Shown piece after piece: positions 1-64,000 of a stretch of 64,000 nt of DNA. Both the position numbers and the translations under genes were made by a program. A model generated the notes under the pieces. The model was not told the origin of the DNA, ran no database searches, and saw only the letters and a program-made list of their open reading frames with translations. Source of the DNA: Candidatus Ozemobacteraceae bacterium. GTDB lineage: Bacteria; Muiribacteriota; Ozemobacteria; Ozemobacterales; Ozemobacteraceae. The stretch lies in contig DAOSOK010000004.1 in assembly GCA_035373905.1 (NCBI GenBank), positions 33,271-97,270 on the forward strand, read 5' to 3'. How positions within the stretch are numbered: the stretch's first letter is position 1; every line of letters begins with the position of its first letter.

Positions 1-758
1 TGCTGATTCTGTTGAGCCAGGGCGCGAGTTCGGGGGTTCTGCGGGAGAAGCCGACCCGCATGGCGCGCGGTATCATCGGCCTGAAGGACACGCGGCTGTG
101 CGAGATCATGATCCCGAGGCCCAGGCTCGTCGCCCTCGACGTGAGCACTCCGATAGAAAAGGCCCGGAAGCTGGTGATGGAAGGCGGGTATTCCCGCATT
201 CCCGTCTACGAGGGCCGGATCGACCAGGTGATCGGCTTCCTGTATTTCAAGGACCTGTTCCTGCGCCCTCGGCAGCCCGCGTCTCTCAGAGAACTCCTGT
301 CGCCGGCCGTCTTCTCGCCCGAGATGAAAAACGCATTCGAGCAGCTCCGGGAAATGCGCCGAGACAACTTCCACGCGGTGATCATCCTCGACGAGTTCGG
401 CTCGGTGTCTGGCCTCGTCACGCTCGAAGACCTGCTCGAGGAGGTGTTCGGCGAGATCCAGGACGAGCTCGACGAGCCCGTCACCAGCCTGAAGGCGAAT
501 AACGACGGCACGCTGACCGCCCCGGCCGATATGAGCCTCGCGGATTTCCGGAGGGAAACTGGGATAGAATTTATCGAAACCGAAGGCGCATCGACCCTGA
601 ATGGGCTTATACTGGCAACGGCGGGTCGCATTCCCCAGACCGGGGAAAAACTCGGGATCGCCCGCTGCACCTTCGAAATTCTCCAGGCCGACAGCAGGCG
701 GGTGCTGAAGGTCCGGATCGACCCGGGTGACGGAAAACGCGGAGAGAAGAAAACATGA
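1..758 (+). CDS. C-terminal part of a HlyC/CorC-family protein (CBS pair + CorC/HlyC transporter-associated domain); 5' end lies outside the window
   Basis: ORF 12..758 runs to the window edge. Tandem CBS-like segments are followed by the conserved C-terminal CorC_HlyC-like region (GTLTAP...LKVRIDP). Confidence 0.65.
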   Translation, partial: LILLSQGASSGVLREKPTRMARGIIGLKDTRLCEIMIPRPRLVALDVSTPIEKARKLVMEGGYSRIPVYEGRIDQVIGFLYFKDLFLRPRQPASLRELLSPAVFSPEMKNAFEQLREMRRDNFHAVIILDEFGSVSGLVTLEDLLEEVFGEIQDELDEPVTSLKANNDGTLTAPADMSLADFRRETGIEFIETEGASTLNGLILATAGRIPQTGEKLGIARCTFEILQADSRRVLKVRIDPGDGKRGEKKT

Positions 759-1462
759 TCGGTCACGGCAGGGATCGCTTCAAGGACGGTCTGAAGCTCG
801 TTCTCAACGGGTTGAAGACGCTCCACGACATCCTGCGGAGCTATTTTATCACGGGCGTTATATTGGTCGTTCCGGCCTTCGTGACGCTGTTCATCATCTA
901 TCAGCTGTTCATTTTCGCCGACGGCATCCTTGGAAATGCCGTGAGCGGAGCGATCGGCCTGCGGATTCCCGGCTTCGGCCTCATCGCGACGGCGCTGTTG
1001 TTCGTCGTCGCCGGCCGGATCGCTCAGAACGTGATCGGGCAGCGGGTTCTCACCTGGGTCGACCGGTCCCTCGAGTCGTTGCCGGTCGTCCGGTCGCTGT
1101 ATGTCGGCGTCAAGCAGGTTTCCGACGTCGTCCTGCAACAGCACAAGGGCGAGTTCAAGCGCGTCGTGCTTGTCGAGTATCCGAAGGAGGACAGCTGGGT
1201 CGTCGGGTTCGTGACGGGAGATTTTCCGGCGGAGGTCACCGATGGATTCAAAGGGCGGAGCATGCTGTGCGTGTTCGTTCCGACGACGCCGAATCCGACC
1301 TCGGGCTTCCTGCTGATCGTCGACCGGACGAAGATCATCGAAATGAACCTCAGCATCGAGGAGGCGATGAAACTCGTCATCTCGGGCGGCCTCGTGAAAC
1401 CAACCGCGCAGGAGACCCTCCGGCCGGCCCAAACCGACGAAGAGTTTACGATTCCCCACTGA
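755..1462 (+). CDS. DUF502-family membrane protein
   Basis: 235 aa with two N-terminal TM helices and a conserved DUF502-like core (LVEYPKEDSWVVGFVTG ... FVPTTPNPTSGF). The ATG overlaps the upstream stop (ATGA), suggesting translational coupling. Confidence 0.6.
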   Translation: MIGHGRDRFKDGLKLVLNGLKTLHDILRSYFITGVILVVPAFVTLFIIYQLFIFADGILGNAVSGAIGLRIPGFGLIATALLFVVAGRIAQNVIGQRVLTWVDRSLESLPVVRSLYVGVKQVSDVVLQQHKGEFKRVVLVEYPKEDSWVVGFVTGDFPAEVTDGFKGRSMLCVFVPTTPNPTSGFLLIVDRTKIIEMNLSIEEAMKLVISGGLVKPTAQETLRPAQTDEEFTIPH

Positions 1463-1484
1463 CGGGACGAAGGAAAAAGAGCGT

Positions 1485-3389
1485 ATGATATATATAAAGA
1501 ACCGGTCATGGCGATCCCTGGCGGCGATGCTGCCGGCGTTTCTCTGGAACCTGGCGGGAGCGCCCGTTTCGGCCCAGGGATTCGACGACATGAAACAGTA
1601 TCTCGACGTGCGCGACGCCGCTGCGGCCGTGAAGGTGGAGCTGGAACGCGCGGCGGACGGGGCTTCCGGCTCCGTCCTGCTTGCCAATCCGAAAGCCGAG
1701 CAGGAAGTGATGGACATGCTGAACTGGCTCGACGCGCGGGCGAAGGAGTTCGAGAAGCAGGCGAGTCCCCTCTCGATCTATTACAGCGATCGACTGTCGC
1801 GCATTCTGGCCGACTGTCACAGGCTGTATCCGCATTTCATCAAGCGGCGCGCCCTCGCCGCCCGGGCGGGCGTCATGCTCATGCCCCTGAGCCCGTCGAA
1901 AGGCGATCTCGAGGTCATGCAGACCCCGGCCCCCGCCCCGAACCCCGCGTCGGCGATCGCCCCCGCCGTGCATGCGCCTTCCGCGCCGATATCCCCGCAT
2001 GCGGCCGTCGCCGCTGGCGAGCCGCTGCCTGTGGCTTCCGGGCCGAGCGGCCCGAGAACAGCCGTGCTGGACGCTCCCCCGTCTCCCGAAGACGTTGTCG
2101 CCCGGCGGCGCGCGTTCTTTCACCCGATTGGGGTGCGCACCCTCCTGCCGCAGGCGACCGTCGCAGGAATCGCCGCGCAGCCCGTTCCTCCAGCTGCGGG
2201 TGTCGTGCCGGCAAGCGGCGCGGTCGCCGTCACGCCGCCGCCTGCTTCGTTTCCCGAGCTTCCGAGTCCGGTCGCGCAGGCGCCGGCCGCGTTCACCCCG
2301 CTGGAACCCTGGACCGGCGGTTCCGATCCGCAGGTGCGCGAGACGCCCGGCATGCGGCCCCTCGCGATCATGATCGAGAATCACAACCAGGCCCGCCCCC
2401 AGACCGCGATGCACGAGGCCGAGGTGGTCTACGAGATCCCGGTCGAGGGCGGCATCACCAGGTTCATGGCGCTGTATTATCACGTGCCCGAGATCGTCGG
2501 GCCGGTACGCAGTTGCCGGGAATACTTCGTGGACCGGGCGCTCGAAGTGAACGCCCTCTACGTGCATTGCGGGGGCAGTCCGAACGGCTACAAATACATC
2601 GGCGAGCAGAAGGTGTTCTCGATCGACGAGATCAGCAACGGCACGCCCTTCTTCCGCGACAATTCCCGCAAGGCCCCGCACAATCTCTACACAAAGCCGC
2701 AGAAGCTGATCGAGGTGATGAACCAGAAATACCCGATGCAGCTTCCCTATCAGAAACTGCCCCTGCCGTACGGCGAGAATCCCACGGCCGGAAACATCGC
2801 CTGCAACGGCGTTTCGATCCGGTATCACGGGAACTATACCGCTTCATATAAATTCAACCCGCGCACCGGCCGCTACGATCGGTACATGAACGGGGCGCAG
2901 CAGCTCGACCGCGTGACTCTCAAGCCGGTGTCCCCCGGGACCGTCGTCATCCAGATGGCCAACATGCGCGTCATCGACGACAAGGGGCGCCAGGAGATCA
3001 GCTTCATCGGCGAAGGCCGCGGGCTGGTGCTGTACGGCGGAACGGCGCGGCAAATCGTCTGGAAGAAGACCGCGCCGCGCGAGTTCACGCGGTTCTTCGA
3101 CGAGACCGGGAAGCCGTTCTTCTTTTCGAACAAGAGCCCCGTCTGGATCCAGGTTGTGTCACCGATCAACCGGCTCGCGTTCGATCCTCCGGTTCCCCAG
3201 AACATCATCGCCTTCCTGGGCGTTCAGCAGCCCGCAGGAAAGACAGCCGCCGCCGCGCCCGCGAATCGGACATCGACCGCGCCTGCCTCCGCGACGGCGC
3301 CGGTGACACCCCAGCCTGCGGCGCCCCCCGCCCCGGCCTCCGCATCGGCCGGTCTCCCTGCCGTTGCCAACCCGTCCGGCGCCCTCTGA
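1485..3389 (+). CDS. DUF3048-domain secreted protein with long Pro/Ala-rich linkers
   Basis: 634 aa. An N-terminal hydrophobic signal is followed by an extended low-complexity P/A/S/V linker, then a block resembling the DUF3048 N- and C-terminal domains (MIENHNQARPQ ... YYHVPEIVGPVRSCREY ... NLYTKPQ). Confidence 0.55.
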   Translation: MIYIKNRSWRSLAAMLPAFLWNLAGAPVSAQGFDDMKQYLDVRDAAAAVKVELERAADGASGSVLLANPKAEQEVMDMLNWLDARAKEFEKQASPLSIYYSDRLSRILADCHRLYPHFIKRRALAARAGVMLMPLSPSKGDLEVMQTPAPAPNPASAIAPAVHAPSAPISPHAAVAAGEPLPVASGPSGPRTAVLDAPPSPEDVVARRRAFFHPIGVRTLLPQATVAGIAAQPVPPAAGVVPASGAVAVTPPPASFPELPSPVAQAPAAFTPLEPWTGGSDPQVRETPGMRPLAIMIENHNQARPQTAMHEAEVVYEIPVEGGITRFMALYYHVPEIVGPVRSCREYFVDRALEVNALYVHCGGSPNGYKYIGEQKVFSIDEISNGTPFFRDNSRKAPHNLYTKPQKLIEVMNQKYPMQLPYQKLPLPYGENPTAGNIACNGVSIRYHGNYTASYKFNPRTGRYDRYMNGAQQLDRVTLKPVSPGTVVIQMANMRVIDDKGRQEISFIGEGRGLVLYGGTARQIVWKKTAPREFTRFFDETGKPFFFSNKSPVWIQVVSPINRLAFDPPVPQNIIAFLGVQQPAGKTAAAAPANRTSTAPASATAPVTPQPAAPPAPASASAGLPAVANPSGAL

Positions 3390-3407
3390 CCGCCGAAGGA
3401 GACGACC

Positions 3408-4322
3408 ATGAGCGAAGGAAACAAGGAAACCAGATTCGGCGCCGTCGGCGTCTTCGGCCGGGCGAACGCCGGCAAGTCGACGCTGGTGAACGCCCTCGTG
3501 GGCGAGAAAGTGTCGATCGTCTCGAAACGCCCGCAGACCACGCGGCGCAGGATCCTCGGCATCCTTACGGAAGGGGTCTCGCAGGTCGTCTTCTGCGACA
3601 CGCCGGGCCTTCACGCGATCAAAAATCGCCTCGACGCCTTCATGGCGCGCGAGATCGAGGCGACCGCCGAGGGGCTCCAGGGTGCGTTGTATCTGGTCGA
3701 TCTGACGGACATCAGCCCCGAAGAGGATGCGGCCCATCTGAAGGATCTCCTTGCCTGGCTCGGGAGCGATGTGCCGCTGTATCTGGTCCTGACGAAACTC
3801 GACGAGCGGAAAAAAGCCGATCCCGACGGCGTCGCCAAAGAATACGCGGCGTTCGCGTCGTTCGCAGGCACGTTCAGCGTATCGGCGGAAAAAGGCACCG
3901 GTCTCGGCCGGCTGAAGAAAGCCGTGTTCGACGTGCTCGTGCCGAGCCCGCACGCCTACGACGGCGAACTTTTCACGTCCCAGACCGAGCGGGAGATCGC
4001 CGAGGAGACGATCCGCGAGGTCATTCTCGAGAAGTATTATCACGAGGTTCCTCACTCGGTTGCCGTGCTGGTCGAGCAGTTCAAGGAGCGGGAGAACGGA
4101 AAGACGTTCATCGAGGCCCATCTCGTCATCGAACGGGAAAGTCACCGCAAGATCCTTCTCGGTCACGAGGGAGAAGGAATCAAGGCGATCGGTTCTCTCG
4201 CCCGCGAACGGTTGAACGGGATTCTCGGGCGTGATATTTATTTACAGCTTTGGATCAAGGTGCGCCCGAACTGGCGCAAGCAGGATGCCTGGGTCCGGAA
4301 CCTGGGTTATCGCGACCGGTGA
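3408..4322 (+). CDS. era: GTPase Era
   Basis: G1 motif GRANAGKST, G3 DTPG, (T)KLD, and a C-terminal KH domain; 304 aa, typical for Era. Confidence 0.9.
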   Translation: MSEGNKETRFGAVGVFGRANAGKSTLVNALVGEKVSIVSKRPQTTRRRILGILTEGVSQVVFCDTPGLHAIKNRLDAFMAREIEATAEGLQGALYLVDLTDISPEEDAAHLKDLLAWLGSDVPLYLVLTKLDERKKADPDGVAKEYAAFASFAGTFSVSAEKGTGLGRLKKAVFDVLVPSPHAYDGELFTSQTEREIAEETIREVILEKYYHEVPHSVAVLVEQFKERENGKTFIEAHLVIERESHRKILLGHEGEGIKAIGSLARERLNGILGRDIYLQLWIKVRPNWRKQDAWVRNLGYRDR

Positions 4323-4338
4323 CGGGAAAGGAACGCAG

Positions 4339-6021
4339 ATGAACTCGATTCTCATGGTGGTTGTCGCCGTTATCGTTATTCTGCTGGTCTTTGTCATGTT
4401 TTCCCTTGACGACCAGGAAGAGTATACGGTCGACGAGAATCCGGCCCGGCCCGAATCCGAAGACGCCGGCGCGATGAACGCCGCATCGGCGGCGGCTGGA
4501 CAGGCAGGAGGGGCGCCGAACGAACCGCCGGGCGTGTCCCGGGAGGCGGGTGTCGACGTTCCCCCGCAGGCCGTTTCGGCCGCGGCGCGACAACGCCGGT
4601 TCAAGGCGGAACAGGCCGGGGACGCACGTTCCCTGGCCGATATCGACAGCGTCCAGGTCGGCTCGGAAGAGGATCTGAGATATCGTCTCCTCCTCGATGA
4701 CCAGGTGCCGCCGCCCACCGAGGTTTCCGTGAAACAGGGCGTGGCCGTCATCGTCCAGATCCGGCTTCCGGAGGAGCTCCAGACCGACCAGGAAACCTGG
4801 GCCCAGACCTTGGCGAGCGTCGAGGCGATCCTGTCGCCCGAGAAGGCGCCGTTCCCCTACAGCGTCTACCTGACCAGTCAATTCGACCACCTGTGGCTGT
4901 TCGGCATCGACGAGGAGCGTGACGACCCGGTGTTCGAAGCGATCGTCTGCGCGTTCGATGCCGTACGTCGGTTCAAGAAGGCTCTCGAGTCCCAGCCCGC
5001 CCTCCAGGCGGCCAGAGCCAGACTCTCCGTCGGCATTTCCAGCGGAAAAATCGCCCGCATCAAGCGCGGCCCGCTCGGTCCCGTTTCCCATGCGGGAAAG
5101 GCGGTCTATACGGCCGAGGCGCTTTCCGAGGTCGCCGGCGATTTCATGATCTACGTGGATGACGACGTCCACCGCCTCGCCATTCCGCTGTTCGACTTCC
5201 GCGAGTGGAAACCGATCAAACTGCGGCCGGCGCTTCCGCCGATCCCGTTCTACGAAGTCATGGGCTGGAACAAGAAGGAAGAGATGTTCGCCTTCGCCTC
5301 GCACAAGGAATCCTACGCGCGCCGAGCCGTCGCCGTGGCGTTCCGATATCTCGAGTTCGACGATATGGGACCGCTGATCAACCTGATGAACGACGCCGAC
5401 GAGAAGGTTGTTCTCGAGACCCTCGCAACCCTCGCCGAGATCGGCGACCCCCGCGGCATGGGGATGCTCAAGAAGATCCTTCCCGAAGCCCGCGACCCGA
5501 TGGTGCGGAGCGGCATTCTCAAAGCGTTCGGCGGGATCGGCAGTTCCGAGGTGATCCCCTTGCTGAAGGCGTCGATGAAGGATGCCCACTGGCTGGTGCG
5601 CTACCAGGCGGTGCTCTCGATGGCCCGTCTCGGCGGTAGCGATGCGCTCAAGCACATCGAGGAACTGGCGAGTGACGACGACGGCGCCGTCCGGGCCGCG
5701 GTCCATCAGGTGAAATACCTGGAAACCCAGAACAAGGCCGATCTCGATGCCCTCAACGAGCTGCTGGGCGATCTTTCGGGCCGGGCGCGCAAGGCCGCCG
5801 CCGAAGCTCTGATCAAGATCGGCACCCGCGAAGCCCTCTCGATGGTCGCGCGGTCCTTCCATCAGCAGGAACCGGGCCTGTGCAGGCACATCCTCCGGCT
5901 TCTCATGGAATGCCGCTCGCAGAGCCTCTACCAGACGTTCCTCACGCTCTTCCAGCACTCGGGCGAGAAACTGCGGCCCGAAATCGTCGCGGCCGTGCGT
6001 CGCGCGCGGCTCGTGGGCTGA
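4339..6021 (+). CDS. membrane-anchored HEAT/PBS-lyase-repeat protein with a degenerate nucleotide-cyclase-like (CHD-like) middle region
   Basis: The internal ATG at 4339 has an RBS-like GGGAAAGGAACG upstream; the upstream part of ORF 4231 overlaps era. One N-terminal TM helix is followed by an acidic linker. The middle region (LSVGISSGKIARIKRGPLGPVSHAGKAVYTAEAL) resembles a class III cyclase fold without obvious catalytic residues. C-terminal HEAT-like repeats are present (DPMVRSGILKAFGGIG, WLVRYQAVLSMARLGG, DGAVRAAV). Confidence 0.5.
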   Translation: MNSILMVVVAVIVILLVFVMFSLDDQEEYTVDENPARPESEDAGAMNAASAAAGQAGGAPNEPPGVSREAGVDVPPQAVSAAARQRRFKAEQAGDARSLADIDSVQVGSEEDLRYRLLLDDQVPPPTEVSVKQGVAVIVQIRLPEELQTDQETWAQTLASVEAILSPEKAPFPYSVYLTSQFDHLWLFGIDEERDDPVFEAIVCAFDAVRRFKKALESQPALQAARARLSVGISSGKIARIKRGPLGPVSHAGKAVYTAEALSEVAGDFMIYVDDDVHRLAIPLFDFREWKPIKLRPALPPIPFYEVMGWNKKEEMFAFASHKESYARRAVAVAFRYLEFDDMGPLINLMNDADEKVVLETLATLAEIGDPRGMGMLKKILPEARDPMVRSGILKAFGGIGSSEVIPLLKASMKDAHWLVRYQAVLSMARLGGSDALKHIEELASDDDGAVRAAVHQVKYLETQNKADLDALNELLGDLSGRARKAAAEALIKIGTREALSMVARSFHQQEPGLCRHILRLLMECRSQSLYQTFLTLFQHSGEKLRPEIVAAVRRARLVG

Positions 6022-6024
6022 TTC

Positions 6025-7419
6025 ATGGCCATTGAGATTCTCGTTGTCGACGATGAGGACATGATCCGGTGGACCCTCCGGGAGTCCCTGGAAGCCGAGG
6101 GCTACAAGATTTTCGATTTCCCGAACGGCCGGGATTTCATCCGCTACTTCTCTGAAAAAGGCGGAGATATTATATTGCTTGATGTTCGATTGCCGGACGC
6201 GAACGGCCTCGATCTCCTGCTGGAAATCAAGCAGCTCGATCCGAACGTTCCCGTCGTCGTGATGACGGCGTTCGGCGACGTCGAGACGGCCGTGACCGCG
6301 ATGAAACGCGGGGCATACGATTATCTCTCCAAGCCCTACAACCTGGCGGAAGTGAATCTTCTCATCAGGAAGATCGTCGAGACGTCGCTGCTGAAAAATC
6401 AGCTGCAGTACATTCGCGAGCGTGTCGAAAACAACTTCGCGCAGATTCTCGGCGACAACCTGAAAATCAAGCAGCTGCGCGACCACATCGCGATGGCGGC
6501 CCAGAGCGACCGGACGACGGTGCTGATCCGGGGCGAGTCCGGAACCGGCAAGGAGCTGGTCGCCCGCCAGATCCACCAGCAGAGCACCCGGGCCGGCCAG
6601 CCTTTCATCGACGTGAACGCCGCCGCCGTTACAGGCACCCTGCTCGAATCCGAGTTGTTCGGTCACGAAAAAGGCGCGTTCACAGACGCCCAGCGGCAGA
6701 AAAAAGGCTTCTTCGAGCTGGCCGACAGGGGAACCCTCTTCCTCGACGAGATCGGCGATCTCGATCCGAATCTGCAGGCCAAGCTGCTGCGCGTCCTCCA
6801 GGAAAAACGCTTCCGGCGCGTTGGCGGCTCGACCGACATCTCGGTCGATGTCCGCATCATCGCCGCCACCAACGCCGATCTCGAGCGGGCCATGGAAGAC
6901 GGTCGCCTGCGCCGCGACCTGTTCTACCGGCTGAACGTCTTCACCGTCTTCCTGCCTCCCCTTCGGGAACGCCAGGACGACATCCTGCTGCTCGCCCGCG
7001 CATTTCTCGACCAGTTCCGCCGCGAATTTTCGAAGGATATCTCCGGCTTTTCACCGGAGGCCTGCGAGATCCTTCAGAAATACGCGTTCCCGGGCAACGT
7101 GCGCGAGTTGAAGAACATCATCGAGCGTGCGACCCTTCTCGAAACGACGAACAAGATCAGACCCGTCAGCCTTCCCGAGGAAATGCGGAGCTGGCGTGGG
7201 CCCGCCATGACCCAGGCGCCTGTGTTGCCGTCCGACCGGCCCTGGAAAACCCCCGGGTTCAATCTCAAGGAATACGTGGATTCCGTTGAGAAACGGATCG
7301 TGCAGGACGTGATCAGGGAGTGCGAAGGCAAAAAAGGTGAGGCGGCCAAACTCCTCGGCTTGACCAGGTTCGCCCTGCGACACCAGTTGAAAAAGCACGG
7401 TCTCGATGAAGAGGGCTGA
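6025..7419 (+). CDS. sigma54-dependent response regulator (NtrC/Fis family): receiver + AAA+ sigma54-interaction + HTH
   Basis: A receiver domain (DDE..D..K pattern, LLDVRLPDANG) is followed by Walker A GESGTGKE, the sigma54-contact GAFTDA motif, GTLFLDEIGDL, and a C-terminal Fis-type HTH. Confidence 0.9.
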   Translation: MAIEILVVDDEDMIRWTLRESLEAEGYKIFDFPNGRDFIRYFSEKGGDIILLDVRLPDANGLDLLLEIKQLDPNVPVVVMTAFGDVETAVTAMKRGAYDYLSKPYNLAEVNLLIRKIVETSLLKNQLQYIRERVENNFAQILGDNLKIKQLRDHIAMAAQSDRTTVLIRGESGTGKELVARQIHQQSTRAGQPFIDVNAAAVTGTLLESELFGHEKGAFTDAQRQKKGFFELADRGTLFLDEIGDLDPNLQAKLLRVLQEKRFRRVGGSTDISVDVRIIAATNADLERAMEDGRLRRDLFYRLNVFTVFLPPLRERQDDILLLARAFLDQFRREFSKDISGFSPEACEILQKYAFPGNVRELKNIIERATLLETTNKIRPVSLPEEMRSWRGPAMTQAPVLPSDRPWKTPGFNLKEYVDSVEKRIVQDVIRECEGKKGEAAKLLGLTRFALRHQLKKHGLDEEG

Positions 7420-7501
7420 AAACGCATTGAATCGCGATGGGCGCAAGGCCGCTCCTCTGTATGCGGCGTTCCGGGATGGTACGTTTTCCGGAAAGAGGAT
7501 G

Positions 7502-7575
7502 TGTGAAAAAAACACGAGAGAGGAGGGATGTGAAAAAAATACACGTATCCGGCGTGAAAAAGATTGTACATCACG
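7502..7575 (+). promoter_or_regulatory. three tandem GTG-(A-rich)-CAC inverted-repeat motifs, candidate enhancer (UAS) sites for the adjacent sigma54 activator
   Basis: tGTGaaaaaaaCACg at 7502-7516, tGTGaaaaaaataCACg at 7529-7545, and cGTGaaaaagattgtacatCACg at 7553-7575. They lie 10-85 bp upstream of the -24 element. Confidence 0.4.
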
Positions 7576-7585
7576 TATTCCAAAC

Positions 7586-7603
7586 TTGGCATGAATCCTG
7601 CTT
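7586..7603 (+). promoter_or_regulatory. sigma54 (-24/-12) promoter
   Basis: tTGGCATgaatccTGCTt has GG and GC separated by exactly 10 nt, matching TGGCAC-N5-TTGCA. It lies about 40 nt upstream of the 7644 start. Confidence 0.55.
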
Positions 7604-7643
7604 GAACAAAGACAGCAATCGAGCCTACGCAGGAGAAAAAAAG

Positions 7644-8093
7644 ATGATATCGGAACTGCTCCAGGAAAACTTCATCAATCTCGATCTCGACGCCGGTTCC
7701 AAGAACGATGCGATCGCGAGCCTCTCGACGATGCTTTCGTCATCGGGCAAGGTCGTAGATAGCACCTCCTTCGTTCGGGCCGTTCTCGACCGCGAGAAGC
7801 TCGGAAGTACCGCGATCGGTTCCGGGATCGCCATTCCTCACGCCCGTGCCAACACGGTCAACGAAGTGTCCATCGCTTTTGCCCGCTGTGGAAAAGGCGT
7901 CGACTTCAACTCCGTAGACGGTGACCCCGTTCATCTGATCTTCCTGCTTGCCGCACCCATCGAGTCCGGCAGCCTGTATCTCAAACTTCTGGCGCGCATC
8001 TCTCGCCTTCTTCGCTACCAGGATCTCATCGAAGAACTGAAGAAGGCTCAGACGAAAGAAGACGTCATCCGCATCATCGCGTCGAAGGAATGA
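7644..8093 (+). CDS. ptsN: PTS EIIA type-2 domain protein (PtsN / EIIA-Ntr-like regulator)
   Basis: The internal ATG at 7644 is preceded by AGGAGAAAAAAAG. The EIIA-2 fold carries an active-site His in GSGIAIPHAR. The upstream part of ORF 7437 covers the promoter region and is rejected. Confidence 0.75.
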   Translation: MISELLQENFINLDLDAGSKNDAIASLSTMLSSSGKVVDSTSFVRAVLDREKLGSTAIGSGIAIPHARANTVNEVSIAFARCGKGVDFNSVDGDPVHLIFLLAAPIESGSLYLKLLARISRLLRYQDLIEELKKAQTKEDVIRIIASKE

Positions 8094-8587
8094 TCCGGCG
8101 AAGCCGGAGGGGTACGGGTATGACGCTCGTTCAGGCATACGAAGCCGGCGAAAGCAGCACGGTCAGCATGTCCCCGGAGGGCCTGTCTGTTCACATGCGC
8201 ATCCCTGCCGAACGGATGTACATGGCGAACGCGGTGCTGACGCTTCGCGAAATCTGCGACCATCTCTGCCTTTCCCCAGAACGCACCAACCGGGTCGTTC
8301 TGGTACTCGAAGAGGCGCTGATGAACTCGATCGAGCATGCCTACAACGGTGACGGCGGCTTCATCGATCTGCAGTTTTCGATCGAGGGTCCGGAATTCGT
8401 GATTGTCGTCGAAGACTTCGGCAACGGTATGGTCCATGACGTCGACATCGATTCGCTCGAGGCTTCCGATCTGCTGTTCGAGCGCGGGCGCGGACTGTGC
8501 ATCATGAAAGGCATCTCCGACAGGGCCGTCGTCCAGTCGAGTTCCCGCGGCACGCGGGCCACGATGCTTTTTCAGCTCCACAACTGA
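8090..8587 (+). CDS. anti-sigma regulatory factor / Ser-Thr kinase-like GHKL ATPase (HATPase_c_2, RsbW/SpoIIAB-like)
   Basis: About 165 aa with N-box-like EALMNSIEHAY and G-box-like motifs (EDFGNGM, GRGL). The ATG overlaps the ptsN-like stop (ATGA). Confidence 0.6.
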   Translation: MIRRSRRGTGMTLVQAYEAGESSTVSMSPEGLSVHMRIPAERMYMANAVLTLREICDHLCLSPERTNRVVLVLEEALMNSIEHAYNGDGGFIDLQFSIEGPEFVIVVEDFGNGMVHDVDIDSLEASDLLFERGRGLCIMKGISDRAVVQSSSRGTRATMLFQLHN

Positions 8588-8596
8588 GAGGAAGAA

Positions 8597-9066
8597 TGAC
8601 CACAGACAACATCAGGGAACGAACCTTCGTTCTTATCAAGCCTGACGGCATCCAGCGCGGCAAAGCGGGAGAGATCATCTCCCGCTTTGAGTCTAAAGGG
8701 CTGAAAATCGTCGGCATGAAAATGGTTCGCATCACCGGCGAACAGGCCGAGCGCCAGTATGCCTGCCACAAGGGAAAGGCGTTCTACGAGTCGCTCGTCG
8801 CCTTCATGCTTTCCGGGCCGTGCCTGGCGCTTGTGCTCGAAGGCCGAAACGCCATCGATATTGTCCGCAAGCTGATGGGAGCGACCAATCCGCTCGCGGC
8901 CGAACCCGGCACCATCCGGGGCGATATGGCCCTGGACACCAAGCACAACCTCGTCCACGGTTCCGATTCGCAGGCCAGTGTCGACCTCGAAACGCCGATC
9001 TACTTCGCGCCGAGCGAACTCTTCGAATACGATCTCGCGACCAGGGACTGGCTGTATTACACCTGA
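8597..9066 (+). CDS. ndk: nucleoside diphosphate kinase
   Basis: ERTFVLIKPDG, the NxxHGSD active-site His motif (NLVHGSDS), and 156 aa; RBS GAGGAAG before the ATG at 8597. Confidence 0.9.
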
Positions 9067-9093
9067 ATCCGCCCTGACAATCTGATCCACCAC

Positions 9094-9128
9094 GCGGGAG
9101 GGGCTGACCTGCCTCTCCCGTTTTTTCT
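9094..9128 (+). terminator. rho-independent terminator after ndk
   Basis: A GC-rich stem (gcgggaggggctgacctgcctctcccg) is followed by TTTTTTCTT. Confidence 0.5.
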
Positions 9129-9510
9129 TCCCCGAGCGCTTTACGAAGCGCCCGAAAATGCGTTTTTTCCTCCGTGTCTGGTATGTGTGTTTCACTTTGA
9201 GAACCAATCCGCAGATGACGCTGATGAAGCAGATTTCGCAGATGAAACCCTGAAAACCTTCTTGCCCCGGCGTTTCCCATCCCTGGCGAAAAAAAGCTCG
9301 CTTCAGACGTTCGCTCTTATCTGCTCTTCATCAGGTTTTACATCTGCCCTCCATCTATGGGTACATTCCTGAAAACCTCGTTTTTACAACGGAGTGTCTC
9401 CATGACTCTGTGATTCGTTGTTGTTTCAACATACCGGGCATGAGGGGAAACTCATGCGCTCGTTCTGGTAGGGCCTTGCATTGAAGGCGGCGATCAGGCA
9501 TCATGCGGAC

Positions 9511-11115
9511 ATGCGCCTGTTCCGCCTCATGCTCGGATTGGTTCTCGTCGTTCTGTTCGCCGCTCTTGGCGCATGGGGCGCGCTGTCGTCGGCCGCCGGG
9601 AACGAGTATGTCGTGCGCTGGGGGGCGATGATGGCCGCTCAGAACCTCGATGCCGACATGCAGCTCGGACGGGTGACCGGAACGGTGCTGGAAGCCCTGC
9701 GCATCGACGGCGTCCAGGGAATGGTGCGTCGCTCGCGGACGGGATTCGTGGCGGGGCCGGTCGAAATCTCGTTCAACCTGCGCCAGGCCCCACGGCGCGG
9801 TCTCGTCATCGGGACGCTCGATTGCCCCTGGCTCAAACTGTGGGGAGGAGTGCCGGTGCCGCCCTGGTTTGGCGCTTTGCCGGAACTGCCGCCGCCGACG
9901 TGCCAGGCCGATCTGAAACTTCCGGTCGGCATCGACCGTGTCCGCCTCGGCCGCATCGACTGGATGCCGGCGGCATCGGGGCCGGTCGAGGTCACGATCG
10001 CATCGTTCGCGATCGACCCGGCATCACGGACGAACGGTCTCCAGCCCGTCTCGTTCTCACTGTCGGTCCGATTCAAAGGCGCCGAGTTCGCCGCCGCGGC
10101 CTTCGATGGACACCTGGCTTCGACCAGGGCGGCTCTGTCTGGAAAAATAGAAGGAAATATATTTGGCTTTCCCGTCGATAGCGGACTGAAGGTATCGGTG
10201 AAACGGGACGGCGTCTTCGCCGAGGGGACGCTTGCCGAAATGCGGGTCGATCTGACGGTGCTGTCGAAATGGCTCAGTCCGCTCTGGCGGGACACCGTGC
10301 CGCTCTTCGTGAACGGACGGGTCACCGCGGGAGGGACTTGGATGGTCCAGCCGAAGATCGGCTTCGCGGGCCGGTTCCAGGGACGATTCGACCGCGTCGT
10401 GTTCGTGCTGACAGGGTTCAATCTGCCGCTCGCCGAGCTGAACGCCCCCTGGAAATTCTTCGACGACAAACTGCACATCGAGAATGAAAACAGCCGGTTC
10501 ATCGGGTTCCCCGCCTCCTTCAGCGGAGCCGTCGCGCTTGCGGCCGGGCTGAAACCCGACTGGGGCATCGAAGCCCGGGTTGCCGATCTTCCCCTGGCCG
10601 AACTCATCGCAACCCTGCCGTGGGCGGTGCGGTATGGATACGGCGTTCCCTACCTGGCCGGCCTGGCAAGCATGACCGCCCGCTTCGACGGAACCGCGCC
10701 CGGCATCCTCGTCAACGCGACGGCGCTGGTGGCCCGGCAAACCGGATCCGCCGCAACGTCGAGCGTGTCGATTCGCTACCGCCACGCGGCCGGGCAGCCG
10801 GACCGCTGGGATCTCGAATCCCGATGGACGGCTGAATCCGTTATGCCGAAAGGTTTTGCAGGACTCCCCGTGCGGACCGCCCCTTCGGGAGAACCGTTGC
10901 GGACGCCGTTCGAGTTCCGCTTCGAGGGGCACGGGACGCATGTCGACAAGCTCGATGCGAGGCTGGGCATTCTCTGGAACGAATCCTCCGCCTGGGAAGC
11001 AACGGGGCTCCTCGAAGGGCATACGTGGGAGGGCGTCGTTGCCGGACCGGAAGGCACACCGGTGGCGCTCCCTCAGGGCCTCGGCCTGGTCGACTTCCTG
11101 CTGCCGGGGATGTAA
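9511..11115 (+). CDS. hypothetical membrane-anchored protein (single N-terminal TM, large periplasmic/extracytoplasmic domain)
   Basis: ATG at 9511 (MRLFRLMLGLVLVVLFAALGA); a TTG at 9481 is an alternative start. No recognisable catalytic motifs. Convergent with the FapA gene. Confidence 0.45.
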   Translation: MRLFRLMLGLVLVVLFAALGAWGALSSAAGNEYVVRWGAMMAAQNLDADMQLGRVTGTVLEALRIDGVQGMVRRSRTGFVAGPVEISFNLRQAPRRGLVIGTLDCPWLKLWGGVPVPPWFGALPELPPPTCQADLKLPVGIDRVRLGRIDWMPAASGPVEVTIASFAIDPASRTNGLQPVSFSLSVRFKGAEFAAAAFDGHLASTRAALSGKIEGNIFGFPVDSGLKVSVKRDGVFAEGTLAEMRVDLTVLSKWLSPLWRDTVPLFVNGRVTAGGTWMVQPKIGFAGRFQGRFDRVVFVLTGFNLPLAELNAPWKFFDDKLHIENENSRFIGFPASFSGAVALAAGLKPDWGIEARVADLPLAELIATLPWAVRYGYGVPYLAGLASMTARFDGTAPGILVNATALVARQTGSAATSSVSIRYRHAAGQPDRWDLESRWTAESVMPKGFAGLPVRTAPSGEPLRTPFEFRFEGHGTHVDKLDARLGILWNESSAWEATGLLEGHTWEGVVAGPEGTPVALPQGLGLVDFLLPGM

Positions 11116-12575
11116 GGCGTGAATTCGATCCGCTCCTCCGGGATTTTCTGGTAAAACGTCAGGAGTGAACGGTCCGAATCGATGGTCATGCGCGATGCCC
11201 GGATCGAGAGAATGACGCCCTGCCGGAACACGCCGGCCGAGATCGTCGAGCGGGTTTCCTCGAGCAGGACGAGGGCGAGGTCGGCTTTTTTCAGTTCGAG
11301 CTTGGTGATCTGGTCGCTCAGGCTGGCGACCTTGTGTTCGAGGCTGGTCCGAAGCGGCTCCGCCTTGCCAGGCGGCAGTTTTTCCGGAAAGTTCTTCACG
11401 AACAGCAGGTTCTTTTCGGCCTCGTAATGCTGGCGCCGGATGTCGTTGATGATCTTCACGACCAGGTTCAGTCGGCTGAGGGCGGTGTGCGAAACGCCGC
11501 AGGAGACGCGGGTTTCAACGCCGACGGCGTTTCCCAGCTCGCCTGCGGTGATCGAGCGGAAGGAGATGAGCTCGCCGCCGCTGAGCGACTTTTCGATCAT
11601 GACCTCGCCGTTCACGTTGATGCGCGAATTGAGGGCTGAGCGCAGGAAGAGGTCGCCCTGCACCGTGAGGCAGGCGTTTTCAGCGTACAGCGCGCGAAGG
11701 TTGCCGAACACCTTCACTTCGTTCTTGTCTTCGACCTTCCCGGCCGTGCCGAGAATGCCCTTGCCCACGTCGAGATCGCCCCCGACGGTGACGCGGGTGC
11801 CCGCCTCGATCATGCCGTCGACGCGCAGGTTCCCGGTCACGGTCACGGAAAACCCGTACCGGATCGAACCGCGCACGACGAGCGAGCCCTTGAAGCTGAT
11901 GTGGCCGGTACCGAAATCGACGTCGCCCGGAATGACCATGACAGGAGTGACATGCACCGTGACCGAGTTCATCCCGGACTCGACGGTCAGCTGGCCTTCG
12001 CAGGCCGCCCGGGCGATGTCGTTCGTTCCGTCGGACTTCAGGACGACGTTGCGCCCCGCCACGACCCGTTTGTCCTTGCCGGGAACGGCGGGAATCGGCT
12101 TGCCGAAGACCGAGTGGCCCGACTCGCCCTTCGTGGCCGGCCGCTTCACCAGGATGATCTCGTCGGTCGAGACGCTGCGGAACAGGTCGCGCGTCTTGAA
12201 GTCCAGCGTTCCGTCCGGGCGCGTCAGGTGCTCCATCGACGGCCGGGGCACGAGGATGTCGATATGCGCCGGTTCGCCGTCGAGCGGTTGTATTCCTGTT
12301 GCTATTTTTCTCGGCGGAAACGTGATGCGCCGTGCGATGAGGCGCGGAAGCTCGTTCGTGACGAAACCCCGATCGAGCCCGAACAGGATGCGCTCGTTGA
12401 GGGCGTTCTGGATGGTCAGACAGGCGGCTTTGTCATCGAACGAATCGGGAAACGACTCGATAGAGAGGTAGGCTTCCGTCTCGAGCCGGTTCGTCGTCAG
12501 GGAAAGGGAAAAACCGGGAAGTTCCCGTGCGAGGAAGGTTCCCGGTTCCATGCGGTGGGGGATGCCTGCCGGCAA
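11073..12575 (-). CDS. FapA-family protein (DUF342; beta-helix plus C-terminal coiled coil)
   Basis: Repetitive beta-helix-like segment (GDVDFGTGHISFKGSLVVRGSI..VTVTGNLRVDG..VTVGGDLDVGKG) followed by a coiled-coil region, about 500 aa. Start ambiguous between 12575 and 12551. Confidence 0.65.
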   Translation of the reverse strand: MPAGIPHRMEPGTFLARELPGFSLSLTTNRLETEAYLSIESFPDSFDDKAACLTIQNALNERILFGLDRGFVTNELPRLIARRITFPPRKIATGIQPLDGEPAHIDILVPRPSMEHLTRPDGTLDFKTRDLFRSVSTDEIILVKRPATKGESGHSVFGKPIPAVPGKDKRVVAGRNVVLKSDGTNDIARAACEGQLTVESGMNSVTVHVTPVMVIPGDVDFGTGHISFKGSLVVRGSIRYGFSVTVTGNLRVDGMIEAGTRVTVGGDLDVGKGILGTAGKVEDKNEVKVFGNLRALYAENACLTVQGDLFLRSALNSRINVNGEVMIEKSLSGGELISFRSITAGELGNAVGVETRVSCGVSHTALSRLNLVVKIINDIRRQHYEAEKNLLFVKNFPEKLPPGKAEPLRTSLEHKVASLSDQITKLELKKADLALVLLEETRSTISAGVFRQGVILSIRASRMTIDSDRSLLTFYQKIPEERIEFTPYIPGSRKSTRPRP

Positions 12576-12582
12576 AGCCGGA

Positions 12583-14978
12583 TCAGCCGGCCCGCGAGCC
12601 GTTGTTCAGGCCGACCCGCCGTTCGACGTCGGCGATGCTGACGCCCTGGCTGGACAGGAAGTTCTCGAACCAGGCCGTATCGACGCTGAACGAGCGCAGT
12701 TCGCCGCGGAACGCGATGATCAATTGCTCGAGTTCGACCAGGTCGCCGACCCGGAGCTTGGTTTTCTGCTGGCCGCTCATGGAGCGCAGGTTGTCGAGAG
12801 CGGACCGGACGGCGCTCGCGAACTCGTACCGGGTCACCTTCGAGGCATCGTAGAACGGCATGCCGGGCAGGAGCCCCTTCGAGATCACGCGCTTGAGCGA
12901 CTTGAACACCCAGTGGTTCGCCGGCACGTAGACGAAACCGGTTCCGGCCGAGCCGGCGGACGTGGTCATACGGGCGGCGGCGGCCGACTGGGGCATCGGG
13001 GCGCGACCATCGGCCAGCGGGATGTAGAACGCCGAGTCGGCCTCGGCGGCACGGGGCCGGGCGAGAGTTGCTCTGCGGGCCTGGCGCTCGTTCTGCGTTG
13101 TGAACTGCCACGAATAGCGGGCGACGAGTTGCTCGCCCGATTGGCTCTTGATCTTGTCGCTGATGAGAACCTTGTACTGCGTATCCGCGTCGAGAGGGGC
13201 GGCGGGAATGAAGACTGCGCGTTTCTGGCGGCCGTCGTAGGACACGCGCCCTTCGACACGCTCCTGGCGGCCGAAAACCGAGATGTTGATCGGGTTCACG
13301 GTACTCTGCTGGGCGGGTTCGCTGAAGTGAATGACGATCTTGGCGTTGCGGGCGACCTGCTCGGCGTTTGCCGCCGGCAGAATCCCGGTCACCTTGAAGG
13401 TGGAGAGGGCTTCGCGGGGCGCAGCCTTGCGGGGAACGGCGGTTCTCGCCGCCTTGCGGGGAGCGGGGGCGCTCCAGTCGGCGTCCGCTTCCATGGCGGC
13501 GTTGTTCCCGGCGGGAGCCGCTTCGTCATCGAAGCCTTCCAGTTCCCTGGATTCCTGGATCGTTTCGCGCATCACCGGTTGGGCGCGGCGGGGAGCCGCC
13601 TGTTTCGCGGCGGCGGGCGCGCGGCGCACGGGCGCCGCGGCAAACGCTTCGGGCATGGCGGGAGCCGCGGCGGGCGAGGTGGTCGCGAAGGTTGCGGCGA
13701 GGGCGTTCTGCAGCGGGCGGCCGGTCATGTCGGTCACGCCCTGGGTGATGATCACGCGATACGAGCGGTTTGCGTCGAGCACGCCGACGGGGGTGAGCAC
13801 CGCGCGTTTCTGGCCGCTCAGATACTGGATCTTCGCGGGCACCGGGCCGAAATCGTCTTCGACCCGGAAGGTGAACTCGTTCAGGGTTTCAGGCCGGACT
13901 TCCTGGTTGAAAGCCACCGTCACCGGTTGGCTGAGATTGGTGACGACGGCGCCGCTTTGCGGCGACATGCCGACCAGTTTCAGGGGAATCGCCGCCTGCA
14001 TTGCGACGTCGCCGTAGGCGTCGGCCGCGGGGGCGTCGAACGATGCGGTGTTCACCAGGCCCTGGCGGCGCGCCGGAGCAGCGACCGGCAGAGCGGCGTC
14101 GCTGGGCGCTTCCTCGAGAACGTTGTCGGGAACGACCACGTCGACGCTGCCAGAACCGCTTCCGCCGATGCGGAAGGGAATGATGGTGTTCTTCGGAAGC
14201 CTGGCACCCGAGCTTCCCGCGAGCGTCTGGCTGATGGCGATGCCATACTCGTTGCCGGACTTCAGGGGCTGGCGGGGAACCAGCGTCAGGGTCTTCAGGT
14301 CGCGCGACAGGCGGTAATCGACGCCGACCGTTTCCCGGTTACACATCAGTTTCACCGGGGCGTCCTTGAGGGAAGTGATGTCAAGCGCTTCGCTGAAGCT
14401 GACTTCGAGAGGATTCTGCGGGTTGATCACGCCGCTGGACATGTTTGCGTTGGTGATCAGCAGTCTCGCCGCAGCTGCGCCGCCCATGGGGGCGGACATC
14501 GCGGCAGCCCCGGCGGCCTGCATCGGAGCGTTCACGGCATTCTGCGCGCCGGCCGAGCGCTGGCTCCCGGAGGAAGAAACGCGGAAGTTCCACATCTTCT
14601 CGGCCGTTCCGCTCACGCCGTCGCCGAAACTGAGCTGGGCGGTGTACATCTGGCCCGGCTGAAGACCTGCCTTGGGCTTGAACATCACCTGGCGGGCGGA
14701 GGGATTGTAAAACAGCTCGCCGTCGACGGGCTGGCCGTTTTTGAACAGGTTGAGATTGATCGTCTGGTAGAACGCCTGCGAAAGAGCCCCGCCGAACTCG
14801 ACCGTCAGGGGGGTGGTGGCCGAAACGTCGGAGGCCATATCTGCCGGAACGGTCTTGACGACCTGGACCGCCTGGCCTGCGTTCGCCTGCATACCGAACG
14901 CGGCTGAGGCGTGCAGAGCGGGACCGGCACCTACCAGCAGAGCTCCCAGGACGACGGCTCGAATTCCACGGTTCATGA
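12583..14978 (-). CDS. secreted surface protein with several Ig-like (Big/SbsA-type) repeats and a C-terminal SLH-like domain
   Basis: The ATG at 14978 has a GAGGAGG RBS. A signal peptide (MNRGIRAVVLGALLVGAGPALHASA) is followed by repeated about-100-aa Ig-like blocks (TVxF..A, LxxG..Y). The C-terminus (HWVFKSLKRVISKGLLPG...YDASKVTRYEFASAV) resembles an S-layer-homology domain. Confidence 0.55.
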
Positions 14979-15155
14979 ATAACCTCCTCGAAAGGTCCAG
15001 ACGATTCGGTATCATCATCGGCAAAATCGATCGCAACCTTTACCCCATTGTCCGCGTTCGGGATGATCTCCACAGTATTTCGCCATTGCGCTGTAGGAGC
15101 GGGTTTGAAACCAGCCCCTACAGACGATTGAAGAATGAAGGGACATCAAAAGTCT

Positions 15156-15304
15156 TATTGAGTCCTGCGTATCAAAAACCAGCTTCGTGTCCCCGTTCGT
15201 GCTGAGCTTGTCGAAACACGAACAACCACTTGCTGATGGTTCCTCATTTTGCCCTACGACAGGCTCAGGGCGAACGGTTGGTTTTCATTCTGCAGGACTC
15301 AATA
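15156..15304. repeat. MITE-like repeat element (~150 bp) with 13-bp terminal inverted repeats, containing a copy of the palindromic repeat family
   Basis: TIRs TTATTGAGTCCTGC at 15156-15169 and GCAGGACTCAATA at 15292-15304. The interior is about 85% identical to the reverse complement of 44034-44183. Confidence 0.6.
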
Positions 15305-15389
15305 GTCCCATAGGGATTTTGAGGCTATCGGACCCGCGGTTGCGATCGTTCGGGCACCCCCCCGGATTTGCCCTGAGAAGGGGGGGTAT

Positions 15390-15398
15390 GGTATAAAC
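15390..15398 (+). promoter_or_regulatory. candidate extended -10 element (TGgTATAAA) for the V-ATPase operon
   Basis: TGnTATAAA-like motif about 65 nt upstream of atpE; no clear -35. Confidence 0.3.
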
Positions 15399-15463
15399 CC
15401 CGAACCCGGTCATGATGTTCGCCCGGATTTCAAAGGCCGCAGGTCACCGAAGGAGTTTCCGCC

Positions 15464-16075
15464 ATGGGTATCGATGTCGCAACCTTCACCAAGCAGCTTC
15501 GCGAAGACGGAATCGAAGCCGCCCGCCGCGAGGCCGAAAAGATCCTGGCCGATGCGAGGGCGAAAGCCGACCACGAAAAAGAGCAGGCCAGGGCCGCGGC
15601 CCGTCGTATGGTCCAGAAAGGGGAGGCCGAGATCGCCCGGCACCGGCAGAAGGTCGAGGCCGAGCTCAGGCTTGCCGCCCGTGACCTGGTTCTCGACGTC
15701 AAAAAGCGCCTGGAAAACCTGACGCGTGGCCTTCTCCAGCCGGTCGTCGCCGAAAAACTGTCGGCGGCGGACGTCGTCGAGTCCTCCCTCCGGGAACTCC
15801 TGAAAACCCAGAAGACCGGCCGCGAATGGGAGGCGGCGCTCGGCCCCGTCGTCGGTGCGAAACTGACCCAAGCCGCGCTGAGCGACCTGTTCAAAACCGC
15901 GGACGGCCGAGTGAAACTTGGCGAGACGCTCAAGTCGGCCGGATTCACCCTGCGCGACACCGCTTCCGGCGAAGTCATCGAACTGACCGAAACTTCGGTC
16001 GCCGACGCCTTCGGCCGTCTGATCGCGCCCCAGCTCCGCGCTCTGCTGGACAAGTCCGAAAACGCCGGAGCCTGA
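15464..16075 (+). CDS. atpE: V/A-type ATP synthase subunit E
   Basis: About 200-aa Ala/Glu/Arg-rich coiled-coil protein typical of V-type subunit E; AAGGAG RBS; first gene of the operon. Confidence 0.7.
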   Translation: MGIDVATFTKQLREDGIEAARREAEKILADARAKADHEKEQARAAARRMVQKGEAEIARHRQKVEAELRLAARDLVLDVKKRLENLTRGLLQPVVAEKLSAADVVESSLRELLKTQKTGREWEAALGPVVGAKLTQAALSDLFKTADGRVKLGETLKSAGFTLRDTASGEVIELTETSVADAFGRLIAPQLRALLDKSENAGA

Positions 16076-16084
16076 GTCGCAACC

Positions 16085-16789
16085 GTGAGCGCGCGACTCT
16101 ACTACCTCCTTTCCGCCCTGCCGCCCCTGCCGGGGTTCGGCGAGCCGCCCCCGTGCAGCCTCGATGAGGTGCTTGCGGCCATGCGCGCCGAGGAAAACCC
16201 GGCGCTCGACATTCTCGCGGATTGCTTTTCCGTCGAACCGGCCCTGCGCGCAATGCAGAAAAGCCGCCTGGTGGGGCATCTGTCCGAGCCGCCGGCCGAT
16301 CTGATGGAGCTTCTCCCCGACTGCATCCGGGAACGGGTCGCCGTCTGGCCGTCTCGGGAGGAGGAAGTCGCCTGGCACGAAAGCGTCTGCTTCGCCTGGT
16401 TCGAGTTCATGCGCCGGACGGGCCTCGTCATCGGATCCAGGCTGCTTCAGCGCTGGAGCGCGTGGGAAATGACCCTCGCCGTGTATCTGGCGAACGCCCG
16501 TGATACTGCGGAATCCGCCCCGGCAAAGGAACGCCCGGTTCCGCCCGAGGCCCCGGCCTTCGATTACGACGGGCTCGTGGCCGAATGGCACAACGCCGCC
16601 GACCCGATGACCGGCGAGCACAAGCTCGACGAGGCCCGGTGCGCCTTTCTCGCCTCGGAATCGACCCGCTACTCGTTCGAGATCGACGAACTCGTCTTCT
16701 ACCTGTTGAAACTCAGGCTGTTGTCCCGGTATGCGGCTCTCGACCGGGCCACGGCGCTCAAGACACTCGAGGAGGTCACCGTCCTGTGA
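16085..16789 (+). CDS. DUF2764-like protein (conserved gene found between the E and A subunits of bacterial V-type ATPase operons)
   Basis: GTG start; positional equivalence with the hypothetical gene between atpE and atpA in Chlamydia/Treponema-type V-ATPase operons. Sequence-level assignment is weak. Confidence 0.45.
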   Translation: MSARLYYLLSALPPLPGFGEPPPCSLDEVLAAMRAEENPALDILADCFSVEPALRAMQKSRLVGHLSEPPADLMELLPDCIRERVAVWPSREEEVAWHESVCFAWFEFMRRTGLVIGSRLLQRWSAWEMTLAVYLANARDTAESAPAKERPVPPEAPAFDYDGLVAEWHNAADPMTGEHKLDEARCAFLASESTRYSFEIDELVFYLLKLRLLSRYAALDRATALKTLEEVTVL

Positions 16790-18525
16790 GCGTATCCGGA
16801 CGCATCGTAACGATATTTGGAAATATGGTCACCGCCGAGTTCGACGGCGCTGTCCGGCAGAACGCCGTCGCTTACTGCCACCGCGCCGACGGGGTTCGGC
16901 TGATGGCCGAAATCATCCGCATCCGCGGGAACCGGGCCGACATGCAGGTCTTCGAGTTGACCCGCGGTCTCAAAGTCGGCGACACGGTCGATGTGACGGA
17001 CGAGCTGCTCTCTCTCGAACTCGGGCCCGGGCTGCTTGGCCAGATCTACGACGGACTGCAGAACCCCCTGCCGGTGTTTGCCGAAAAGGTCGGCAAGTTC
17101 CTCGAGCCCGGCAACTACTTCAAGCCGCTGAACCGCGAGACGAGATGGGAGTTCACCCCCCTCGCGCAGGCCGGTTCGACCGTTCGCGCCGCCGACGCGC
17201 TCGGCAAAGTGCAGGAAAGCATCTTCGACCATTACATCTTCGCCCCGTTCGATCTCGAAGGCGAGTGGAAGCTCAAAAGCCTCGTCGGAGCGGGGTCCTA
17301 CACGGTCGAACAGACGATCGCCGAACTCGAGGGCGCCGACGGGAAAACAATTTCGGTCAATATGATAAACCGCTGGCCCGTCCGCATCCCGCTGACGCAC
17401 TACGCCGAGCGGCTTCTGCCCGTGACCCCCCTGGTCACGAAACAGCGCATCATCGACACCTTCTTCCCGATCACGCGCGGCGGCACCTACTGCATTCCCG
17501 GCCCGTTCGGCGCCGGCAAGACGGTGCTGCAGCAGATCACCAGCCGCCATGCCGAGGTCGACGTCGTCATCTCCGCGGCCTGCGGCGAGCGCGCCGGCGA
17601 GGTCGTCGAGACGCTGCGCGAGTTCCCGCACCTGACCGATCCGCGCACCGGCAAGACGCTGATGGAGCGCACGATCATCATCTGCAACACGTCCAGCATG
17701 CCCGTCGCGGCCCGCGAGTCCTCCGTCTACACGGCCGTGACGCTCGGCGAATACTACCGTCTCCAGGGGCTCCACGTGCTCCTGCTGGCCGATTCGACCT
17801 CCCGCTGGGCCCAGGCTCTGCGCGAGATGAGCGGCCGTCTCGAGGAGATCCCCGGCGAGGAGGCCTTCCCGGCCTATCTCGAAAGCTCCATCGCCCGCTT
17901 CTATGAACGCGGCGGCTCGGTGAAGCTGCGCGATGGTCGCGAGGCCTCGCTCACGATCGGCGGCGCCGTCAGTCCCGCCGGCGGCAACTTCGAAGAGCCG
18001 GTCACGCAGGGCACGCTCAAGGTCGTCGGCTCGTTCCTCGGTCTGTCATACGCCCGCTCCTACGCGCGCCGTTTCCCCGCGATCGACCCGCTCGAGTCCT
18101 GGTCGAAATACCATGGCATCATCGACGAGAAGAAGGTCGCCTGGGCGCGCTCGTTCCTGCGGCGCGGCCGCTCCGTTTTCGAGATGATGCAGGTCGTCGG
18201 CGAGGAAGGCACCTCGATGGACGATTACGTCGTCTACCTGAAGGGCGAGTTCCTCGATTCGGTGTATCTGCAACAGAACTCGTTTGATGAGGTTGACGCC
18301 GCCTGCCCCCCCGAGCGCCAGCAGGACCTGTTCGGCCGCGTCTGCCGCGTCCTCGGGCACGAATTCTCCTTCGCCAACAAGGACGAGGCCCGCGACACGT
18401 TCTTCACGCTCACCGAGCAGTTCCGCAACTGGAACTACGCGAAGAGCGGCTCGGATGCCATGAAGGATGCCGAAGCGAAGATCGCATCCTGCCTGCAGAC
18501 CGACAAGGAGGCTGCCCATGCGTAA
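16786..18525 (+). CDS. atpA: V/A-type ATP synthase catalytic subunit A
   Basis: GTG start overlapping the upstream stop. P-loop GPFGAGKT; Walker B region [15 protein letters not shown]; about 580 aa, with the non-homologous insert typical of A subunits. Confidence 0.9.
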
Positions 18526-19852
18526 ATACTACACCCGCATCGACCGCATCGCCGGAAACGTCGCCATGCTCAAGGCGACCAACGTCGGTTTCGAGGAACT
18601 CGCCATCATCGAGGGCCGCGTCGGCCGCTCGCTCGCCCAGGTCATCAAGGTGTCCGGCGAGGACGTTTCGCTCCAGGTCTTCTCGGGAACCCGCGGCCTG
18701 TCCACCGGCGACCGCGTGAGTTTCCTCGGCTCGGCGATGCGTTTCAGCTTCTCCGAAGACCTGTTCGGCCGCATCTTCACGGGCGGCGGCGAGCCGCGCG
18801 ACGGCCGAAGCACGCTCACCGAGAACCTGATCGAGGTCGGCGGCCCGGCCGTCAACCCGGCCGTGCGCCTCATGCCCAGCCGCATGATCGCCACGAACAT
18901 TCCGATGATCGACGTGTTCAACACCCTCGTCGAGGGCCAGAAGCTGCCGATCTTCTCGATTCCCGGCGAGCCTTACAACGAACTGCTCGCGCGCATCGCC
19001 CTCCAGGCCGAAGCCGACGTCATCGTGCTCGGCGGGATGGGCCTCAAATACGACGAATACCTGTTCTTCAAGCAGCGGCTCGAGGAGGGCGGCGCCCTCT
19101 CGCGCACCATCATGTTCGTCCACACCGCGTCCGACCCGGTCGTCGAGTGTATGCTCACTCCCGACATTGCCCTGACCGTGGCCGAACGGTTCGCCGTGCA
19201 GGGAAAGCGCGTGCTGGTGCTGCTGACCGACATGACGAACTTCGCCAACTCGCTCAAGGAGATCGCGATCACGATGGAGCAGATCCCGTCGAACCGCGGC
19301 TACCCGGGCGACCTGTATTCCCAGCTCGCCTCGCGGTACGAGAAGGCCGTCGTGTTCGACAACGGCGGCTCGCTCACGACAATGGCTGTCACCACGATGC
19401 CGGGCGACGACGTCACGCACCCGGTTCCGGATAACACCGGCTATATTACCGAGGGCCAGTTCTACCTCAAGGGCGGCTGGATCGAACCCTTCGGCTCGCT
19501 CTCGCGGCTCAAACAGCTCGTCAACGGCCGCACCCGCGACGACCACCGCGCCATCATGGACGGCTGCATCCAACTCTACTCGAAATGCCGCGAAACGCGT
19601 GAAAAGCGCGCCATGGGCTTCGAGATGTCGCCGTGGGACCTGAAACTGCTCAGATACGGCGAGCAGTTCGAGCAGCGGATGATGGATCTGTCGGTCAACA
19701 ACACCCTCACCGTCGCCCTCGATCGGTGCTGGGAGCTTCTGGCCGAGGTGTTCGAACCGCGCGAGACCGGCATCCGGTCGGCGCTGTGCGAAAAATACTG
19801 GCCGAAGAAGACCGGCGCCGGTGTCGAGACCGCCGCCCCCGCCGCCCAGTAA
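18518..19852 (+). CDS. atpB: V/A-type ATP synthase subunit B
   Basis: The ATG at 18518 overlaps the atpA stop. Regulatory-subunit B fold (no canonical P-loop; [32 protein letters not shown]); about 445 aa. Confidence 0.9.
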
Positions 19853-19870
19853 CGCCGGAGACCGTCGCAG

Positions 19871-20485
19871 ATGGCTGAAAAGATCAAGAAGACCCGTCCG
19901 GAGCTGCTGAAGCAGAGACGGTCGCTGGCCCTGTTCCAGCGATTTCTGCCGACGCTTCTCCTCAAGAAACAGCAGATCCAGATGGAGATTCTGAAGGTAC
20001 GCACGCAGCGCACGCGCATTCGGGACGAGATCGACCGCATGGTCCGCCAGATCGAGCCGTGGCTCATCCTTTTCAGCGAGGATCTGCCCGGCCGCGTCAC
20101 GGATCTGGTGCGCGTGAAAAGCCTCGAGCGCGGCGAAATCAACGTCGCAGGCATCCGTCTGCCTGTTCTGCGGCAGGTCGAATACGAGGTCGCCCCCTAC
20201 AGCCGGCTCGTGATGCCGGCCTGGGTCGACGCCGGCGTCGAGTTCGTGAAGAACCTCCTCCAGGAGCGAGAACGGCTCAGAATCCTCGTCGAGCAGGAAC
20301 GACTGCTCCAGTCCGAGCTTCGCAAGGTCACCCAGCGGGTGAACCTCTTCGAAAAAGTGATGATTCCCCGCGCGAAGGAGAACATCCGCACGATCCGGAT
20401 CAATCTCGCCGAGGAACAGACCGCGGGCGTCGGCCGCTCCAAGATCGCCAAGGGAAAATCCGCCGGCGGCGAGGAGGGCGCATGA
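19871..20485 (+). CDS. atpD: V/A-type ATP synthase subunit D
   Basis: About 200-aa basic coiled-coil protein (LLKQRRSLALFQRFLPTLLLKKQQ...) typical of subunit D. Confidence 0.8.
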   Translation: MAEKIKKTRPELLKQRRSLALFQRFLPTLLLKKQQIQMEILKVRTQRTRIRDEIDRMVRQIEPWLILFSEDLPGRVTDLVRVKSLERGEINVAGIRLPVLRQVEYEVAPYSRLVMPAWVDAGVEFVKNLLQERERLRILVEQERLLQSELRKVTQRVNLFEKVMIPRAKENIRTIRINLAEEQTAGVGRSKIAKGKSAGGEEGA

Positions 20486-22236
20486 TTCAGGAAATGCGTC
20501 GCGTGTATATCGCGGCCCGCCAAGGTGATCGCCAGGCGGTTCTTGCGGCCCTGTTCGCCGCCGGGGTCGTGCATGTCGAACCGGCTCGCCCCGATGCGGT
20601 GAAGCCGTCCGCCGAACTGGCGCATGACTTGGCGCGTGGTGAGAAGGCCCTCCAGGCCATCGACGCCGTCGAGCCGGCCGTCGACACCGTTGCGGCGCCG
20701 CCGGGAACTCCGGCCCGGCTGATCGACGAGGTGCATGCCCAGCTCGTGCTGATCGAACGCCTCCACACGGACCGCCAGGAACTCAAACGCGAACTTGCCC
20801 AGGTGAAGCCCTGGGGCCGTATCAGCCAGACCGATCTGGAAAAACTCGCCGCGGCGGGCCTTACCGTCCGTTTTTGCACCTGCCCGGCGGCGTATGTTCA
20901 AGATTCTATATTTGCAGATATTGTGCATGAGGCCGGCGTGTCGGACGGCGTGTCTGCGTTGCTTGCCGTGAGCCGCGGTCCCGTCGAGGTCAGGCCGCCC
21001 GCGCAGGCGGTTCCCGTCCCGCCGCGGGACGCCTCGGAGATCGAGGCGGCGCTCGCCACTCTCAAGGAGGAGGAACGGCGCCTGTCCGGTCAGCTCCGCG
21101 AGCTCGCCATGCGCCGAGAGGACGTGCGGAGCTACCTGGCCGAGCTGAAAGAGCGCATCTCGTTCCAGAACGTCGAGGCCGGGCTTGCGGAAGAAGGTCC
21201 CGTCTTCATCATGCAGGGGTGGGTGCCCGCAAACCGGGTCGAGGCGCTTCACGCCGCTCTCGAGGGAACCCGGCTTCCCGTCGGCGTCGTGACCCAGGCG
21301 CCGGCGGACGACGAGGCGCCGCCGACGGCGTTCGCGAACTCGCCCTGGGTGCGCCCCATCGAGTGTCTGTTCTCCCTGCTCGGCGTTACGCCGGGGTATC
21401 GCGAGGCCGACATCAGCCCGGCGTTCCTGCCGTTCCTCACGATCTTCACCGCCATGCTCGTCGCGGACGCCGGATACGGCGTCGTGGCGCTCGTCGCCCT
21501 GCTGGCGGCTCGGAAACCCCTGATTTCGAGGGGCGTGCCGGAGCAGGTCCTGACGTTGTTCACGATCCTGTTCGCGGGCGTCGCCGGGTGGGGAGTGTTG
21601 ACGAACGCCTGGTTCGGGGCGCCGCTGATGAACAAAGCGCTGATCCTGACCGGCGACCAGCAGAAGGACGAACTGTTCCTGAAGCAGCTGTGTTTTCTGA
21701 TCGGCGCCGTTCACCTGACGGTCGCGCATGTCTGGAAGATCCGGCGCGCCGCGCTCGGCCTCGCGACGATCGCGGAAGCCGGGTGGGTGCTGTTCATCTG
21801 GGCGATGTGGGCGCTGGTCGAAGTGCTTGTGAACGGGAGCCCGGCGCCGTCCTGGATGCTGCCGCTGTTCGGCGTCTCCCTGGTCATGATCGTCCTGTTC
21901 ACGGACTTTTCGTGGAACCTGTTCGCGGCGGTCGGCAAAGGACTTGGCGCCGTCGCCCTCAACGCGGCGGGCTTCCTCGGGGATATCATCAGCTATATTC
22001 GCCTCTGGGCCGTCGGGCTGGCCGGAGGCGTGCTGGCGGCGAGTTTCAACCAGATGGTGAAGCCGCTTCCCCTGCTGCTCGTGGCGGTCATCCTGGTCGC
22101 CGCCCACCTGCTGAACTTCGCGCTCGGTCTCGTCGCGATCTTCGCGCACGGGGTGCGGCTGAACCTTCTCGAGTTCTCGAATCATCTCGGTATGGAATGG
22201 ACGGGCCGCGTATACGACCCGTTCGGCAAAAAGTAA
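20482..22236 (+). CDS. atpI: V/A-type ATP synthase subunit I (membrane a-subunit)
   Basis: The ATG at 20482 overlaps the atpD stop. A soluble N-terminal coiled-coil half is followed by a polytopic membrane half with a conserved Arg (YIRLWAVGLAGGVLA); 585 aa. The upstream part of ORF 20059 is rejected. Confidence 0.8.
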   Translation: MIQEMRRVYIAARQGDRQAVLAALFAAGVVHVEPARPDAVKPSAELAHDLARGEKALQAIDAVEPAVDTVAAPPGTPARLIDEVHAQLVLIERLHTDRQELKRELAQVKPWGRISQTDLEKLAAAGLTVRFCTCPAAYVQDSIFADIVHEAGVSDGVSALLAVSRGPVEVRPPAQAVPVPPRDASEIEAALATLKEEERRLSGQLRELAMRREDVRSYLAELKERISFQNVEAGLAEEGPVFIMQGWVPANRVEALHAALEGTRLPVGVVTQAPADDEAPPTAFANSPWVRPIECLFSLLGVTPGYREADISPAFLPFLTIFTAMLVADAGYGVVALVALLAARKPLISRGVPEQVLTLFTILFAGVAGWGVLTNAWFGAPLMNKALILTGDQQKDELFLKQLCFLIGAVHLTVAHVWKIRRAALGLATIAEAGWVLFIWAMWALVEVLVNGSPAPSWMLPLFGVSLVMIVLFTDFSWNLFAAVGKGLGAVALNAAGFLGDIISYIRLWAVGLAGGVLAASFNQMVKPLPLLLVAVILVAAHLLNFALGLVAIFAHGVRLNLLEFSNHLGMEWTGRVYDPFGKK

Positions 22237-22248
22237 GGAGCTGAAACC

Positions 22249-22746
22249 ATGATTGAACTGCTTGGCAAGTTTGCGTGTGGTCTCGTTCTCGGCCTTGGCG
22301 GCATCGGAAGCTGTCTCGGCATCGTCTCTGCCGGCACGGCGGCGGCCGGCGCCTGGGCAAGCGAAGGAAAAGCGGGCAAGAACCTGTCGTTCCAGTACAT
22401 CATCATGGTTGCGGCGCCCATCAGCCAGACGCTGTATGCGATGATCGTCATGCTGACCATGATCAAAGTCGCCGGCAACCCGGAAAACGCCCTGTTGTGC
22501 CTCGGCGTCGCCCTCGGAACCGGCATCATCGAACTCTTCTCCGCCTGGTATCAGGGCCTCATCGGCGCCGCCGGCATTCGCGCGATGGTCGAGAACGGCG
22601 GCAAGGGCTTCGGTCTGCTGATCATCGCCCTCGGCATCATCGAAACCGTCGGCATCTTCGGCATGGTGTTCGGCCTCCAGATTCTCAACTCGGATCTCGC
22701 CAAAGCAGCCATCACGGCCGGGGCCGCGGCGACAGGCGCCCAGTAA
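22249..22746 (+). CDS. atpK: V/A-type ATP synthase proteolipid subunit K (c-ring)
   Basis: 165 aa consisting of two duplicated Gly/Ala-rich TM hairpins, with the essential carboxylate in GIIETVGIFGMV. Confidence 0.85.
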   Translation: MIELLGKFACGLVLGLGGIGSCLGIVSAGTAAAGAWASEGKAGKNLSFQYIIMVAAPISQTLYAMIVMLTMIKVAGNPENALLCLGVALGTGIIELFSAWYQGLIGAAGIRAMVENGGKGFGLLIIALGIIETVGIFGMVFGLQILNSDLAKAAITAGAAATGAQ

Positions 22747-22787
22747 ACTCCTTCCGGCGCAGCCGTTCCGGCTTCGCTCGATCAGAT

Positions 22788-22830
22788 GCCGGGTTTTCCG
22801 CGAAAACGGAAAACCCGGCATCGTCGTTTT
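22788..22830 (+). terminator. hairpin terminator-like structure after the V-ATPase operon
   Basis: A perfect 13-bp stem (gccgggttttccg / cggaaaacccggc) with loop cgaaaa, followed by a T-containing tail (tcgtcgttttcgg). Confidence 0.45.
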
Positions 22831-22948
22831 CGGTCGTGAAGGAAAAAAGTTGTCAAGATTGCACGAGATAGCATATAGTAGTGATTGAATGGAGCTTTTC
22901 TGCCGGTTGATCGTGCGCCGGCCGATCGGATACAACGCCACTCAAAGG

Positions 22949-24049
22949 ATGACATCTATGACCGCCACCTCCTTTGGAAAATATATTATATATATAAATA
23001 TATATTGGTTTCTTGCGGGCTTCGCTCTGCTGGGATGCGTTGCGGAAGCGAAACCGGGGGAGGGGCTGGTGCTCATGAGCGGCGACCTTTCCCACCGGTT
23101 CATGGTGAAGACCATGACCGAACCGAACGCCGGGGCCGGCAAGGAAAAACACAGTTTCGCCTCCAAGGCTCAGTTGAACCTCTTCCGGACCGACGGAGAC
23201 CGGGAGTGGCATGTGTCGCTCTCCACGCTCGACAACAGTCATCTCGCGTCGTCACTGAAGACGCTTTCCCGCGAAGGAACCCGCATCCTGACCGTCCGGG
23301 ACTTCCAGTTCGTGAATCTGTATGGCCGATGGTCGCTGCCGGATGGCACGGCCGTGAGGATCGGCCGGACGCAGGTGCCGTTTCTGAAATTCAAGAGCGA
23401 GCTACTGTGGGACAACGACATCTACTGGGACGGCTTCTGGCTCGAGCATCCGGCGCGCGGGCTCGGCAGGAAGGCCGTCTGGCACGGCGGCGCCTTCGAA
23501 ATCCACCGGGATCTCCGGTTCAGGGGCGACCGGCTGTATGTCATGGGCGCCATGGGACAGCCGAAGGCCGGCCGGACGCAGCTCGAGTGGCGGATCGACC
23601 GGTTCCAGTACGGCATCGACACGGCAGGCTGGGCCCGGACGACGGCCCCCGGATATCGGATCGTGAACGGATACGTCGCCGCCGAGTGGCCTTCTCAGGT
23701 GCGGGTGACGTTCGACTGGGCGAGAAACTTTCTGGCTGATGGTCCCGGACCCCTCCATCGGGGCGGGGACGCCTGGAACGCGACGCTGCTGCTCGGCAGG
23801 ATGAAACGCGCGGGACGCTTCCAGGTCATTTCGCAGTATTTCCAGGCCGGCGCCGATGCGGTGCCCGGAAACTTCGTCGCCTACGAAAAGCGGAACAACA
23901 TGCAGGGAATCCTGCTGACGATGAAATACAAGCTGGCTCCCCGCGTGGACATCGTCGCGAGCCACCTGGATTGGAGGCGTATCGAGGCAGCCGCCGGCGG
24001 CGACCGCCGATACCGCCGCTGGGAATGGGCGCTCAACCACTCCTTCTAG
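22949..24049 (+). CDS. putative outer-membrane beta-barrel protein (porin-like), possibly lipidated
   Basis: The signal with a lipobox-like FALLGC follows a strikingly AT-rich codon stretch; alternating amphipathic beta-strand pattern and a C-terminal ...WALNHSF ending in Phe. The alternative start at 22889 is less likely. Confidence 0.45.
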   Translation: MTSMTATSFGKYIIYINIYWFLAGFALLGCVAEAKPGEGLVLMSGDLSHRFMVKTMTEPNAGAGKEKHSFASKAQLNLFRTDGDREWHVSLSTLDNSHLASSLKTLSREGTRILTVRDFQFVNLYGRWSLPDGTAVRIGRTQVPFLKFKSELLWDNDIYWDGFWLEHPARGLGRKAVWHGGAFEIHRDLRFRGDRLYVMGAMGQPKAGRTQLEWRIDRFQYGIDTAGWARTTAPGYRIVNGYVAAEWPSQVRVTFDWARNFLADGPGPLHRGGDAWNATLLLGRMKRAGRFQVISQYFQAGADAVPGNFVAYEKRNNMQGILLTMKYKLAPRVDIVASHLDWRRIEAAAGGDRRYRRWEWALNHSF

Positions 24050-24068
24050 GTTCTTGCGATCGGGCGGT

Positions 24069-26931
24069 TCAGGCGTGGTGCTTCCGGAAATGCCGGAGCC
24101 AGGCGAGGAACTTCTCGGTCTGGGAACCGATCAGTTCGGTCAGGAGGATCGCCTCGCGGTCCTGGTAGTTCTTGAGGGCGAACTCAGACAGCAGGTTGAG
24201 GCAGCCGGGGTCGCTGAACAGCTCGAGCAGACGGTCGAAATGATGCCTGAACTCCTCGGCCTTCTTCTGCCGCTCCTCTGACGAAAGACTTGGACGACGC
24301 AGTTTGAGCCGCTCGAGGAGAGACAACGGCTGGTTGAAGAGCTGGGCGAGACAGGTCGGACCCCGCGGCTGGCGTGCCCAGATATACAGGATGTCGAGCA
24401 TCGCGGTGAGCCGCACGTCGCGATCGTGCGAGCTCAGGCGCGGGAGCAGCTCGCTGAGGTCGCGCTTGCGGATGACGATGCGCTGGCTGTATTTCCCGAA
24501 GCCCTCGATGAAGCCGCCCACGACGTCGGACCAGAGTTTCGCCTGAACGATGCTCGGAATGCCGATCAGGTTGCCGATCGGCGCGAAGGTCGTCGCGAAC
24601 GGCCAGGCGAGCACCGTGCGGAAGAAGTTCGCCCGGATGACCCGGCGGTCGAAGTTGCGCAACCGGTTATGGGTGCTGATGTAGATTCCGTTCGCCATGC
24701 AGAGGAAGAAGAACTTGGCGCCCTCGAACAAGAAGCCCGACTTCTCGAGCGGCCAGTTTTCGTCGAACGCGATTTTCACGATGCCCAGGATCGGGACGCT
24801 GAAGCCGGTCCAGAATAAGGACTGAGATATATTATCGAAGTTGACGTTGCGGAGGCTCCAGTTCCGGATGAGGATCCCGGAGCTTGCGAGCAGGTCGACC
24901 AGCATGTTCCGGGTGCCGGTGATCAGGAACCAGATCGTCGCAAACATCACCCCGGCCAGCTGGCCGAACTGGTAATTCATGAACGAGAACGCCACGATGA
25001 ATCCGATGGTGATGCGCCAGAGGCTCTTGAGGCCGGGGTTCACATACGCCCAGAACTCTCCGGGCGGGACGAGGGCGAGCGCTTCCTCGTCTCCGACCAG
25101 ATTCCGGAAGGGCTTCCCGATCTTTCCCATGCAGACGACATCCGACGCGCTTCCAATCGGCGCATCGGGGCTGTCGTTCTTCTTTCCGCCGTGGATGACG
25201 AGGTCGGCGATCGGCCGGGGCACCTTATAATGCGATTCGAGGAATTCGGGGCGCACCGACTCGGGAATGTTGCCGACCTTGATGAAGCCCATGCCCGGGA
25301 TCGTCGGGTCGCGGCCGGTCGAATCGCTGCCGCAGACGGGAACCAGCGGCCGGCGTGCGATGAGTTCCCGGGCTTTTCTGACCTGCTCGCGGGTTCCGCC
25401 CGTGATGCCGTGCTGCTCGAGGAAGTTCACGATGTCGTCATCGGTGCCGTTGTTGAGCAGGTAGACGAACTTGTTGAAGATGATCAGGTCGTTCGGGTTG
25501 CGCGACGAACTGTCGCGCAGGTTCAGGGTCTCGATGTGCGAGATGCGGGCGATATGCTTGAGCAGGTGCTGCATCGAGTCCTTGAGGCCGATTTCGAGGG
25601 GGTGAATCATCACGATCCGGCCGCCTTGGCCGATCAGCGTGTCGAGAATCGGCTCTTCTTCGGCGAACTCGCTGTCGTAATCGACGACGTCCCGGCCCTC
25701 CATGTAAGCGGCGCGCAGGCTTTCGGGCGTCATCGTCTCATACTGCTCGCGGACGGCCTCGTATTGCGACGAGATGTTCTTGAACTCCCACTCACTGTAG
25801 ATGCCCCGCGCGAGCCGGTCTTCGGCGGCCAAGACCTGTGCCTTCAGCTGGAGGACGCGGCGCTGAAGGATGTCGCGAAACTTCTGGAACAGGAGTTCGC
25901 CGATATGAACCCGGGAAATCTGGCCGCAGGCGACGATACGGTCCAGTTCCTCGAGGGTGAGGGGGGGGAACCAGCAGGGGCTGTCGGGCTCCCAGCCGGA
26001 ATTGAGCCGGGGCCGCTGGAGCGTGTTGAATCGCTCGACGGCCGCGACCATCGTCTTGTGGCGGCTCGCCGCGTTCGTGCGGAGGCCGCTTAGAAACGGC
26101 GTGAAAATCATCCGACGTTCGTCGAAGAACGCGAAGAACTCCTTGCTGTCCGCGGTCTCGGGAGGCACATACATGTAGTGCCGACGTGCGCCGCTGTGTC
26201 CGACGCTGAACTCGATGCCGATGTTGACCTTGATGCCGAGCAGGTTCCCGGCGGTGATCGCCTCGTGGATCATGCGCCGCTCGTCGAGGTTCGAATACAC
26301 GATGGTGAGGCGTGAGATGCCCTTCACAAAAGCATCCAGCAGCACCTGCGTCGGAGTTTTGCGGCCTTCCGACAGGAAGTCGTGAACGTGGTCGTCCCAG
26401 CCCATGTCGAGCTCGCGGAGCGGTTTCTCCTCTTCGGGCACCTCGACCAGGTGGAGCTTGTTGAGGAACCGGCGGACGACCGCTTCCTGTCCGAACGAGA
26501 CCAGACCGAAGTCGGCCATGGCTTCCATCTGGCGTCGGCGGTTGCTGCGGGACTTGACGACCTCTTTCATCAGGTCGATCTGGATGCGCGCCGTGTTCAG
26601 CGGCATGTTGATCGTCTTCGCGTGCAGGGACTGGTCGACCAGCATTGAGAGGGCCGCAAGCCGCTCCTCGGCGGAGTTCGGGGAAAGGTCGCGCGCGATC
26701 TTGATATAGGCGCCCGCGATGCTGAGACGCCGTTTGCCGAAGTCGCGGACGAATCCGCCGGGGTGGGAGAGGTGCCGGACGTTCAGTCGGGTCGGAGGCT
26801 CGTCGAGCTTGTGGTTGACGGCATCGACCAGCGACTCGATCTCGTTGTTGAAGCTCAACCAGTCGATCAGGCGGGACAGCAGGCCGACGGCCGTGTCGTG
26901 GGAGGTTTGCAGCAGCCAGCGGAGCATGTTC
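24069..26931 (-). CDS. large conserved hypothetical protein (~954 aa): N-terminal soluble region plus C-terminal polytopic membrane domain
   Basis: Start chosen at the ATG at 26931 (MLRWLLQTSHD...). The track ORF continues upstream to 28508, but that part is antisense to glmM. The C-terminal 250 aa contain 5-6 hydrophobic helices (ITIGFIVAFSF..., FATIWFLITG..., FWTGFSVPILGIV...). No family recognised. Confidence 0.45.
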
Positions 26932-27123
26932 GGATCCTGATCCTTTCTCGATGCCGGCCTTCGCCGGATGCCGTGATCGTGCGGTTGCTTCTTTTGCGTG
27001 TAACACAAAAAGGGAAAACCCGCCCCACCCCCGACCCGGTTTCGGACATCGGGGCGAACGCAACAGGGTTTCCCTCGGACCTCAACATTATACCCCCCCG
27101 ATCGGGAAAATTCAATCGGAAGG

Positions 27124-27134
27124 TGTGATATACT
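27124..27134 (+). promoter_or_regulatory. extended -10 promoter element (TGtgaTATACT) for glmM
   Basis: gTGaTATACT lies 34 nt upstream of the glmM ATG; the same motif recurs upstream of 33707. Confidence 0.35.
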
Positions 27135-27167
27135 CATTTCATTCATCACGTCCCCGGAGGTTTTTCC

Positions 27168-28517
27168 ATGGCACGACTGTTCGGTACCGATGGTGTTCGA
27201 GGTGTGGCCAACCAGTATCCCCTGACGGCCGACATGGCGTTCCGGATCGCCCAGGCCGGCACCCGCCACCTGCTCCTCAACCACAAGAAACACGATCGGC
27301 CGATCTTCGTCGGCAAGGACACCCGCCTGTCCGGCGACATGCTCGAGCACGCCGTGGCGGCCGGCATCGCCTCGATGGGCGCCGAAGCCCGACTGCTCGG
27401 CGTGGTTCCGACCCCCGCCGTCGCCTTCATCACGCGCGAAATGCAGGGCCTCGGAGGGATCGTCATCAGCGCTTCGCACAACCCCTTCCAGGACAACGGC
27501 ATCAAGATCTTCGCCGCCGACGGATATAAAATATCGGATGCTACAGAAGACGCCATCGAGAAGGACGTGACCGGCACCGCTTCGTTCATCCTTCCGACCG
27601 GGGAAAACCTTGGCCGCGTGACGGCTGATACGGCCTCGGTGCAGTTCTGGCTGGCCCATCTCGCGAAGATCCTCGGCGACTCTCACGGGGCGAAACGCCT
27701 CAAGGTCGGCCTGGACCTGGCGAACGGCGCCCTGGCCCCCTGGGCCGTGAAGTTCTTCACCGATCTCGGGTTCAGCGTCGACGCCATCGGCAACTCGCCC
27801 GACGGGCGCAACATCAACGCGAACTGCGGATCCACCCACGTTCAGCATCTCGTCGAGATGATGGGGCGCGAGCATTTCGACGTCGGCTTCGCGTTCGACG
27901 GCGACGCCGACCGGGTCATCGCCGTGACGAGCCAGGGCGACATCATTGACGGCGATTATATATTGGCCATTACAGCAAAATACCTCAAGCAGCAGGACAA
28001 GCTGCCGGGCAACTCGCTCGTCACGACCGTCATGAGCAATCTCGGCCTCGACCTCGCCATGAAGGGCCTCGACATCAAGGTGCTCAAGACGAAGGTCGGG
28101 GACAGGTTCGTTCTCGAGGAGATGAAGCGCACCCAGACGATCGTCGGCGGCGAACAGTCGGGTCACATCATCCTTTCCGACTACGCCACCACCGGAGACG
28201 GCCTGCTGACGGCCTGCTTCATTCTCAAGATCATCCGCGACACCGGCGCTTCGCTGAAGGAACTCAGCGAGGTGATGATGAAGCTGCCCCAGGTGCTCGT
28301 GAACATCCGGGTCAAGAACAAGAACTTCGATGCGGTCCCCCAGATCCAGGAGGAAATCCGCCTTTCCGAAAAGAAACTCGCCGGCCGTGGTCGCGTGCTG
28401 GTCCGCCCGTCCGGCACCGAGAACCTCGTGCGCGTGATGGCCGAGGGGCCTGACGAACGCGAGATTCGCCACCTCGTCGACGGGATCGCGAAGGCGATCT
28501 CGAATCATCTCTGCTGA
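27168..28517 (+). CDS. glmM: phosphoglucosamine mutase
   Basis: MARLFGTDGVRG N-terminus, active-site Ser in SASHNP, the four alpha-D-phosphohexomutase domains, and 449 aa. Confidence 0.9.
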   Translation: MARLFGTDGVRGVANQYPLTADMAFRIAQAGTRHLLLNHKKHDRPIFVGKDTRLSGDMLEHAVAAGIASMGAEARLLGVVPTPAVAFITREMQGLGGIVISASHNPFQDNGIKIFAADGYKISDATEDAIEKDVTGTASFILPTGENLGRVTADTASVQFWLAHLAKILGDSHGAKRLKVGLDLANGALAPWAVKFFTDLGFSVDAIGNSPDGRNINANCGSTHVQHLVEMMGREHFDVGFAFDGDADRVIAVTSQGDIIDGDYILAITAKYLKQQDKLPGNSLVTTVMSNLGLDLAMKGLDIKVLKTKVGDRFVLEEMKRTQTIVGGEQSGHIILSDYATTGDGLLTACFILKIIRDTGASLKELSEVMMKLPQVLVNIRVKNKNFDAVPQIQEEIRLSEKKLAGRGRVLVRPSGTENLVRVMAEGPDEREIRHLVDGIAKAISNHLC

Positions 28518-28526
28518 CGGGAAGCG

Positions 28527-29144
28527 GTGCGGGCGATGCGAGAAAACGGAACGATGAAGCCCCTTTCGAGGCGGTTCGCCGTTTTCTTTGCCGCCGCCCT
28601 GCTGCTTGCGCCCGGGTGCGGCCGCAAACCCCAGAACCCCGGCCAGAATGATCCCGGGAAGAAATCGCCGGATTCCGTCGCCGTCACCGGCCGGGCTTCC
28701 GATACGGTCTCGCCGGCAGGTGCCGGAAACGGCGCCATCTCATCGGGCGGCGCGCTCCTGCCGGGCCGCGGCGAGGCCCAGAAGGCGCCCATGACTCCCG
28801 CCGTCAGGCGCGAGTTCGAGCGCCGCTACGACAAAGGCATCGAACTCCTCGAAAAGCAGGAATACGGCGAAGCTTCCCGCATTTTCGAACAACTCCTCAC
28901 CGAAAGCTCCGATCCGCAGGATGCGAGCGTTGCCGCCTACTGTCTCGCCGAGATCTGCTTCCGGAACAAGTCGAATGCCCGGGCTCTCGAACTGTTCAAG
29001 GAAATCGTCGAGAAGTATCCCGGCACGCCGGCCGCCGACAATGCGAAGGCCGGCATCGAGTACCTCGAGAATTTCCACAAGCACGAGGCCGATTACGTTT
29101 CCCCGGACGTGGAGGATCGGAAGCGCCGGGGAGCGGGCCGATGA
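28527..29144 (+). CDS. TPR-like helical lipoprotein (YbgF/tol-pal-like fold)
   Basis: An N-terminal hydrophobic segment ends in LAPGC, then a G/S/P-rich linker, then TPR-like helices (YDKGIELLEKQEYGEASRIFEQLL ... AAYCLAEICF ... ALELFKEIVEKYPG). Start may be 28554. Confidence 0.5.
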   Translation: MRAMRENGTMKPLSRRFAVFFAAALLLAPGCGRKPQNPGQNDPGKKSPDSVAVTGRASDTVSPAGAGNGAISSGGALLPGRGEAQKAPMTPAVRREFERRYDKGIELLEKQEYGEASRIFEQLLTESSDPQDASVAAYCLAEICFRNKSNARALELFKEIVEKYPGTPAADNAKAGIEYLENFHKHEADYVSPDVEDRKRRGAGR

Positions 29145-29175
29145 TGGACCCGTGCGGCGAAAAGGGCAAAATGGC

Positions 29176-29655
29176 ATGAAACAGGCGTTCGAACGGCGAC
29201 ACGGTTTCTCGATCATCGAAGTGCTCCTGGCGATGCTCATCATCGGTGCCGGCGTCGTGCCGGTGCTGTCGCTGTTTCTGACCGGTTCCCGCACCGTCGA
29301 GAAGGGCGGGTTGCTGCTGTCGGCCACCATCGCGGCCCAGAACGTTCTCGACCGCGCGAAGAGCGACGCGTTTCTCTGGGGCAACGTCCCGCTCACCCTG
29401 GATTTTCCCGATCCCGATCATCCGCAGTTCACGCTGCCCGCCTTCTTCGCGAAGAAATACAGCGCGTCCGGGACGCTGATCATCGAGGAGGCTCCCGGCC
29501 ACACCGTCATCGGCACCGGCGAGAAGGAGACGAACCTGGTCCAGGTCAGCGTCATCATTCGCTGGATCGAAAACAAGACCGCGCGGTCGACCAGGCTCGT
29601 GACGTACCGTGCGAACACGAACTGCTTCGACCTGAAGACGTCCGCGAAATTCTGA
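29176..29655 (+). CDS. prepilin-type N-terminal cleavage/methylation domain protein (pseudopilin/type IV pilin-like)
   Basis: Internal ATG at 29176. Class III signal ...RRHG|FSIIEVLLAMLIIGAG, with Glu at +5 after the Gly. Confidence 0.7.
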   Translation: MKQAFERRHGFSIIEVLLAMLIIGAGVVPVLSLFLTGSRTVEKGGLLLSATIAAQNVLDRAKSDAFLWGNVPLTLDFPDPDHPQFTLPAFFAKKYSASGTLIIEEAPGHTVIGTGEKETNLVQVSVIIRWIENKTARSTRLVTYRANTNCFDLKTSAKF

Positions 29656-30308
29656 TGAACCGCGAGGAACGAGTGAAACGCATCTCGGTGATGGCGCGCC
29701 CGGCAAGCGGTTTTACGCTCGTCGAACTTGCAATATCCGCCGTTATCGTATCGCTGATCGGTCTCGTGCTCGTGGCCGTCTTCCGAAGCAACCTCGCCAC
29801 CTGGAAATGGGGCCAGGAACGCATGGAGTTCAACCAGAAGATTCAGCTCGCCATGAAGCAGGTATTCACCGACATCAAGCGCATCAATCCCGTCGTCCTC
29901 ACCGACACCCAAGGGAATCTCTGGTTCAAGGGGGAGCGCATCGGCGACCTGTTTCCCAACGTCATCGAAGTCGTCGACACCGACAAACAGCCGGAAAACG
30001 GAGGCGAGGAGCTGATCTTCCAGCATACGACCTATCGCAAGCCCGGCGAGCGGACGCAGGTGCGGCTGTTCCTCGAGCAGGGGGCCCTCATGCGCGAGAC
30101 GACGGACCAGAACGGGACCCGCTCCCGCGTCGTGATCTCCGACAAGGTTTCGAACCTGCATTTCGTGCGCAACACGGCCGACATCAACGAGATTTCCGTT
30201 TCGATGACGATCGCGGATGACATGAACCCGAAGCTCACCGAGGACCTCGTCTTCGCCGTCCGCCTCGACACCGATCTCGTATGCGTGAAAGCGAGGGACG
30301 GCTCATGA
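29655..30308 (+). CDS. prepilin-type N-terminal cleavage/methylation domain protein (pseudopilin-like)
   Basis: ...ASG|FTLVELAISAVIVSLIGLVLVAV; the ATG overlaps the upstream stop (TGATG). Confidence 0.7.
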   Translation: MNREERVKRISVMARPASGFTLVELAISAVIVSLIGLVLVAVFRSNLATWKWGQERMEFNQKIQLAMKQVFTDIKRINPVVLTDTQGNLWFKGERIGDLFPNVIEVVDTDKQPENGGEELIFQHTTYRKPGERTQVRLFLEQGALMRETTDQNGTRSRVVISDKVSNLHFVRNTADINEISVSMTIADDMNPKLTEDLVFAVRLDTDLVCVKARDGS

Positions 30309-30799
30309 TCGCCAGACGCGTCTCGAAGCGAGGATTCATCGCGTTCTACTCGTTCATCCTGCTGCTCATCCTGGGCATTTTCGGCATTTCCTACTGGGCC
30401 GTCTCGCGACTCTCGACGAGCGGCATCGTCCAGGAGGCCGGCCGCATTCGCGCGAGATGCCTCGCCCAGGCGGGCGTCGAGAAGGTGATGATCAACATCG
30501 TCAACCAGTATCGCCTGGGCAACCGCAACCTCGCATACCCCGGCAAATTCAGCCGGGACCGCACCGACAAGGAATACAACGTCGAGTTCGGGGACGGTTC
30601 GTACCGGGTCGAATCGGTCCAGCCCTACACGGCGCCGGGAAGCAGCAAGGTCATGACGCAGGTGCCGTATTACCAGCGCCAGACGGCCATTGGGACCTAC
30701 GACATCTGGAAGATCGTCGTCGTCGGCGAAGTGCCGGAAGGCGCACAGGCGCGGGTCGAGACGCTCGTCAAGATCATCAGGCAGTATGCCCGATACTGA
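30305..30799 (+). CDS. small membrane-anchored pseudopilin-like protein (non-canonical prepilin signal)
   Basis: The ATG at 30305 overlaps the upstream stop. KRGFIAFYSFILLLILGIFGISYW hydrophobic N-terminus; gene order is that of minor pilin sets. Confidence 0.4.
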   Translation: MIARRVSKRGFIAFYSFILLLILGIFGISYWAVSRLSTSGIVQEAGRIRARCLAQAGVEKVMINIVNQYRLGNRNLAYPGKFSRDRTDKEYNVEFGDGSYRVESVQPYTAPGSSKVMTQVPYYQRQTAIGTYDIWKIVVVGEVPEGAQARVETLVKIIRQYARY

Positions 30800-30825
30800 C
30801 GGGCGAAGTCGCGGGAGGAAAATAT

Positions 30826-32139
30826 ATGGCTACATATAAAAATGCGTTTCGGGGCGCTGCCCGTGCCGCGTTTCTCGGAGGCTTCCTACTCGCTTCCGTC
30901 GCGGGAGCGGGGGCGGCGGACGACGGGCCCCGGTTCAGCGGGTTTTCCGCCAAGGTTTCCGGCGACATCTACGGCCAGCCGCGGGTCATCGAGGACATGG
31001 ACGGGGACGGAAAGCAGGACCTGATCTTCGGCGCCACGGACGGCAAGGTGCATATCTACTCGTCGAGCGGCAAGGAGATCATCAGGCCGCCGAACTGGCC
31101 GAAACAGACGGGAGCCCCGATCCTTTCCGATGTGTCGGTCGCCGACCTCGACAACGACGGGAGCTCCGAGATCATCGTCAGCTCGCTGAACGGAAAGGTC
31201 TACTGCATGGACCGCCGGGGCGTGCAGAAATGGGAAGTCAACACCCGCGGCACGATCCGCCTCTCGTCCCCCGAGGTCGCCGACGTCGACGGGACGGGGA
31301 ACATGTCCGTCTTTATCGGATCGAAAGCGGGCACCGTGAGCCGGATCGACAAGGACGGGCGGCTGATCTGGGAGGTCCCGATGTCGACCTCCGTCTCGTC
31401 GCGCGTCGTCGCCGCCGACATCAACGGCGACGGCACCAAGGAGCTGGTCGCGAAGGACGACAACGGGAAGGTCACGGTCCTGAACATGCGCGGTTCCGCG
31501 GAGAGCGGCTGGCCCCAGTCGACGGTCCCGAACCTGACCTGGCCCTTCGAGGTCGGTGCGGGCGACATCAACGGCGACGGCATCAAGGAGATCTTCACGA
31601 CGACTCCGGAAAAAAAGTTTCTGATATGGAACAGGGACGGCAGCCTCCGGACGCAGTTCGGCCTTTCCGACGCGTCCCACTCGGCTCCCCGCCTCGCGGA
31701 CCTGAACGGGGACGGCCGCGACGAGTTCGTCATCGGCCAGGCGGACGGGGTGGTGATGGTGTGTGATCGCGACGGCAAACCGCTTCCCGGGTGGCCATTC
31801 AAGACCAGACATTCGATCTATCACACGCCGCAGGTGATCGACGTCGACGGCGACGGCCGGCTCGACGTGGTGTTCACGGCCTGGAACCCCGAAGGCGTGG
31901 GCAAACAGGCGGGATACGTGATGGCGCTGGGTCGTGACGGGACCCCGCTCCGCGGGTATCCGAAATACATCGGGAAATCCATCGCCCCGCTGACCTTTGC
32001 CGATCTCGACGACGACGGGTATCTCGAGATGATCGCCGCGGGCGGCATCAACTACACCGACGATCAGCTTCACGTCTTCCCGACCGGCGCCCGCGTGCAG
32101 ATCCGGCTGGCGATTCTCGGCAGCGAGGTATCCTTCTGA
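30826..32139 (+). CDS. FG-GAP/VCBS-like beta-propeller repeat protein, secreted
   Basis: The ATG at 30826 follows GGGAGGAAAATAT. Signal peptide, then seven repeats of D-x-D/N-G-D-G-x-x-E (DMDGDGKQD, DLDNDGSSE, DVDGTGNMS, DINGDGTKE, DINGDGIKE, DLNGDGRDE, DVDGDGRLD). Confidence 0.65.
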   Translation: MATYKNAFRGAARAAFLGGFLLASVAGAGAADDGPRFSGFSAKVSGDIYGQPRVIEDMDGDGKQDLIFGATDGKVHIYSSSGKEIIRPPNWPKQTGAPILSDVSVADLDNDGSSEIIVSSLNGKVYCMDRRGVQKWEVNTRGTIRLSSPEVADVDGTGNMSVFIGSKAGTVSRIDKDGRLIWEVPMSTSVSSRVVAADINGDGTKELVAKDDNGKVTVLNMRGSAESGWPQSTVPNLTWPFEVGAGDINGDGIKEIFTTTPEKKFLIWNRDGSLRTQFGLSDASHSAPRLADLNGDGRDEFVIGQADGVVMVCDRDGKPLPGWPFKTRHSIYHTPQVIDVDGDGRLDVVFTAWNPEGVGKQAGYVMALGRDGTPLRGYPKYIGKSIAPLTFADLDDDGYLEMIAAGGINYTDDQLHVFPTGARVQIRLAILGSEVSF

Positions 32140-33497
32140 TGCGGTTCGTCCCCTTTCCCGCTTGGCGCAGGGCTTTCCTGGCGGCGCTCTGCGCGGCTTC
32201 GGTGTGCGCCGGGGGCGCATGCGCCCAGGAAGAGGATGACGTCCGCGAGTTCCTGACCAAGGGGCAGGTTTGCTACCAGAAACGCGACCTGGCGGGTGCC
32301 GCGCTCGAGTTCGAGAACGTGCTCCTCCTCGATCCGGCGAATTTCGAGGCGTCGATCTGGCTGGCCCAGATCTATGCCGACCAGAAGAACATGTTCAAGG
32401 CCCGGCAGATGCTCCAGCAGGCGAAACGGATCATGCCGACGCACGCCCGCGTGATCGCGCTCGAGAAACTGTTCGGTGCCGACAAGCCTCGGGTCTCGAA
32501 AAAGGAAACCGACCTGGTGATGCACGAGGCGCTGACCCTGCTCGGTTCGGGAACGAACCTGCGGCCATACGGCCTCGTCGTGCCCGAGCGGAAGGTCCGG
32601 GCCGCCGGCGTCCAGTCCTCGACGATGGCCGCGTTCGAGGACGTGGAAATTGCGATCGAACCCTCGCTCGGAACGGCCCCGGCGAACGCTCCTGCCGGTA
32701 TCGACGCGTTCGCGAAGGAGGAGGGACCGCTCGCCCCCGTGTTCGAGGCGCGGACGGTCGAGGGACTGGCGAAGGCGCTCGACGTCTATTTTGAGATCGT
32801 CGGGAAGGACAAAACCCTCGTCGAACAGGATGACAAGGGCTTGCTCACCGAGGGAATCGCGTTCTACGAGCCGAAACTCCGCGCGAATGCCAGCGACACC
32901 GAGGCCGTTTTCTATTACGGCATGATCCAGTTCTACAACGGGGCGGTCGAAGAAGCGTTCAAACTCCTCGAGCCCCTGCGTGACAACGAGACGCCCTACG
33001 GCGACCGGCTCCAGGTCGTCTGGAATGAGATCGACAAACGGAGACGCGAGGAGGAAGCCCGCCGCGAAGCCCTCAGGCGCGAGGAGGAGGCCCGCGAAGC
33101 CGCCCGCATCGCCGCCGCCGAACAGGCCGCCGCCGCGTCCGCCGCGATCGCCGCCGCCGCAGGAAGCGCTCCCGCCGGAACCGTCGCCTCCGCCTCGAAC
33201 CCTGCTGACGCCCTTCACGCCGAAGGCTACGAACTGTACAAGAAGGGCCAGGTCGATGCCGCGATCGAGAGGTTCAATACCGCCATCAGCCGCAACCCGA
33301 ACGAACCGAATTACCACTACCACCTCGGCCTCGCCCTCACGGACAAGGGACTCGGGGGGCAATACGACGCATTTGACCGGGCGATCGAGTCGTTCAACCG
33401 CGTTCTGCGCCTCGCCCCGCCCGGCGAAAAACTCGCGAAAGACGCCGAAGCCATGGTTCGCGACATCACCGCCGCCAAAAACACCCTCAAACGCTGA
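32139..33497 (+). CDS. secreted TPR-repeat protein with a central Glu/Arg/Ala-rich coiled-coil region
   Basis: Signal peptide; TPR-like motifs (GAALEFENVLLLDPANFEASIWLAQIY; ...LHAEGYELYKKGQVDAAIERFNTAISRNPNEPNYHYHLGLAL). Confidence 0.6.
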   Translation: MRFVPFPAWRRAFLAALCAASVCAGGACAQEEDDVREFLTKGQVCYQKRDLAGAALEFENVLLLDPANFEASIWLAQIYADQKNMFKARQMLQQAKRIMPTHARVIALEKLFGADKPRVSKKETDLVMHEALTLLGSGTNLRPYGLVVPERKVRAAGVQSSTMAAFEDVEIAIEPSLGTAPANAPAGIDAFAKEEGPLAPVFEARTVEGLAKALDVYFEIVGKDKTLVEQDDKGLLTEGIAFYEPKLRANASDTEAVFYYGMIQFYNGAVEEAFKLLEPLRDNETPYGDRLQVVWNEIDKRRREEEARREALRREEEAREAARIAAAEQAAAASAAIAAAAGSAPAGTVASASNPADALHAEGYELYKKGQVDAAIERFNTAISRNPNEPNYHYHLGLALTDKGLGGQYDAFDRAIESFNRVLRLAPPGEKLAKDAEAMVRDITAAKNTLKR

Positions 33498-33670
33498 ACC
33501 CCGAAGATTCAGAACGCCCCCCAGGGAAACGGCCACAGACGTTTATCCCGGGGACATCCCGCGATGTATTCGTGGGAAGGAAATTCTTTCGAACTCTTCG
33601 GTTTTGCGGCACAGCGGTTCGTTGTATCATGCAAAGGCCAAAAAGATCGGTTGCGGTCGGGGATTTGTGA

Positions 33671-33676
33671 TATACT
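33671..33676 (+). promoter_or_regulatory. extended -10 promoter element (TGtgaTATACT) for the 33707 gene
   Basis: The identical gTGaTATACT decamer as upstream of glmM, 31 nt upstream of the ATG. Confidence 0.3.
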
Positions 33677-33706
33677 TTCCGCGTTTGCCACAAGGAGAGA
33701 GTCGAG

Positions 33707-34450
33707 ATGGGTGTGACAACGAAACACAATCGCGGCCAGGAAATTTCCCCTGACCTCGATGCCGGTGAAAACGGCGTCGCCGTCGAGGTGCCGGTGACCC
33801 GCCCCTTCGAAGGGTACACCTACATCCGCAAGGAATGGGTCGACCAGGAAGACGGGATCGAGAAGGTCACTTTCAACATGACGCTCGGGCCGGTCAATCT
33901 TCCCGCCGACTGGAGCCGCACCCAGACGTTCGTCATGATGCCGGAATGGGGCACGTCCCCCCTCCGCCGCACCTGGATCGTGAGACTGCCGACGCATCTC
34001 GAAGGGCACGAACAATATCTTTTCCACTATTTTTTTCAGACCTACTATGCGAACGGTGAGGAGCGCGTCAGCAGCATGTTCGCCCAGTTGATCCAGCCGC
34101 GCGAGATCGAGTATATCGATTACGGAGGCGAGCTCGTCAACGTTCGTCTCCACTGGAGCGTCGGCGACTGGGCATACGCGCAGGACACCGAACTCGAGGT
34201 AGACGGCATCGAGTGGGGAAGCGAATTTTCCGTCAGCAGCGCGCCCTATCGCGCCAAAGACCGTCTGTATCAGAATGGCCGCACCCTCGTGATGCGCCGT
34301 CTGCCCGTTCCGCGAAGGTTTCACGGCCTGATCTGGGCCCCGAAGGGCGCCGAGGTCCGCTTTTGCTTCCAGCTCGTGCGGCACCGCCCCGACGGCCAGG
34401 ACCTGCTGTGGGACAACAATTTCGGTAAAGATTACTCTCTGACCATCTAA
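33707..34450 (+). CDS. hypothetical protein (247 aa, Trp/Tyr-rich; no family recognised)
   Basis: Good RBS (AGGAGAGAG). The protein has no evident signal peptide. Confidence 0.45.
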   Translation: MGVTTKHNRGQEISPDLDAGENGVAVEVPVTRPFEGYTYIRKEWVDQEDGIEKVTFNMTLGPVNLPADWSRTQTFVMMPEWGTSPLRRTWIVRLPTHLEGHEQYLFHYFFQTYYANGEERVSSMFAQLIQPREIEYIDYGGELVNVRLHWSVGDWAYAQDTELEVDGIEWGSEFSVSSAPYRAKDRLYQNGRTLVMRRLPVPRRFHGLIWAPKGAEVRFCFQLVRHRPDGQDLLWDNNFGKDYSLTI

Positions 34451-34471
34451 TCGGCGAGGAGACCGTCACCC

Positions 34472-35038
34472 ATGAGACACCCCGACATTCTTACCCGCGA
34501 AGGCGCCGTCCTTCTCATCACCGATGTACAGAAGAAGTGCATCAAGCCCATCTACCGCAAGGAACCGATGATCAACAATATCAAGACCCTCGTTTCCTAC
34601 GCCGGCATGATCGGCCTGCCCATCCTCCTCACCGAACTGGCTCCCCAGACGTTCGGCGGAACGATCGAAGAGATCAAGAAGCTGATTCCGCGTCTCGAGC
34701 CGATCAAACGCAGCCGCTACAGCGCCTTCGGCAGCGAAGATCTGACCCTGCGACTCGAGGCGATGAACACCAATACCCTCGTCGTGGTCGGCATGGAGAC
34801 CCACGTGTCGGTCTGCCAGACCGTGCTCGATGCGCTGACCCGCGGCTTCCGCGTTCACGTCGTGCTCGACGCGTCCAGCTCGCGCCGCAAGGTCGACTGG
34901 AAAGTGTCGCTCGAGAAGATGCGCCGCGCCGGCGCCATCGTGACGACGATGGAACTCGTGATGCACGAAATGATCGAGCGCGTCGACGTGCCGCAGTTCG
35001 ACAAGTTCCAGGAGCTGCTGAGCAACATCGGCCGCTGA
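34472..35038 (+). CDS. isochorismatase-family cysteine hydrolase
   Basis: GAVLLITDVQ (catalytic Asp), ..K.., and the Cys nucleophile context TLVVVGMETHVSVCQTVLDA; GAGGAG RBS. Confidence 0.75.
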   Translation: MRHPDILTREGAVLLITDVQKKCIKPIYRKEPMINNIKTLVSYAGMIGLPILLTELAPQTFGGTIEEIKKLIPRLEPIKRSRYSAFGSEDLTLRLEAMNTNTLVVVGMETHVSVCQTVLDALTRGFRVHVVLDASSSRRKVDWKVSLEKMRRAGAIVTTMELVMHEMIERVDVPQFDKFQELLSNIGR

Positions 35039-35050
35039 CGGCATTCGGAC

Positions 35051-35821
35051 ATGACGATGCCGATCGACGATGCCGCCGTCATTTTCCTTATCGGCGGACT
35101 GGGAGCCGGAAAGACCGAGCTCGCGCTGAACCTCGCCATCCGGCGGGCGCGCAGGCTCGGTTCCGGCCGTTCCTATCTGCTCGATCTCGACATCGTCAAC
35201 CCCTTCTTCCGCGTCCGGCACCTGCGCGACGCCCTGACCCGCGAGGGCGTCAAGCTGATCGCGCCTGACGCGCAGGTGACCGCGAACGACATGCCGGCGA
35301 TTCCCGGCGCGGCGTTCGGCGTTCTCCAGAGCCCCGACACGGCCGTCGTGTGCGACGTGGGCGGGGGGGAACTCGGACTGCGCGTCCTCGGCCGGCTCGC
35401 CCAGCAGGCGGCGGCGAGAAAGGCGCGGACGTATTTCGTCATCAACCCCTTCAGGCCCGGTTTCACGAACCTCGACACGATGCGCCGCAGCTTCGAGATT
35501 CTCACCGAACTCTCGGCCCTGCAGGTGACGCATATCGTCGCAAACCCGCATCTGATCAATGAGACAACCCCCGACCTCTTCGCCGCAGGTCTCGAGAAGG
35601 TCCGGAATTTCGCATCGGGCATGAACCTGCCGATCGCGTTTTCCGTCGCGGCGCCGGCGCTCCTCAGACAGTTGCCGCACACGGCGGCGCAGCCGTCCGA
35701 CGAAGCACCCACGAATCTGGTAGAGTATGACGGACAGCCGCTCCTCGTGCTGGACCGTTACTGGGAAACACCCTGGATCATAGGAAAGGAACAGGAGGTA
35801 GCAACATGCCCAAATGGGTAA
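35051..35821 (+). CDS. P-loop NTPase with a deviant Walker A (MinD/ParA/CooC-like fold), function unknown
   Basis: IGGLGAGKTELALNLA near the N-terminus, an Asp-rich switch-like region (LLDLDIVNP), and DVGGG as a Walker B-like element. The 3' end overlaps the ferredoxin-subunit gene by 16 nt. Confidence 0.45.
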   Translation: MTMPIDDAAVIFLIGGLGAGKTELALNLAIRRARRLGSGRSYLLDLDIVNPFFRVRHLRDALTREGVKLIAPDAQVTANDMPAIPGAAFGVLQSPDTAVVCDVGGGELGLRVLGRLAQQAAARKARTYFVINPFRPGFTNLDTMRRSFEILTELSALQVTHIVANPHLINETTPDLFAAGLEKVRNFASGMNLPIAFSVAAPALLRQLPHTAAQPSDEAPTNLVEYDGQPLLVLDRYWETPWIIGKEQEVATCPNG

Positions 35822-36012
35822 TCAATGAAGACCTGTGCAAGGGTTGCGGGATCTGCATCGCCCGCTGTCCGCAGAAGGTGCTCGGCGTTTCCGACAACCT
35901 GTCTGCGAAGGGATACCACCCGACGAAAATGCTGAACGAAGAGAAGTGCACTTCGTGCGCGCTGTGCGGCCGAAGCTGTCCCGACGTGGCTATCGAAGTT
36001 TTCAAAGCCTGA
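35806..36012 (+). CDS. 2-oxoacid:ferredoxin oxidoreductase delta subunit (2x[4Fe-4S] ferredoxin)
   Basis: Two CxxCxxCxxxCP motifs (CKGCGICIARCP; CTSCALCGRSCP), 68 aa, AGGAGG RBS. Confidence 0.8.
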   Translation: MPKWVINEDLCKGCGICIARCPQKVLGVSDNLSAKGYHPTKMLNEEKCTSCALCGRSCPDVAIEVFKA

Positions 36013-36035
36013 ATCATCCAGAAACGGAGAGAACA

Positions 36036-37121
36036 ATGGCTGAAAAGATCCTGATGAAAGGCAACGAGGCGCTCGCCGAGGCCGCCGTCCTGGCCGGTTG
36101 CCGACACTATTTCGGATACCCCATCACCCCGCAGAGCGAGCTTCCCGAGTATCTCGCGAAGCGGCTTCCCGAGGTCGAAGGCGTGTTCCTTCAGGCCGAG
36201 AGCGAAATCGCGGCCATCAACATGGTCTACGGCGGCGCCAGCGCCGGCGCCCGCGTCATGACGAGCAGCAGCAGCCCCGGCATCAGCCTGAAGCAGGAAG
36301 GGATTTCCTACATCGCCGCGGCCGAGCTTCCCTGCGTCATCGTCAACGTGATGCGCGGCGGCCCGGGCCTCGGCAACATCTCGCCGGCCCAGTCCGACTA
36401 CTTCCAGGCCACCAAGGGCGGCGGCCACGGCGATTACCACCTGATCGTCCTGTCGCCCAACTCGGTCCAGGAAATGGCCGACATGACCGTCAAGGCGTTC
36501 GAGGCCGCCGACATCTTCAAGAACCCCGTCATGATCCTCAGCGACGGCGTTCTCGGCCAGATGATGGAGCCGGTCGTGCTGCCGGAGCCGACCGATTACG
36601 ACATCAACAGCAAAAAATGGGCGCTCGGCTACCGCGGCGCCGACAAGAAGGAACGCAACCTCGTCACGACGATCTTCATGAGCGTCGAGAACCTCGAGGA
36701 ACACAACTGGCACTTGTACCAGAAATATCAGTACATCCGCGACGAGTTCGAGAAAGGCTCCTGGAAAGATCTGTCGGTCGAAGAGCACGAGTGTGAAGAC
36801 GCCGACATCATCCTCGTCGGCTACGGCATCATCAGCCGCATCCTCAAAACCGTCGTCGAGAAGTGCCGCAAGCGGGGCATCAAGGCAGGCCTGCTGCGAC
36901 CCAAGTCGCTGTGGCCCTTCCCGAGCGGCCGCGTGGCCGAACTCGCGAAGAAGACGAAGCAGTTCCTCGTCGTCGAGATGTCGTGCGGCCAGATGGTCGA
37001 GGACGTCAAACTGGCGGTCGACGGAAAGAAGCCCGTCTACTTCTTCGGCCGAACCGGCGGAACCATCCCGTCAGACTTCGAGATTCTCACCGAAGTCGAC
37101 AAGATCGTGCGCCCCGACTGA
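36036..37121 (+). CDS. 2-oxoacid:ferredoxin oxidoreductase alpha subunit
   Basis: Internal ATG at 36036 with a GGAGAG RBS. POR/KOR alpha-subunit core (GNEALAEAAVLAGCRHYFGYPITPQSE ... NVMRGGPGLGNI). Confidence 0.85.
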   Translation: MAEKILMKGNEALAEAAVLAGCRHYFGYPITPQSELPEYLAKRLPEVEGVFLQAESEIAAINMVYGGASAGARVMTSSSSPGISLKQEGISYIAAAELPCVIVNVMRGGPGLGNISPAQSDYFQATKGGGHGDYHLIVLSPNSVQEMADMTVKAFEAADIFKNPVMILSDGVLGQMMEPVVLPEPTDYDINSKKWALGYRGADKKERNLVTTIFMSVENLEEHNWHLYQKYQYIRDEFEKGSWKDLSVEEHECEDADIILVGYGIISRILKTVVEKCRKRGIKAGLLRPKSLWPFPSGRVAELAKKTKQFLVVEMSCGQMVEDVKLAVDGKKPVYFFGRTGGTIPSDFEILTEVDKIVRPD

Positions 37122-37151
37122 CGGCGCCGCGCAAGAGAAGGAGCGAAGCAT

Positions 37152-37901
37152 ATGCAGAAAGTTTTCTCGCGGCCGCAGAGCCTGAGCGCGAATCCGACCC
37201 ATTACTGTCCCGGCTGCGACCACGGCGTCGTCCATCGTCTCGTGGCCGAATCCGTCGACGAACTCGGCCTGGCCGAACGCACGATCGGCGTCGCGCCGGT
37301 CGGTTGCTCGGTGTTCGCCTACGAATACTTCAACCTCGATTTCATCTCCGCCGCGCACGGCCGGGCCCCGGCCGTCGCAACCGGCATCAAGCGCTGCCGG
37401 CCCGACTCGATCGTCTTCACCTACCAGGGCGACGGCGACCTTGCCGCGATCGGCACCGCCGAGATCATTCACGCCGCCAACCGCGGCGAGAACATCTCGG
37501 TCGTGTTTATCAATAATGCCATCTATGGAATGACCGGCGGCCAGATGGCCCCGACCACCCTGATCGGCATGAAGACTGCCACCTCGCCGTACGGCCGCGA
37601 TGCGTCCCTCTCCGGCAATCCGATCAAGATGTCCGAGATGATCGCCGTTCTCGACGCGCCGGCCTATGTAACGCGGGTGACGATCAACACCCCGGCCAAC
37701 CTGATGAAGGCGAAAAAGGCGATCAAGAACGCCTTCCAGCTCCAGAAGGACGGCAAGGGCTTCTCGTTCGTCGAAGTGCTGTGCATCTGCCCCACCAACT
37801 GGGGCAAGCCGCCCGTCGAGGCGCACAAGTGGCTGGCCGAGAACATGATTCCGGTCTTCCCGCTGGGCACCTTCAAGGACAAGCACAAGATCGAGGCCTG
37901 A
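37152..37901 (+). CDS. 2-oxoacid:ferredoxin oxidoreductase beta subunit (TPP-binding)
   Basis: HYCPGCDHG Cys cluster, and GDGD...N TPP motif (FTYQGDGDLAAIGTAEIIHAANRGENISVVFINNAIYGMTGGQ). Confidence 0.85.
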   Translation: MQKVFSRPQSLSANPTHYCPGCDHGVVHRLVAESVDELGLAERTIGVAPVGCSVFAYEYFNLDFISAAHGRAPAVATGIKRCRPDSIVFTYQGDGDLAAIGTAEIIHAANRGENISVVFINNAIYGMTGGQMAPTTLIGMKTATSPYGRDASLSGNPIKMSEMIAVLDAPAYVTRVTINTPANLMKAKKAIKNAFQLQKDGKGFSFVEVLCICPTNWGKPPVEAHKWLAENMIPVFPLGTFKDKHKIEA

Positions 37902-38102
37902 GTTCCGCGGCCGGCCGCGCATGCCTCACGGCATCGCATCCCGTCATCGAGAGACATGGGCGACCCGCAAGGGTCGCCCGTTCTCATCAGGCCGGAAAAC
38001 CGCACGCCATTCCGCGGTGCATCCCGCGTTGTTCGCAGGGGCGCATCGCGATGCGACCGCTCTCCGGCAAATATAGAATATAAAATATTAACAGGAGAAT
38101 AT

Positions 38103-38657
38103 ATGAAAGCCATGCAGGGAAAGGAAGAGGTCATCATGGCCGGGTTCGGCGGCCAGGGCGTGCTGTTTCTGGGCAAGGTCGTCGCCGAGGTCGGCATGGC
38201 GGCCGGGAAGAACGTCTCGTGGCTGCCCTCCTACGGCCCCGAGATGCGCGGCGGCACCGCCAACTGCTCGGTCGTCATCTCCGAGGAGCCGATCGCGTCT
38301 CCGATCGTGAACGAGCCCGACATGCTGATCGCCATGAACCGTCCCTCCGTCACGAAGTTCCTGCCGAAGGTCAAGAAGGGCGGCGTCATGATCTACAACT
38401 CGAGCCTGATCCCCGCCGAGACATACCGCGACGACGTGACGGTCATCCCCGTGCCCGCCAGCAAAATCGCCGGCGATCTCGGCAGCGAGCGCGTCGCCAA
38501 CGTCGTCATGGCCGGCGCCTTCCTGCGCGCCTGCCCCGTCATGACCCTCGAGCAGGCCCTGAAGCAGATCGAACACCTGACCCCCGCGAAGAAGAAAGAC
38601 CTGCTCGACCTCAACAAGACCGCCTTCACGAAAGGCTACGAATACACGCATCAGTGA
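38103..38657 (+). CDS. 2-oxoacid:ferredoxin oxidoreductase gamma subunit
   Basis: Internal ATG at 38103 after AGGAGAATAT; [13 protein letters not shown]...[13 protein letters not shown] signature of the gamma subunit. Confidence 0.85.
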
Positions 38658-38725
38658 CATGCCGGCCCCACCGCCCGTGATTTCCACGGCGCGGTGGGGA
38701 TGGCCCTGACGGAACGATGCGCCTG

Positions 38726-38754
38726 TTGCTCTCTTCGCACCAGATGGGTATACT
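38726..38754 (+). promoter_or_regulatory. sigma70-like promoter (TTGCTC-17 nt-TATACT) upstream of the ABC-F gene
   Basis: The -35/-10 hexamers have a 17-nt spacer. The predicted transcript start gives a roughly 245-nt leader before the 39007 ATG. Confidence 0.4.
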
Positions 38755-39006
38755 CGAGACGATCACTGGCGAATGTGCCGGTTTCGGAGGAGGGGCTGGG
38801 GTTGAAGAACTGAGACGGAAGCGCTGAAAACGATTGGAAGCGGGCTTTTTTCAGGCTCGTTGGCGCGTTCCGTCGTGGGTGAGACGCTCGAAGTGAAGCC
38901 CCACCTTCGTTCTTGCCCCTTCACATCAGCTGGAATTCGATGGAAGTTCCCCTGATGTCCTGACAGCGATACGGACCGCTCGGCCTGCCAGGAAGATGAG
39001 GGGTCA

Positions 39007-40497
39007 ATGATCAGATTCGTTGATGTGTGTTTCACACATTCGGACGCGGGTGAGCCGCTGTTCGAGAATGTCAGCCTCCAGTTCGACGCGGGCTGGACGG
39101 GCCTCGTGGGCACGAACGGTTCGGGGAAGACGACGCTGCTGAGGCTTGCAGCCGGCGAGTTGGAGCCGGACGCGGGCCACGTTTTGCGGAAGGGCAGGGC
39201 GGCGTTCTGCAGGCAGCGGACGGACTTCCGCCCCGACGGCTGGGAGACGTTCAGTGCCGCGGTTGATGCCGATGCGGCGCTGCTCAAGGGCGTGCTCGGT
39301 ATCCGGCCGAACTGGTGGGATCGGTGGGAGACGCTGAGCCACGGAGAACGGAAGCGGGCGCAGATCGCCGTCGCTCTGTGGGAAGAGCCTGAGATACTGC
39401 TCGTCGATGAACCGACGAACCACCTGGACGGGGAGAGCGGGACGATGGTCCGCGAGGCGCTCGCATCCTTCAGGGGCATCGGCATTCTCGTCAGCCATGA
39501 TCGGCGGCTCCTCGATGATATATGTGTGAATATTGTATTCATCGAGCCTCCGGGCGTGCTTGTGATTCCCGGCAACTACTCCGATGCGGCCGAACAGAAG
39601 GCGCTTGGCGAAGAGCATCAGCGGCGCCAGCGGAGCGCCGCAAAGGACGAACTCTCGAAACTCCGGCGGGAAGCGGCCCGAAGGCAGGCGGAGGCGGCAA
39701 GGTCGGTCCATCGCCTGTCGAAGCGCCACCTGCACCGCAATGACTCGGACGGCCGGGGAAAGCTCGATCTGGCGCGTCTGACCGGCAAGGACGCGATCGC
39801 CGGCAATTTCGCCCGGCAGCTCCGCAACAGGGTCGTGAGGACGGAAGAGAAGCTCGATTCGATCGGCTTCAAGAAAGAATACGATCTCGCCTATCACATC
39901 GACGGCGAGCGATCGCACCGGGATGTGCTGCTGCGCCTCGGCCAAGGCGTTCTTCCCCTCGGGCCGACGGAAACCCTCGCGTTTCCGGGCCTCGTCGTCG
40001 GGCCTTCAGACAGGATCGGTCTCAGCGGGCCGAACGGCACGGGCAAGAGCAGCTTCGTCAGGCATTTGCTCGGCCGGCTGATTCTGCCGCCGGAGCGGGT
40101 GGTGTATCTTCCCCAGGAAATCCCGGTAGACGAGGGCGAGCGGCTGATCCGCGAAGTGCGAAGCCTGAGCGCGGACGAACTCGGCCGCGTCCTGGCCTTC
40201 GTGAGCTGCCTCGGCACCCGGCCCGAGCGCCTCCTGCGCGGCGACCTGCCCAGTCCCGGCGAGATCCGGAAGATCCTGCTCGCGCTCGGCATCGCCCGGC
40301 GGCCCCACCTGATCGTCATGGACGAGCCGACCAACCATCTCGATCTTCCCGCCATCGAGTTGCTGGAGCGTGCCCTGCGCGACTTTCCCGGCGCTCTGAT
40401 CCTCGTCAGCCACGACACCCGCTTCCTCGACGCCCTCGCGACGGCCCGATGGCGGTTCGAACGGACGGCGGGCGGGGCGCGAATGGAGAAATCATGA
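39007..40497 (+). CDS. ABC-F-type ATPase (two tandem ABC ATP-binding domains, no transmembrane domain)
   Basis: Domain 1: GLVGTNGSGKTT, LSHGERKR, LLVDEPTNHLD. Domain 2: GLSGPNGTGKSS, LSPGEIRKI, IVMDEPTNHLD. An Arg/Glu-rich interdomain linker lies between them. 496 aa. Confidence 0.8.
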   Translation: MIRFVDVCFTHSDAGEPLFENVSLQFDAGWTGLVGTNGSGKTTLLRLAAGELEPDAGHVLRKGRAAFCRQRTDFRPDGWETFSAAVDADAALLKGVLGIRPNWWDRWETLSHGERKRAQIAVALWEEPEILLVDEPTNHLDGESGTMVREALASFRGIGILVSHDRRLLDDICVNIVFIEPPGVLVIPGNYSDAAEQKALGEEHQRRQRSAAKDELSKLRREAARRQAEAARSVHRLSKRHLHRNDSDGRGKLDLARLTGKDAIAGNFARQLRNRVVRTEEKLDSIGFKKEYDLAYHIDGERSHRDVLLRLGQGVLPLGPTETLAFPGLVVGPSDRIGLSGPNGTGKSSFVRHLLGRLILPPERVVYLPQEIPVDEGERLIREVRSLSADELGRVLAFVSCLGTRPERLLRGDLPSPGEIRKILLALGIARRPHLIVMDEPTNHLDLPAIELLERALRDFPGALILVSHDTRFLDALATARWRFERTAGGARMEKS

Positions 40498-40571
40498 GCG
40501 TACTTGTGGAATTTCCATGGAATGTGATGTAAAATCACGGGGAATGACCATATCTCCGAGGAGGCTCATGC

Positions 40572-41180
40572 ATGTCTGCAGAGGTTGAACGGATCATCCT
40601 GGCCGGGTTTGGCGGCCAGGGCATTCTGTTTCTGGGGAAAGTTCTCGCCGAGGTCGGCATGCGCAACGGCAAACACGTTTCCTGGCTGCCCTCGTACGGC
40701 CCCGAAATGCGCGGCGGCACCGCGAACTGCACGGTGATCCTCTCGGAGCACGCGATCGCTTCCCCGCTCGTCACGGTGCCCGACACGGTCATCGCGATGA
40801 ACCGCCCGTCGGTGTCGAAGTTCAACCTTCGCATCAAGGCCGGCGGCATGCTGATGTACAACTCGTCGCTGATTGAGCGGCAGGAGTTCCGCGACGACAT
40901 TCGCCTGGTCGAAGTGCCGGCCAGCGAGATCGCCGAAGAGTTGGGCAACCCGCGCGTCGCCAACCTCGTGATGGCGGGCGCCTACGCGAAGTTCAGCAAG
41001 CTCATCTCCTACGAGACGATGGCCGAGAACCTCCCCAAGATCACGCCGAAGGCCAAGAAAGAGCTGATCGACACGAACCTCAAGGCCCTCGAACGCGGCT
41101 ACCAGTTCGTGACCGAGAAGAAATACATGTTCGGCCGGTACGTCTACTCGGTCTTCAGGGGAATCGGCAGCAACGCTTGA
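40572..41180 (+). CDS. second, stand-alone copy of a 2-oxoacid:ferredoxin oxidoreductase gamma subunit
   Basis: About 55% identical over 180 aa to the gamma subunit at 38103-38657 (GFGGQGILFLGKVLAEVGM...[13 protein letters not shown]). No alpha/beta/delta partners are adjacent. Confidence 0.8.
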   Translation: MSAEVERIILAGFGGQGILFLGKVLAEVGMRNGKHVSWLPSYGPEMRGGTANCTVILSEHAIASPLVTVPDTVIAMNRPSVSKFNLRIKAGGMLMYNSSLIERQEFRDDIRLVEVPASEIAEELGNPRVANLVMAGAYAKFSKLISYETMAENLPKITPKAKKELIDTNLKALERGYQFVTEKKYMFGRYVYSVFRGIGSNA

Positions 41181-41255
41181 CGATCACGCGCGGTTCCGCG
41201 TCGGACTGGCGGCCGGCCAGCCTCCGGGCGGAACCGTTTTCTTTTCACGGAGGCT

Positions 41256-41906
41256 GTGCAAGCGTCTCCTGACATTCAAAAGGCGAAGGACACCATGACG
41301 GAAACCACGAAAAAAAACACCAGGAAGACGGGCACGGCGAAGACAACGGCCAAAACGGCCGGAACGAAGAACCCGGCGGTCGCGAAAAAGCCTGCCGCTT
41401 CGAAAAAAGCCGCTTCAACGGCCGGTTCGACAGGGCCCGTCAAACGCACACGAAGCGCTGCCGTTGCGAAAGGTGTGGCCGCCATCAAGCCCCCGCGCCG
41501 GAAAGTCGCTCCGAAGTCCCGCAGCGAAGAGCGCCTCAGCACGCCTCGCAAAGCTTCGTCCCATCACCTTCCCGAACTTCTCCGGAACGTACTGAAGGCG
41601 CTTTCCGACAAGAAGGTCGTCGACCCGGTCCTGCTCGATGTCGAAGGACTGGTTTCATACGCCGACTACTTCGTCCTCGGCACCGGCAACAACACGCCCC
41701 ACGTGCAGGCCATGGCCGACGCGGTCGCCAGGCTGCTCAAGGTGCCCGGCGTGAAGGGCGCCCGCGTCGAGGGCGATTCCCAGGCCTCCTGGGTCCTGAT
41801 CGACGGCGGGGACTTTGTCGTCCACCTGTTCCAGCCCGATGCGCGCCGTTTCTACGCCCTCGACGACCTGTGGGGTGATGCGGCGAGGATTCCCGTCGAG
41901 TCATGA
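41256..41906 (+). CDS. rsfS: ribosome silencing factor RsfS (Iojap) with an about-100-aa Lys/Ala/Thr-rich histone-H1-like N-terminal extension
   Basis: C-terminal 110 aa: VVDPVLLDVEGLVSYADYFVLGTGNNTPHVQAMADAV...WVLIDGGDFVVHLFQPDARRFYALDDLW. N-terminal region: TTKKNTRKTGTAKTTAKTAGTKNPAVAKKPAASKKAAS... Start may be the Met 13 codons downstream. Confidence 0.7.
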   Translation: MQASPDIQKAKDTMTETTKKNTRKTGTAKTTAKTAGTKNPAVAKKPAASKKAASTAGSTGPVKRTRSAAVAKGVAAIKPPRRKVAPKSRSEERLSTPRKASSHHLPELLRNVLKALSDKKVVDPVLLDVEGLVSYADYFVLGTGNNTPHVQAMADAVARLLKVPGVKGARVEGDSQASWVLIDGGDFVVHLFQPDARRFYALDDLWGDAARIPVES

Positions 41907-42607
41907 GTGACCAGGTGCTCGTTCCCCACGCGCGGGTCCTCGAACCTGCGGCGGACGGGGTGCTGAGCGACGAAAACCGGCATTATCTCGAACGTGTCCT
42001 CAGGCTGCGCCCCGACGAGGCGTTCACCCTCACCGACGGCTCCGGCCGTGAAGCCGTCGCGGTTCTCGGGGAAAAGGGGGCATACCGGCTTCAGGAATGG
42101 AGCGACCCCGGCCGCGAACCCGCGTTCGAGACGACGATCTTCTGCGCCGTCTCCAAGGGAGACCGATTCGAGTGGCTGATCGAGAAAGCCGTGGAAATGG
42201 GCGTGCGGCGTATCGTGCCGCTGCTGAGCTCGCGCGTCGTCGCGCCGGTTCCCGGGCCTGCGAAGATCGAGCGATGGCGCAAGATCGCCGTCACCGCCAT
42301 GCTCCAGTGCGGCGGTTGCAGAATTCCGGACGTCACGGAGCCTCTGCCGTTCAAGCATCTGCCCAAACCGGACGAACGCGTGCTGCCGGTGCTGCTTCAC
42401 GAGATTCCGATGGCCGTCTCGCTTCACGAGCTGCCCCGCGCCGAACGACCGGCTCTCTGGCTCGCTTCCGGTCCCGAGGGCGGGTTCGATCCGAACGAGG
42501 TGAAGGCCTTCCTCGAGGCAGGCTGGCGCGCCGTCTGGCTCGGAAAACGCCTGTTCAAGACCGACACGGCCCCCGTCGTCGCGCTTGCGCGGTTGCTTTC
42601 TCATTGA
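41903..42607 (+). CDS. rsmE: 16S rRNA (uracil1498-N3)-methyltransferase
   Basis: RsmE/SPOUT signature (IFCAVSKGDRFEWLIEKAVEMGVRRIVPLLSSR ... LASGPEGGFDPNEV); the ATG overlaps the rsfS stop. Confidence 0.85.
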   Translation: MSDQVLVPHARVLEPAADGVLSDENRHYLERVLRLRPDEAFTLTDGSGREAVAVLGEKGAYRLQEWSDPGREPAFETTIFCAVSKGDRFEWLIEKAVEMGVRRIVPLLSSRVVAPVPGPAKIERWRKIAVTAMLQCGGCRIPDVTEPLPFKHLPKPDERVLPVLLHEIPMAVSLHELPRAERPALWLASGPEGGFDPNEVKAFLEAGWRAVWLGKRLFKTDTAPVVALARLLSH

Positions 42608-42700
42608 AAACATCCATATCGGCCGAGTGACCGGCGGATTTGAAACCCGCCCGGATGGCGCACCGGGATAGGCAAAAAGATACGCCTTTTATGGTGTAGT

Positions 42701-43984
42701 ATGAAATATACATTTTTACTCAAATCGCTGGGGTGCAAGGTCAGTCAGTATGACGGCATCCGCATCGCGGAGTATCTGAGCGGCTGTGGCCTGCGGCAGG
42801 CGGGCGAAGGCGAAACGCCCGATCTCTATATCCTGAACGGTTGCGCCGTCACCGGCAGGGCTTCCCAGAAGGTACGCCAGGCGTTACGGGCCATACGTCG
42901 GCGCTGGCCCAGCGTGAAGCTCGTTCTGGCCGGATGCGAGGCGCGGCTCGCCGAAAAGCGCGCACCGGAGGAGGGGGATGAGCCTGCCGTGGAGATCGAC
43001 GGGGCGCTTCCGTACGCGACGCCGCCCGCCGTTCGCGAGCTGCTCGAACATCTCGACCTTCTCCGTCCCGATATTCCCGATGCCGGCGACGAGGCCCACG
43101 TTCCCGAAGAGTTGATCGGCAGCGAACGGACCAGGGCGTTTCTGAAAATCCAGGACGGCTGCTCGCAGTTCTGCGCCTACTGTATCGTTCCCCACCTGCG
43201 CGGCCCCGAGACCTCCCGCGGGCGAGCCGAACTCGTCGACGAGGCGCGTCGGATCGTCGCGACGGGCCGTCGCGAGATCGTCGTGACCGGCATCCACGTC
43301 GGCCGGTACGCGCATGGTCTCGTCGCCCTGCTGCGTGAACTGTCGGCCATTGCCGGTCTCGACCGAATCCGGCTGAGCTCGATCGAGCCGGTCGAGGTCG
43401 AGAGCGACCTCGTCGAGTGGCTCGCGACCGATCCGAAAGCCTGCGCGCATCTGCATCTTCCCCTTCAGTCGGGGTGCGACGAGACGCTACGCGCGATGCG
43501 CCGCCCCTACGACACGGCGACCTTCGCCGCTCTCGTGGGGAGGTTGCGCGCTCGCATGCCGGACATCGGCATCAGTACCGACCTGATCGTCGGTTTTCCC
43601 GGCGAGACGGACGAGCGGTTCGCCGCGACGCTCGCCTTCGTCGAACGCCAGAGTTTTTCGCGGATACATATCTTTCGCTATTCTACGCGCGACGGTACGC
43701 CCGCCGCGACGATGCCCGGCCAGGTGCCGAACGCGGTCAAACAGACCCGCGCGAAAGCCGTCGAACGCCTCTGGAAATCTTCGGCCGCCTCGTTTCACGG
43801 CCGCTTCGTCGGCCGCTCCGTCGATGTCCTGTGGGAAACCCGGGAAAACGGCTTCTGGCATGGTCTCAGCCGCGAATACGTCCCCTGCCGCACCGCCACC
43901 GAAGCCGACCTGCACAACGTCATCACCCCAGCGACCGTCACTGCCGCCGACCCCGACGGCTGTGTCACACGCATTGATCCTTAG
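42701..43984 (+). CDS. mtaB: radical-SAM methylthiotransferase of the MiaB/MtaB/RimO family (MTTase N-domain + radical SAM + TRAM)
   Basis: N-terminal UPF0004 Cys triad (LGCKVSQYD, NGCAV, AGC), radical-SAM CSQFCAYC, and a C-terminal TRAM-like region. The mtaB assignment (rather than miaB/rimO) is tentative. Confidence 0.7.
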   Translation: MKYTFLLKSLGCKVSQYDGIRIAEYLSGCGLRQAGEGETPDLYILNGCAVTGRASQKVRQALRAIRRRWPSVKLVLAGCEARLAEKRAPEEGDEPAVEIDGALPYATPPAVRELLEHLDLLRPDIPDAGDEAHVPEELIGSERTRAFLKIQDGCSQFCAYCIVPHLRGPETSRGRAELVDEARRIVATGRREIVVTGIHVGRYAHGLVALLRELSAIAGLDRIRLSSIEPVEVESDLVEWLATDPKACAHLHLPLQSGCDETLRAMRRPYDTATFAALVGRLRARMPDIGISTDLIVGFPGETDERFAATLAFVERQSFSRIHIFRYSTRDGTPAATMPGQVPNAVKQTRAKAVERLWKSSAASFHGRFVGRSVDVLWETRENGFWHGLSREYVPCRTATEADLHNVITPATVTAADPDGCVTRIDP

Positions 43985-43993
43985 AGAAGACGA

Positions 43994-44218
43994 TCCGCAG
44001 ATGACGCAGATGGCGCGGATTGGCAGGGAAATCTATTGATTTCTGCAGAATGAAAGCCACCCGTTTGCCTTGAGTCTGTCGAAGGGCAAAATGAGGAATC
44101 ATCGGCAAGTGGCTGTCCGTGCTTCGGCAAGCTCAGCACGAACGGAGACACGAAGCTGGTTTTTGATATGCAGGACTCAATAACCAAAAAATCTGCGTCA
44201 TCTGCGAAATTTGCGGAT
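43994..44218. repeat. composite MITE-like element: outer inverted repeats (ATCCGCAGATGACGCAGAT) flanking an inner ~150-bp element homologous, in inverted orientation, to 15156-15304
   Basis: Outer arms at 43994-44012 and 44191-44218 (reverse complement, with a 9-nt insertion). The inner element at 44034-44183 has degenerate TIRs CTATTGATTTCTGCAG / GCAGGACTCAATAA and an internal copy of the palindromic repeat. Confidence 0.55.
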
Positions 44219-44267
44219 TGTTCTCCCTGTCCTGCGGTGTCGTTGTGGGCGGCAACATATCGCCCGC

Positions 44268-45773
44268 TTACTTCGTGGTGGCGAGGTTGGCTTTCGCTTC
44301 TTCGATGACGTTCAGGTTGTCGATCGCCATTTCCTTCGTGCGGAGGGTCTCGGCCTTGCTTTTCCCGAAATTGAAGACCTGCTTGTTTGCTTCGTAGGCC
44401 TTGACCTTCTTTTCGTTGGTGCCTTCGTTCATCCAGGCGAGGTTGCACTTCGCATATTCGGACTTCACCTTCTCCATCTCGGCGCACTTCTTCTCGATCA
44501 TCGCCTCGATGGCGGCCTTGTCGGTGCCGGTTTTCTCGCTCAGGCGAAGTTCCTTCGCCATGTTGGTCCGAAGCTCGTCGGTCGTCGCCGGATACTGATC
44601 GATGAGCCGGGTGAACTGCTTCATTTTTTCGGGGTTTTTCTTGTCTTCCTCGCTCAGTTTCTCTATCGCCTTCTCGATCTGCCGGTCGGCCAGCTTCATC
44701 TCGTAGGCTTTCTTCTGGGCATCGGCCATCTCTTTCTGGGACGCGTCTTTCTCATTGTATATCGATGCGAATGATTTCCTGAAAAACTCCTTCTCGTCCT
44801 CCTGGATTTTTGCATCTACCTGCTTCAGAATCTTGTCCGCCTTGTCGGAGGGGCGCTCGCCTTTTTCGGGAAGATTGCCGTCGGGACATTTGATGTCCGC
44901 AAGCTTGTTTCTCATGTCGGTGGCGAACGCGACGTCCGGGTCGGTGCCGACGATCCAGTCATACCACTTCTTGCCCGTATCGATGTCCTCGATCTGCTTG
45001 TTGAGCTCCTTCAGATCGTCTTTTGCCTGGGTGATCGTGTCTTCCTGGACCTTGCTCATGTCGTCGAGCTGCTCTTTCGTCAGGTTCTTGAGAGAGTCGG
45101 CGGACAGCTCCTTGTCGAACCAGGTGCTCTTGTCTGCTTCGTCGATCTTCTCCTTGATCGCCGATGCCGTCTGGAGATTGCTCGCATAGCTTTTGTTCGC
45201 CAGCTGGTAATAATCGTCGCGCATGATCACTGACGTGCGCTCGGTATGCCGGATTTCCTTCTTCGAGCCGGGAACCCGCATCTTGAGGGTGACGGCGACG
45301 TCCACCCGCGCCGACTGCTGGGGATTGGCTTCGGCCTCTTCGGGGGAAAGAGTTTTCTTCGCGACGGTCACGACGTCGACGTGACCCGAGAGCGTGCGCG
45401 GCCCCTTCCCGCTCAACTCGCGCCTCAGAAGCGGCTTGAGGAATGTGTATTTCACGGCGAGGGTTTTGTCCGTCGAAAGCTTTTCCTCACCCTTCGATTT
45501 CTCGTCGACGGCGAACCGTTCAAACTCCATCGAGAGGGGATCGGCCGTCGTTTTGAAGGTGTTCGCCTTGACGGCCTTCAAGTCGGCCGTCAGCATCTGG
45601 ACGATCAGGCGGCTGTCGTGCTGGAGGATCTGACGCGTGCTCGTGATGGCCATGCTTCGCTGCGCCTGGCTCCAGAGATTCATCGTGACGCCGAGGACGA
45701 GCGCGAAGAGGGCGATGCTCACCATGACTTCCGTCATGGTGAATCCCCGTCTGCGTCCAGTTTTCATCGCCAT
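44268..45773 (-). CDS. prepilin-type N-terminal domain protein with an about-400-aa Lys/Glu-rich coiled-coil C-terminal region
   Basis: Start chosen at the ATG at 45773 (MAMKTGRRRG|FTMTEVMVSIALFALVLGV). The C-terminal two thirds are highly charged heptad-like sequence (KEKIDEADKSTWFDKELSADSLKNLTKEQLDDMSKVQED...). The track ORF extends 105 codons further upstream. Confidence 0.6.
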   Translation of the reverse strand: MAMKTGRRRGFTMTEVMVSIALFALVLGVTMNLWSQAQRSMAITSTRQILQHDSRLIVQMLTADLKAVKANTFKTTADPLSMEFERFAVDEKSKGEEKLSTDKTLAVKYTFLKPLLRRELSGKGPRTLSGHVDVVTVAKKTLSPEEAEANPQQSARVDVAVTLKMRVPGSKKEIRHTERTSVIMRDDYYQLANKSYASNLQTASAIKEKIDEADKSTWFDKELSADSLKNLTKEQLDDMSKVQEDTITQAKDDLKELNKQIEDIDTGKKWYDWIVGTDPDVAFATDMRNKLADIKCPDGNLPEKGERPSDKADKILKQVDAKIQEDEKEFFRKSFASIYNEKDASQKEMADAQKKAYEMKLADRQIEKAIEKLSEEDKKNPEKMKQFTRLIDQYPATTDELRTNMAKELRLSEKTGTDKAAIEAMIEKKCAEMEKVKSEYAKCNLAWMNEGTNEKKVKAYEANKQVFNFGKSKAETLRTKEMAIDNLNVIEEAKANLATTK

Positions 45774-45808
45774 ACCTCGATTCTTCGGCCGGAACGGTCG
45801 ATCCGGTT

Positions 45809-46306
45809 TCACAGGAACTTCGTTTCGGGATTGAACACCAGGGCCGTGGCTCTGAGTCTGCGTTCGGGCTGATTGACGGCGGTCTTTCCGCCCTTGTCGC
45901 GCCATCGGATCTCGGCCTCGAAGTAAATCTCGACGAGCTGGTTCGACTCGTTTTTCGTGCCCGTCATCGAGGTCTCCACCCAGAACTCCCGGTCGCCCGT
46001 CTTCTTCTGTTCGTCGAGCGCGGCGACCGTCTCGGGATAATACTTTTCGGGAATCGCGAACTTCTTTTCCTGCAGTACGTCGGGACATTCCTTCACATAC
46101 GTCGCAAAGGGAACGTGCTTGACCTCTTCGATCAGCCGATTGAGGATGGCGGCAGCCTGCGACTGATTGCTGGTTCGCGCCGTGGCGGTGTAGTTGCCGG
46201 TTATCAAACGCAGGAGCGGCAGGAGCGCGAGGGCGATGATGGCGACCGCGACCATGATCTCGATCATGGTGATGCCGCTCCGGCGCCGGTCACGACAAGC
46301 CGTCAT
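45809..46306 (-). CDS. prepilin-type N-terminal cleavage/methylation domain protein (pseudopilin-like)
   Basis: Start at the ATG at 46306: MTACRDRRRSG|ITMIEIMVAVAIIALALLPLL, with Glu at +5. Confidence 0.65.
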   Translation of the reverse strand: MTACRDRRRSGITMIEIMVAVAIIALALLPLLRLITGNYTATARTSNQSQAAAILNRLIEEVKHVPFATYVKECPDVLQEKKFAIPEKYYPETVAALDEQKKTGDREFWVETSMTGTKNESNQLVEIYFEAEIRWRDKGGKTAVNQPERRLRATALVFNPETKFL

Positions 46307-46307
46307 G

Positions 46308-49187
46308 TCAGTCCACCTTCCAGGTCGACCATTTCGGCGACAGAACGAGGTGATACCGGCGCGGGTCGAACTTGCCGGTTTTCGGATGGAGGCTGCCGAG
46401 AGAGGCACGGACGCGCGAGGCGATGTAGTCGATCATCACGTGGCCTTGCATGCGCATCTTGTCGACGCGGTTCGTCACCCAGTTCCCCTGGATGTTCAGC
46501 GACGTGCTCGGGGAGACGTAGAGGCCGACGTTGGTGTACAGGGAGCCTTCGAACGTCAGATTTCCGGGCTTGGTGGCGATCAGGCCGCCGTTGCGCACGA
46601 TCAGGCTGAACACCGTTCGCTTGTCGGGGTTTTCTGCTGCGGCCGCGTCGTCGATGCACGCGACGTTGCAGCCGAGATAGGCGTTGCCGGAGCAGACGAT
46701 CATGCCCTTCCCGACGACGTTGAAGGTGTCTCCCTCGGCCGGGGCGAAGGGCTTTTCATCCGAGCCGAGCGAGCCTGCGATGAAGTTGACGCCGTTCAGC
46801 ATGAACGCCTTGCCCTTGGGGGTGTCGACCATGCGGTTGGGCAGGTCCTTCAGGAACGCTTCGTAGGTGGGGTAATAGTAGGTTGCCTTCTTCGCGAACT
46901 GCTCGATCGCGTAGAAATTGGCGGGACAGTTGATCATCTTGGCCGGGTCATACGCCGTCAGAGCCGTGTCGGCGGCGTTCGTCTCGACGTCGAACGGCTT
47001 GAGGAACCACAAATTATAGTCATATTTATTGATGACTTCGTCGCAGAACCATACAGGGATCGGAACCGGCGGGACGAAACACCACGGCGGCGGGAACGGC
47101 AGCAGCGGGAGCCGGTCGGCCTGCGACAGGCCGATGATCGTGACATGCCACTGGCGGTAGCGCTTCGCCACCATGCCTTCGATGTCGCGGGACAGCGTCG
47201 GATACTGGCTGTTCGTGCCGAAGAAGTGGGTCTTGTTCTGGCCCCATCCCAGTGTCGGAAGGGTATAGATGCTGTTGCGCGTGCCCATCCAGGGGAGCTC
47301 GAAATCGATGAACGCATCGTCCTCCATCATGGGGTCGCCGAACGAGATCGTGGCGTTCGGGAGGGACTTGCCGAGCCCCCGGAGGGCGAGGGATATGCCA
47401 AAATGAATGATGGTGCTGCTGACCTTTGATATGTCGGGAATGAAGTTGATCCCGTCCGGCTTGTCTTTGTCGGGAGATTCCGCCGGCGGTTCGGGGGCCC
47501 ACCATTTGCCTGCGTTCACCCGCTTGATGCTGGAACGCCATTTTTCGCGGTTCTCCTTGTATACCGGATCCTTGTTGAGGAATTTCGCTTTCCCGGAGAT
47601 ATCCGATGAAAAGGCGAAGCCGCGGTTCAGCTTCTCGAATTTCAGGCTCTTGATGCTCGGAATACCGTATTTTTCGGCGTCGAGCTTTTTCGATTTCGTG
47701 TAGAAGGTCAAATCGACGTTATAGTCCGCCTTGGACACGACCATGTCCTTGTCCCGGCCGAGCATCATCAGGCCGTCGATGCCGCCGGAGAGATTCAAAA
47801 AGGTGTTCCCGACCGCGTTCTGGGCGAACTGCGGCCCCTTCCAGTCGCCCATCATGGAGCAGTTGACCAGCAGGGGCGTGCCGGGCTCCTCGTCGCTCTT
47901 GTAATCGTCGGGCATGTAGTTGATGCGGATCTGGCCGCCGACTTCCTTGTTCTTCTCGCGGGTTTCCTTGTCCTGGATCCGGCCGCCGCTGTTGTTGACG
48001 TAGAAGCTGCCGCCGTAGTCGTTGAAATTCATCTTGTCGTTGCTGAGGTTCGCCGCGAAGAAGCTGTACAAGGGCGCCATCGGCTGGATATCGGATACTT
48101 TGAATTCCTTCGTCGCCTCGATGCGGCGTTCCGAGAAGGTGCCGTCCTTGAAATTGATGCGAGCGACCGACAGCAGCTTGATTTCGCCGTATTTCTCGAC
48201 GTGATACTCGAACCCGGTCGGGATCTCGCCTATTCCAGCGGGCCAGAGATCCGCGATCTTGGGAAAGAAGTTCTCGTCATACAGCCACTTGAAGGGGTAG
48301 ATGTTCGGCTTGCCGAACGCCTGGGCGATCATGCGCGCGATCACGTCGAGCGTGAAATAATCATTGACGCCGAGGCCGTCGGGGCGGTTGCAGTTCGACG
48401 CGAACTCGCTGCCCTTGGTGAGGGGCTTGACCGCGAGGTCGATCACCGGCGTCGGGTCGATCGTCGCGAGCGTGATCTCCTTGTTGATCAGGGGGATCCA
48501 CACCTTGATGGGAATGGCGAAGTTGAACAGCTTCAGCCAGTCAGGAAAATACAGCAGGAATGCCATTCTGCCCTTGTTTTCGAGGAAGTCGAGGATGTCC
48601 TGACGCGTCGAAAACTCGATATCTATACCAGGAACTTTATATTCTCCCTCGGCGGGCTTCTTCGGGGCGATGCGGAACGCTTTGTCGATCTCGACGGTGA
48701 CCGTGACCTCGAAGTCCTTCGCCCTGCCGTCGCCCATGTAGTCGACGAGCTTGTCCATCGTGTCTTCTCCCTGCGGCTTGAGGCGCAGGTCGGCGGTCTT
48801 GAGCTCGATCTTGTTCTTGAACGGCGTGTTGTCGAACCCCTTCACATCGAGTAGTTCGTCGGTTCCGAGGTCTCCGCCGAAGGTGTAGGGATTGTTCGCG
48901 GCGGCCTTGAGCGGGTAGCGCAGCAGGATCGCGAAGTTCTGGATCTTCGCGTCGGACTTGAACATGTCGGGATTGTTCATCGACTTGCTGAGCATGTGGA
49001 CGGCGCGGTTGAGCCCGGCCTCCGCGAGACAGGCTGCCTGGTCTCCCGTGACGGAGCGGCGCGTCTGCCTGCCCCGTTCGACGGTCGAGTTCGCCAGATG
49101 CATCGACACGAGGAAAATCAGCGACAGGAAGACGATGACGACGGAAAGGATATTCCCTTGCCGAGCGAATGCTTGCCTGTTTCGCAT
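46308..49187 (-). CDS. very large (~960 aa) N-terminally membrane-anchored secreted protein, encoded in a pseudopilin cluster
   Basis: Start at the ATG at 49187 (MRNRQAFARQGNILSVVIVFLSLIFLVSM). No enzymatic motifs recognised; Trp/Tyr/Asn-rich. Position and N-terminus resemble GspK/PilX-type large minor-pilin-like proteins. Confidence 0.45.
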   Translation of the reverse strand: MRNRQAFARQGNILSVVIVFLSLIFLVSMHLANSTVERGRQTRRSVTGDQAACLAEAGLNRAVHMLSKSMNNPDMFKSDAKIQNFAILLRYPLKAAANNPYTFGGDLGTDELLDVKGFDNTPFKNKIELKTADLRLKPQGEDTMDKLVDYMGDGRAKDFEVTVTVEIDKAFRIAPKKPAEGEYKVPGIDIEFSTRQDILDFLENKGRMAFLLYFPDWLKLFNFAIPIKVWIPLINKEITLATIDPTPVIDLAVKPLTKGSEFASNCNRPDGLGVNDYFTLDVIARMIAQAFGKPNIYPFKWLYDENFFPKIADLWPAGIGEIPTGFEYHVEKYGEIKLLSVARINFKDGTFSERRIEATKEFKVSDIQPMAPLYSFFAANLSNDKMNFNDYGGSFYVNNSGGRIQDKETREKNKEVGGQIRINYMPDDYKSDEEPGTPLLVNCSMMGDWKGPQFAQNAVGNTFLNLSGGIDGLMMLGRDKDMVVSKADYNVDLTFYTKSKKLDAEKYGIPSIKSLKFEKLNRGFAFSSDISGKAKFLNKDPVYKENREKWRSSIKRVNAGKWWAPEPPAESPDKDKPDGINFIPDISKVSSTIIHFGISLALRGLGKSLPNATISFGDPMMEDDAFIDFELPWMGTRNSIYTLPTLGWGQNKTHFFGTNSQYPTLSRDIEGMVAKRYRQWHVTIIGLSQADRLPLLPFPPPWCFVPPVPIPVWFCDEVINKYDYNLWFLKPFDVETNAADTALTAYDPAKMINCPANFYAIEQFAKKATYYYPTYEAFLKDLPNRMVDTPKGKAFMLNGVNFIAGSLGSDEKPFAPAEGDTFNVVGKGMIVCSGNAYLGCNVACIDDAAAAENPDKRTVFSLIVRNGGLIATKPGNLTFEGSLYTNVGLYVSPSTSLNIQGNWVTNRVDKMRMQGHVMIDYIASRVRASLGSLHPKTGKFDPRRYHLVLSPKWSTWKVD

Positions 49188-49228
49188 ATGCGTTTCTCCC
49201 TGTTTCGCCTTGGAGCGTGATGTCGCCA

Positions 49229-50044
49229 TCAGCCGCCCGGATTTTTCGGATAGATGGATTCGCTGTCCGGAAGGTCGGTCGGGTGGAGCTTGCGGGCCTC
49301 TTCGATCGCCTTCATGAATGTCGTCACGTCGACGTTTGTTCCCATTGCGAGATTGCCTTTGACCAGTTCCTCGCGCAGGCGGCCCGGGTCGACCTTCGCG
49401 AGCTGGGCGAACATCTCCGACGCCCTGGCGATATTGTCGGCCACCGGCCCGTAGACGTGCTTGAGCTTCTGCGCCGCGAGGGCGTAGTTTTTGAACGCCT
49501 TCACGAACTCGTCGATATTGCCGGCGCGCTTGTAAACCTCCATCAGACCGCCGTAGGCCTCGACTTCGAGAAACGCATTGTCACGCGCCTGGGAAACGGC
49601 ATTCTTGTAGAATACCTCGGCCGCCTTGAGATCGCCTCGGTCGAGGCAGGCGTTGCCTTCGATCATGTCGGGGTTGTCGGCGACCTCCGACATGCTGACG
49701 CCTTCAGGGGACATGCCCTGCGGATACGCTTGACTGCGCGGGGCGGACTGGATTTTTTCCCAGGCCTTGTCGAGTTCTTTTTCGACATGGCTCTGCCCGC
49801 TTTCGATCTGGGCCATGACCCCTCCGCCACCGGCCGACGAGCCGCCGCCCGAGCCCGAAGGCCGGGTTTGCAGGATGTCGAAGGCCGATGCGCGACTCTC
49901 GAGCGTGTGCGACGAGAACGACTGCTCTTCCGTCGATTTCTCGATGGTGACGAGGATATACACCACCGGAATGAGCAGAAGGAGACAACCGGCGAGAAAC
50001 CAGCGGATGTCGCTCAAATCGATTCTGTCGTAATACCTGCTCAT
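49229..50044 (-). CDS. membrane-anchored helical (TPR-like) protein
   Basis: N-terminal TM (IRWFLAGCLLLLIPVVYILVTI), a Gly/Ser-rich linker, and helical TPR-like repeats (GDLKAAEVFYKNAVSQARDNAFLEVEAYGGLMEVYKRAGNIDEFVKAFKNY). First gene of the minus-strand operon. Confidence 0.45.
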   Translation of the reverse strand: MSRYYDRIDLSDIRWFLAGCLLLLIPVVYILVTIEKSTEEQSFSSHTLESRASAFDILQTRPSGSGGGSSAGGGGVMAQIESGQSHVEKELDKAWEKIQSAPRSQAYPQGMSPEGVSMSEVADNPDMIEGNACLDRGDLKAAEVFYKNAVSQARDNAFLEVEAYGGLMEVYKRAGNIDEFVKAFKNYALAAQKLKHVYGPVADNIARASEMFAQLAKVDPGRLREELVKGNLAMGTNVDVTTFMKAIEEARKLHPTDLPDSESIYPKNPGG

Positions 50045-50139
50045 CGTTTGATCCCTTTTTCACTATTATACTCGGTGTACCTGAGGAGTGGGCAGATTCA
50101 GATTTCAAGCCGGTTGCGCCGATAGAGAAGAGAAGACAT

Positions 50140-51321
50140 GTGAAGTCGCATCGGAGAGTAAACGGAACACCCCACGCCCGGTGGGCGGCAATCGCGCTGC
50201 TCATCGGTATTTTGGCATGCGGTACATCCCTCTTCGGGCTTCCTGTGCCGATGCAACTGGCGCCCCCCTGCTCGCTCGAACGAACCGAGCGGAACGTCAC
50301 CACCCCGTTCGGACCCTGGCGCGAACGGTCGGAACAACGAATTACCTACGGCCATTTCACGCCGTATCTCTCGAGCGAATTCCAGTTCCGGCACGCGATC
50401 TTCAAGCATGAGTGGGGCACCAGGACAGGCCGCGACTTCCTCACGCAGGCGTCGTTTTCCGGCAGAAACATGAACTCCCCCATGAGCTTCAAGGTGGGGC
50501 GCATCTGGAGCGGTAACGCCCTGTTCCGGCCGGTCGACGGCGGCTCCTGGACGTATCCGTGGGGCAGGCGGCTGAGTACGACCCTCGAAGCCGGCCGGCT
50601 CGCGACGCACGATCTCAAGGACGACACGAACAAGCCGGGATATTTCGAAGGCCGCCTCAACTACCGGTTCAACGAGCAGACGACGTTCGCGATCCTCTCG
50701 GAACAGGAATGGCACGACCGGTATAGCGCCGCGCAGCTGGGATACGTGATCGACGCGCTCCGGCTGATCGGGGAATACCGCTCGAGCGGAGCGACCGACA
50801 CGTGGCGCATGGGCATGCAGTATTACGACGGGAAGTGCGTCGATCTGACCGCCGATTACCGGCTCAACTACAACGATGCCACCAACTCGGGGGTCGGCCG
50901 TGCGACCGCCGGGTTCGAATCGGGCCAGATGTATTTCGAAAGCTCGGTTGGAGGTCGATTCTTCTTCGAGAAGGAGAAAATTCCGGACAGCACGTTTTAC
51001 GAGGGGAACGTCACCTGGGGAAACACGCGACTCGGCGAAAGCACCGCGGGGCTTGGTTACACGGTCGAGTCGGGGGTGGCTTCGGTGAGCCGCACGATTT
51101 CCGGCACGGTCGAGCGCGTCGTCACGAAACGCACCCGGATCGGCCTGACGCTCGCCGAAACCCGTTTCGATCAGGGCAAAACGAACGTGCAGAACATGGA
51201 AAGCCGGCTCCATCGGCGCGTCGACTGGGGATTTTACGAACTCAGGTTCGCGCTGATTTCCGGCGGCGCTGACTCGGATCTCGAAAAGGACATCGCTCTC
51301 AGAGCCGGCTACGAATTCTGA
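50140..51321 (+). CDS. putative outer-membrane beta-barrel protein
   Basis: GTG start and signal peptide; alternating Tyr/Gly-rich amphipathic strands; C-terminus ...LRAGYEF ends in aromatic-x-Phe, as is typical for OMP targeting. Confidence 0.5.
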   Translation: MKSHRRVNGTPHARWAAIALLIGILACGTSLFGLPVPMQLAPPCSLERTERNVTTPFGPWRERSEQRITYGHFTPYLSSEFQFRHAIFKHEWGTRTGRDFLTQASFSGRNMNSPMSFKVGRIWSGNALFRPVDGGSWTYPWGRRLSTTLEAGRLATHDLKDDTNKPGYFEGRLNYRFNEQTTFAILSEQEWHDRYSAAQLGYVIDALRLIGEYRSSGATDTWRMGMQYYDGKCVDLTADYRLNYNDATNSGVGRATAGFESGQMYFESSVGGRFFFEKEKIPDSTFYEGNVTWGNTRLGESTAGLGYTVESGVASVSRTISGTVERVVTKRTRIGLTLAETRFDQGKTNVQNMESRLHRRVDWGFYELRFALISGGADSDLEKDIALRAGYEF

Positions 51322-51411
51322 TTCGCACGATGTGCCCTGATCTGACAAGTTCCTGTGCGCATTTCCAGCTTCCCGTCCCTGACGTATCTGCATCCTGACA
51401 CGATGAAAGGT

Positions 51412-51465
51412 ACCCGTTCGCCCTGAGATTGGCGAGAGGCAAGTGTTTCGACAGACTCCGAACGG
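51412..51465. repeat. degenerate copy of the hairpin-forming palindromic repeat family
   Basis: cccgttcgccctgagattggcgagaggcaagtgtttcgacagactccgaacggg; the arms are related to CCGTTCGCCCTGAGCCTGTCGAAG / CTTCGACAGGCTCAGCACGAACGG. Confidence 0.5.
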
Positions 51466-51635
51466 GCGGCAACGCGGAGCTGGCTTTTGCAATGCAGAAA
51501 TCAAATGAATATCGAACCTCCGCAGTTTCGTTCTGGCCTCGGAATGCTCGTTGATTCCTGTTGCCGGGGCATCTTCGTTCGCGTAGACTTGGATGCATAC
51601 CGTTTTGACCAGCGATTCCCGCCAGGAGGTCCCCC

Positions 51636-54600
51636 TTGCTTTTCGAGAAGATCCTGAGGATTGAACAACTGCCGTTCGATGCCGGCCGCATTGCCGTTTC
51701 CTGCGATGTCGGCGAGGGCCGTTGGGTCGACATGACCTACGGGGAGCTCGTCGAGATCGTGGGCGAGGTGGGCCGCATTCTCGGCGAGAGCGGCGTCAGA
51801 AAGGGCGAGCGCATTCTCCTCGTCGGCGAGAATCACTACAAGTGGCTGCCGGTGTTCCTCGGCATCACGGGATACGGCGCCGTCGCCGTGCCGGTCGACG
51901 GGATGCTCGCGGACAAGCGCCTGCTCGGCATCATCGAGAACTGCAACCCCCGGGTCATCATCACGTCGAAAAAGTTCCAGGACAAGACGGCCGCCCTGGT
52001 CGATCAGCTCGGTGCAACATGTGGTGTCGTCAATTTCCACTTCGACCTGGTGCGGGTTCATGGCGAAAAGGAAACGGCACGCCTCGCTCCGGCGACGATC
52101 GAGCCTGAAGACACCGCCGCGATCATCTACACGTCGGGAACAACCGGCCGTCCGAAGGGAACGATCCTGAGCCATCGTGCTCTCGTCGCGGCCGCAGCGA
52201 TGGGTCTGTCTCTCGGAAATTATCGGCAGACCGACGTGATGCTGGCTCTTCTTCCGTTCACGCACGTGTACGGCCTCGTGAACACCGGCCTCTGCCCGCT
52301 GATGGTCGGGTCGAAGATCGTCATGACGGCTTCCTACAATCCGATCGAGATCCTGCAGGCGATCGTGCGGTTCCGCGTCAGTTTCCTGCTCGTCGTTCCG
52401 CGTCTCGCTGAAATCTTCGTGATGGCGCTCCGGCAGATGGCCCAGCCCATGCCGATCCCGAGCATGACGATGATCATCGGCGGCGCCTCGGTCGCGCCGA
52501 AGGTCATCGAAGCGCTCCGGGCGTGCGGCGTCAGGGCGTTCCAGGGCTACGGCATGACCGAGACGTCGGGCGGCATCGTCGCGTCGATGGATGGTCCGGT
52601 CAGTTCCGTCGGAAGGGCGCCCGAGGGCGTCGAGTTCAAGCTCGAGAATGCGAAGAACGGCGTCGGCGAGCTGCTGGTTTCCTCGCCGACCCTGTGCAGC
52701 GGCATCTTCGGCAGCGCCGAGGACACGAACGCGCTGTTTTCGGGAGCGTTTCTGCGGACCGGCGACCTGTGTGAGATAGATAGCGATGGCTATATATACG
52801 TGCGCGGCAGGGAAAAGGACGTCATCATCCCGCCCGGCGGCGTGAACGTCTACCCCGACGAACTCGAAATGCGGCTCGGGGCGCTGCCCTTCGCCGAGGA
52901 ATACGCCGCGCTGGGCTTTTCCGAAAACGGAAGCGAGTATCCGGCGCTGGTCGTCAAGCCGTCGAAGGCGATCCTGCAGACGAAACCGCCGGCTGAAGCC
53001 GCCGCCTTCATCGAAGAGGAGATCCGACGCATCACCGCCGACTGGCCGGAATGGGAGCGGTTCCGCAGGATTCACGTCGTTTCCGCGCCGCTGCCCCGCT
53101 CCGCGAGCCAGAAGGTGCAGCGGAACCGGCTTCTCGAAACCCTGGGGGGCGGCGCGGCTCCTGCCGCAGCGGAGCAGCCTCGGAAGAAGGCGCCCGTTTC
53201 GTGCGGCGTCGAAGCTGACCGGCAGTTCGAGATTTTCCGGAAAATCACGGGTCGGTTTCTCAACGTCGCACCCGAGGCCATCACACGCGGGAAGCGGTTT
53301 GCGGAGTTCCTGCAGCTCGATTCGCTCGGCATGGTGGCGCTCGTTTCGCAACTCTGCGAAGAGTTCCGGATCCCGATGCGCGAGCTCCAGATCGAGACGG
53401 TGCAGGATTTCGGCGGACTGTTCGACCTGCTGATCGCCGGCGGCGGCGTCGCGGCCGGAGAAGCGGTGTTCGACGAGGCCGAGCTCGAAGGACGTCTGCC
53501 GCCGCTTCTCGATTACAGCCCCGACGCCGTGAAGGCGCGCCAGCGGTTCCTGCAGAAGCGCACGGGGGCGAACGTGAAGTGCATTCCGCGCCCCGAGGAC
53601 GCGCGCTTCCTGAGCGGTAACGTCGAGGGCTTCATCGGCTTCGGCGAGATTCCGCTGGGGCTGATCGGCCCCCTCAAAGTGGCGGGCGATCACGCCCGCG
53701 GCGATTTCTACATCCCGCTGGCGACGACCGAGGGCGCGCTCGTCTCGTCCGTCGCGCGCGGGGCGCAGGTCATCACCCTCTCGGGCGGCGCGCGCGTCAA
53801 GGTCATCGCCGACAGCCTCGTCCGGGCGCCGATCTTCGTCTTCGAGACGCTGTTCGACATGATGTCCTTCAACCAGTGGATCGAGAACCATTACGACGAT
53901 CTGAAGGCCGCGGCCGAGTCGACCACGCGGCACGGCCGGCTGGAAGCGATCGAGCCGTTCCCGATGGGGTCGACCCTCTGCCTTCGGTTCGTGTATTCGA
54001 CGGGCGACGCGTCGGGCCAGAACATGACCACGATCGCGACCCACGCGGCCATCAAATGGATCGCCGCCCATTACCGGGGGCCGATGACCGACTGGTTCCT
54101 CGAGTCGAATCTGTCGGGCGACAAGAAGATCAACGGCGTCAACTTCACGCGCAATCGCGGGAAGCGCGTGATCGCCGAGGCCGAGATTCCCCTGGCGATC
54201 GTCGAGAAGCATCTCCATACCTCGGCCGATCGCATGGTGCGGCTGGGCCAGCTCTCGATGATGACCTCGCTGCACGCCCACGCGTTCGGCTCCCAGGCGC
54301 ACTACGCGAACATCCTGGCCGCTATGTTCATCGCGGCCGGCCAGGACCCCGCCTGCGTGGCCGAGTCGGCGACAGGCGTCACGAGCCTCGAACTGCGCCG
54401 CGACCGGCTTGCCGTCTCGGTCACGCTGCCGGGCCTGATGGTCGGCACCGTCGGCGGCGGCACGCGGCTTCCGACCCAGCAGGCCTGCCTGCAGATCCTC
54501 GAATGCGACGGCCCGCGCCGCGCGCGCAAGCTCGCCGAGATCGTGGCGGCCGCGGTGCTGGCCGGCGAGATCTCGCTGATCGCGGCGATGGCCGCCGACG

Positions 54601-54650
54601 AGTTCGCCGGCGCCCATGCCCGGTACGGGCGGAGCGGCGGCCATGGCTGA
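51636..54650 (+). CDS. tri-domain fusion protein: acyl-AMP ligase (adenylation) domain + phosphopantetheine carrier (ACP/PCP) domain + class-I HMG-CoA-reductase-like reductase domain
   Basis: TTG start with an AGGAGG RBS. A domain: IIYTSGTTGRPKG, GYGMTETSG, TGDL..D.DGY..RGR.KD. Carrier domain: FLQLDSLGMVAL (Ser attachment motif). C-terminal 370 aa align motif-by-motif with the HMGR catalytic domain: EGFIGFGEIPLGLIGPL~ENVIGYMPIPVGVAGPL, LATTEGALVSS~MATTEGCLVAS, TGDASGQNM~SGDAMGMNM, GDKKING~TDKKPAA, AGQDPA~CGQDAA, GTVGGGTRLPTQQACLQIL~GTVGGGTNLLPQQACLQML. Catalytic Glu/Lys/Asp and the C-terminal His are present. Confidence 0.8.
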   Translation: MLFEKILRIEQLPFDAGRIAVSCDVGEGRWVDMTYGELVEIVGEVGRILGESGVRKGERILLVGENHYKWLPVFLGITGYGAVAVPVDGMLADKRLLGIIENCNPRVIITSKKFQDKTAALVDQLGATCGVVNFHFDLVRVHGEKETARLAPATIEPEDTAAIIYTSGTTGRPKGTILSHRALVAAAAMGLSLGNYRQTDVMLALLPFTHVYGLVNTGLCPLMVGSKIVMTASYNPIEILQAIVRFRVSFLLVVPRLAEIFVMALRQMAQPMPIPSMTMIIGGASVAPKVIEALRACGVRAFQGYGMTETSGGIVASMDGPVSSVGRAPEGVEFKLENAKNGVGELLVSSPTLCSGIFGSAEDTNALFSGAFLRTGDLCEIDSDGYIYVRGREKDVIIPPGGVNVYPDELEMRLGALPFAEEYAALGFSENGSEYPALVVKPSKAILQTKPPAEAAAFIEEEIRRITADWPEWERFRRIHVVSAPLPRSASQKVQRNRLLETLGGGAAPAAAEQPRKKAPVSCGVEADRQFEIFRKITGRFLNVAPEAITRGKRFAEFLQLDSLGMVALVSQLCEEFRIPMRELQIETVQDFGGLFDLLIAGGGVAAGEAVFDEAELEGRLPPLLDYSPDAVKARQRFLQKRTGANVKCIPRPEDARFLSGNVEGFIGFGEIPLGLIGPLKVAGDHARGDFYIPLATTEGALVSSVARGAQVITLSGGARVKVIADSLVRAPIFVFETLFDMMSFNQWIENHYDDLKAAAESTTRHGRLEAIEPFPMGSTLCLRFVYSTGDASGQNMTTIATHAAIKWIAAHYRGPMTDWFLESNLSGDKKINGVNFTRNRGKRVIAEAEIPLAIVEKHLHTSADRMVRLGQLSMMTSLHAHAFGSQAHYANILAAMFIAAGQDPACVAESATGVTSLELRRDRLAVSVTLPGLMVGTVGGGTRLPTQQACLQILECDGPRRARKLAEIVAAAVLAGEISLIAAMAADEFAGAHARYGRSGGHG

Positions 54651-55413
54651 GCCCATGCGGGTGGTGTTCGTCACCTCGGATGTCACCTACGTCCGGGACA
54701 ACTACCATTCCCTCGTCCGGCGCGTCTGCGACAGGAACGCTCTGCCCGAAGGCGTCGAGCCGGTCGGCCTGGTGCTGCTGCACGTCAGCAGGGCCGTGCT
54801 CCTGAAGAACATCCTCGGGCTGCCGCTCGTCGGGGCGCCGCAGTTCGCCTTCACGCTCGCCCGCAACCTGATGCGGGCCTCCCTGCGGGACCCCCGCCCC
54901 GAGGCCGCCGAACGGGCGGGCGTTCCCGTTTTCCGGTGCGACAGCGTGAACCGGCCCGAAGCGGTGGAGTGGCTTCGCGGTCGCCGGCCAGACCTGATCG
55001 TGAACATGCGTACTAGAAATATATATAAAGATATCGTTCTTGGCCTGCCGACGATCGGGTGCATAAATATACATCACGGTATACTTCCCGAAAACCGCGG
55101 GACGATGTGCGATCTGTGGGCCTGGGCCGAGGGACGCCCCGTCGGCTTCACCATCCACTGGATGAACGCGAAAATCGACGACGGCGACATCCTCGTCCGG
55201 CGCGAGGTCGATGTGAAGGGGTTGCGCTGCTACCTCGACATTCCCCAGGCCTCGAGCCGGGTCGAGGCGCAGGCGCTGCTCGACGTGCTCGGCAGGATCC
55301 GGCGCGAAGGACGGTGGGTCGGCATACCCAACCGCACCGACGCCGTCGATTACAGGCGGAATCCAACGCCGGCGCAGATCGGCATGCTTCGACGGAAGGG
55401 ATTGAGCCTCTGA
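54643..55413 (+). CDS. stand-alone formyltransferase-fold protein (Fmt/PurN N-domain-like), without a tRNA-binding C-terminal domain
   Basis: Catalytic-loop motif GCINIHHGILPENRG (~INxHxSLLPxxRG) and downstream DDGDI (~DTGDI); the ATG overlaps the upstream gene end. Confidence 0.65.
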   Translation: MAEPMRVVFVTSDVTYVRDNYHSLVRRVCDRNALPEGVEPVGLVLLHVSRAVLLKNILGLPLVGAPQFAFTLARNLMRASLRDPRPEAAERAGVPVFRCDSVNRPEAVEWLRGRRPDLIVNMRTRNIYKDIVLGLPTIGCINIHHGILPENRGTMCDLWAWAEGRPVGFTIHWMNAKIDDGDILVRREVDVKGLRCYLDIPQASSRVEAQALLDVLGRIRREGRWVGIPNRTDAVDYRRNPTPAQIGMLRRKGLSL

Positions 55414-55430
55414 CGGAAGGGGAGGGCAAC

Positions 55431-56261
55431 ATGGGTGTTTTCAGCGAGGGAAGCATCAGGCTTCCGGGGCGGGAGGTTCTCGCGTTCGGCGAATGCGGAA
55501 AAGGCACGCCGGTACTGATGCTTCACGGGAATCCCGGCGACCGGGACGACTGGGCCGGGCCGGCGAAACTTCTCGCCGAGCGCGGGTTCCGGTGCCTGGC
55601 CGTCGACCGGCCGGGGCACGGCCTGAGCAGCCCCCTGCCCGCCGAGCCTGGCCAGGCAGCCGACGCCTGTGCGGCGCTTCTCCGTTCGAACGCGGGCGGC
55701 AAGGCGATCGTCGCGGGGTACTCGATGGGGGCGCACGTTGCACTCGATCTCGCGCAGCGGCATCGGGACCTCGTTTCCGGGGTTTGTCTTGTCGCACCCT
55801 ATCTGATGCCGCGCGACGAGAACGAGCAGCCGTCCGGCCTCCCGGGACTGCTTGACATCCCTCTGCTGAGAGCGGTCCTCGGGTTGCTCCTTCCCATGCT
55901 TGGCGGAGGGAAAATCCGCCGGCACCTCGAAACGACGTTCAAACCGGCTGCCGCCGATCCGGCTCTCGTGGACGAGCTTGCCGGCAGATTCTCCACGTTC
56001 GCTTCGCTCGAGGCGACGCTCAGGGATAAAAATCTGTTTCTCGATACATACAAAAAGGTTCTGGAAGGCACGGCGACGCTCACCTGCCCCGTGCTGATGA
56101 TCACCGGCGCGGAAGATGCCGTTTCGGGAACCGCCAGCGCCGAAGCGATCAGAAAGGCGATTCCGGGCGTTCTTTCCACGGTCGTCGACGGCGGTGGCCA
56201 CGCCCTCCCCTGGACCCACGCGTCGCTCGTCGCCGACCGCATCTCCGGACGATCGGCGTGA
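55431..56261 (+). CDS. alpha/beta-hydrolase-fold protein
   Basis: Nucleophile elbow GYSMGAH, HGNPGD oxyanion region, and a C-terminal ...DGGGHALPW with His. RBS GGAAGGGGAGGG. Confidence 0.75.
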   Translation: MGVFSEGSIRLPGREVLAFGECGKGTPVLMLHGNPGDRDDWAGPAKLLAERGFRCLAVDRPGHGLSSPLPAEPGQAADACAALLRSNAGGKAIVAGYSMGAHVALDLAQRHRDLVSGVCLVAPYLMPRDENEQPSGLPGLLDIPLLRAVLGLLLPMLGGGKIRRHLETTFKPAAADPALVDELAGRFSTFASLEATLRDKNLFLDTYKKVLEGTATLTCPVLMITGAEDAVSGTASAEAIRKAIPGVLSTVVDGGGHALPWTHASLVADRISGRSA

Positions 56262-56374
56262 TGGCTGGCGCTCAACGATTCGTGCGATTGTGAAAACTTT
56301 ATGAAACTCTCGAGGTAATATCTGGGAAGATCGCCAGAAGCAGGTCTTTGTGAATCCCGCAAAGGGGAAACCCT

Positions 56375-56439
56375 CCGTTCGCCCTGAGCCTGTCGAAGGG
56401 CGAGAGCCTCTCGTGCTTCGACAGGCTCGGCACGAACGG
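56375..56439. repeat. hairpin-forming palindromic repeat (near-perfect copy)
   Basis: ccgttcgccctgagcctgtcgaagggcgagagcctctcgtgcttcgacaggctcggcacgaacgg; a 25-bp inverted arm on each side. Confidence 0.6.
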
Positions 56440-56538
56440 GAACGACACATTGGCTATTGTACTGGTATGCAGGAACCAATACCGGGCAGCGTCTGGAAAT
56501 TCATGGGCCTTGAAAACGATGAAAGGATGGATGAAAAC

Positions 56539-57417
56539 ATGATCGAATTGAGAGGGATGTCGGGAATACGGTCGTGGCGGAAGTTTCAACTCTCGACTGC
56601 GATCGTTTGTCTTGCGTTGACCCTGTCCGTGGTATTCATGCCGGGATGTGGCAAGGAGGCTCCGCCGGCTTCAACCCCGCAGGCGGGCGTCGCCGCCCCT
56701 GCCGCGTCGCAGGCTCTCGCTTCCGCGCCCGTGCCGGCTCCGGTCGCCGTGGCTTGGGCAGCCGTTTCCGGCCAGGGCGGGGCGATCGGTCTGCCCGACG
56801 GTTCGAAACGGCAGATCACCGCCGAGGCGACGATCGTTCCCTCCGGCGGCATCGTCGAACTCACCGACGCTTCGTCCGCCGTTCGGCTTGCCTACGACGG
56901 CGGCGGCACGATCGACGTGACGGGCAAAGGCGTCATCCAGAGCCGTTCCGACGGGTTCGAGACGAAGAATGCCGCGTTCACCGCCGCTTTCAAACGCGGC
57001 AGGAAAGGCTTCTCGGTGCGCGTTCCGGGCGCGGTGCTCGGCGTCCGGGGAACGACGATCGGTTTCAACCTGAATGACGGCATCGGCTCCGTCACCCTGG
57101 TCGAAGGCCAGGTCGCCGTCCAGCCCGAGCAGCAGGGCATGGCCGAGTTCGAGTGGCGGGTGGGCCAGACGCTCGCCCTGGCCGCCGGAAAGATCGACAA
57201 GGTCATTCCCGCGAAGGAAGAAGCAACGCCTGTCGTCGAACCCGACACACAGCCTCAGCCTGACAAGCCTGCCGATAAGCCTGCCGACAAGCCGAAGCCC
57301 GAAACCGGCAAGCAGACGACGGAGCCGAAGAGCCCCTTCGAAAACAAGCCCGAATCCGTCTTCCAGCAGCCCGACACGATGACCGGCGACGGCGGCGACG
57401 GCTTCGGCGGCAACTGA
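56539..57417 (+). CDS. FecR-domain protein with a C-terminal Pro/Lys/Asp-rich tail, likely periplasmic
   Basis: Start chosen at the ATG at 56539 (MIELRGMSG...) after AAAGGATGG; the track ORF begins inside the palindromic repeat. FecR-like block VRVPGAVLGVRGTTIGFNLNDGIGSVTLVEGQVAV. Tail PDKPADKPADKPKPE. Confidence 0.5.
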   Translation: MIELRGMSGIRSWRKFQLSTAIVCLALTLSVVFMPGCGKEAPPASTPQAGVAAPAASQALASAPVPAPVAVAWAAVSGQGGAIGLPDGSKRQITAEATIVPSGGIVELTDASSAVRLAYDGGGTIDVTGKGVIQSRSDGFETKNAAFTAAFKRGRKGFSVRVPGAVLGVRGTTIGFNLNDGIGSVTLVEGQVAVQPEQQGMAEFEWRVGQTLALAAGKIDKVIPAKEEATPVVEPDTQPQPDKPADKPADKPKPETGKQTTEPKSPFENKPESVFQQPDTMTGDGGDGFGGN

Positions 57418-57615
57418 CAAAAGAAGACTTCGTCGCGGGAACGCCGAGATATCTTTTCTTGATTCTGTCTCGTCTTTGGGTTGTCTCTGCGTTTCTGCGC
57501 CTCCGCGGATGAATCACTGCGGCGCAGGCGTGATACATTCCCGGTATCGCCGTGGTATCATGAGGGGGGACCGGCTCTTCTTCTGCCGGTCCCTCGCAAA
57601 TTTGACGGAGATTCG

Positions 57616-59724
57616 ATGCCAGAACCGATGACCGGCCCCACGTGGAATACGCAGCGACCGGCGGCCCTCGCCGCGCGTCGCGGCTTTCTCCTGCCGGCCA
57701 TCGTTCTCATCGCGCTCGTACTAGCCCTGATGTTCGGCGCCCTCAGCTACATGACGAGAGGCCAGGTGCATAGTGCCGCATATTTTATCGACGCCAGTCG
57801 GGCGCTCGGGCTTGCCGAAGCGGGGGCGGGGTGGGCGATCGCCGCCCTTGCCAGCGGATCGTACACCGAGTCGCCGCCGTTCGTCCGTCGCGCTTTCTAC
57901 GACGCCATGTTCAGCGATGGCGGAACCGACTACGAGGGCGACGTCGAGCCGTGCGACGAGTTGAAGCAGTATATCAACAAACTGGGCGGCGATCTGTCGC
58001 TTCGGGTGCGGCTTTCCCGGTGGCAGCCGCTCGTCGCGGGAGCGCCGGGCTTCAAGAACGATCCGGTCGAGAAGATGGGCCGCATCGACGTGGAGGCCGT
58101 CGCCGAGGTGGGAAACGCCCGCCGGAAGGTCCGCATGAGCCGCGGGGTCAAGGTGTATCTCGCGGTGCATCCGGTGATCGGGAAGTTCACCTGCTTCATC
58201 CGGAAGAAGCCCGCTTCCGACGATCTGGTGAACGCCCTCGAACGCACGACGAACGGCGCCGGCTTCACGAACGGCACCCCGCTGGTGCTGAACAATCGCG
58301 GCGCCGGCAACGGATTCAACGTGGTGACTCCGGCTCTCGACCTTGGTGCTCTTCCGGACCTCAACGAACTGTCCAAATCATCCGGGTGGGTGTTCCTCAA
58401 TTCCGACACCGCTCCTTGGACGCTGAACCTCGCAGGTTCCGCCAATGACACCGATTACGACGACCGGTCGATGCTCCGGTTCGGGGCCTACAGCAACGAT
58501 GCTCTGCTGACGGCGGTCAACACCCCCCCGCAGGCCGGCGGGACGACGGTGACGCAGGTCAACGAGAAGTTCCAGGGCCTGAAACGCGATTACACGATCA
58601 GCAAGGGCGGCTCCGTCGTCGTCGCATCCGACTTCCTGAGCGTTCGGCATCTGTTCCCGTCCCTGCCCAAGGCCAGCATCATCCGGCCGTTCGGTACGAA
58701 CGGCGACCTGTCGCCGACCCTGCTGTTCGGGCCCGTTCTCAGGCGGTATCTTCGGGTGCGGTCGGTGGATTGCAAGATCAACATTTCCGGAGTGGACAAG
58801 ACGTTCAAGGAAGTCGGCGTTCCCGGTTTCCCCGACGAGTCGAGCTTCAAGCAGGCCTTCCTTCACCCCCCGACCTCGCCGCGGGACTACGCCGACGATT
58901 TTGTTCTATACGCACAATTATGGAACATGATCGCCGACGCGCCGGGTCTCGCCGCCGGCTGGAACAAGTGGCGGAGTTCCCAGACGACGCTGGTGTCGGA
59001 GCCGTTCATCGAGGGGCTGAACTATCTGGCTGTCGCCGAACGGGAAACCGGGACGGTGCAAAACCCCGTGTCGAAGGCATACACCGACCCGCCACCCGAC
59101 GTCGTCACCGGCCTCGACCTCTGGGCGGGAGGGTCGGAAGGGCTTCGAAAGGCGGAAGGCATCTTCGGCGCTTCCGGAAAACCCCTGTTCGAAGGGGGGC
59201 TGGGCGAGATCGAGGGGATACGGGAATTCGGACCGAAGATCACCGCCATGTATGCCGCGCCGAAGGCGTATCTCGACAGGCATCTCGACCAGTCCGGCAA
59301 CATTGCGGTGGCCGGGGTCGTGTATCTCGGGCCTGAAGACCTGCTCATCGACAGGAAGTGGAACGTGACGGCAGGCGGCGTGCTCGTCGTCGGCGGAAAC
59401 ATCGACATTCGGGCCGGCATCCGGTCCGCAGAGCCCCTGACGCTGGTCAGCACTGAAAATATAACGATAGATACATCCGAGCCGGTCGAAGCGCAGTTGA
59501 TCTGCCTGCGCGGAAAATTCACGCCCCGTAACGCCTTCACGATCAGAGGCGGCGTCGCGGCGGGAGAGATCGATCTGACCAATATGGTCAACTCTCAGAA
59601 GAAGCAGATCAACTGGGACTCCAGGTTCGATCCGTACGCCGTTTCCTCGGCCATGTCGGTCGGCTCCCCCTATCGGTACAGGGTGTCCGAAGAGGAGGAA
59701 TATGTCGTCGAACCCGGCAAGTAA
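57616..59724 (+). CDS. large (~700 aa) N-terminally membrane-anchored hypothetical protein opening the third pseudopilin cluster
   Basis: ATG at 57616 (MPEPMTG...RRGFLLPAIVLIALVLALMFGALSYM). No catalytic motifs. The C-terminal part is Gly/Val-rich and beta-helix-like (VAGVVYLGPEDLLIDRKWNVTAGGVLVVGGNIDIRAGIRS). Confidence 0.45.
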   Translation: MPEPMTGPTWNTQRPAALAARRGFLLPAIVLIALVLALMFGALSYMTRGQVHSAAYFIDASRALGLAEAGAGWAIAALASGSYTESPPFVRRAFYDAMFSDGGTDYEGDVEPCDELKQYINKLGGDLSLRVRLSRWQPLVAGAPGFKNDPVEKMGRIDVEAVAEVGNARRKVRMSRGVKVYLAVHPVIGKFTCFIRKKPASDDLVNALERTTNGAGFTNGTPLVLNNRGAGNGFNVVTPALDLGALPDLNELSKSSGWVFLNSDTAPWTLNLAGSANDTDYDDRSMLRFGAYSNDALLTAVNTPPQAGGTTVTQVNEKFQGLKRDYTISKGGSVVVASDFLSVRHLFPSLPKASIIRPFGTNGDLSPTLLFGPVLRRYLRVRSVDCKINISGVDKTFKEVGVPGFPDESSFKQAFLHPPTSPRDYADDFVLYAQLWNMIADAPGLAAGWNKWRSSQTTLVSEPFIEGLNYLAVAERETGTVQNPVSKAYTDPPPDVVTGLDLWAGGSEGLRKAEGIFGASGKPLFEGGLGEIEGIREFGPKITAMYAAPKAYLDRHLDQSGNIAVAGVVYLGPEDLLIDRKWNVTAGGVLVVGGNIDIRAGIRSAEPLTLVSTENITIDTSEPVEAQLICLRGKFTPRNAFTIRGGVAAGEIDLTNMVNSQKKQINWDSRFDPYAVSSAMSVGSPYRYRVSEEEEYVVEPGK

Positions 59725-60139
59725 CCGCATTCCAGACATCCGCACGCCGATCCCGAAGGGGGGGCGTGGTTTCACGATGATCGAACTCGTGGTCGTGGTG
59801 CTGGTTCTGACGTTGGTCGCCGGGGCGTATTTCTACGTCTGGCGCCAGCAGGGGCGTCTCTCGGCGAGCGACCAGGATGTCGCCGCGTATTACATGGCGG
59901 CGGCATCGTTCATGGACGTGTTCTACAGCGACACCAGAATGGCCCGCAGGATCGAGCCGACAACGGACGGCTGCATCATGGAAGTCATGACGTCCGGCGG
60001 CCTCCAGCAGGTGACGTACACCCTGCGAGACAACGGCATCGAGCGACTCATGAGCGGCAAGACGAAAGTGTACACGTTCGGGAAGCCGTTGCGCGAAAAT
60101 GCGAAGGTGCTCTTCCGTGTCCGGGAATTGGCTCCCTGA
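59702..60139 (+). CDS. prepilin-type N-terminal cleavage/methylation domain protein (pseudopilin-like)
   Basis: ...KGGRG|FTMIELVVVVLVLTLVAG; overlaps the upstream gene end. Confidence 0.65.
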   Translation: MSSNPASNRIPDIRTPIPKGGRGFTMIELVVVVLVLTLVAGAYFYVWRQQGRLSASDQDVAAYYMAAASFMDVFYSDTRMARRIEPTTDGCIMEVMTSGGLQQVTYTLRDNGIERLMSGKTKVYTFGKPLRENAKVLFRVRELAP

Positions 60140-60193
60140 CCGTGCGTGAAAGCGAGATTGGCCCGTGAACCATCCAACAAGGAGGTCGTTGCC

Positions 60194-60952
60194 GTGAATC
60201 GGTCTTTCGACAATGTCGTGTTCCGAGGCGCGTGTGCCCTTGCCCTGGCGTTCTGGCTGGCTGGCGCCGCGCTGGCGGTCGCCGCAGAGCCGAAGCCGCG
60301 GTATGGCGTCACCTTCGGACAGGAAGGGAACGAAGTCGAGATGCAGGTCGTTCCCGCCCGCCTGGGGGTCGCCTCGAACGCGATGCCGGCCCCGGCCGAC
60401 CCGTCGGTGCAGGGCATCGTCGCTGCCCCTTCGAAACGGCCGACGGCGCCCCTTTCCACGAGCGCTCCGGCAACTCCCGTCGAATTGAAATCCGAGTCGG
60501 TTGCGGACTACAAGGAGGACGGATTCGACGTCAGCGTCGATGATGTGGCGGGCGAGGCCGTCGCGAATGACCTGGACGCCTCCGGCAAACTTTCACTCGC
60601 GATCCTGTTCAACAACGATTCCCATGAGGTCGACCTGTCGGATGCGAAGACGATGAAAACCCTCAACAGCATCCTGAAGATGATGAAATGCCGGGCGACC
60701 CTCAAGATTCTCATCGAGGGATATGTCGATTATACGGGCACCATGGAATGGCATGCGCTGGGCAAGGCGCCCGACTTTGGCCAGGCCACATCGGAAGCCC
60801 GTGCCTATGCCGTGAAAAAATGGCTTGTCGACAACGGAATCTCCTCGCTCAGAATATCCTGCGTCGGAAAAGGGATGCGAGGCGCAGAGGGCGATTCCGA
60901 GGCGCAGCAGAAGCTGAACCGGCGCGTCGATATCGTGAAACTGTCCGAATGA
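60194..60952 (+). CDS. OmpA-family peptidoglycan-binding-domain protein (copy 1 of a tandem pair)
   Basis: GTG at 60194 with a perfect AAGGAGG RBS and signal peptide. C-terminal OmpA-like domain (IEGYVDYTG...ARAYAVKKWLVDNGIS...NRRVDIVKL). Confidence 0.7.
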   Translation: MNRSFDNVVFRGACALALAFWLAGAALAVAAEPKPRYGVTFGQEGNEVEMQVVPARLGVASNAMPAPADPSVQGIVAAPSKRPTAPLSTSAPATPVELKSESVADYKEDGFDVSVDDVAGEAVANDLDASGKLSLAILFNNDSHEVDLSDAKTMKTLNSILKMMKCRATLKILIEGYVDYTGTMEWHALGKAPDFGQATSEARAYAVKKWLVDNGISSLRISCVGKGMRGAEGDSEAQQKLNRRVDIVKLSE

Positions 60953-61007
60953 GTCCTCAGGCGCGGAACGGCGGATCCGTCGCCGGGTGGCATACGGGAG
61001 GGAAAGG

Positions 61008-61721
61008 ATGCGGAAGATGGCTGATGACGTGTGGTGCCGGACGGCGTTCGTCTCGCTCGGCACGGCCGTGTTCATGATCGTTGCCGCCTCTGCCGGCGCC
61101 CAGCCCCACCGATATGGGGTTGTGTTCGGCCAGCAGGGAAACGAGGTCGAGATGCAGGTGGTGCCGGCCCGCTCCGGGATCGCCACGAGCCCCATGCCGT
61201 ATCCGGGGGACACTGCCGTGACGGCGATCGTCGGCGCCCCCGTGAAACGACCGACCGGCGCCCTCCCTCCGAAACCCGCTGAAATGCCGGTTCCCCTCAA
61301 ATCCCAGTCGGTGTCGGAATACAAGGAGGACGGGTTCGACGTCAGCATCGACGGGGTCTCCGGAGAAGCGTTCGCGCAGAAGCTCGACGCGGCGGGAAAG
61401 GTGTCCGTCGACATCCTGTTCGATTTCGATCAGGCGACGATCAAGGCCGAATCCGTTCCGGCGCTCAACGCGATTCGCTGCATGCTGAAAAACAACCCGG
61501 AGCAGAGAATCCGGGTTGAAGGGTATACGGACTACCGGGGTCCGGTCGATTACAATTTCGAACTGTCCGTGCAGCGGGCGTATGCCGTCAAGCGGTGGCT
61601 CGTCGAGCGAGGCATCGAATCGACCCGGATCGATTACGTGGGAAAGGGACAGCGCGGCGAGGCCGGCGACTCCGAGGCCCAGCAGGCCCTGAACAGACGC
61701 GTCGACATCGTTAAACTGTAG
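61008..61721 (+). CDS. OmpA-family peptidoglycan-binding-domain protein (copy 2, paralog of 60194-60952)
   Basis: RBS GGGAGGGAAAGG. The N-terminal mature region is about 55-60% identical to copy 1 (RYGV.FGQ.GNEVEMQVVPAR.G.A...P.P.D). OmpA-like C-terminus (VEGYTDYRGPVDYNFELSVQRAYAVKRWLVERGIES...NRRVDIVKL). Confidence 0.7.
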   Translation: MRKMADDVWCRTAFVSLGTAVFMIVAASAGAQPHRYGVVFGQQGNEVEMQVVPARSGIATSPMPYPGDTAVTAIVGAPVKRPTGALPPKPAEMPVPLKSQSVSEYKEDGFDVSIDGVSGEAFAQKLDAAGKVSVDILFDFDQATIKAESVPALNAIRCMLKNNPEQRIRVEGYTDYRGPVDYNFELSVQRAYAVKRWLVERGIESTRIDYVGKGQRGEAGDSEAQQALNRRVDIVKL

Positions 61722-61722
61722 T

Positions 61723-62205
61723 GTGTATAACGTGAAATATATAATATTCGAAGACAGCTATTGCCGAAGGGGACGAAACGGCCGGGGCATCCGCGGCCGC
61801 GGCTTCACGCTCGTGGAGCTCGTCGTCGCGATGATCGTGCTGGCGGTGCTGCTGCTGCCCCTCGTCAGGCACTTCGTCAGCACGCGACGCGTCTCGATCG
61901 CGGCGCGCGACGCCGTCGTGGCGAACTCGCAGCTCCTCTCCTGCCTCGCCGACTTCCAGGCGATGAGGTTCGATGAGATTGCGAACGCCACGAACGCGAC
62001 GTTCACGAGGGTGTTCCAGCGCTGGGACGGCGACCGGACGGTCGGCAGCGTGACGTATCACATGTCGGTCAACGTGAGCGCCGGGGCCGACCCGCGTTAC
62101 AGGCTCATCGACGTCGAGACGCAGTTTCGCATGCCCGGGGCTCCCGCCAATGCGCCGAAACGCAAGATGAGCATCAAGGGGTTCGCCTATGCGCCGCCGA
62201 ACTGA
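61723..62205 (+). CDS. prepilin-type N-terminal cleavage/methylation domain protein (pseudopilin-like)
   Basis: ...RGRG|FTLVELVVAMIVLAVLLLPL; GTG start, exact start uncertain. Confidence 0.6.
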   Translation: MYNVKYIIFEDSYCRRGRNGRGIRGRGFTLVELVVAMIVLAVLLLPLVRHFVSTRRVSIAARDAVVANSQLLSCLADFQAMRFDEIANATNATFTRVFQRWDGDRTVGSVTYHMSVNVSAGADPRYRLIDVETQFRMPGAPANAPKRKMSIKGFAYAPPN

Positions 62206-62743
62206 ACCCCGTTCCAGGGGCGGCTTCACCATGACCGAACTCCTGGCCTACATCTTCGGAGCGGCGATCCTGCTGACCCTCGTCATGGGAATCTTCTCGA
62301 AACTCGGCCGCCAGAGCCATACGGGATCGCAGCAAGCGCACGTCCAGACCGTCTTCCTGGCGCTCGGAAACCGGCTCGAGAAAGACCTCGCCGGTTGTCT
62401 CGACTGGCGCACAGACTTTCACCTCGGCGGCGAAATGTCGCTGATCGTCGTCCGGCCCGAGGGAACGATAACGTATGATACATATCCGTCCCGAAGCGAG
62501 GTCGAGCGCGGGTCGAAAGCCGGGACCGAGGTATTCCGGTTCTGGACCGGCGCGCCGATGAAATGCGAGACGCTCGAACTGAACAGCGGCGCGAAGAAGA
62601 ACAAGTCCGTCAAAATGGGCATCAGCATGCCGGGGTCGCCTCCCATCGTGATCGAACGGTCCCTGCCCATCCATCCTTCGACGACGAAGACGGGAAACGC
62701 CGAGACCGCCGAAGGCTTTTTCCCCGTCGCCAGCATGCCGTAA
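62189..62743 (+). CDS. prepilin-type N-terminal cleavage/methylation domain protein (pseudopilin-like)
   Basis: MRRRTEPRSRGG|FTMTELLAYIFGAAILLTLVMG; overlaps the upstream gene end. Confidence 0.65.
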   Translation: MRRRTEPRSRGGFTMTELLAYIFGAAILLTLVMGIFSKLGRQSHTGSQQAHVQTVFLALGNRLEKDLAGCLDWRTDFHLGGEMSLIVVRPEGTITYDTYPSRSEVERGSKAGTEVFRFWTGAPMKCETLELNSGAKKNKSVKMGISMPGSPPIVIERSLPIHPSTTKTGNAETAEGFFPVASMP

Positions 62744-62757
62744 CGGGCCGGGCACTT

Positions 62758-62825
62758 CCGTTCGCCCTGAGCCTGCCGAAGGGGGCGAGATTCCGTTCGT
62801 GGTTCGACGGGCTCACCACGAACGG
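62758..62825. repeat. palindromic repeat copy (diverged)
   Basis: ccgttcgccctgagcctgccgaagggggcgagattccgttcgtggttcgacgggctcaccacgaacgg. Confidence 0.55.
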
Positions 62826-62916
62826 GATCGGGGACTGAACGCCCAGAACGTATTACTGCTCGTCTCATATGTTAGACGACGGGTATCATGAGTGAAATGA
62901 GTGCGTCCGGACCGAC

Positions 62917-62980
62917 ATGATACATCCGTTCGCCCTGAGCTTGTCGAAGGGCGAGAGCATTCGTGCTTCGACAGGCTCAG
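62917..62980. repeat. palindromic repeat copy (near-perfect)
   Basis: ccgttcgccctgagcttgtcgaagggcgagagcattcgtgcttcgacaggctcagcgcgaacgg; two copies lie within 230 bp here. Confidence 0.6.
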
Positions 62981-63103
62981 CGCGAACGGTACCGAAAGTG
63001 CATGTGGTTGTCGTGTTCCTTTTGAGACAAGGAGGAGAATGTATATATACGATGACCGGCCCCGGGAGATGCTTTCGGGGCCGGTCGTGTCATCCGGATT
63101 CCG

Positions 63104-64000
63104 TCAGGAGCCCTTGATGTGCGTGAGGGCCCGTTCGGCCTCCTCGCGGCTCTCGTAGATGTAGGGCGAAACGCCCCGCTCGCTCAGCGCCTCGCCGAGT
63201 TTCACCCGCAGGAAGGCGCTGGTCGTGTATCGCGTGACGCCGCTGTAATACGTCTTGACGAGCCGCTCGACCATGGACGTGTAGCTGTCCACGAGATCGG
63301 GCGAGATCGTGAAATGGTCGTAGTTGACGATCGCGCCGACCTTTTTGCCGAGCGGCTTGATGAGCGCGGCCACAGCCTCCTCGATCTGGGTGATCTGCGT
63401 TTCGGACTTGATGTTGTAGCCCTCGAAGTTCACGAACAGCACGCCCTGCTGCGCGTTCAGCGTCAGGCGGGCCGAGAGCGGCACGGTGAGCAGCGCGTCG
63501 CGAAGGCCCATCGGGCCGTCCTGGAAGATGCGCGGATCCATCAGCTTCGGCGGGCTCTTGATGACGGGCTGGAACTCCATCTGGGCGAGGATGTCGCGCT
63601 CGAGATCGATGCCCGGTGCGATCTCGACCAGCTCCATGCCTTCGGGGGTGAGGCGGAACACGGCGCGCTCGGTGATGTACAACACCGGCTGCTGGCGCAG
63701 CACGGCGTGTTTTCCGCTGAACGTGACGTGCTCGACGTGCTGGATGAACTTCTTCGCCTTGCCTTCGCTCTTCACGGTCAGCTTGCCGTCGACGATTCCG
63801 AGCTCGAGCTTGCCCGCGGTGAACGTTCCGACGAAGACGACCTTCTTTGCATTCTGACTGATATTGATGAAGCCGCCGGCGCCGGCGAGGCGCGGGCCGA
63901 ACTTGCTGACGTTCAGGTTGCCCTCTCGGTCGGTCTGGGCGAGGCCCAGGAACGCCACGTCGAGGCCGCCCCCGTCGTAGAAGTCGAACTGATACGGCTG
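63104..64000 (-). CDS. C-terminal part of an acyl-CoA:acetate/3-ketoacid CoA-transferase family protein (propionate CoA-transferase-like); 5' end lies beyond the window
   Basis: The reading frame continues without a stop to the window edge. Conserved block [25 protein letters not shown]..., typical of the C-terminal domain of family-I CoA-transferases. Confidence 0.65.

Follow-up and report, generated by a model that had tools for sequence, protein, structure and literature searches.

A conserved six-gene operon of Riflebacteria encodes a predicted GspI/J/K-type minor-pilin set together with a propeller protein and two TPR proteins

The window analysed here is a 64 kb stretch of a Candidatus Ozemobacteraceae (Riflebacteria) genome. 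It contains an operon of six genes, all intact and all on the + strand, which is kept across the candidate phylum Riflebacteria. The first gene, P0 (28527..29144; likely start ATG 28554, MKPLS...), encodes a small TPR lipoprotein, and is followed by three (pseudo)pilin genes: the GspI/PilV-like minor (pseudo)pilin P1 (29176..29655; 159 aa; class III signal peptide RRHG↓FSIIEV), P2, of the GspJ/PilW class (29655..30308; likely start 29691; PASG↓FTLVEL), and P3, a minimal GspK/PilX-like pseudopilin (30281..30799; likely start 30305; SKRG↓FIAFYSF, without Glu5). P4 (30826..32139) encodes a propeller protein of 437 residues with calcium-type loops and matches to FG-GAP_3 and PQQ_2, and P5 (32139..33497) a secreted TPR protein of 452 aa with TPR matches at both ends. 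A preliminary description of this DNA had taken P1-P5 as one co-directional unit with short or overlapping junctions, and this was borne out: neighbouring genes among these five overlap or are separated by 0-27 nt, P4 starting 27 nt past the P3 stop codon and the P5 start overlapping the P4 stop. The limits proposed there (29176-33497) hold for the P1-P5 content, but the unit starts one gene earlier, with P0.

Comparison with related genomes revealed full-length orthologues in 20 distinct loci, with identities down to 27-40%, and the pseudogene check was negative, each gene having full-length collinear orthologues. Each of the 17 distinct orthologous loci that are complete has the order P0-P1-P2-P3-P4, with P4 identity going down to 40%; the five-gene core P0-P4 is passed on as a unit across Riflebacteria. 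The GC content of the module is typical of the host. The module lies directly 3' of glmM in most lineages, a linkage that is gone in the most divergent ones, while the upstream glmM and the downstream P5 are retained in closer relatives. The flanks of the orthologous loci (at most 10 kb) carry V-ATPase, glmM, POR, ribosomal or CRISPR genes.

A six-frame regular-expression scan of the whole 64 kb returned seven canonical class III motifs, two in this operon, two in 44268-46408 and three in 59702-62743. Each of the seven lies at the N-terminus of a gene belonging to one of the three clusters, with none elsewhere in the window, and the same scan on 646 kb of unrelated loci returned no canonical class III motif. 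The prepilin signals and the presence of three such clusters, both noted before, are thereby confirmed, and the unusual lineage that their density had suggested is indeed Riflebacteria. Each of the three clusters also encodes one protein with a K/X-like N-terminus that lacks Glu5. P1 to P3 had been regarded as generic, orphan prepilin-like genes of largely unknown function, but they make up a minor-pilin set of predicted GspI/J/K (PilV/W/X) type, arranged in canonical order.

P1 shows in full the features by which type IV pilin-like proteins were defined, namely a short basic leader, Gly(-1), Phe(+1), Glu(+5), about 20 hydrophobic residues and a score above curated HMM cut-offs (23.2 bits against PF07963, cut-off 21.2; 20.6 bits against TIGR02532, cut-off 16.3). 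Its residues 9-63 matched PilV (TIGR02523; 1.9e-7, 31.6 bits) and XpsI/GspI (1.9e-4, 21.4 bits), both below the family cut-offs of 52.2 and 150, respectively. A profile search of the PDB also matched the N-terminal helix only, and P1, whose orthologues share 35-86% identity, thus appears to resemble GspI/PilV in that helix only. P2 carries the full motif G↓FTLVEL and scored 19.9 bits against PF07963, narrowly below the cut-off of 21.2; many of its orthologues have a precomputed PF07963 match. No curated GspJ/PilW model (TIGR01711 gspJ, Pfam T2SSJ/PilW) matched P2 at E≤0.01 in NCBIfam or E≤10 in Pfam. Its AlphaFold model, however, is a confident pilin fold of the GspJ type, with the pilin N-terminal helix followed by the two-sheet globular fold that defines the GspJ/PilW class, and the likeness of P2 to this class, as predicted, is structural only.

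The N-terminus of P3, after which comes the motif RIxARxxAQAGxEK, is non-canonical (R-G↓FIAFY...): it has Gly(-1) and Phe(+1) but lacks Glu5. A pilin-like N-terminus without Glu5 and then a conserved helix motif is the pattern that was sought for GspK/PilX, and P3 has both; absence of Glu5 is a hallmark common to GspK and PilX (PMC7541494). The P3 profile connects to a T2SSK-domain protein, with which it shares the N-terminal helix motif. The AlphaFold model (164 aa) is a confident pilin fold consisting of the helix and one sheet only, and the large alpha-helical/HhH insertion of GspK is absent from it. Its best structural match was GspK, with no significant match when the model was compared with the PDB by Foldseek. 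P3 belongs to no Pfam family, and T2SSK (PF03934), T2SSK_1st (PF21687) and PilX_N (PF14341) gave no match even at E≤10. P3 is therefore described as a putative K/X-like cap in role, outside the GspK/PilX families.

P4 matched FG-GAP_3 in seven stretches (4.8e-40) and PQQ_2 with 31.1 bits, above the domain cut-off of 27.6. It had been called a seven-blade propeller, which is probably wrong: eight repeats of about 47 residues each span residues 45-425, and the solved structures nearest to it in sequence are eight-bladed PQQ-type propellers (3hxj, 5.5e-26, and the designed Cake8-10). Seven of the loops are perfect DxDxDG. The remaining one, at residue 153, has the degenerate sequence DVDGTG, where divergent orthologues carry the canonical form. 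The protein has a Sec-type signal peptide (...AGAGA↓ADD); neither a conserved Cys nor a lipobox was found in it. About 90 full-length orthologues share 39-95% identity, and all source-given names among them are Riflebacteria/Ozemobacteraceae. P4 shares with PilY1 the functional hallmarks of a signal peptide, a propeller with a putative calcium site and the place of its gene. P4 matched 14 Pfam families at E≤0.01 but not the PilY1 family PF05567, none of its 48 PDB sequence matches is a PilY1 chain, and there is no variable N-terminal adhesin region (e.g. vWA), for which the repeats leave no room. No other protein of the module is as well conserved as P4, which in family-level relatives has 63-68% identity, compared to 70-76% for GlmM. 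A role in adhesion rather than secretion, as proposed earlier, is possible, but the high conservation of P4 and its lack of a variable adhesin domain would fit a structural or priming partner at least equally well.

The two TPR proteins differ in architecture and distribution. In P0, a lipobox and a linker rich in Gly, Pro and Ser are combined with a TPR domain at the C-terminus; the lipobox (..GC, mostly ..GCC) is present in 16 of the 17 orthologues. Its gene lies directly upstream of P1 in 17/17 distinct loci that include the region, and the stop and start codons often overlap. P0 matched TPR_16, TPR_19 and YfiO as well as YbgF/BamD-like models, every one under the family cut-off (BamD, 32.5 bits, cut-off 81.4; YbgF, 34.6 bits, cut-off 90.1). 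An accessory lipoprotein of the BAM or Tol-Pal systems (BamD/BamB, YbgF/TolB) was thus not recovered, P0 being below these cut-offs and P4 being without a lipobox. In P5, TPR matches cover residues 30-108 and 351-431, the centre is a Glu/Arg/Ala-rich helical segment, and the signal peptide is conserved. P5 follows P4 in 18 distinct loci and closes the operon in the Ozemobacteraceae and their near relatives; L004 and L023, the most divergent lineages, do not have it.

The earlier observation that no pilus ATPase, platform or secretin gene lies within the 64 kb held. The T2SSE, T2SSF and secretin families were not detected in the window ORFs scanned, the remaining ORFs being orthologues of annotated loci, and T2SSE Walker/His-box motifs were absent from the window and from 25 orthologous loci (20 distinct). 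Neither the window nor the 20 distinct loci encode an ATPase, a platform protein, a secretin, a prepilin peptidase or a clear major pilin, and hence no complete T2SS or T4aP set (GspE/PilB, GspF/PilC, GspD/PilQ, prepilin peptidase) occurs in the same locus. Myxococcus xanthus has three minor-pilin/PilY1 clusters and one machine (PMC7541494). Minor-pilin sets that lie apart from the core machine genes, several per genome, are normal, so that the lack of core genes nearby is in itself nothing remarkable.

On balance, and with modest confidence, we favour the explanation that the operon encodes a complex that primes and tips a type IV filament, either a type IVa pilus or a T2SS-like pseudopilus, along with accessory proteins, the machine being encoded elsewhere. 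This reading is based on the class III motifs of P1 and P2, the absence of Glu5 from P3 as in GspK and PilX, and the similarity of the N-terminal 55 residues of P1 to PilV and XpsI. It is further based on the I-J-K-then-propeller order, which mirrors gspIJK and pilV-pilW-pilX-pilY1, on the tight or overlapping junctions and strict P0-P4 synteny (17/17 loci), and on the M. xanthus precedent for three sets per genome (PMC7541494). P1, P2 and P3 would be inserted in the inner membrane, where P1 and P2, and probably P3, would be cleaved after Gly/Ala(-1) by a prepilin peptidase from elsewhere in the genome. They would then form a staggered I-J-K-type trimer, with P3 as the terminal cap, which would nucleate polymerisation of the major subunit on an ATPase/platform/secretin machine encoded elsewhere and end at the filament tip. 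In the periplasm, P4 may bind the cap in the way that PilY1 docks on PilX/PilW, and would then serve, in a calcium-dependent manner, as a module for priming, as a cork or for contact; P0 and P5 could help in docking or as chaperones. As is known from organisms with more than one set of minor pilins, the two other clusters might provide alternative tip sets with giant K-like proteins. Against this reading count the absence of core machine genes from the window and the 20 distinct orthologous loci and the lack of a GspH/FimU-type fourth minor pilin in the cluster. As judged from its sequence, P4 also lacks a PilY1-family match and a variable N-terminal adhesin region, and its top conservation in the module would be unusual for an exposed adhesin.

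The same genes might instead form the tip of a T2SS-type pseudopilus, with P4 and perhaps P5 as exoprotein cargo that a GspK-like cap pushes through a secretin, and no displayed pilus. We consider this unlikely, even though P2 and P3 are closest in structure to T2SS proteins (XcpW, EpsJ, GspJ, GspK) and not to T4aP minor pilins, the P3 profile leads to a T2SSK-domain protein, and P4 and P5 bear Sec-type signal peptides. In addition, GspK is believed to touch substrates, and PilY1 has been likened to a T2SS substrate (PMC7541494). Three distinct tip sets on one secretion piston would, however, be unusual. T2SS pseudopilin genes usually sit inside a gsp operon, and none of gspC-H or gspL-O was found nearby.

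An envelope complex that is independent of any filament is improbable in our estimate; here P1-P3 would be inner-membrane stalks holding P4 and the TPR proteins as a periplasmic, lineage-specific scaffold, for example in outer-membrane or peptidoglycan biogenesis. The module does behave like core genome, with its host-typical GC content, its vertical conservation throughout the phylum, its place mostly directly downstream of glmM and a P4 conservation close to that of GlmM, and machine genes are lacking nearby. However, the glmM linkage is lost in the most divergent lineages, and the resemblance of P0 to the TPR parts of BamD and YbgF/CpoB stays far under the cut-offs. P4 recalls PQQ_2/BamB-type eight-bladed propellers but, unlike BamB, has no lipobox. 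The class III cleavage motif is conserved and therefore implies processing by a prepilin peptidase, and we know of no precedent for I/J/K-type pseudopilins working without a type IV filament machine. That P0-P5 are a static, Riflebacteria-specific envelope complex, inherited with the core genome beside glmM as a new periplasmic-scaffold use of the tip module, we regard as quite improbable. Decaying remnants or chance pilin-like motifs without function, for which the sub-threshold Pfam N_methyl score of P2 and the familyless P3 could be cited, are effectively refuted by the conservation of intact, full-length ORFs across the 20 loci and by the confident pilin-fold models of P2 and P3, and the motif scan was free of false positives over the 64 kb and the further 646 kb.

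Minor-pilin tip complexes govern the onset of type IV filament formation and the contacts that the filament makes, and knowledge of them comes nearly all from Proteobacteria, Myxococcus, Thermus and Firmicutes. The Riflebacteria operon is no new kind of system; as a tip complex, it would be a phylum-wide conserved version of the tip set in an uncultured lineage. Its distinct points would be a K/X cap cut down to a minimal pilin fold, a non-homologous FG-GAP/PQQ-type propeller with calcium-type loops in the place of PilY1, and two TPR proteins built into the operon. If the tip-complex reading is true, "cap plus propeller" would be a convergent design of filament tips, and several Riflebacteria genes now annotated as "hypothetical" or generically would receive names.

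Compared with the T2SS GspI-GspJ-GspK tip (E. coli 3CI0; Vibrio EpsI-EpsJ 2RET; Pseudomonas XcpV/W/X), the operon has the same I-J-K order in three consecutive genes, a P1 N-terminus similar to XpsI, and a P3 that is nearest to GspK in structure, lacks Glu5 and has the helix motif of a T2SSK protein. It differs in lying outside any gsp operon with no GspG or GspH adjoining, in P1-P3 all being below the curated GspI/GspJ/GspK cut-offs, in the lack from P3 of the helical/HhH insertion defining Pfam T2SSK, and in the propeller gene and two TPR genes joined to it. The T4aP fimU-pilV-pilW-pilX-pilY1 cluster of P. aeruginosa shows the same V-W-X-like order, with an X-like member without Glu5, followed by a Sec-exported beta-propeller with calcium-type sites, and such sets, as in P. 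aeruginosa and the three clusters of M. xanthus, likewise lie apart from core genes, several per genome (PMC7541494, PMC11525922). P4, in contrast, occupies the gene position of PilY1 outside its family (no PF05567), with eight FG-GAP/PQQ-like repeats compared to the modified seven-bladed PilY1 domain and without the N-terminal vWA/variable region; the Riflebacteria set also lacks a FimU-like fourth minor pilin and has TPR genes on both sides. A further comparison is offered by the minor pilins of the Thermus thermophilus competence pilus (PilA1-3/ComZ; TTHA1219, TT_C0855). There the non-pilin ComZ, which is encoded among the minor pilin genes and is not known to be a propeller, has been proposed to be at the tip; the Riflebacteria operon has no sequence similarity to ComZ. 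The N-terminal helix of P2 matched Verru_Chthon protein C (TIGR02599; 19.4 bits, cut-off 256.5) and HpsC (18 bits, cut-off 200), and membership in these groups was rejected because the scores are far below the cut-offs and involve that helix only. The Verru_Chthon cassette (TIGR02596-02600) and the cyanobacterial Hps pseudopilins are nevertheless comparable, being likewise lineage-specific cassettes of prepilin-like genes that lie away from the core machinery.

Cluster 1 lies on the plus strand, where glmM (27168-28517) is followed by the TPR lipoprotein P0 (205 amino acids, 28527-29144), the pilin-like proteins P1 (159 amino acids, 29176-29655), P2 (29655-30308, likely start 29691) and P3 (30281-30799, likely start 30305), the FG-GAP propeller P4 (437 amino acids, 30826-32139) and the secreted TPR protein P5 (452 amino acids, 32139-33497). 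Junctions within the glmM-P0-P5 run measure 0-32 nt or overlap, and 210 nt separate P5 from the next gene. The preliminary description had placed the start of the cluster at P1; the conserved unit begins one gene earlier, at P0. GC content of the cluster is host-typical, an Rfam scan of the window returned no RNA family, and promoter and terminator scans gave uninformative counts, at or below shuffle expectation. Divergent from glmM lies a gene for a 952-amino acid protein (24069-26927, minus strand) that Pfam did not match and whose C-terminal region, read by eye, looks hydrophobic and multi-pass. On the other side, a conserved 247-amino acid protein without family (33707-34450, plus strand) travels with an isochorismatase-like gene (34472-35038); the pair follows P5 in most orthologous loci and lies beyond glmM on the opposite strand in one of them (L002), which places it outside the module.

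Analysis of the pilin-like proteins revealed that P1 (...RRHG/FSIIEV, the slash marking the cleavage site) scores above the curated thresholds for both PF07963 and TIGR02532, and that P2 (...PASG/FTLVEL) falls just under that of PF07963 (19.9 vs 21.2 bits). Residues 9-63 of P1 resemble PilV (1.9e-7) and XpsI/GspI (1.9e-4), and the protein is putatively I/V-like by these N-terminal 55 residues only. P3 (...SKRG/FIAFYSF) had no match in family scans. Searches of PDB sequences with the family profiles of all three proteins matched the generic N-terminal pilin helix alone, and structure prediction was therefore needed for fold assignment. The predicted structure of P3 (21-sequence alignment, pLDDT 84.4) consists of a 63-residue helix and, after it, one sheet; as Foldseek comparison of this model with the PDB gave no significant match, we regard the structural evidence as moderate. 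The best hit, LptE (E 0.035, TM about 0.25), was treated as noise.

The P3 family is very narrow, since its profile matched only 28 clusters among 1.84 billion representative proteins. One of the matches (P0269; E 8e-5, residues 11-76) carries T2SSK_1st, T2SSK and PilX_N domains and shares with P3 a hydrophobic N-terminus lacking the glutamate at position 5 (Glu5-less) and the motif K/RxKARxxAxAxxE, which reads RIRARCLAQAGVEK in P3 and is kept in all orthologues. Missing Glu5 is a known hallmark of GspK and PilX (PMC7541494). At E<=10, Pfam detected no PilX_N or T2SSK domain in P3, nor in either of the giant K-like proteins encoded by the other two clusters, and the large alpha/HhH insertion seen in GspK is missing from P3. 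With its Glu5-less N-terminus and shared motif, and without the insertion or a direct Pfam match, P3 thus qualifies as a minimal K/X-like cap, outside the Pfam T2SSK and PilX_N families. Membership in Verru_Chthon or Hps cassettes was rejected on family-model scans.

When all six frames of the window were scanned for the class III prepilin motif followed by a hydrophobic stretch, seven matches appeared, all at gene N-termini in the three clusters and none elsewhere. The same scan found zero motifs in 646 kb of sequence, made up of 60 loci surrounding distant homologues of the propeller in many phyla, and, as a positive control, recovered the P1 and P2 motifs in every orthologous locus holding both genes. 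The prepilin motifs reported in the preliminary description are thus genuine. Given the 60 loci free of the motif, the linkage of an FG-GAP propeller with pilin genes is a feature specific to this module and not a general one. Among the orthologues, six of 17 P1 proteins and three P2 proteins have Ala in place of Gly just before the cleavage site (-1), and the two most divergent P1 proteins have Gln for Glu at +5 (GFSFIQI, GFTLIQI); examples of both variants are L011 4333, L012 2601, L016 4300 and 4796, L004 8456 and L023 3480. These variants raise the question of whether and how such orthologues are processed.

No T2SSE, T2SSF or secretin family was detected in any window ORF scanned, as had been noted from the first reading, and orthology to annotated loci identifies the others as V-ATPase, POR, RsfS, RsmE and radical-SAM genes. 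The earlier designation of the prepilin genes as orphans holds within these 64 kb; such separation is ordinary for minor-pilin operons, and orphan status genome-wide is unproven. Literature searches on Riflebacteria or Ozemobacter and pili turned up nothing on the cluster 1 locus or the pilus machinery of the phylum.

The match to FG-GAP_3 (4.8e-40) identifies P4 as a propeller. Its repeats, each about 47 residues long, number eight, and not seven as first described, with seven perfect DxDxDG loops and a degenerate one at residue 153 (DVDGTG) that is canonical in divergent orthologues (DIDGDG, DLNGDG). The nearest solved sequence relatives are eight-bladed PQQ-type propellers, namely 3hxj (5.5e-26) and the Cake and Scone designs. 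P5 carries TPR repeats at both ends and a type I signal peptide conserved among orthologues, and the lipobox of P0 is likewise conserved (..GC, mostly ..GCC).

About 90 full-length orthologues of P4 were found (39-95% identity), and wherever a source gives a name, it is Candidatus Riflebacteria, Rifleibacteriota or Ozemobacteraceae. A Ca. Ozemobacteraceae MAG encodes, on contigs of 190 kb and 217 kb, proteins 100% identical to P2. Chromosome OZ223236.1 and Ca. Ozemobacter sibiricus BY5 are further Riflebacteria genomes with the operon. Synteny was compared across 20 distinct orthologous loci from species-representative genomes and assemblies: the order P0-P1-P2-P3-P4 is present in 17 of the 17 loci holding the whole region, P5 follows P4 except in the most divergent lineages (L004, L023), glmM lies upstream of P0 in most loci, and overlap of the P0 stop with the P1 start is common. 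Identity to the window among family-level relatives is 70-76% for GlmM, 63-68% for P4, 57-74% for P1, 49-66% for P2, 45-67% for P3, 41-54% for P5 and 33-55% for P0. Cluster 1 belongs to the core genome of the phylum as a vertically inherited module, and is neither an island nor a pseudogene set. One locus (L020, JAZRWI010000060.1) holding the whole glmM-P0-P5 module, with a GlmM 68% identical to that of the window, is labelled Candidatus Avigastranaerophilus, a Melainabacteria genus; the contig probably comes from Riflebacteria and was mislabelled or mis-binned. Two assemblies (L002 and L003) with identical P4 and matching upstream flank differ in the CRISPR-Cas system directly downstream of P5 (12793-21317 vs 12961-18871), which is type I-F (Cas1, Cas2-3, Csy1-4) in one and type II (Cas9, Cas1, Csn2) in the other, and the site downstream of the module has the appearance of a hot spot for defence islands.

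Starting from the observed folds and motifs, gene order, operon structure and conservation, we propose, with slightly better than even confidence, that P1-P3, once processed, would assemble into the priming and tip complex of a type IV filament; genes elsewhere would encode the ATPase, platform, secretin, peptidase and major subunit of that filament. P3 would cap this complex; P4 would dock there, perhaps through its conserved C-terminal strand (...RxxIKxAxLGxExxF), and act like PilY1 in priming, as a cork or in contact; P0 and P5 would assist. That the proteins form instead a T2SS-type tip, with P4 as its cargo, seems unlikely. An envelope scaffold independent of any filament would agree with the core-genome behaviour, the glmM linkage, the high conservation of P4 and the BamD/YbgF-like and BamB-like resemblances; however, those matches are all far below family cut-offs and P4 has no lipobox, grounds on which BamB/BamD and Tol-Pal memberships were also rejected. 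We consider this scaffold improbable. Remnant genes or chance are effectively excluded.

The other two pseudopilin sets of the window, clusters 2 (44268-50044) and 3 (57616-62743), also contain canonical prepilins, and each of the three has one Glu5-less, K/X-like N-terminus: P3 in cluster 1, a 973-amino acid protein in cluster 2 (46308-49229, minus strand; ...RQGNILSVVIV...AACLAEAGL) and a 747-amino acid protein in cluster 3 (57481-59724, plus strand; ...RRGFLLPAIVL...ALGLAEAG). Both giant proteins have a GspK/PilX-like N-terminus, stayed without a Pfam or NCBIfam match at a threshold as loose as E<=10, and may serve their clusters as modular tip proteins. Compared by BLASTP across the three clusters, the pilin-like proteins show similarity that is only weak and mostly N-terminal; they are therefore not recent duplicates, and the three sets are only distantly related. 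The cluster 2 region (44001-50000) is lower in GC content (0.56-0.60) than most of the remaining 2-kb bins (0.62-0.66), and its AT skew is strongly negative, reaching -0.30; this cluster may have been acquired more recently or be a more variable acquisition. In cluster 3, a 145-amino acid pilin (59702-60139) is a candidate major subunit, and two OmpA-family peptidoglycan-binding genes (60146-60952 and 60987-61721, plus strand) lie among the prepilin genes, an unusual insertion in a pilin cluster. Between these clusters, a single 1004-amino acid ORF of unusual architecture (51636-54650, plus strand) fuses AMP-binding adenylation, phosphopantetheine carrier and complete HMG-CoA reductase (2.6e-111) domains, and is followed by a formyltransferase-like gene (54616-55413, plus strand).

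The products of gspI-gspJ-gspK form the pseudopilus tip (crystal structure 3CI0). Both this gene order and that of pilV-pilW-pilX are matched by P1 (I-like), P2 (J-like) and P3 (K-like). In Pseudomonas aeruginosa and Myxococcus xanthus, pilX is followed by pilY1, whose Sec-exported product has a beta-propeller as its conserved C-terminal domain, is located at the tip and, with the minor pilins, primes pilus extension (PMC7541494, PMC11525922). In contrast to PilY1, P4 has no PF05567 match and no variable N-terminal adhesin region, and falls outside the PilY1 family. The three minor-pilin/PilY1 clusters of M. xanthus are distant from the core genes and serve one machine (PMC7541494), and the three clusters of the window look analogous to these sets. 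The cluster first recognized in the preliminary description is real, its genes can be named far more precisely than from that reading, and it would represent an I/J/K (V/W/X) tip set whose cap is minimal and whose propeller partner is not PilY1, kept across a candidate phylum.

What the first reader, a model, noticed from the sequence alone, without database searches (positions are those of the whole stretch)
41256..41906. RsfS (ribosome silencing factor) carrying a histone-H1-like Lys/Ala/Thr-rich N-terminal extension
RsfS/Iojap is normally about 110-120 aa. Here the conserved domain is preceded by about 100 aa of KA/KT-rich basic low-complexity sequence (TAKTTAKTAGTKNPAVAKKPAASKKAAS...KPPRRKVAPKSR), reminiscent of histone-like tails (e.g. 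chlamydial Hc1/Hc2-type or AlgP-like repeats). A nucleic-acid-binding tail on a ribosome-hibernation factor could tether silenced 50S subunits to rRNA or DNA, or simply increase affinity.
Basis: seen in the sequence. Interest (0 to 1): 0.5.

Follow-up and report, generated by a model that had tools for sequence, protein, structure and literature searches.

The report
RsfS with a basic disordered tail
This is a genuine ribosome-silencing factor (RsfS) gene whose protein carries a real, conserved, positively charged floppy tail of about 90 residues in front of the normal domain; similar tails recur on this factor in many uncultured bacteria, but their function has not been tested.

Summary
The ORF 41256-41906 (+) encodes a bona fide RsfS: Pfam PF02410 at 3.5e-28, TIGR00090 equivalog, an AlphaFold core matching solved RsfS structures, and conserved uL14-contact residues. 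The conserved start is ATG 41295, not GTG 41256. This gives 203 aa: a 91-aa N-terminal extension (pI 11.8, net +20/+21, rich in A, K and T, predicted disordered) and an acidic 112-aa core.

The extension is translated and constrained:
- No in-frame start lies near the core.
- The MTETTKK start is conserved in 11 orthologues.
- All indels are multiples of 3, and third-position substitutions dominate.
- dN/dS is 0.26, against 0.11 for the core.
- Net charge per residue stays at +0.22 to +0.27 across orthologues.
- The motif IKPPRRKVAPKxRSEER is conserved.

It is not a member of the HC2, Hc1 or H1 families. It has no Pfam hit, no tandem repeats, and only 17% K.

The architecture is not unique. 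Of the nearest RsfS cluster representatives with a near-complete core match (148 of the 150 listed), 29 carry a strongly basic tail of at least 30 aa (22 N-terminal, 7 C-terminal), in a patchy distribution.

The likeliest role is an electrostatic rRNA-binding appendage that raises affinity for the 50S or pre-50S subunit. This is inferred, not shown. I rate it a new variant of a known kind, of moderate interest.

The parts
41295..41906 (+). rsfS coding sequence (203 aa plus TGA), from the conserved ATG start
   Evidence: Pfam and NCBIfam hits. A 100% identical 203-aa NCBI protein is named 'ribosome silencing factor [Candidatus Ozemobacteraceae bacterium]'. The MTETTKK start is conserved in 11 orthologues. 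L082 has an in-frame stop just upstream of the ATG.
41295..41567 (+). N-terminal polycationic, predicted disordered extension (residues 1-91; net +21; A/K/T-rich)
   Evidence: Composition. AF2 pLDDT is below 50 with no secondary structure. dN/dS is 0.26, and all indels are multiples of 3 with an excess of third-position substitutions. No Pfam hit and no tandem repeats.
41484..41534 (+). Conserved linear motif I64-KPPRRKVAPKSRSEE-R80 inside the extension, followed by PRK at residues 84-86
   Evidence: P67, R68, R69, K70, V71, P73, K74 and R76 are invariant in the 11 close orthologues. HMMER aligns this stretch to the basic N-leader of PDB chain 28ye_G, a 152-aa RsfS.
41568..41903 (+). RsfS core domain (residues 92-203, pI about 4.9)
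   Evidence: PF02410 and TIGR00090. PDB sequence hits 2o5a, 6sj6, 4wcw and 7bl2. The AF2 core has pLDDT 80-94, and Foldseek gives TM 0.78-0.88 and rmsd about 2 A to solved RsfS. The equivalents of S. aureus W77, D81, D84 and Y98 are conserved.
41256..41294 (+).
   Evidence: GTG or TTG is present in 6 of 7 close orthologous loci but absent in L082, which has a 1-nt indel and an in-frame stop. The invariant GGAGG lies only 2 nt before the GTG and sits in a small conserved hairpin.
41187..41272 (+). Conserved intergenic structure: a long GC-rich hairpin plus T-tract (41187-41245), then a small hairpin containing GGAGG (41245-41272)
   Evidence: The stems are invariant in 7 orthologous loci, and there is no covariation. 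No Rfam family matches. Its role, as por-operon terminator or rsfS leader, is undecided.
41903..42607 (+). rsmE (16S rRNA m3U1498 methyltransferase), whose start overlaps the rsfS stop (ATGA); followed by mtaB at 42701-43984
   Evidence: The synteny POR-gamma | rsfS | rsmE | mtaB is conserved in all 8 related loci.

Best explanation
The gene encodes a functional RsfS, a factor that binds uL14 on the 50S subunit and blocks subunit joining. In the Ozemobacteraceae lineage it has acquired a translated, selectively maintained N-terminal tail of about 90 residues that is intrinsically disordered and polycationic.

Shown:
- The core is a canonical RsfS with intact uL14-contact residues.
- The tail is coding and under purifying selection.
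- The tail keeps a constant charge density and contains a conserved PRRKVAPK-type motif next to the core.

Inferred:
- The tail acts as an electrostatic nucleic-acid-binding arm that contacts 23S rRNA around the uL14/bL19/H95 site on mature or pre-50S particles.
- This raises the on-rate and affinity of an otherwise acidic core, and possibly enlarges the block to 30S joining, much as ribosomal-protein extensions do.
- The membrane-distal K/A/T-rich part supplies charge that is independent of sequence. The conserved motif next to helix 1 supplies a more specific contact.

The same solution, a basic tail at either the N or the C terminus, has arisen repeatedly in other RsfS lineages.
For: Family membership:
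- Pfam and NCBIfam matches.
- PDB sequence matches.
- Fold match to solved RsfS.
- W, D, D and Y uL14-contact residues conserved (residues from PMC7125091 and PMC9503621).

The tail is translated:
- The only in-frame starts upstream of the core are codons 1, 14 and 74. Codon 74 is not conserved.
- The ATG start is conserved in 11 orthologues, and the upstream frame is closed in L082.
- Median dN/dS is 0.26 over 21 pairs.
- Substitutions by codon position are 444/325/776, and all gap runs in a raw DNA alignment are multiples of 3.

Selection acts on charge rather than sequence:
- Net charge per residue is +0.22 to +0.27 in P0001-P0015, although tail length ranges from 56 to 95 aa and, in the seven close orthologous loci, tail identity falls to about 50%.
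- The syntenic orthologue L086 keeps +14 with an otherwise unalignable tail.

Position independence and recurrence:
- P0098, whose core is 58% identical, has a 144-aa basic tail at the C terminus instead.
- 22 N-basic and 7 C-basic tails occur among the nearest representatives with a near-complete core match (148 of the 150 listed). On a core NJ tree these require at least 18 and 7 state changes.

The binding site is rRNA-lined. The RsfS cavity includes bL19 and H95, and the acidic RsfS face binds basic uL14 (PMC7125091).

The operon partners rsmE and mtaB are rRNA and tRNA modification enzymes.
Against: - There is no direct evidence on what the tail binds. Nothing here distinguishes rRNA from DNA, polyphosphate, or intramolecular contact with the acidic core.
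- The orientation of the RsfS N terminus on the 50S could not be examined with these tools.
- Tailed RsfS do not have more acidic cores than untailed ones (Mann-Whitney p=0.07, and the trend runs the opposite way). The tail is therefore not compensating for a lost basic patch.
- Basic low-complexity tails are common on many bacterial proteins, so some of the recurrence may reflect lineage-wide compositional habits rather than RsfS-specific selection.
- The core NJ tree rests on about 100 columns and is weak.
Confidence: 0.55

Rival explanations
1. The tail is a histone-like DNA or nucleoid-binding module. It would tether silenced 50S subunits, or RsfS itself, to the chromosome, as the K/A tails of HU/HupB, Ku or chlamydial Hc proteins bind DNA.
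For: The composition is polycationic, A/K-rich and disordered. Some C-terminal RsfS tails in other lineages do give weak or sub-threshold HC2 (PF07382) hits: P0076, P0079 and P0089, and P0087 at 4e-05 (24 bits, below the 40-bit cut-off). A TPRK motif at residues 83-86 resembles the SPKK-type minor-groove motifs (own knowledge).
Against: The window's tail has no HC2 or other Pfam hit at E<=1. It has no tandem repeats, and its charge density is about +0.23. The protein's only folded domain targets the ribosome, and its operon partners act on RNA. No data favour DNA over RNA.
Confidence: 0.12
2. The tail serves 50S biogenesis rather than hibernation. It would act as an RNA-chaperone-like arm that helps late 23S rRNA folding while RsfS sits on pre-50S particles.
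For: RsfS is found on pre-50S assembly intermediates, in PDB 7bl2-7bl5 and 9ss4, which match the core. The gene is translationally coupled to rsmE and followed by mtaB. Lysine-rich IDRs of snoRNPs act in rRNA maturation (PMC11528048, seen).
Against: There is no direct evidence. This idea overlaps the best explanation (same binding partner, different physiological context) and cannot be separated from it in silico.
Confidence: 0.18
3. The tail is a tolerated low-complexity expansion with no function beyond not interfering.
For: The tail evolves faster than the core (dN/dS 0.26 against 0.11, identity 47-82% against 73-99%). It has many indels. Close relatives P0016, P0017, P0097 and P0106 manage without it.
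Against: dN/dS is well below 1. Motif residues are invariant. Charge density is nearly constant across orthologues of different tail length. Basic tails, rather than neutral ones, were acquired repeatedly and independently.
Confidence: 0.1
4. The extension is an annotation artefact, and translation really starts at the RsfS core.
For: In a Dokdonella relative, NCBI's pipeline called a 111-aa product starting at the edge of the core, while other gene callers gave 228 aa. So such tails are sometimes annotated away.
Against: In the window there is no ATG, GTG or TTG between codon 74 and the interior of the domain. The tail shows coding-type substitution patterns and frame-preserving indels. Independent gene calls in 8 loci all include it.
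Confidence: 0.03

Closest known systems
Canonical bacterial RsfS/RsfA/YbeB (E. coli, 105 aa; S. aureus, 117 aa, PDB 6SJ6; M. tuberculosis, PDB 4WCW; Pfam PF02410, TIGR00090)
   Same: The core domain is the same in sequence, in fold (TM 0.8-0.88) and in the uL14-contact residues W, D, D and Y. The core is acidic. By homology, the expected mechanism is binding to uL14 and blocking bridge B8 (PMC7125091).
   Different: The characterised proteins consist of the domain alone, at 105-126 aa. This one has 91 extra N-terminal residues carrying net +21. The operon context is por | rsfS-rsmE-mtaB rather than the usual nadD-rsfS-rlmH (the latter from own knowledge).
RsfS with a short basic N-leader (PDB 28ye_G, 152 aa 'Ribosome silencing factor S'; Zymomonas Iojap-like protein 3UPS, 136 aa)
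   Same: A Pro/Arg/Lys-rich stretch (TPRKKAAAAGPRKTRAAAAPRE, SSPRKNQ) lies immediately before helix 1. HMMER aligns it to window residues 66-91, the PRRKVAPK...PRK region.
   Different: Those leaders are only about 20-40 residues long and lack the distal K/A/T-rich 60 residues. I could not find the paper for 28ye, so I do not know what its leader contacts.
K/A-rich tails of bacterial nucleic-acid-binding proteins (mycobacterial HupB and Ku PAKKA repeats, PMC3553676; AlgP; chlamydial Hc1 and Hc2, PF07382) and the histone H1 C-terminal domain
   Same: It is a disordered, polycationic, Ala/Lys-rich appendage fused to a folded domain, and presumably binds polyanions electrostatically.
   Different: There are no tandem repeats and no HMM match. 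It is Thr/Ser-rich with lower lysine density (K 17%). It is attached to a ribosome-binding domain, not a DNA-binding one.
Basic extensions of ribosomal proteins, and MALSU1 (the mitochondrial RsfS homologue, which has an N-terminal extension and partner proteins)
   Same: A folded domain on the ribosome surface carries an extended basic segment that could thread along rRNA. The MALSU1 core aligns to this core.
   Different: The MALSU1 extension is unrelated in sequence, and MALSU1 works with L0R8F8 and mt-ACP. Ribosomal-protein extensions are permanent structural parts of the ribosome, whereas this one belongs to a transient factor.

Membership tests
RsfS / Iojap / YbeB (PF02410, TIGR00090) | Profile match above the curated thresholds | tested here: met
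   PF02410 scores 98.2 bits (cut-off 21.6), and the TIGR00090 equivalog scores 96.4 bits (cut-off 56.9).
RsfS / Iojap / YbeB (PF02410, TIGR00090) | Alpha/beta RsfS fold | tested here: met
   The AF2 core has pLDDT 80-94. Foldseek against solved RsfS structures (6sj6, 4wcw, 2o5a, 2id1) gives E about 1e-10, TM 0.78-0.88 and rmsd 2.0-2.7 A.
RsfS / Iojap / YbeB (PF02410, TIGR00090) | Conserved uL14-contact residues (S. aureus W77, D81, D84, Y98) | tested here: met
   All four are present in the window protein (W166, D170, D173, Y187) and are invariant or nearly so in 148 representatives. Their roles are described in PMC7125091 and PMC9503621.
RsfS / Iojap / YbeB (PF02410, TIGR00090) | Binds uL14 on the 50S and prevents 70S formation | not testable with these tools
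   This needs co-sedimentation and light-scattering anti-association assays.
RsfS / Iojap / YbeB (PF02410, TIGR00090) | Usual gene neighbourhood nadD-(yqeK)-rsfS-rlmH (typical, not defining) | tested here: not met
   The order here is POR-gamma | rsfS | rsmE | mtaB, conserved in 8 loci. NadD-RsfS and HD-RsfS fusions in other lineages (P0180, P0244, P0188) reflect the usual neighbourhood.
Histone H1-like bacterial nucleoproteins (Hc2 PF07382, Hc1, AlgP-type repeats) | Profile match to the family | tested here: not met
   The extension alone has 0 Pfam families at E<=1. The full protein matches only RsfS at E<=0.01.
Histone H1-like bacterial nucleoproteins (Hc2 PF07382, Hc1, AlgP-type repeats) | Tandem short Lys/Ala(/Pro) repeats and very high lysine density | tested here: not met
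   TRF finds no repeats at minimum score 30. K is 17%, R 8%, T 15%, and net charge per residue is +0.23.
Histone H1-like bacterial nucleoproteins (Hc2 PF07382, Hc1, AlgP-type repeats) | DNA binding and compaction | not testable with these tools
   This needs EMSA or compaction assays.
Polycationic intrinsically disordered tails (a functional class, not a homology family) | Predicted disorder, strong net positive charge, and conservation of composition rather than sequence | tested here: met
   pLDDT is below 50 with no secondary structure over residues 1-90. Net charge is +21 over 91 aa, and charge density is +0.22 to +0.27 across orthologues despite 47-82% tail identity in the seven close loci.

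The most novel reading that the evidence does not exclude
'Tailed RsfS' would be a distinct, convergently evolved functional subclass. In it, a polycationic disordered arm at either terminus gives the silencing factor a second, nucleic-acid-binding valency. This would change what RsfS does: for example, locking 50S or pre-50S particles more tightly, bridging them to other RNA or DNA, or driving their storage in condensates during starvation. It would then be more than a simple adjustment of affinity. The conserved PRRKVAPK motif would be a specific docking element on 23S rRNA or a ribosomal protein.
Probability: 0.15. Interest if true: 0.6.

Novelty: new variant of a known kind. Interest (0 to 1): 0.35.

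Why it matters
RsfS is a near-universal ribosome silencing and late-assembly factor. It has been studied only in its minimal form of 105-126 aa. Here, about one in five of the nearest RsfS cluster representatives carries a strongly basic tail, at either end, and the tail in this lineage is under purifying selection with a fixed charge density. This suggests an unstudied and repeatedly selected way of modulating the RsfS-ribosome interaction.

There is also a practical annotation point. Pipelines disagree on whether such tails are translated: the Dokdonella protein is called at 111 aa by one and 228 aa by others.

The finding does not change the known mechanism of RsfS. Basic low-complexity tails are a common bacterial theme, so the significance is moderate.

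Tried and rejected
1. GTG 41256 as the start. Rejected as the conserved start. L082 has a 1-nt indel and an in-frame stop 4 codons before the ATG. The GGAGG lies only 2 nt from the GTG and is part of a hairpin. GTG use in this particular genome cannot be fully excluded, but it would add only 13 residues.

2. GTG at codon 74 as the start. The Val is not conserved in orthologues (A in P0002 and P0003), and 35 extra residues would still remain.

3. Membership of HC2, Hc1 or H1. No Pfam hit and no tandem repeats.

4. The idea that the tail compensates for a more acidic core or a lost rRNA-contact patch. Core net charge does not differ between tailed and untailed RsfS (p=0.07, in the wrong direction). 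The positions equivalent to S. aureus R53 and K56 are D/E or A/E in most relatives regardless of tail.

5. Acidobacteriota loci that tblastn aligned into the tail region (L004, L019 and others). On inspection, their N-extensions are neutral, about 32 aa (MKHNSTAKEQSL...), or are over-extended R-rich ORFs. They are not homologous basic tails.

6. A database search with the extension alone. There were 62 word candidates and none scored, so the search was uninformative, probably because of the low-complexity correction.

7. An Rfam search of the conserved upstream structure. It returned only a chance-level hit. The sigma-70 promoter scan found nothing.

8. Taxonomy look-ups for Ozemobacter(aceae) found no entry. 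The lineage name rests on NCBI protein names.

9. Cluster look-ups for the taxonomy of other tailed RsfS gave only one organism name, Dokdonella.

10. Seven literature searches found no description of basic or low-complexity tails on bacterial RsfS.

Full report
**What is at the coordinates**

The ORF at 41256-41906 on the + strand is real. Its C-terminal half is an unambiguous RsfS domain:
- Pfam PF02410 matches at E=3.5e-28, covering 97 of the 98 profile positions (2-98).
- The NCBIfam equivalog TIGR00090 scores 96 bits against a cut-off of 57.
- Solved RsfS proteins from Bacillus halodurans, S. aureus, M. tuberculosis and E. coli match the core at E=1e-17 to 1e-23. Mitochondrial MALSU1 matches at about 1e-12.
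- An AlphaFold2 model built on 20 homologues gives a confident core (pLDDT 80-94, residues 91-200). Foldseek places it on solved RsfS structures with TM 0.78-0.88 and rmsd about 2 A.
- The residues that S. aureus RsfS uses to hold uL14 (W77, D81, D84, Y98; PMC7125091 and PMC9503621) are all present.

An identical 203-aa protein is already in NCBI as 'ribosome silencing factor [Candidatus Ozemobacteraceae bacterium]'. The window therefore comes from that uncultured lineage, which from my own knowledge belongs to the candidate phylum Riflebacteria.

**The start codon**

In-frame start codons upstream of the domain exist only at codon 1 (GTG 41256), codon 14 (ATG 41295) and codon 74 (GTG 41475). 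The next ones lie inside the domain.
- Eleven close orthologues all begin M(T/K)ETTKK at the ATG.
- In orthologous locus L082, a 1-nt indel places an in-frame stop four codons upstream of the ATG, so the GTG cannot be the shared start.
- The Val at codon 74 is not conserved.

The protein is therefore 203 aa. It has a 91-residue extension (41295-41567) and a 112-residue core (41568-41903).

**The extension is real protein**
- Median Nei-Gojobori dN/dS over 21 orthologue pairs is 0.26 for the extension and 0.11 for the core.
- Substitutions in the extension fall 444/325/776 on codon positions 1/2/3.
- Every gap run in a raw DNA alignment is a multiple of three.
- Eight independently called loci all include the extension, and all share the gene order POR-gamma | rsfS | rsmE | mtaB. 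The rsfS stop overlaps the rsmE start (ATGA).

**What the extension looks like**
- It is A 18-19%, K 17-18%, T 15%, S 9-10%, R 8-9% and P 8%, with pI 11.8 and net +20/+21. The core has pI 4.9.
- AlphaFold gives pLDDT below 50 and no secondary structure for residues 1-90.
- It has no tandem repeats and no Pfam match even at E<=1. It is therefore not a member of the HC2, Hc1 or linker-histone families. 'H1-like' is only a loose compositional analogy.
- Conservation is uneven. It is high at the first ten residues, at VKR (residues 49-51), and above all in I64-KPPRRKVAPKxRSEE-R80 followed by PRK. Between these islands the sequence and length drift freely.
- Net charge per residue stays at +0.22 to +0.27 in all orthologues P0001-P0015, whose tails range from 56 to 95 aa.
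- The syntenic but distant orthologue L086 keeps +14 with a tail that is otherwise unalignable.

This is the signature of selection on charge and disorder, combined with one short linear motif next to the folded domain.

**How unusual it is**

Characterised RsfS proteins are 105-126 aa. A word-index search returned many RsfS with K/A-rich C-terminal tails, but that search is biased towards K/A words. I therefore searched the 1.84-billion-protein representative library with the core alone and measured the flanks of the best 150 hits against a core HMM.
- 57 have at least 30 residues before the core, and 25 have at least 60.
- 21 have an N-extension of at least 30 aa with net charge of at least +8.
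- 7 have a C-extension meeting the same criteria.
- Examples include P0166 (150-aa tail, K35 A37), P0230, P0234, P0183, P0204, P0215 and P0222.

On a neighbour-joining tree of the cores, the basic-tail states are scattered. They require at least 18 changes for N-tails and 7 for C-tails. The tree is weak because it rests on about 100 columns.

Among the 12 representatives with E<1e-30:
- 7 carry N-extensions of at least 60 aa. Six of these are clearly basic (net +11 to +26; P0105 is only +1).
- 1 (P0098, core 58% identical) carries a 144-aa basic tail at the C terminus instead.
- 4 lack a basic tail. P0097 and P0106 have essentially no extension, P0102 has a neutral 31-aa N-extension, and P0101 has a mildly acidic 48-aa C-extension.

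One further N-tailed cluster (P0038, 115-aa K/A tail) contains a Dokdonella (Gammaproteobacteria) member. NCBI annotates that member at 111 aa, starting at the edge of the core.

Acidobacteriota (Pyrinomonadaceae) RsfS have a different, neutral N-extension of about 32 aa. A structurally studied 152-aa RsfS (PDB 28ye_G) has a short basic leader that HMMER aligns to the PRRKVAPK...PRK region. I could not find its paper.

Seven literature searches found no description of such tails on bacterial RsfS.

**Mechanism**

Shown: a canonical RsfS core, and a translated, constrained, disordered polycationic tail.

Established for the family: the acidic sheet of RsfS binds basic uL14 in a cavity lined by bL19 and 23S rRNA helix 95, and this blocks bridge B8 (PMC7125091). 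RsfS also sits on late pre-50S particles (PDB 7bl2 and 9ss4).

Inferred:
- The tail is an electrostatic arm that contacts rRNA around this site. It would raise the on-rate and affinity for 50S or pre-50S particles and possibly add to the block on subunit joining.
- The conserved motif adjacent to helix 1 would provide a more specific contact.
- Tails at either terminus in close relatives argue that the function is largely independent of position.

I rate this at about 0.55. The rivals are:
- A DNA or nucleoid tether (0.12).
- A primarily assembly-chaperone role (0.18, overlapping the best explanation).
- A functionless expansion (0.10).
- A mis-called start (0.03).

A compensation hypothesis, in which tails offset more acidic cores, was tested and rejected.

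**Verdict**

The histone-family interpretation is not supported. The idea of a nucleic-acid-binding tail on a hibernation factor is plausible but untested.

The case is a new variant of a known kind: an RsfS with an accessory polycationic IDR. It is one instance of a recurrent architecture that, as far as I could find, has not been described. Interest is moderate (0.35).

Noticed in passing
window 41187-41272 (intergenic, + strand): A long GC-rich hairpin (GCGGTTCCGC...GCGGAACCG) followed by a T-tract, then a small hairpin containing an invariant GGAGG. It lies only about 50 nt upstream of the rsfS ATG. Its sequence is conserved in 7 orthologous loci, with no covariation, no Rfam family, and no sigma-70-like promoter nearby. 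It could be the por-operon terminator, or a leader or attenuator for rsfS-rsmE-mtaB.
   Followed up: partly
window 39007-40497 (+): A 496-aa protein with two ABC_tran domains plus ABC_tran_Xtn, the ABC-F type of ribosome-associated ATPase. It lies between two paralogous 2-oxoacid:ferredoxin oxidoreductase gamma-subunit genes, just upstream of rsfS. The arrangement is conserved in related loci.
   Followed up: no
window 44268-46088 (-): A prepilin-type (N_methyl) protein with a GFTMTEVMVSIALFAL signal-like segment and a long K/E-rich, coiled-coil-like C-terminal region. The longest-ORF start, with its R-rich N-terminus, looks over-extended. Homologues in related loci are about 500 aa.
   Followed up: no
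proteins P0180, P0244, P0188: RsfS occurs as natural fusions with NadD (400 and 407 aa) and with an HD/YqeK-like domain (321 aa). These mirror the usual nadD-yqeK-rsfS neighbourhood.
   Followed up: no
loci L003-L080 (Pyrinomonadaceae and other Acidobacteriota): These RsfS carry a conserved, roughly neutral N-extension of about 32 aa (MKHNSTAKEQSLHP...) and a C-extension of about 22 aa ending ...SSLRSES. This is a different and also undescribed decoration of the same domain.
   Followed up: partly
proteins P0038 and P0091: In a Dokdonella-like RsfS, NCBI's call is 111 aa, with a Leu codon at the core edge read as the start. Other gene callers give 228 aa with a 115-aa K/A-rich N-tail. Annotation pipelines disagree on whether such tails are translated.
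   Followed up: partly
protein P0098: A close relative of the window's RsfS core (58% identity) has no N-tail but carries a 144-aa basic K/S/T/A-rich C-terminal tail. The tail appears to have swapped ends within one clade.
   Followed up: partly
window 41903-41906: The rsfS stop codon and the rsmE start codon overlap (ATGA), implying translational coupling of the silencing factor with a 16S rRNA methyltransferase. The overlap is conserved in the close orthologous loci.
   Followed up: partly

Follow-up and report, generated by a model that had tools for sequence, protein, structure and literature searches.

What might be built from four adjacent genes of the uncultured Riflebacteria that encode a TPR-like membrane protein, a 959-amino-acid giant, a small pseudopilin and a pilin with a long, charged tail? 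The genes are located in a 64-kb stretch of DNA, which was analysed as a whole and is referred to as the window. Riflebacteria have been reported to exceed all other phyla in the density of unknown gene families per genome (PMC10849945), and a description of the cassette was not found in a literature search. Here, we argue that the product of the cassette is probably a tip (initiation) complex for a type IV filament. This filament could be a type IV pilus or a type II secretion-like pseudopilus, and its assembly machinery is encoded elsewhere.

Organization and Conservation of the Cassette

The four genes form a real cassette in Riflebacteria genomes. They correspond to co-directional open reading frames (ORFs) on the minus strand at positions 49229-50044, 46308-49187, 45809-46306 and 44268-45767/45773, in agreement with an earlier note on this DNA, which had described a pilin-like operon reading from 50044 to 44268. 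All four ORFs have GC3 values of 0.74-0.84, which are typical for coding DNA of this genome. The giant had been said to start one base past the preceding gene; its ATG at 49187, which has a GGGAG sequence 8 nt upstream, lies 41 nt past the TPR gene, and the sole start overlapping the stop codon of the TPR gene is a longer, unsupported alternative ATG at 49229. It is the small pseudopilin whose ATG (46306) is found one base past the stop codon of the giant. A scan for promoters and terminators yielded a number of sites not above that of shuffled sequence, and Rfam and tRNA scans of the 64-kb window were empty. A divergently oriented gene at 50140-51321, which encodes a signal-peptide protein, was rejected as a member of the cassette because other genomes do not have it next to these genes.

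Related loci were located with the alignment of the giant. Gene order and content of the cassette are kept in 19 of 19 GTDB species genomes with enough DNA (27 in total) and in the metagenome contig L001. The giant and the long pilin remain together even at 22-36% identity (four divergent loci). In three of these loci, they flank the small pseudopilin, which is missing between them in the fourth. The regions flanking the cassette had nothing in common among the three loci compared. The first gene (49229-50044, minus strand) encodes a protein of 271 amino acids. It has a single hydrophobic segment at its N-terminus (WFLAGCLLLLIPVVYILVTI), followed by a linker rich in Ser and Gly and by a C-terminal part of TPR-like helical repeats. 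Its assignment as a TPR protein depends on Pfam matches to TPR_19 and TPR_14 that are both under the gathering scores (E ~0.002). In 21 of the 27 GTDB genome loci, and also in L001 and L002, the TPR-like gene immediately precedes that of the giant, with 30-91% identity between the proteins. In the divergent loci L005 and L006, a HEAT-repeat protein of 809-936 amino acids replaces the TPR-like protein, and an uncharacterised gene for 264 amino acids, which gave no match, occupies this position in loci L007 and L008.

The Long Pilin

The last gene of the cassette has two candidate start codons, 45767 and 45773, both of which are located upstream of the prepilin motif. The ATG at 45767 (MKTG...) is the likelier start, with GAGG 7-8 nt upstream and homologs that begin with MKT. 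The predicted class III leader MKTGRRRG (45744-45767, minus strand) would be cleaved after Gly8. The protein scores 27.0 against PF07963 (cut-off 21.2) and 23.9 against TIGR02532 (cut-off 16.3), thereby passing both models and confirming the bona fide prepilin N-terminus that had been noticed earlier. Among 46 diverse relatives, 32 have Gly and 14 have Ala at position -1, and all 46 have Glu at +5. The leader is followed by the GspJ/PilW-like pilin module (45213-45743, minus strand), which comprises the mature residues to ~185. Structural statements made here and below are derived from one AF2 model per protein. The model predicts a pilin fold, in which the long N-terminal alpha-1 helix is placed on an antiparallel beta-sheet, and a globular domain with structural similarity to GspJ. 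A Foldseek search of the long pilin against the PDB returned nothing at E<=0.001, and a PDB profile search with its alignment gave only noise. The GspJ model TIGR01711 matches the N-terminal 70 residues only, with 18.9 bits and thus below the cut-off of 64.85; it is also matched by 22 of the 46 relatives, all of them under the cut-off (best E 2.4e-7).

A possible objection is that the charged tail is merely an artefact of low complexity or of an antisense frame, or that translation really starts downstream of the prepilin motif. ORFs of 144-208 amino acids indeed overlap the long-pilin gene on the opposite strand, where no competing ORF had been seen before, and the G+C content of the region (0.56) is lower than that of its neighbours. 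However, none of these ORFs has support, and full-length homologs of the long pilin were found at 33-91% identity, with the profile search reaching beyond. In comparison with four orthologs, dN/dS is 0.08-0.12 for the tail and 0.08-0.20 for the N-terminal domain, and GC3 in the called frame is 0.81. The N-terminal motif is invariant across the 46 relatives, and the conserved motifs of the tail (DTGKKW, CPDxxLPxKxxxRPSD, KAYEMKLxDRQIEKA, CxLxWM and KAYEAxKQ) are non-repetitive. The objection, with its downstream start, is thereby already refuted and has practically no probability left, as the earlier note had expected for the antisense case; judged by its substitution pattern, the tail is under purifying selection and truly coding.

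The linker and the ~310-amino-acid all-alpha module, together with the stop codon, are encoded at positions 44268-45212 (minus strand). The extension is ~315 rather than 400 amino acids long, as residues 1-185 constitute the pilin module. Residues 194-221 form a linker with a pLDDT below 50 in the AF2 model, which is followed by a separate helical module (residues 225-499). Seven helices of 11-49 residues each are predicted (233-262, 279-292, 308-334, 347-371, 398-408, 416-442 and 451-499; pLDDT 75-90), and the intervening loops contain Pro or Gly and are partly conserved. The tail is as charged as described before (39% charged residues; K 16%, E 12%, D 10%); the proposed coiled coil or fibrous appendage, however, gave way to seven helices that are broken by loops. 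Conserved hydrophobic residues in 3-4-7 spacing occur only locally, and heptads do not run on unbroken for hundreds of residues in the tail. Model and sequence indicate that the tail is a multi-helix domain on a flexible linker. A single-alpha-helix (ER/K) spacer was considered as its identity and rejected because core-type hydrophobics at conserved positions make up 24% of the tail. Two cysteines, Cys294 and Cys441 (Cys296 and Cys443 in the 501-amino-acid numbering), are only suggestive of a disulfide, as both are found in 11 of the 46 relatives, the second alone in four and neither in 31. The search for homologs with the presumed pilin-coiled-coil architecture recovered the full-length relatives and, with a profile of the tail only, 51 representatives among 1.84 billion proteins, albeit for a tail that is not a continuous coiled coil. 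In the matches of 470-553 amino acids, the tail begins at around residue 180-260, and shorter matches resemble fragments; throughout this search, the tail was seen only fused to a pilin module. Pfam searches with 11 tails revealed no family common to more than one member.

In the long pilin, a linker joins the pilin module to an additional module, which is kept as a whole among the homologs. This architecture agrees with the definition of modular pilins (PMC8179133). The earlier note had contrasted it with normal pilins of 120-170 amino acids; a place outside known biology is not supported, as modular pilins are widespread (PMC8179133) and show effector modules at the filament tip, for example in the Streptococcus sanguinis PilA-PilB-PilC complex (PMC8179133, PMC9934059). 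A linker could in principle permit a modular pilin to be placed in the filament body (PMC8179133). If the long pilin were such a major or abundant subunit, the whole fibre would be coated with helical appendages; its genuine class III signal, which includes Glu5, and the flexible linker between pilin module and tail are compatible with this arrangement. However, the pilin module is like those of GspJ-type minor pseudopilins and unlike major pilins, no major-pilin model matches the long pilin, and a 310-amino-acid module on each subunit would be hard to pack. Moreover, the gene is presumably co-transcribed with its I-like and K-like partners and does not look like a highly expressed solo pilin gene. 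A role as the body subunit is therefore regarded as highly improbable.

The Small Pseudopilin and the Giant

The gene at 45809-46306 (minus strand) encodes a pseudopilin of 165 amino acids, which passes PF07963 with 28.1 bits (cut-off 21.2). Its signal consists of MTACRDRRRSG, directly followed by ITMIE, and the combination of Gly(-1) and Glu5 is present at every locus read, save one masked and one truncated locus. The best NCBIfam models, and the most consistent ones across the family, are PilV (10 of 12 members) and GspI (8 of 12). For the protein of the window, the scores are 29.9 bits for the GspI model TIGR01707 (cut-off 44.35) and 32.3 bits for the PilV model TIGR02523 (cut-off 52.2), both below the cut-offs, and the PilV and GspI matches cover only the N-terminal ~60 residues. 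A PDB profile search with the alignment of the small pseudopilin gave only noise. In its sequence, the small pseudopilin thus resembles GspI/PilV-like subunits.

The giant (959 amino acids; 46308-49187, minus strand) occupies the K-like position of the cassette. Its N-terminus contains ARQG followed by NILSVVIVFLSLIFLV, with Gly at -1, no Glu at +5 and then a conserved QAxxLAEAG motif. The motif R-x-G followed by N-[IV]-[LMF]-[AS]-x-V is without Glu at +5 in 28 of 28 loci read. The extreme C-terminus, which ends with RRYHLVLSPKWSTWKVD, is highly conserved to the last residue, and both terminal motifs are kept at each locus in which that end of the gene is readable. Homologs of the giant (n=25, 23 of which are full-length) have 50-93% identity, and none contains a Pfam domain; a second, profile-based homolog search found no further relatives. 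The AF2 model, which the earlier note had proposed as a check, is poor overall (pLDDT 48), and only three stretches are confident (residues 1-175, 330-365 and 765-905). It predicts a beta-helix at residues ~770-905, and residues 927-959 have a pLDDT below 50. The large middle part of the giant is unrecognised.

The giant had been described as having a GspK/PilX-like anchor. Its N-terminal pattern is indeed GspK-style, and the N-terminal region matches minor pilins; however, no Pfam or NCBIfam profile recognises the protein, and its membership of GspK/PilX is not supported beyond this sequence pattern. The full-length giant had no match in Pfam or NCBIfam at E<=1, and in three family members, the N-terminal ~105-130 residues did not match T2SSK, PilX_N or NF037980 at E<=10. 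Likewise, none of 24 family members matched the GspK/PilX profiles, the profile of Verru_Chthon cassette protein A (TIGR02600) did not match the giant, and a PDB profile search with its alignment gave only noise. The K-like N-terminus of a 747-amino-acid protein from the third pseudopilin cluster of the window did not match GspK/PilX profiles at E<=10 either. A kinship of this protein with the giant was rejected, as the similarity is restricted to the N-terminal pattern (BLASTP E 2.3).

A Putative Filament Tip Complex

The earlier note had left open whether the long pilin is a filament subunit or a tip protein. Of these options, the tip protein is the better one and the filament subunit is less favoured because the GspJ-like pilin module is found beside a GspI/PilV-like pseudopilin and a GspK-style giant without Glu5. 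In the proposed tip complex, the three pilin-like proteins would be inserted into the inner membrane via their N-terminal hydrophobic helices, and prepilin peptidase is expected to cut the small pseudopilin and the long pilin after the Gly of their motifs. The GspI/PilV-like small subunit may then pair with the GspJ/PilW-like module of the long pilin, and the I-J pair would dock the giant, which would take the uppermost place, that of GspK/PilX. The giant alone of the three lacks Glu5, as does the topmost subunit of known tip complexes. Its C-terminal segment, which is invariant, would probably return to the pilin-like sheet of its own N-terminus and complete it, as known from GspK and CpaL. 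The trimer would prime the polymerisation of major pilins beneath it and remain at the filament tip, thereby displaying two effector parts: the beta-helix-containing body of the giant and the 310-amino-acid helical module, which would hang from the J subunit by its flexible linker. By default, and by analogy with other modular pilins, the helical module might bind a surface, a polymer or a partner protein. The membrane-anchored TPR protein, which is a HEAT protein in two divergent relatives, could have an accessory role and might act as a chaperone of the bulky subunits or help them to dock.

A different explanation would be that the prepilin-type N-termini only anchor the proteins in the inner membrane, where they would form a complex of the periplasm or envelope and would not be built into a filament. 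The Verru_Chthon cassettes are another example of expanded 'pilin-like' cassettes. Assembly machinery, prepilin peptidase included, was not found in the 64-kb window or beside the cassette in seven other loci with gene lists read, and no filament system is thus linked to the cassette. The window contains three separate pseudopilin clusters, which suggests a lineage-specific expansion. In addition, the giant is unrecognisable to all profile libraries tried, and there are weak, sub-threshold matches to Verru_Chthon cassette proteins B and C. However, Glu5 is invariant in the two subunits that bear it and absent in the giant, a pattern that fits the assembly of a filament tip and would be needless for a mere anchor, and a J-like fold with an I-like neighbour constitutes a known interacting set. 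A role as mere anchors is thus considered unlikely, though it is the strongest of the rival readings. For the tip complex, the assembly ATPase, the platform protein, the prepilin peptidase and any secretin would all have to be encoded elsewhere; a major pilin or a GspH/FimU-type subunit was not found in the cassette either.

Comparison with Known Systems

The pseudopilus tip of type II secretion systems (T2SS) is formed by GspI, GspJ and GspK, whose genes are almost invariantly arranged in the order I-J-K in known systems (PMC13533445). In comparison with the T2SS tips of Escherichia coli (GspK-GspI-GspJ, 3CI0) and Pseudomonas aeruginosa (XcpX-XcpV-XcpW), the cassette has the order K-I-J and therefore is an exception to this rule, and its operon is without GspH, GspG and machinery. 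The giant is ~3 times the size of GspK and has no GspK profile match, the J-like protein carries a helical module that GspJ does not have, and the sequence-model scores of the cassette proteins are all under the family cut-offs. Modular minor pilins such as S. sanguinis PilA-PilB-PilC, CofB of ETEC and ComZ of Thermus thermophilus possess vWA, lectin, beta-repeat or beta-solenoid modules, whereas the module of the cassette is all-alpha, has no Pfam or PDB relative and is found in uncultured hosts.

In T2SS as well as in CpaL, the last beta-strand is contributed in cis by K (PMC13533445). The layout of the giant, with its pilin-like N-terminal region, very large middle and extremely conserved terminal peptide, is like that of CpaL (PMC13533445). 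Large K-like or tip proteins whose C-terminus completes a pilin sheet include Caulobacter crescentus CpaL/TadG (~600 amino acids) as well as PilC/PilY1 and MshQ, which act in trans. In its sequence, the giant is not similar to CpaL or PilY1, and a beta-propeller was not detected. The Verru_Chthon cassette (TIGR02596, TIGR02598, TIGR02599 and TIGR02600) is likewise lineage-specific and combines one very large protein with prepilin-type proteins. It is found in a different taxon, and the matches to its proteins B (19 bits, cut-off 51.4) and C (15.8 bits, cut-off 256.5) are far under the cut-offs and cover only the generic N-terminal helix.

Implications for Riflebacteria and Pilus Biology

As a kind of system, the cassette is not new. 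The ~310-amino-acid helical add-on of the putative tip subunit has not been described before, and the 'modular pilin' design was already known. A bolder proposal, which we put forward only tentatively, is that the cassette represents a phylum-level invention of the Riflebacteria, namely a self-contained filament-tip organelle with K and J effector domains that have no detectable relatives. If this were true, the ~750-amino-acid beta-helix body and the helical module would form a new tip head, e.g., an adhesin or sensor restricted to this phylum; the unusual K-I-J order and a dedicated TPR/HEAT chaperone would belong to the organelle, and the helical module would be a new fold or family with its own function at the pilus tip. 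For pilus biology, the long pilin adds a J-type minor pilin with an all-alpha module to the described vWA, lectin, beta-repeat and beta-solenoid modules, and the conserved C-terminus of the giant could be used to probe the generality of the 'terminal beta-strand licensing' model of tip complexes (PMC13533445). For the Riflebacteria, the tip complex provides a plausible role for four 'hypothetical' genes, which were found repeatedly and in one constant order among the genomes examined.

Gene Content of the Cassette

Four genes follow one another in the same direction on the minus strand between 44268 and 50044. The first (49229-50044, minus strand, called as an open reading frame) encodes a TPR-like protein of 271 amino acids with a single hydrophobic segment at its N-terminus and weak TPR matches. 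It is followed by the gene for a protein of 959 amino acids, hereafter the giant (46308-49187, minus strand; GGGAG 8 nt 5' of the ATG), a small pseudopilin of 165 amino acids, whose ATG lies one base past the giant's stop (45809-46306, minus strand), and a long pilin of 499 amino acids (44268-45767, minus strand). The latter could also start at an in-frame ATG at 45773; however, the ATG at 45767 is favoured due to its better Shine-Dalgarno spacing and the MKT start of the homologs. Third-position G+C is high in all four genes, as in real genes of this 62% G+C genome. Within the window, neither the Rfam nor the tRNA scan gave a match.

The Long Pilin and Its Helical Module

The N-terminus of the long pilin reads MKTGRRRG/FTMTEVMVSIALFALV (slash, putative cleavage site), and the protein scores above the curated cut-offs of PF07963 and TIGR02532. 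Of 46 diverse relatives compared, 32 have Gly and 14 have Ala at the position preceding the cut, and all of them carry Glu at +5 (Glu5). Based on these matches and the invariant Glu5, the long pilin has a bona fide prepilin signal at its N-terminus, as the earlier note had claimed. Nineteen full-length homologs of 501-534 amino acids (33-91% identity) are found in Candidatus Ozemobacter and Riflebacteria MAGs, and comparison with four orthologs revealed purifying selection on both parts of the protein: dN/dS is 0.08-0.20 for the N-terminal domain and 0.08-0.12 for the C-terminal tail. Given its low dN/dS and its conservation, the tail cannot be an antisense artefact or a low-complexity stretch that is drifting; such a reading is excluded, and together with the motif, the homologs and dN/dS also argue against a start downstream of the prepilin motif.

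In an AlphaFold2 model built from 20 sequences (mean pLDDT 74.5), residues 13-66 form a classic alpha-1 helix and residues 74-185 a beta-sheet domain; beyond a linker of low confidence (194-221) comes an all-alpha region (225-499) with helices of 30, 14, 27, 25, 11, 27 and 49 residues. In the tail, 39% of the residues are charged (K 16%, E 12%, D 10%; net charge about -7) and 24% are core-type hydrophobics, which occupy conserved positions with 3-4-7 spacing within each helix; these properties led to the rejection of a single-alpha-helix spacer. Motifs conserved in the loops between the helices include DTGKKW and CPDxxLPxKxxxRPSD. Instead of the continuous 400-residue coiled coil proposed previously, the tail is thus predicted to be a folded bundle of separate amphipathic helices of about 315 residues. 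Both Cys294 and Cys441 of this module are present in 11 of the 46 relatives, the second alone in 4 and neither in 31, while the first never occurs alone and sits in a loop absent from 30 relatives. A Cys294-Cys441 disulfide is possible and would fit an extracytoplasmic location.

No Pfam family matched the tail. A profile made from the tail alone had 51 matches among 1.84 billion representative proteins, and this search recovered the pilin-plus-tail architecture: in matches of 470-553 amino acids, the tail begins around residue 180-260 behind a pilin-sized N-terminus, shorter ones look like fragments, and all 11 matches read carry the prepilin motif.

The Small Pseudopilin and the Giant

The small pseudopilin scores above the PF07963 cut-off. 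Among the NCBIfam models, PilV and GspI fit it best and most consistently, although all stay below cut-off and cover only the N-terminal region. The N-terminal part of the giant shows R-x-G/N-I-L-x-x-V, then a run of hydrophobic residues and the conserved motif QAxxLAEAG. In the 28 loci read it has Gly at -1 and never Glu5, which is the signature of GspK/PilX-type subunits. This pattern agrees with the GspK/PilX-like anchor described earlier, but no Pfam or NCBIfam profile matched the giant, whether the full length, only the N-terminus or 24 members of the family were searched. Its last 30 or so residues, ...SLHPxxGK[FY]DPRRYxLxLSPxWxxWKVD, recur in almost all relatives, with looser conservation in the most divergent ones; WKVD forms the very end of most family members.

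Conservation and Distribution

When GTDB species were scanned with one genome each, the giant was found in 27 genomes. Sixteen are labelled beyond 'uncultured bacterium': 13 as Riflebacteria, Ozemobacteraceae or Rifleibacterium, two as oddly named MAGs and one as an unclassified bacterium; the distribution points to Riflebacteria in every recovered genome with an informative label. By tblastn, the order TPR protein, giant, small pseudopilin, long pilin is kept in all 19 GTDB loci with enough DNA and in a metagenome contig (L001), and the window, Ca. O. sibiricus and L001 share no flanking genes. Giant and long pilin are retained even in very divergent members (giants 30-36% identical), one of which lacks the small gene between them. 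In the two most divergent cassettes, a HEAT-repeat protein of 809-936 amino acids (L005, 1252-4062; L006, 1980-4409) replaces the TPR protein, which in tblastn matched the L006 protein weakly (22% identity) and the L005 protein not at all.

One genome apparently has a broken-up cassette with a lone, divergent long-pilin homolog (L004, GCA_015233155.1). Here, a 40-residue small-pseudopilin remnant adjoining DUF4372 and AAA_14/DUF4143 genes lies 8 kb upstream of the homolog (1933-2133 and 10001-11449, respectively), and a 266-amino-acid MshEN-domain protein is encoded just downstream. At a single locus, in a divergent relative (L007, 8222-15984), the cassette is followed by genes for a 727-amino-acid uncharacterised protein and for CheA, MCP and CheW, an arrangement that resembles the chemosensory systems associated with certain type IV pili.

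Other Features of the Window

The first pseudopilin cluster (28527-33497, plus strand) encodes TPR proteins of 205 and 452 amino acids, a 560-amino-acid FG-GAP beta-propeller protein and two prepilin-type proteins (motifs at about 29203 and within 29655-30308). The third (57481-62743, plus strand) encodes a 747-amino-acid protein with a giant-like K-type N-terminus (RRGFLLPAIVLIAL...LAEAG, lacking Glu5) and a C-terminus that resembles a beta-helix; its likeness to the giant is limited to the N-terminal pattern (BLASTP E 2.3). Three small prepilin-type genes (59702-60139, 61723-62205, 62189-62743) lie 3' of it, with a tandem paralogous pair (60146-60952, 60987-61721) among them. The theme of a helical-repeat protein, pseudopilins and a large protein therefore occurs three times in 64 kb.

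Divergent from the cassette, 95 bp away, a gene (50140-51321, plus strand) encodes a 393-amino-acid protein with a signal-peptide-like N-terminus and a C-terminal ...GYEF. It has no Pfam match, looks like an outer-membrane beta-barrel and is not found beside the cassette in other Riflebacteria. A 1004-amino-acid fusion of unusual architecture (51636-54650, plus strand) combines AMP-binding (adenylation), phosphopantetheine carrier and C-terminal HMG-CoA reductase domains (Pfam E 1e-65, 3e-5 and 3e-111), which suggests acid activation, loading onto the carrier and four-electron thioester reduction. A 1479-amino-acid ORF (24069-28508, minus strand) is at least partly spurious: it overlaps a well-supported phosphoglucomutase gene with four PGM domains on the opposite strand (27168-28517), and its part 24069-27098 has no Pfam match.

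A Putative Tip Complex

In type II secretion, GspK-GspI-GspJ form the pseudopilus tip, in which the I-J pair recognises K after a terminal beta-strand completes K's sheet; GspK and the CpaL of about 600 amino acids provide this strand in cis (PMC13533445). Modular pilins are widespread bearers of effector modules shown at the tip, and in S. sanguinis two bulky ones are presented by the I-like PilA (PMC8179133, PMC9934059). The three pilin-like subunits of the cassette, one J-like, one I-like and one large and lacking Glu5, are co-transcribed and inherited together, and as a set they reproduce the composition of a type IV filament tip/initiation complex. In view of this composition and the published precedents, the cassette probably encodes a tip complex in which two of the subunits carry effector parts. 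The giant would take the top position, perhaps CpaL-like in layout with its conserved C-terminus folded back, the J subunit would hold its 310-residue helical module via a flexible linker, and the TPR or HEAT protein would be an accessory factor. The motifs, the distribution of Glu5, the predicted J-like fold, the synteny, the constancy of the domain architecture and the purifying selection are established here, whereas cleavage of the prepilins, their assembly into a complex, its place at the tip and any function of the helical module are inferred. Of the earlier proposal of a filament subunit or tip protein, the second part is preferred; a subunit of the filament body is unlikely given the GspJ-like predicted fold. 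A serious, if rather improbable, alternative is that the proteins form an envelope complex anchored in the membrane and are never built into a filament. Consistent with it, neither the window nor the neighbourhood of the cassette at any locus examined contains a gene for GspE/PilB, GspF/PilC, a secretin or a prepilin peptidase, leaving the cassette with no linked assembly machinery, and the genome has several pseudopilin clusters.

The tip-complex reading likens the cassette to a K-I-J complex with modular pilins; however, none of the three pilin-like proteins qualifies for the GspK, GspI, GspJ or Verru_Chthon families by sequence models. In contrast to known systems, the gene order is K-I-J, the J-type pilin bears an all-alpha module for which no relative is known, the K-like protein has about 960 amino acids and is matched by none of the profile libraries tried, an H-type subunit is absent, and there is a dedicated helical-repeat partner protein. 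A literature search found no description of the cassette. It is of moderate interest for pilus specialists, and its reading helps to annotate the Riflebacteria, a phylum rich in unknown genes (PMC10849945).
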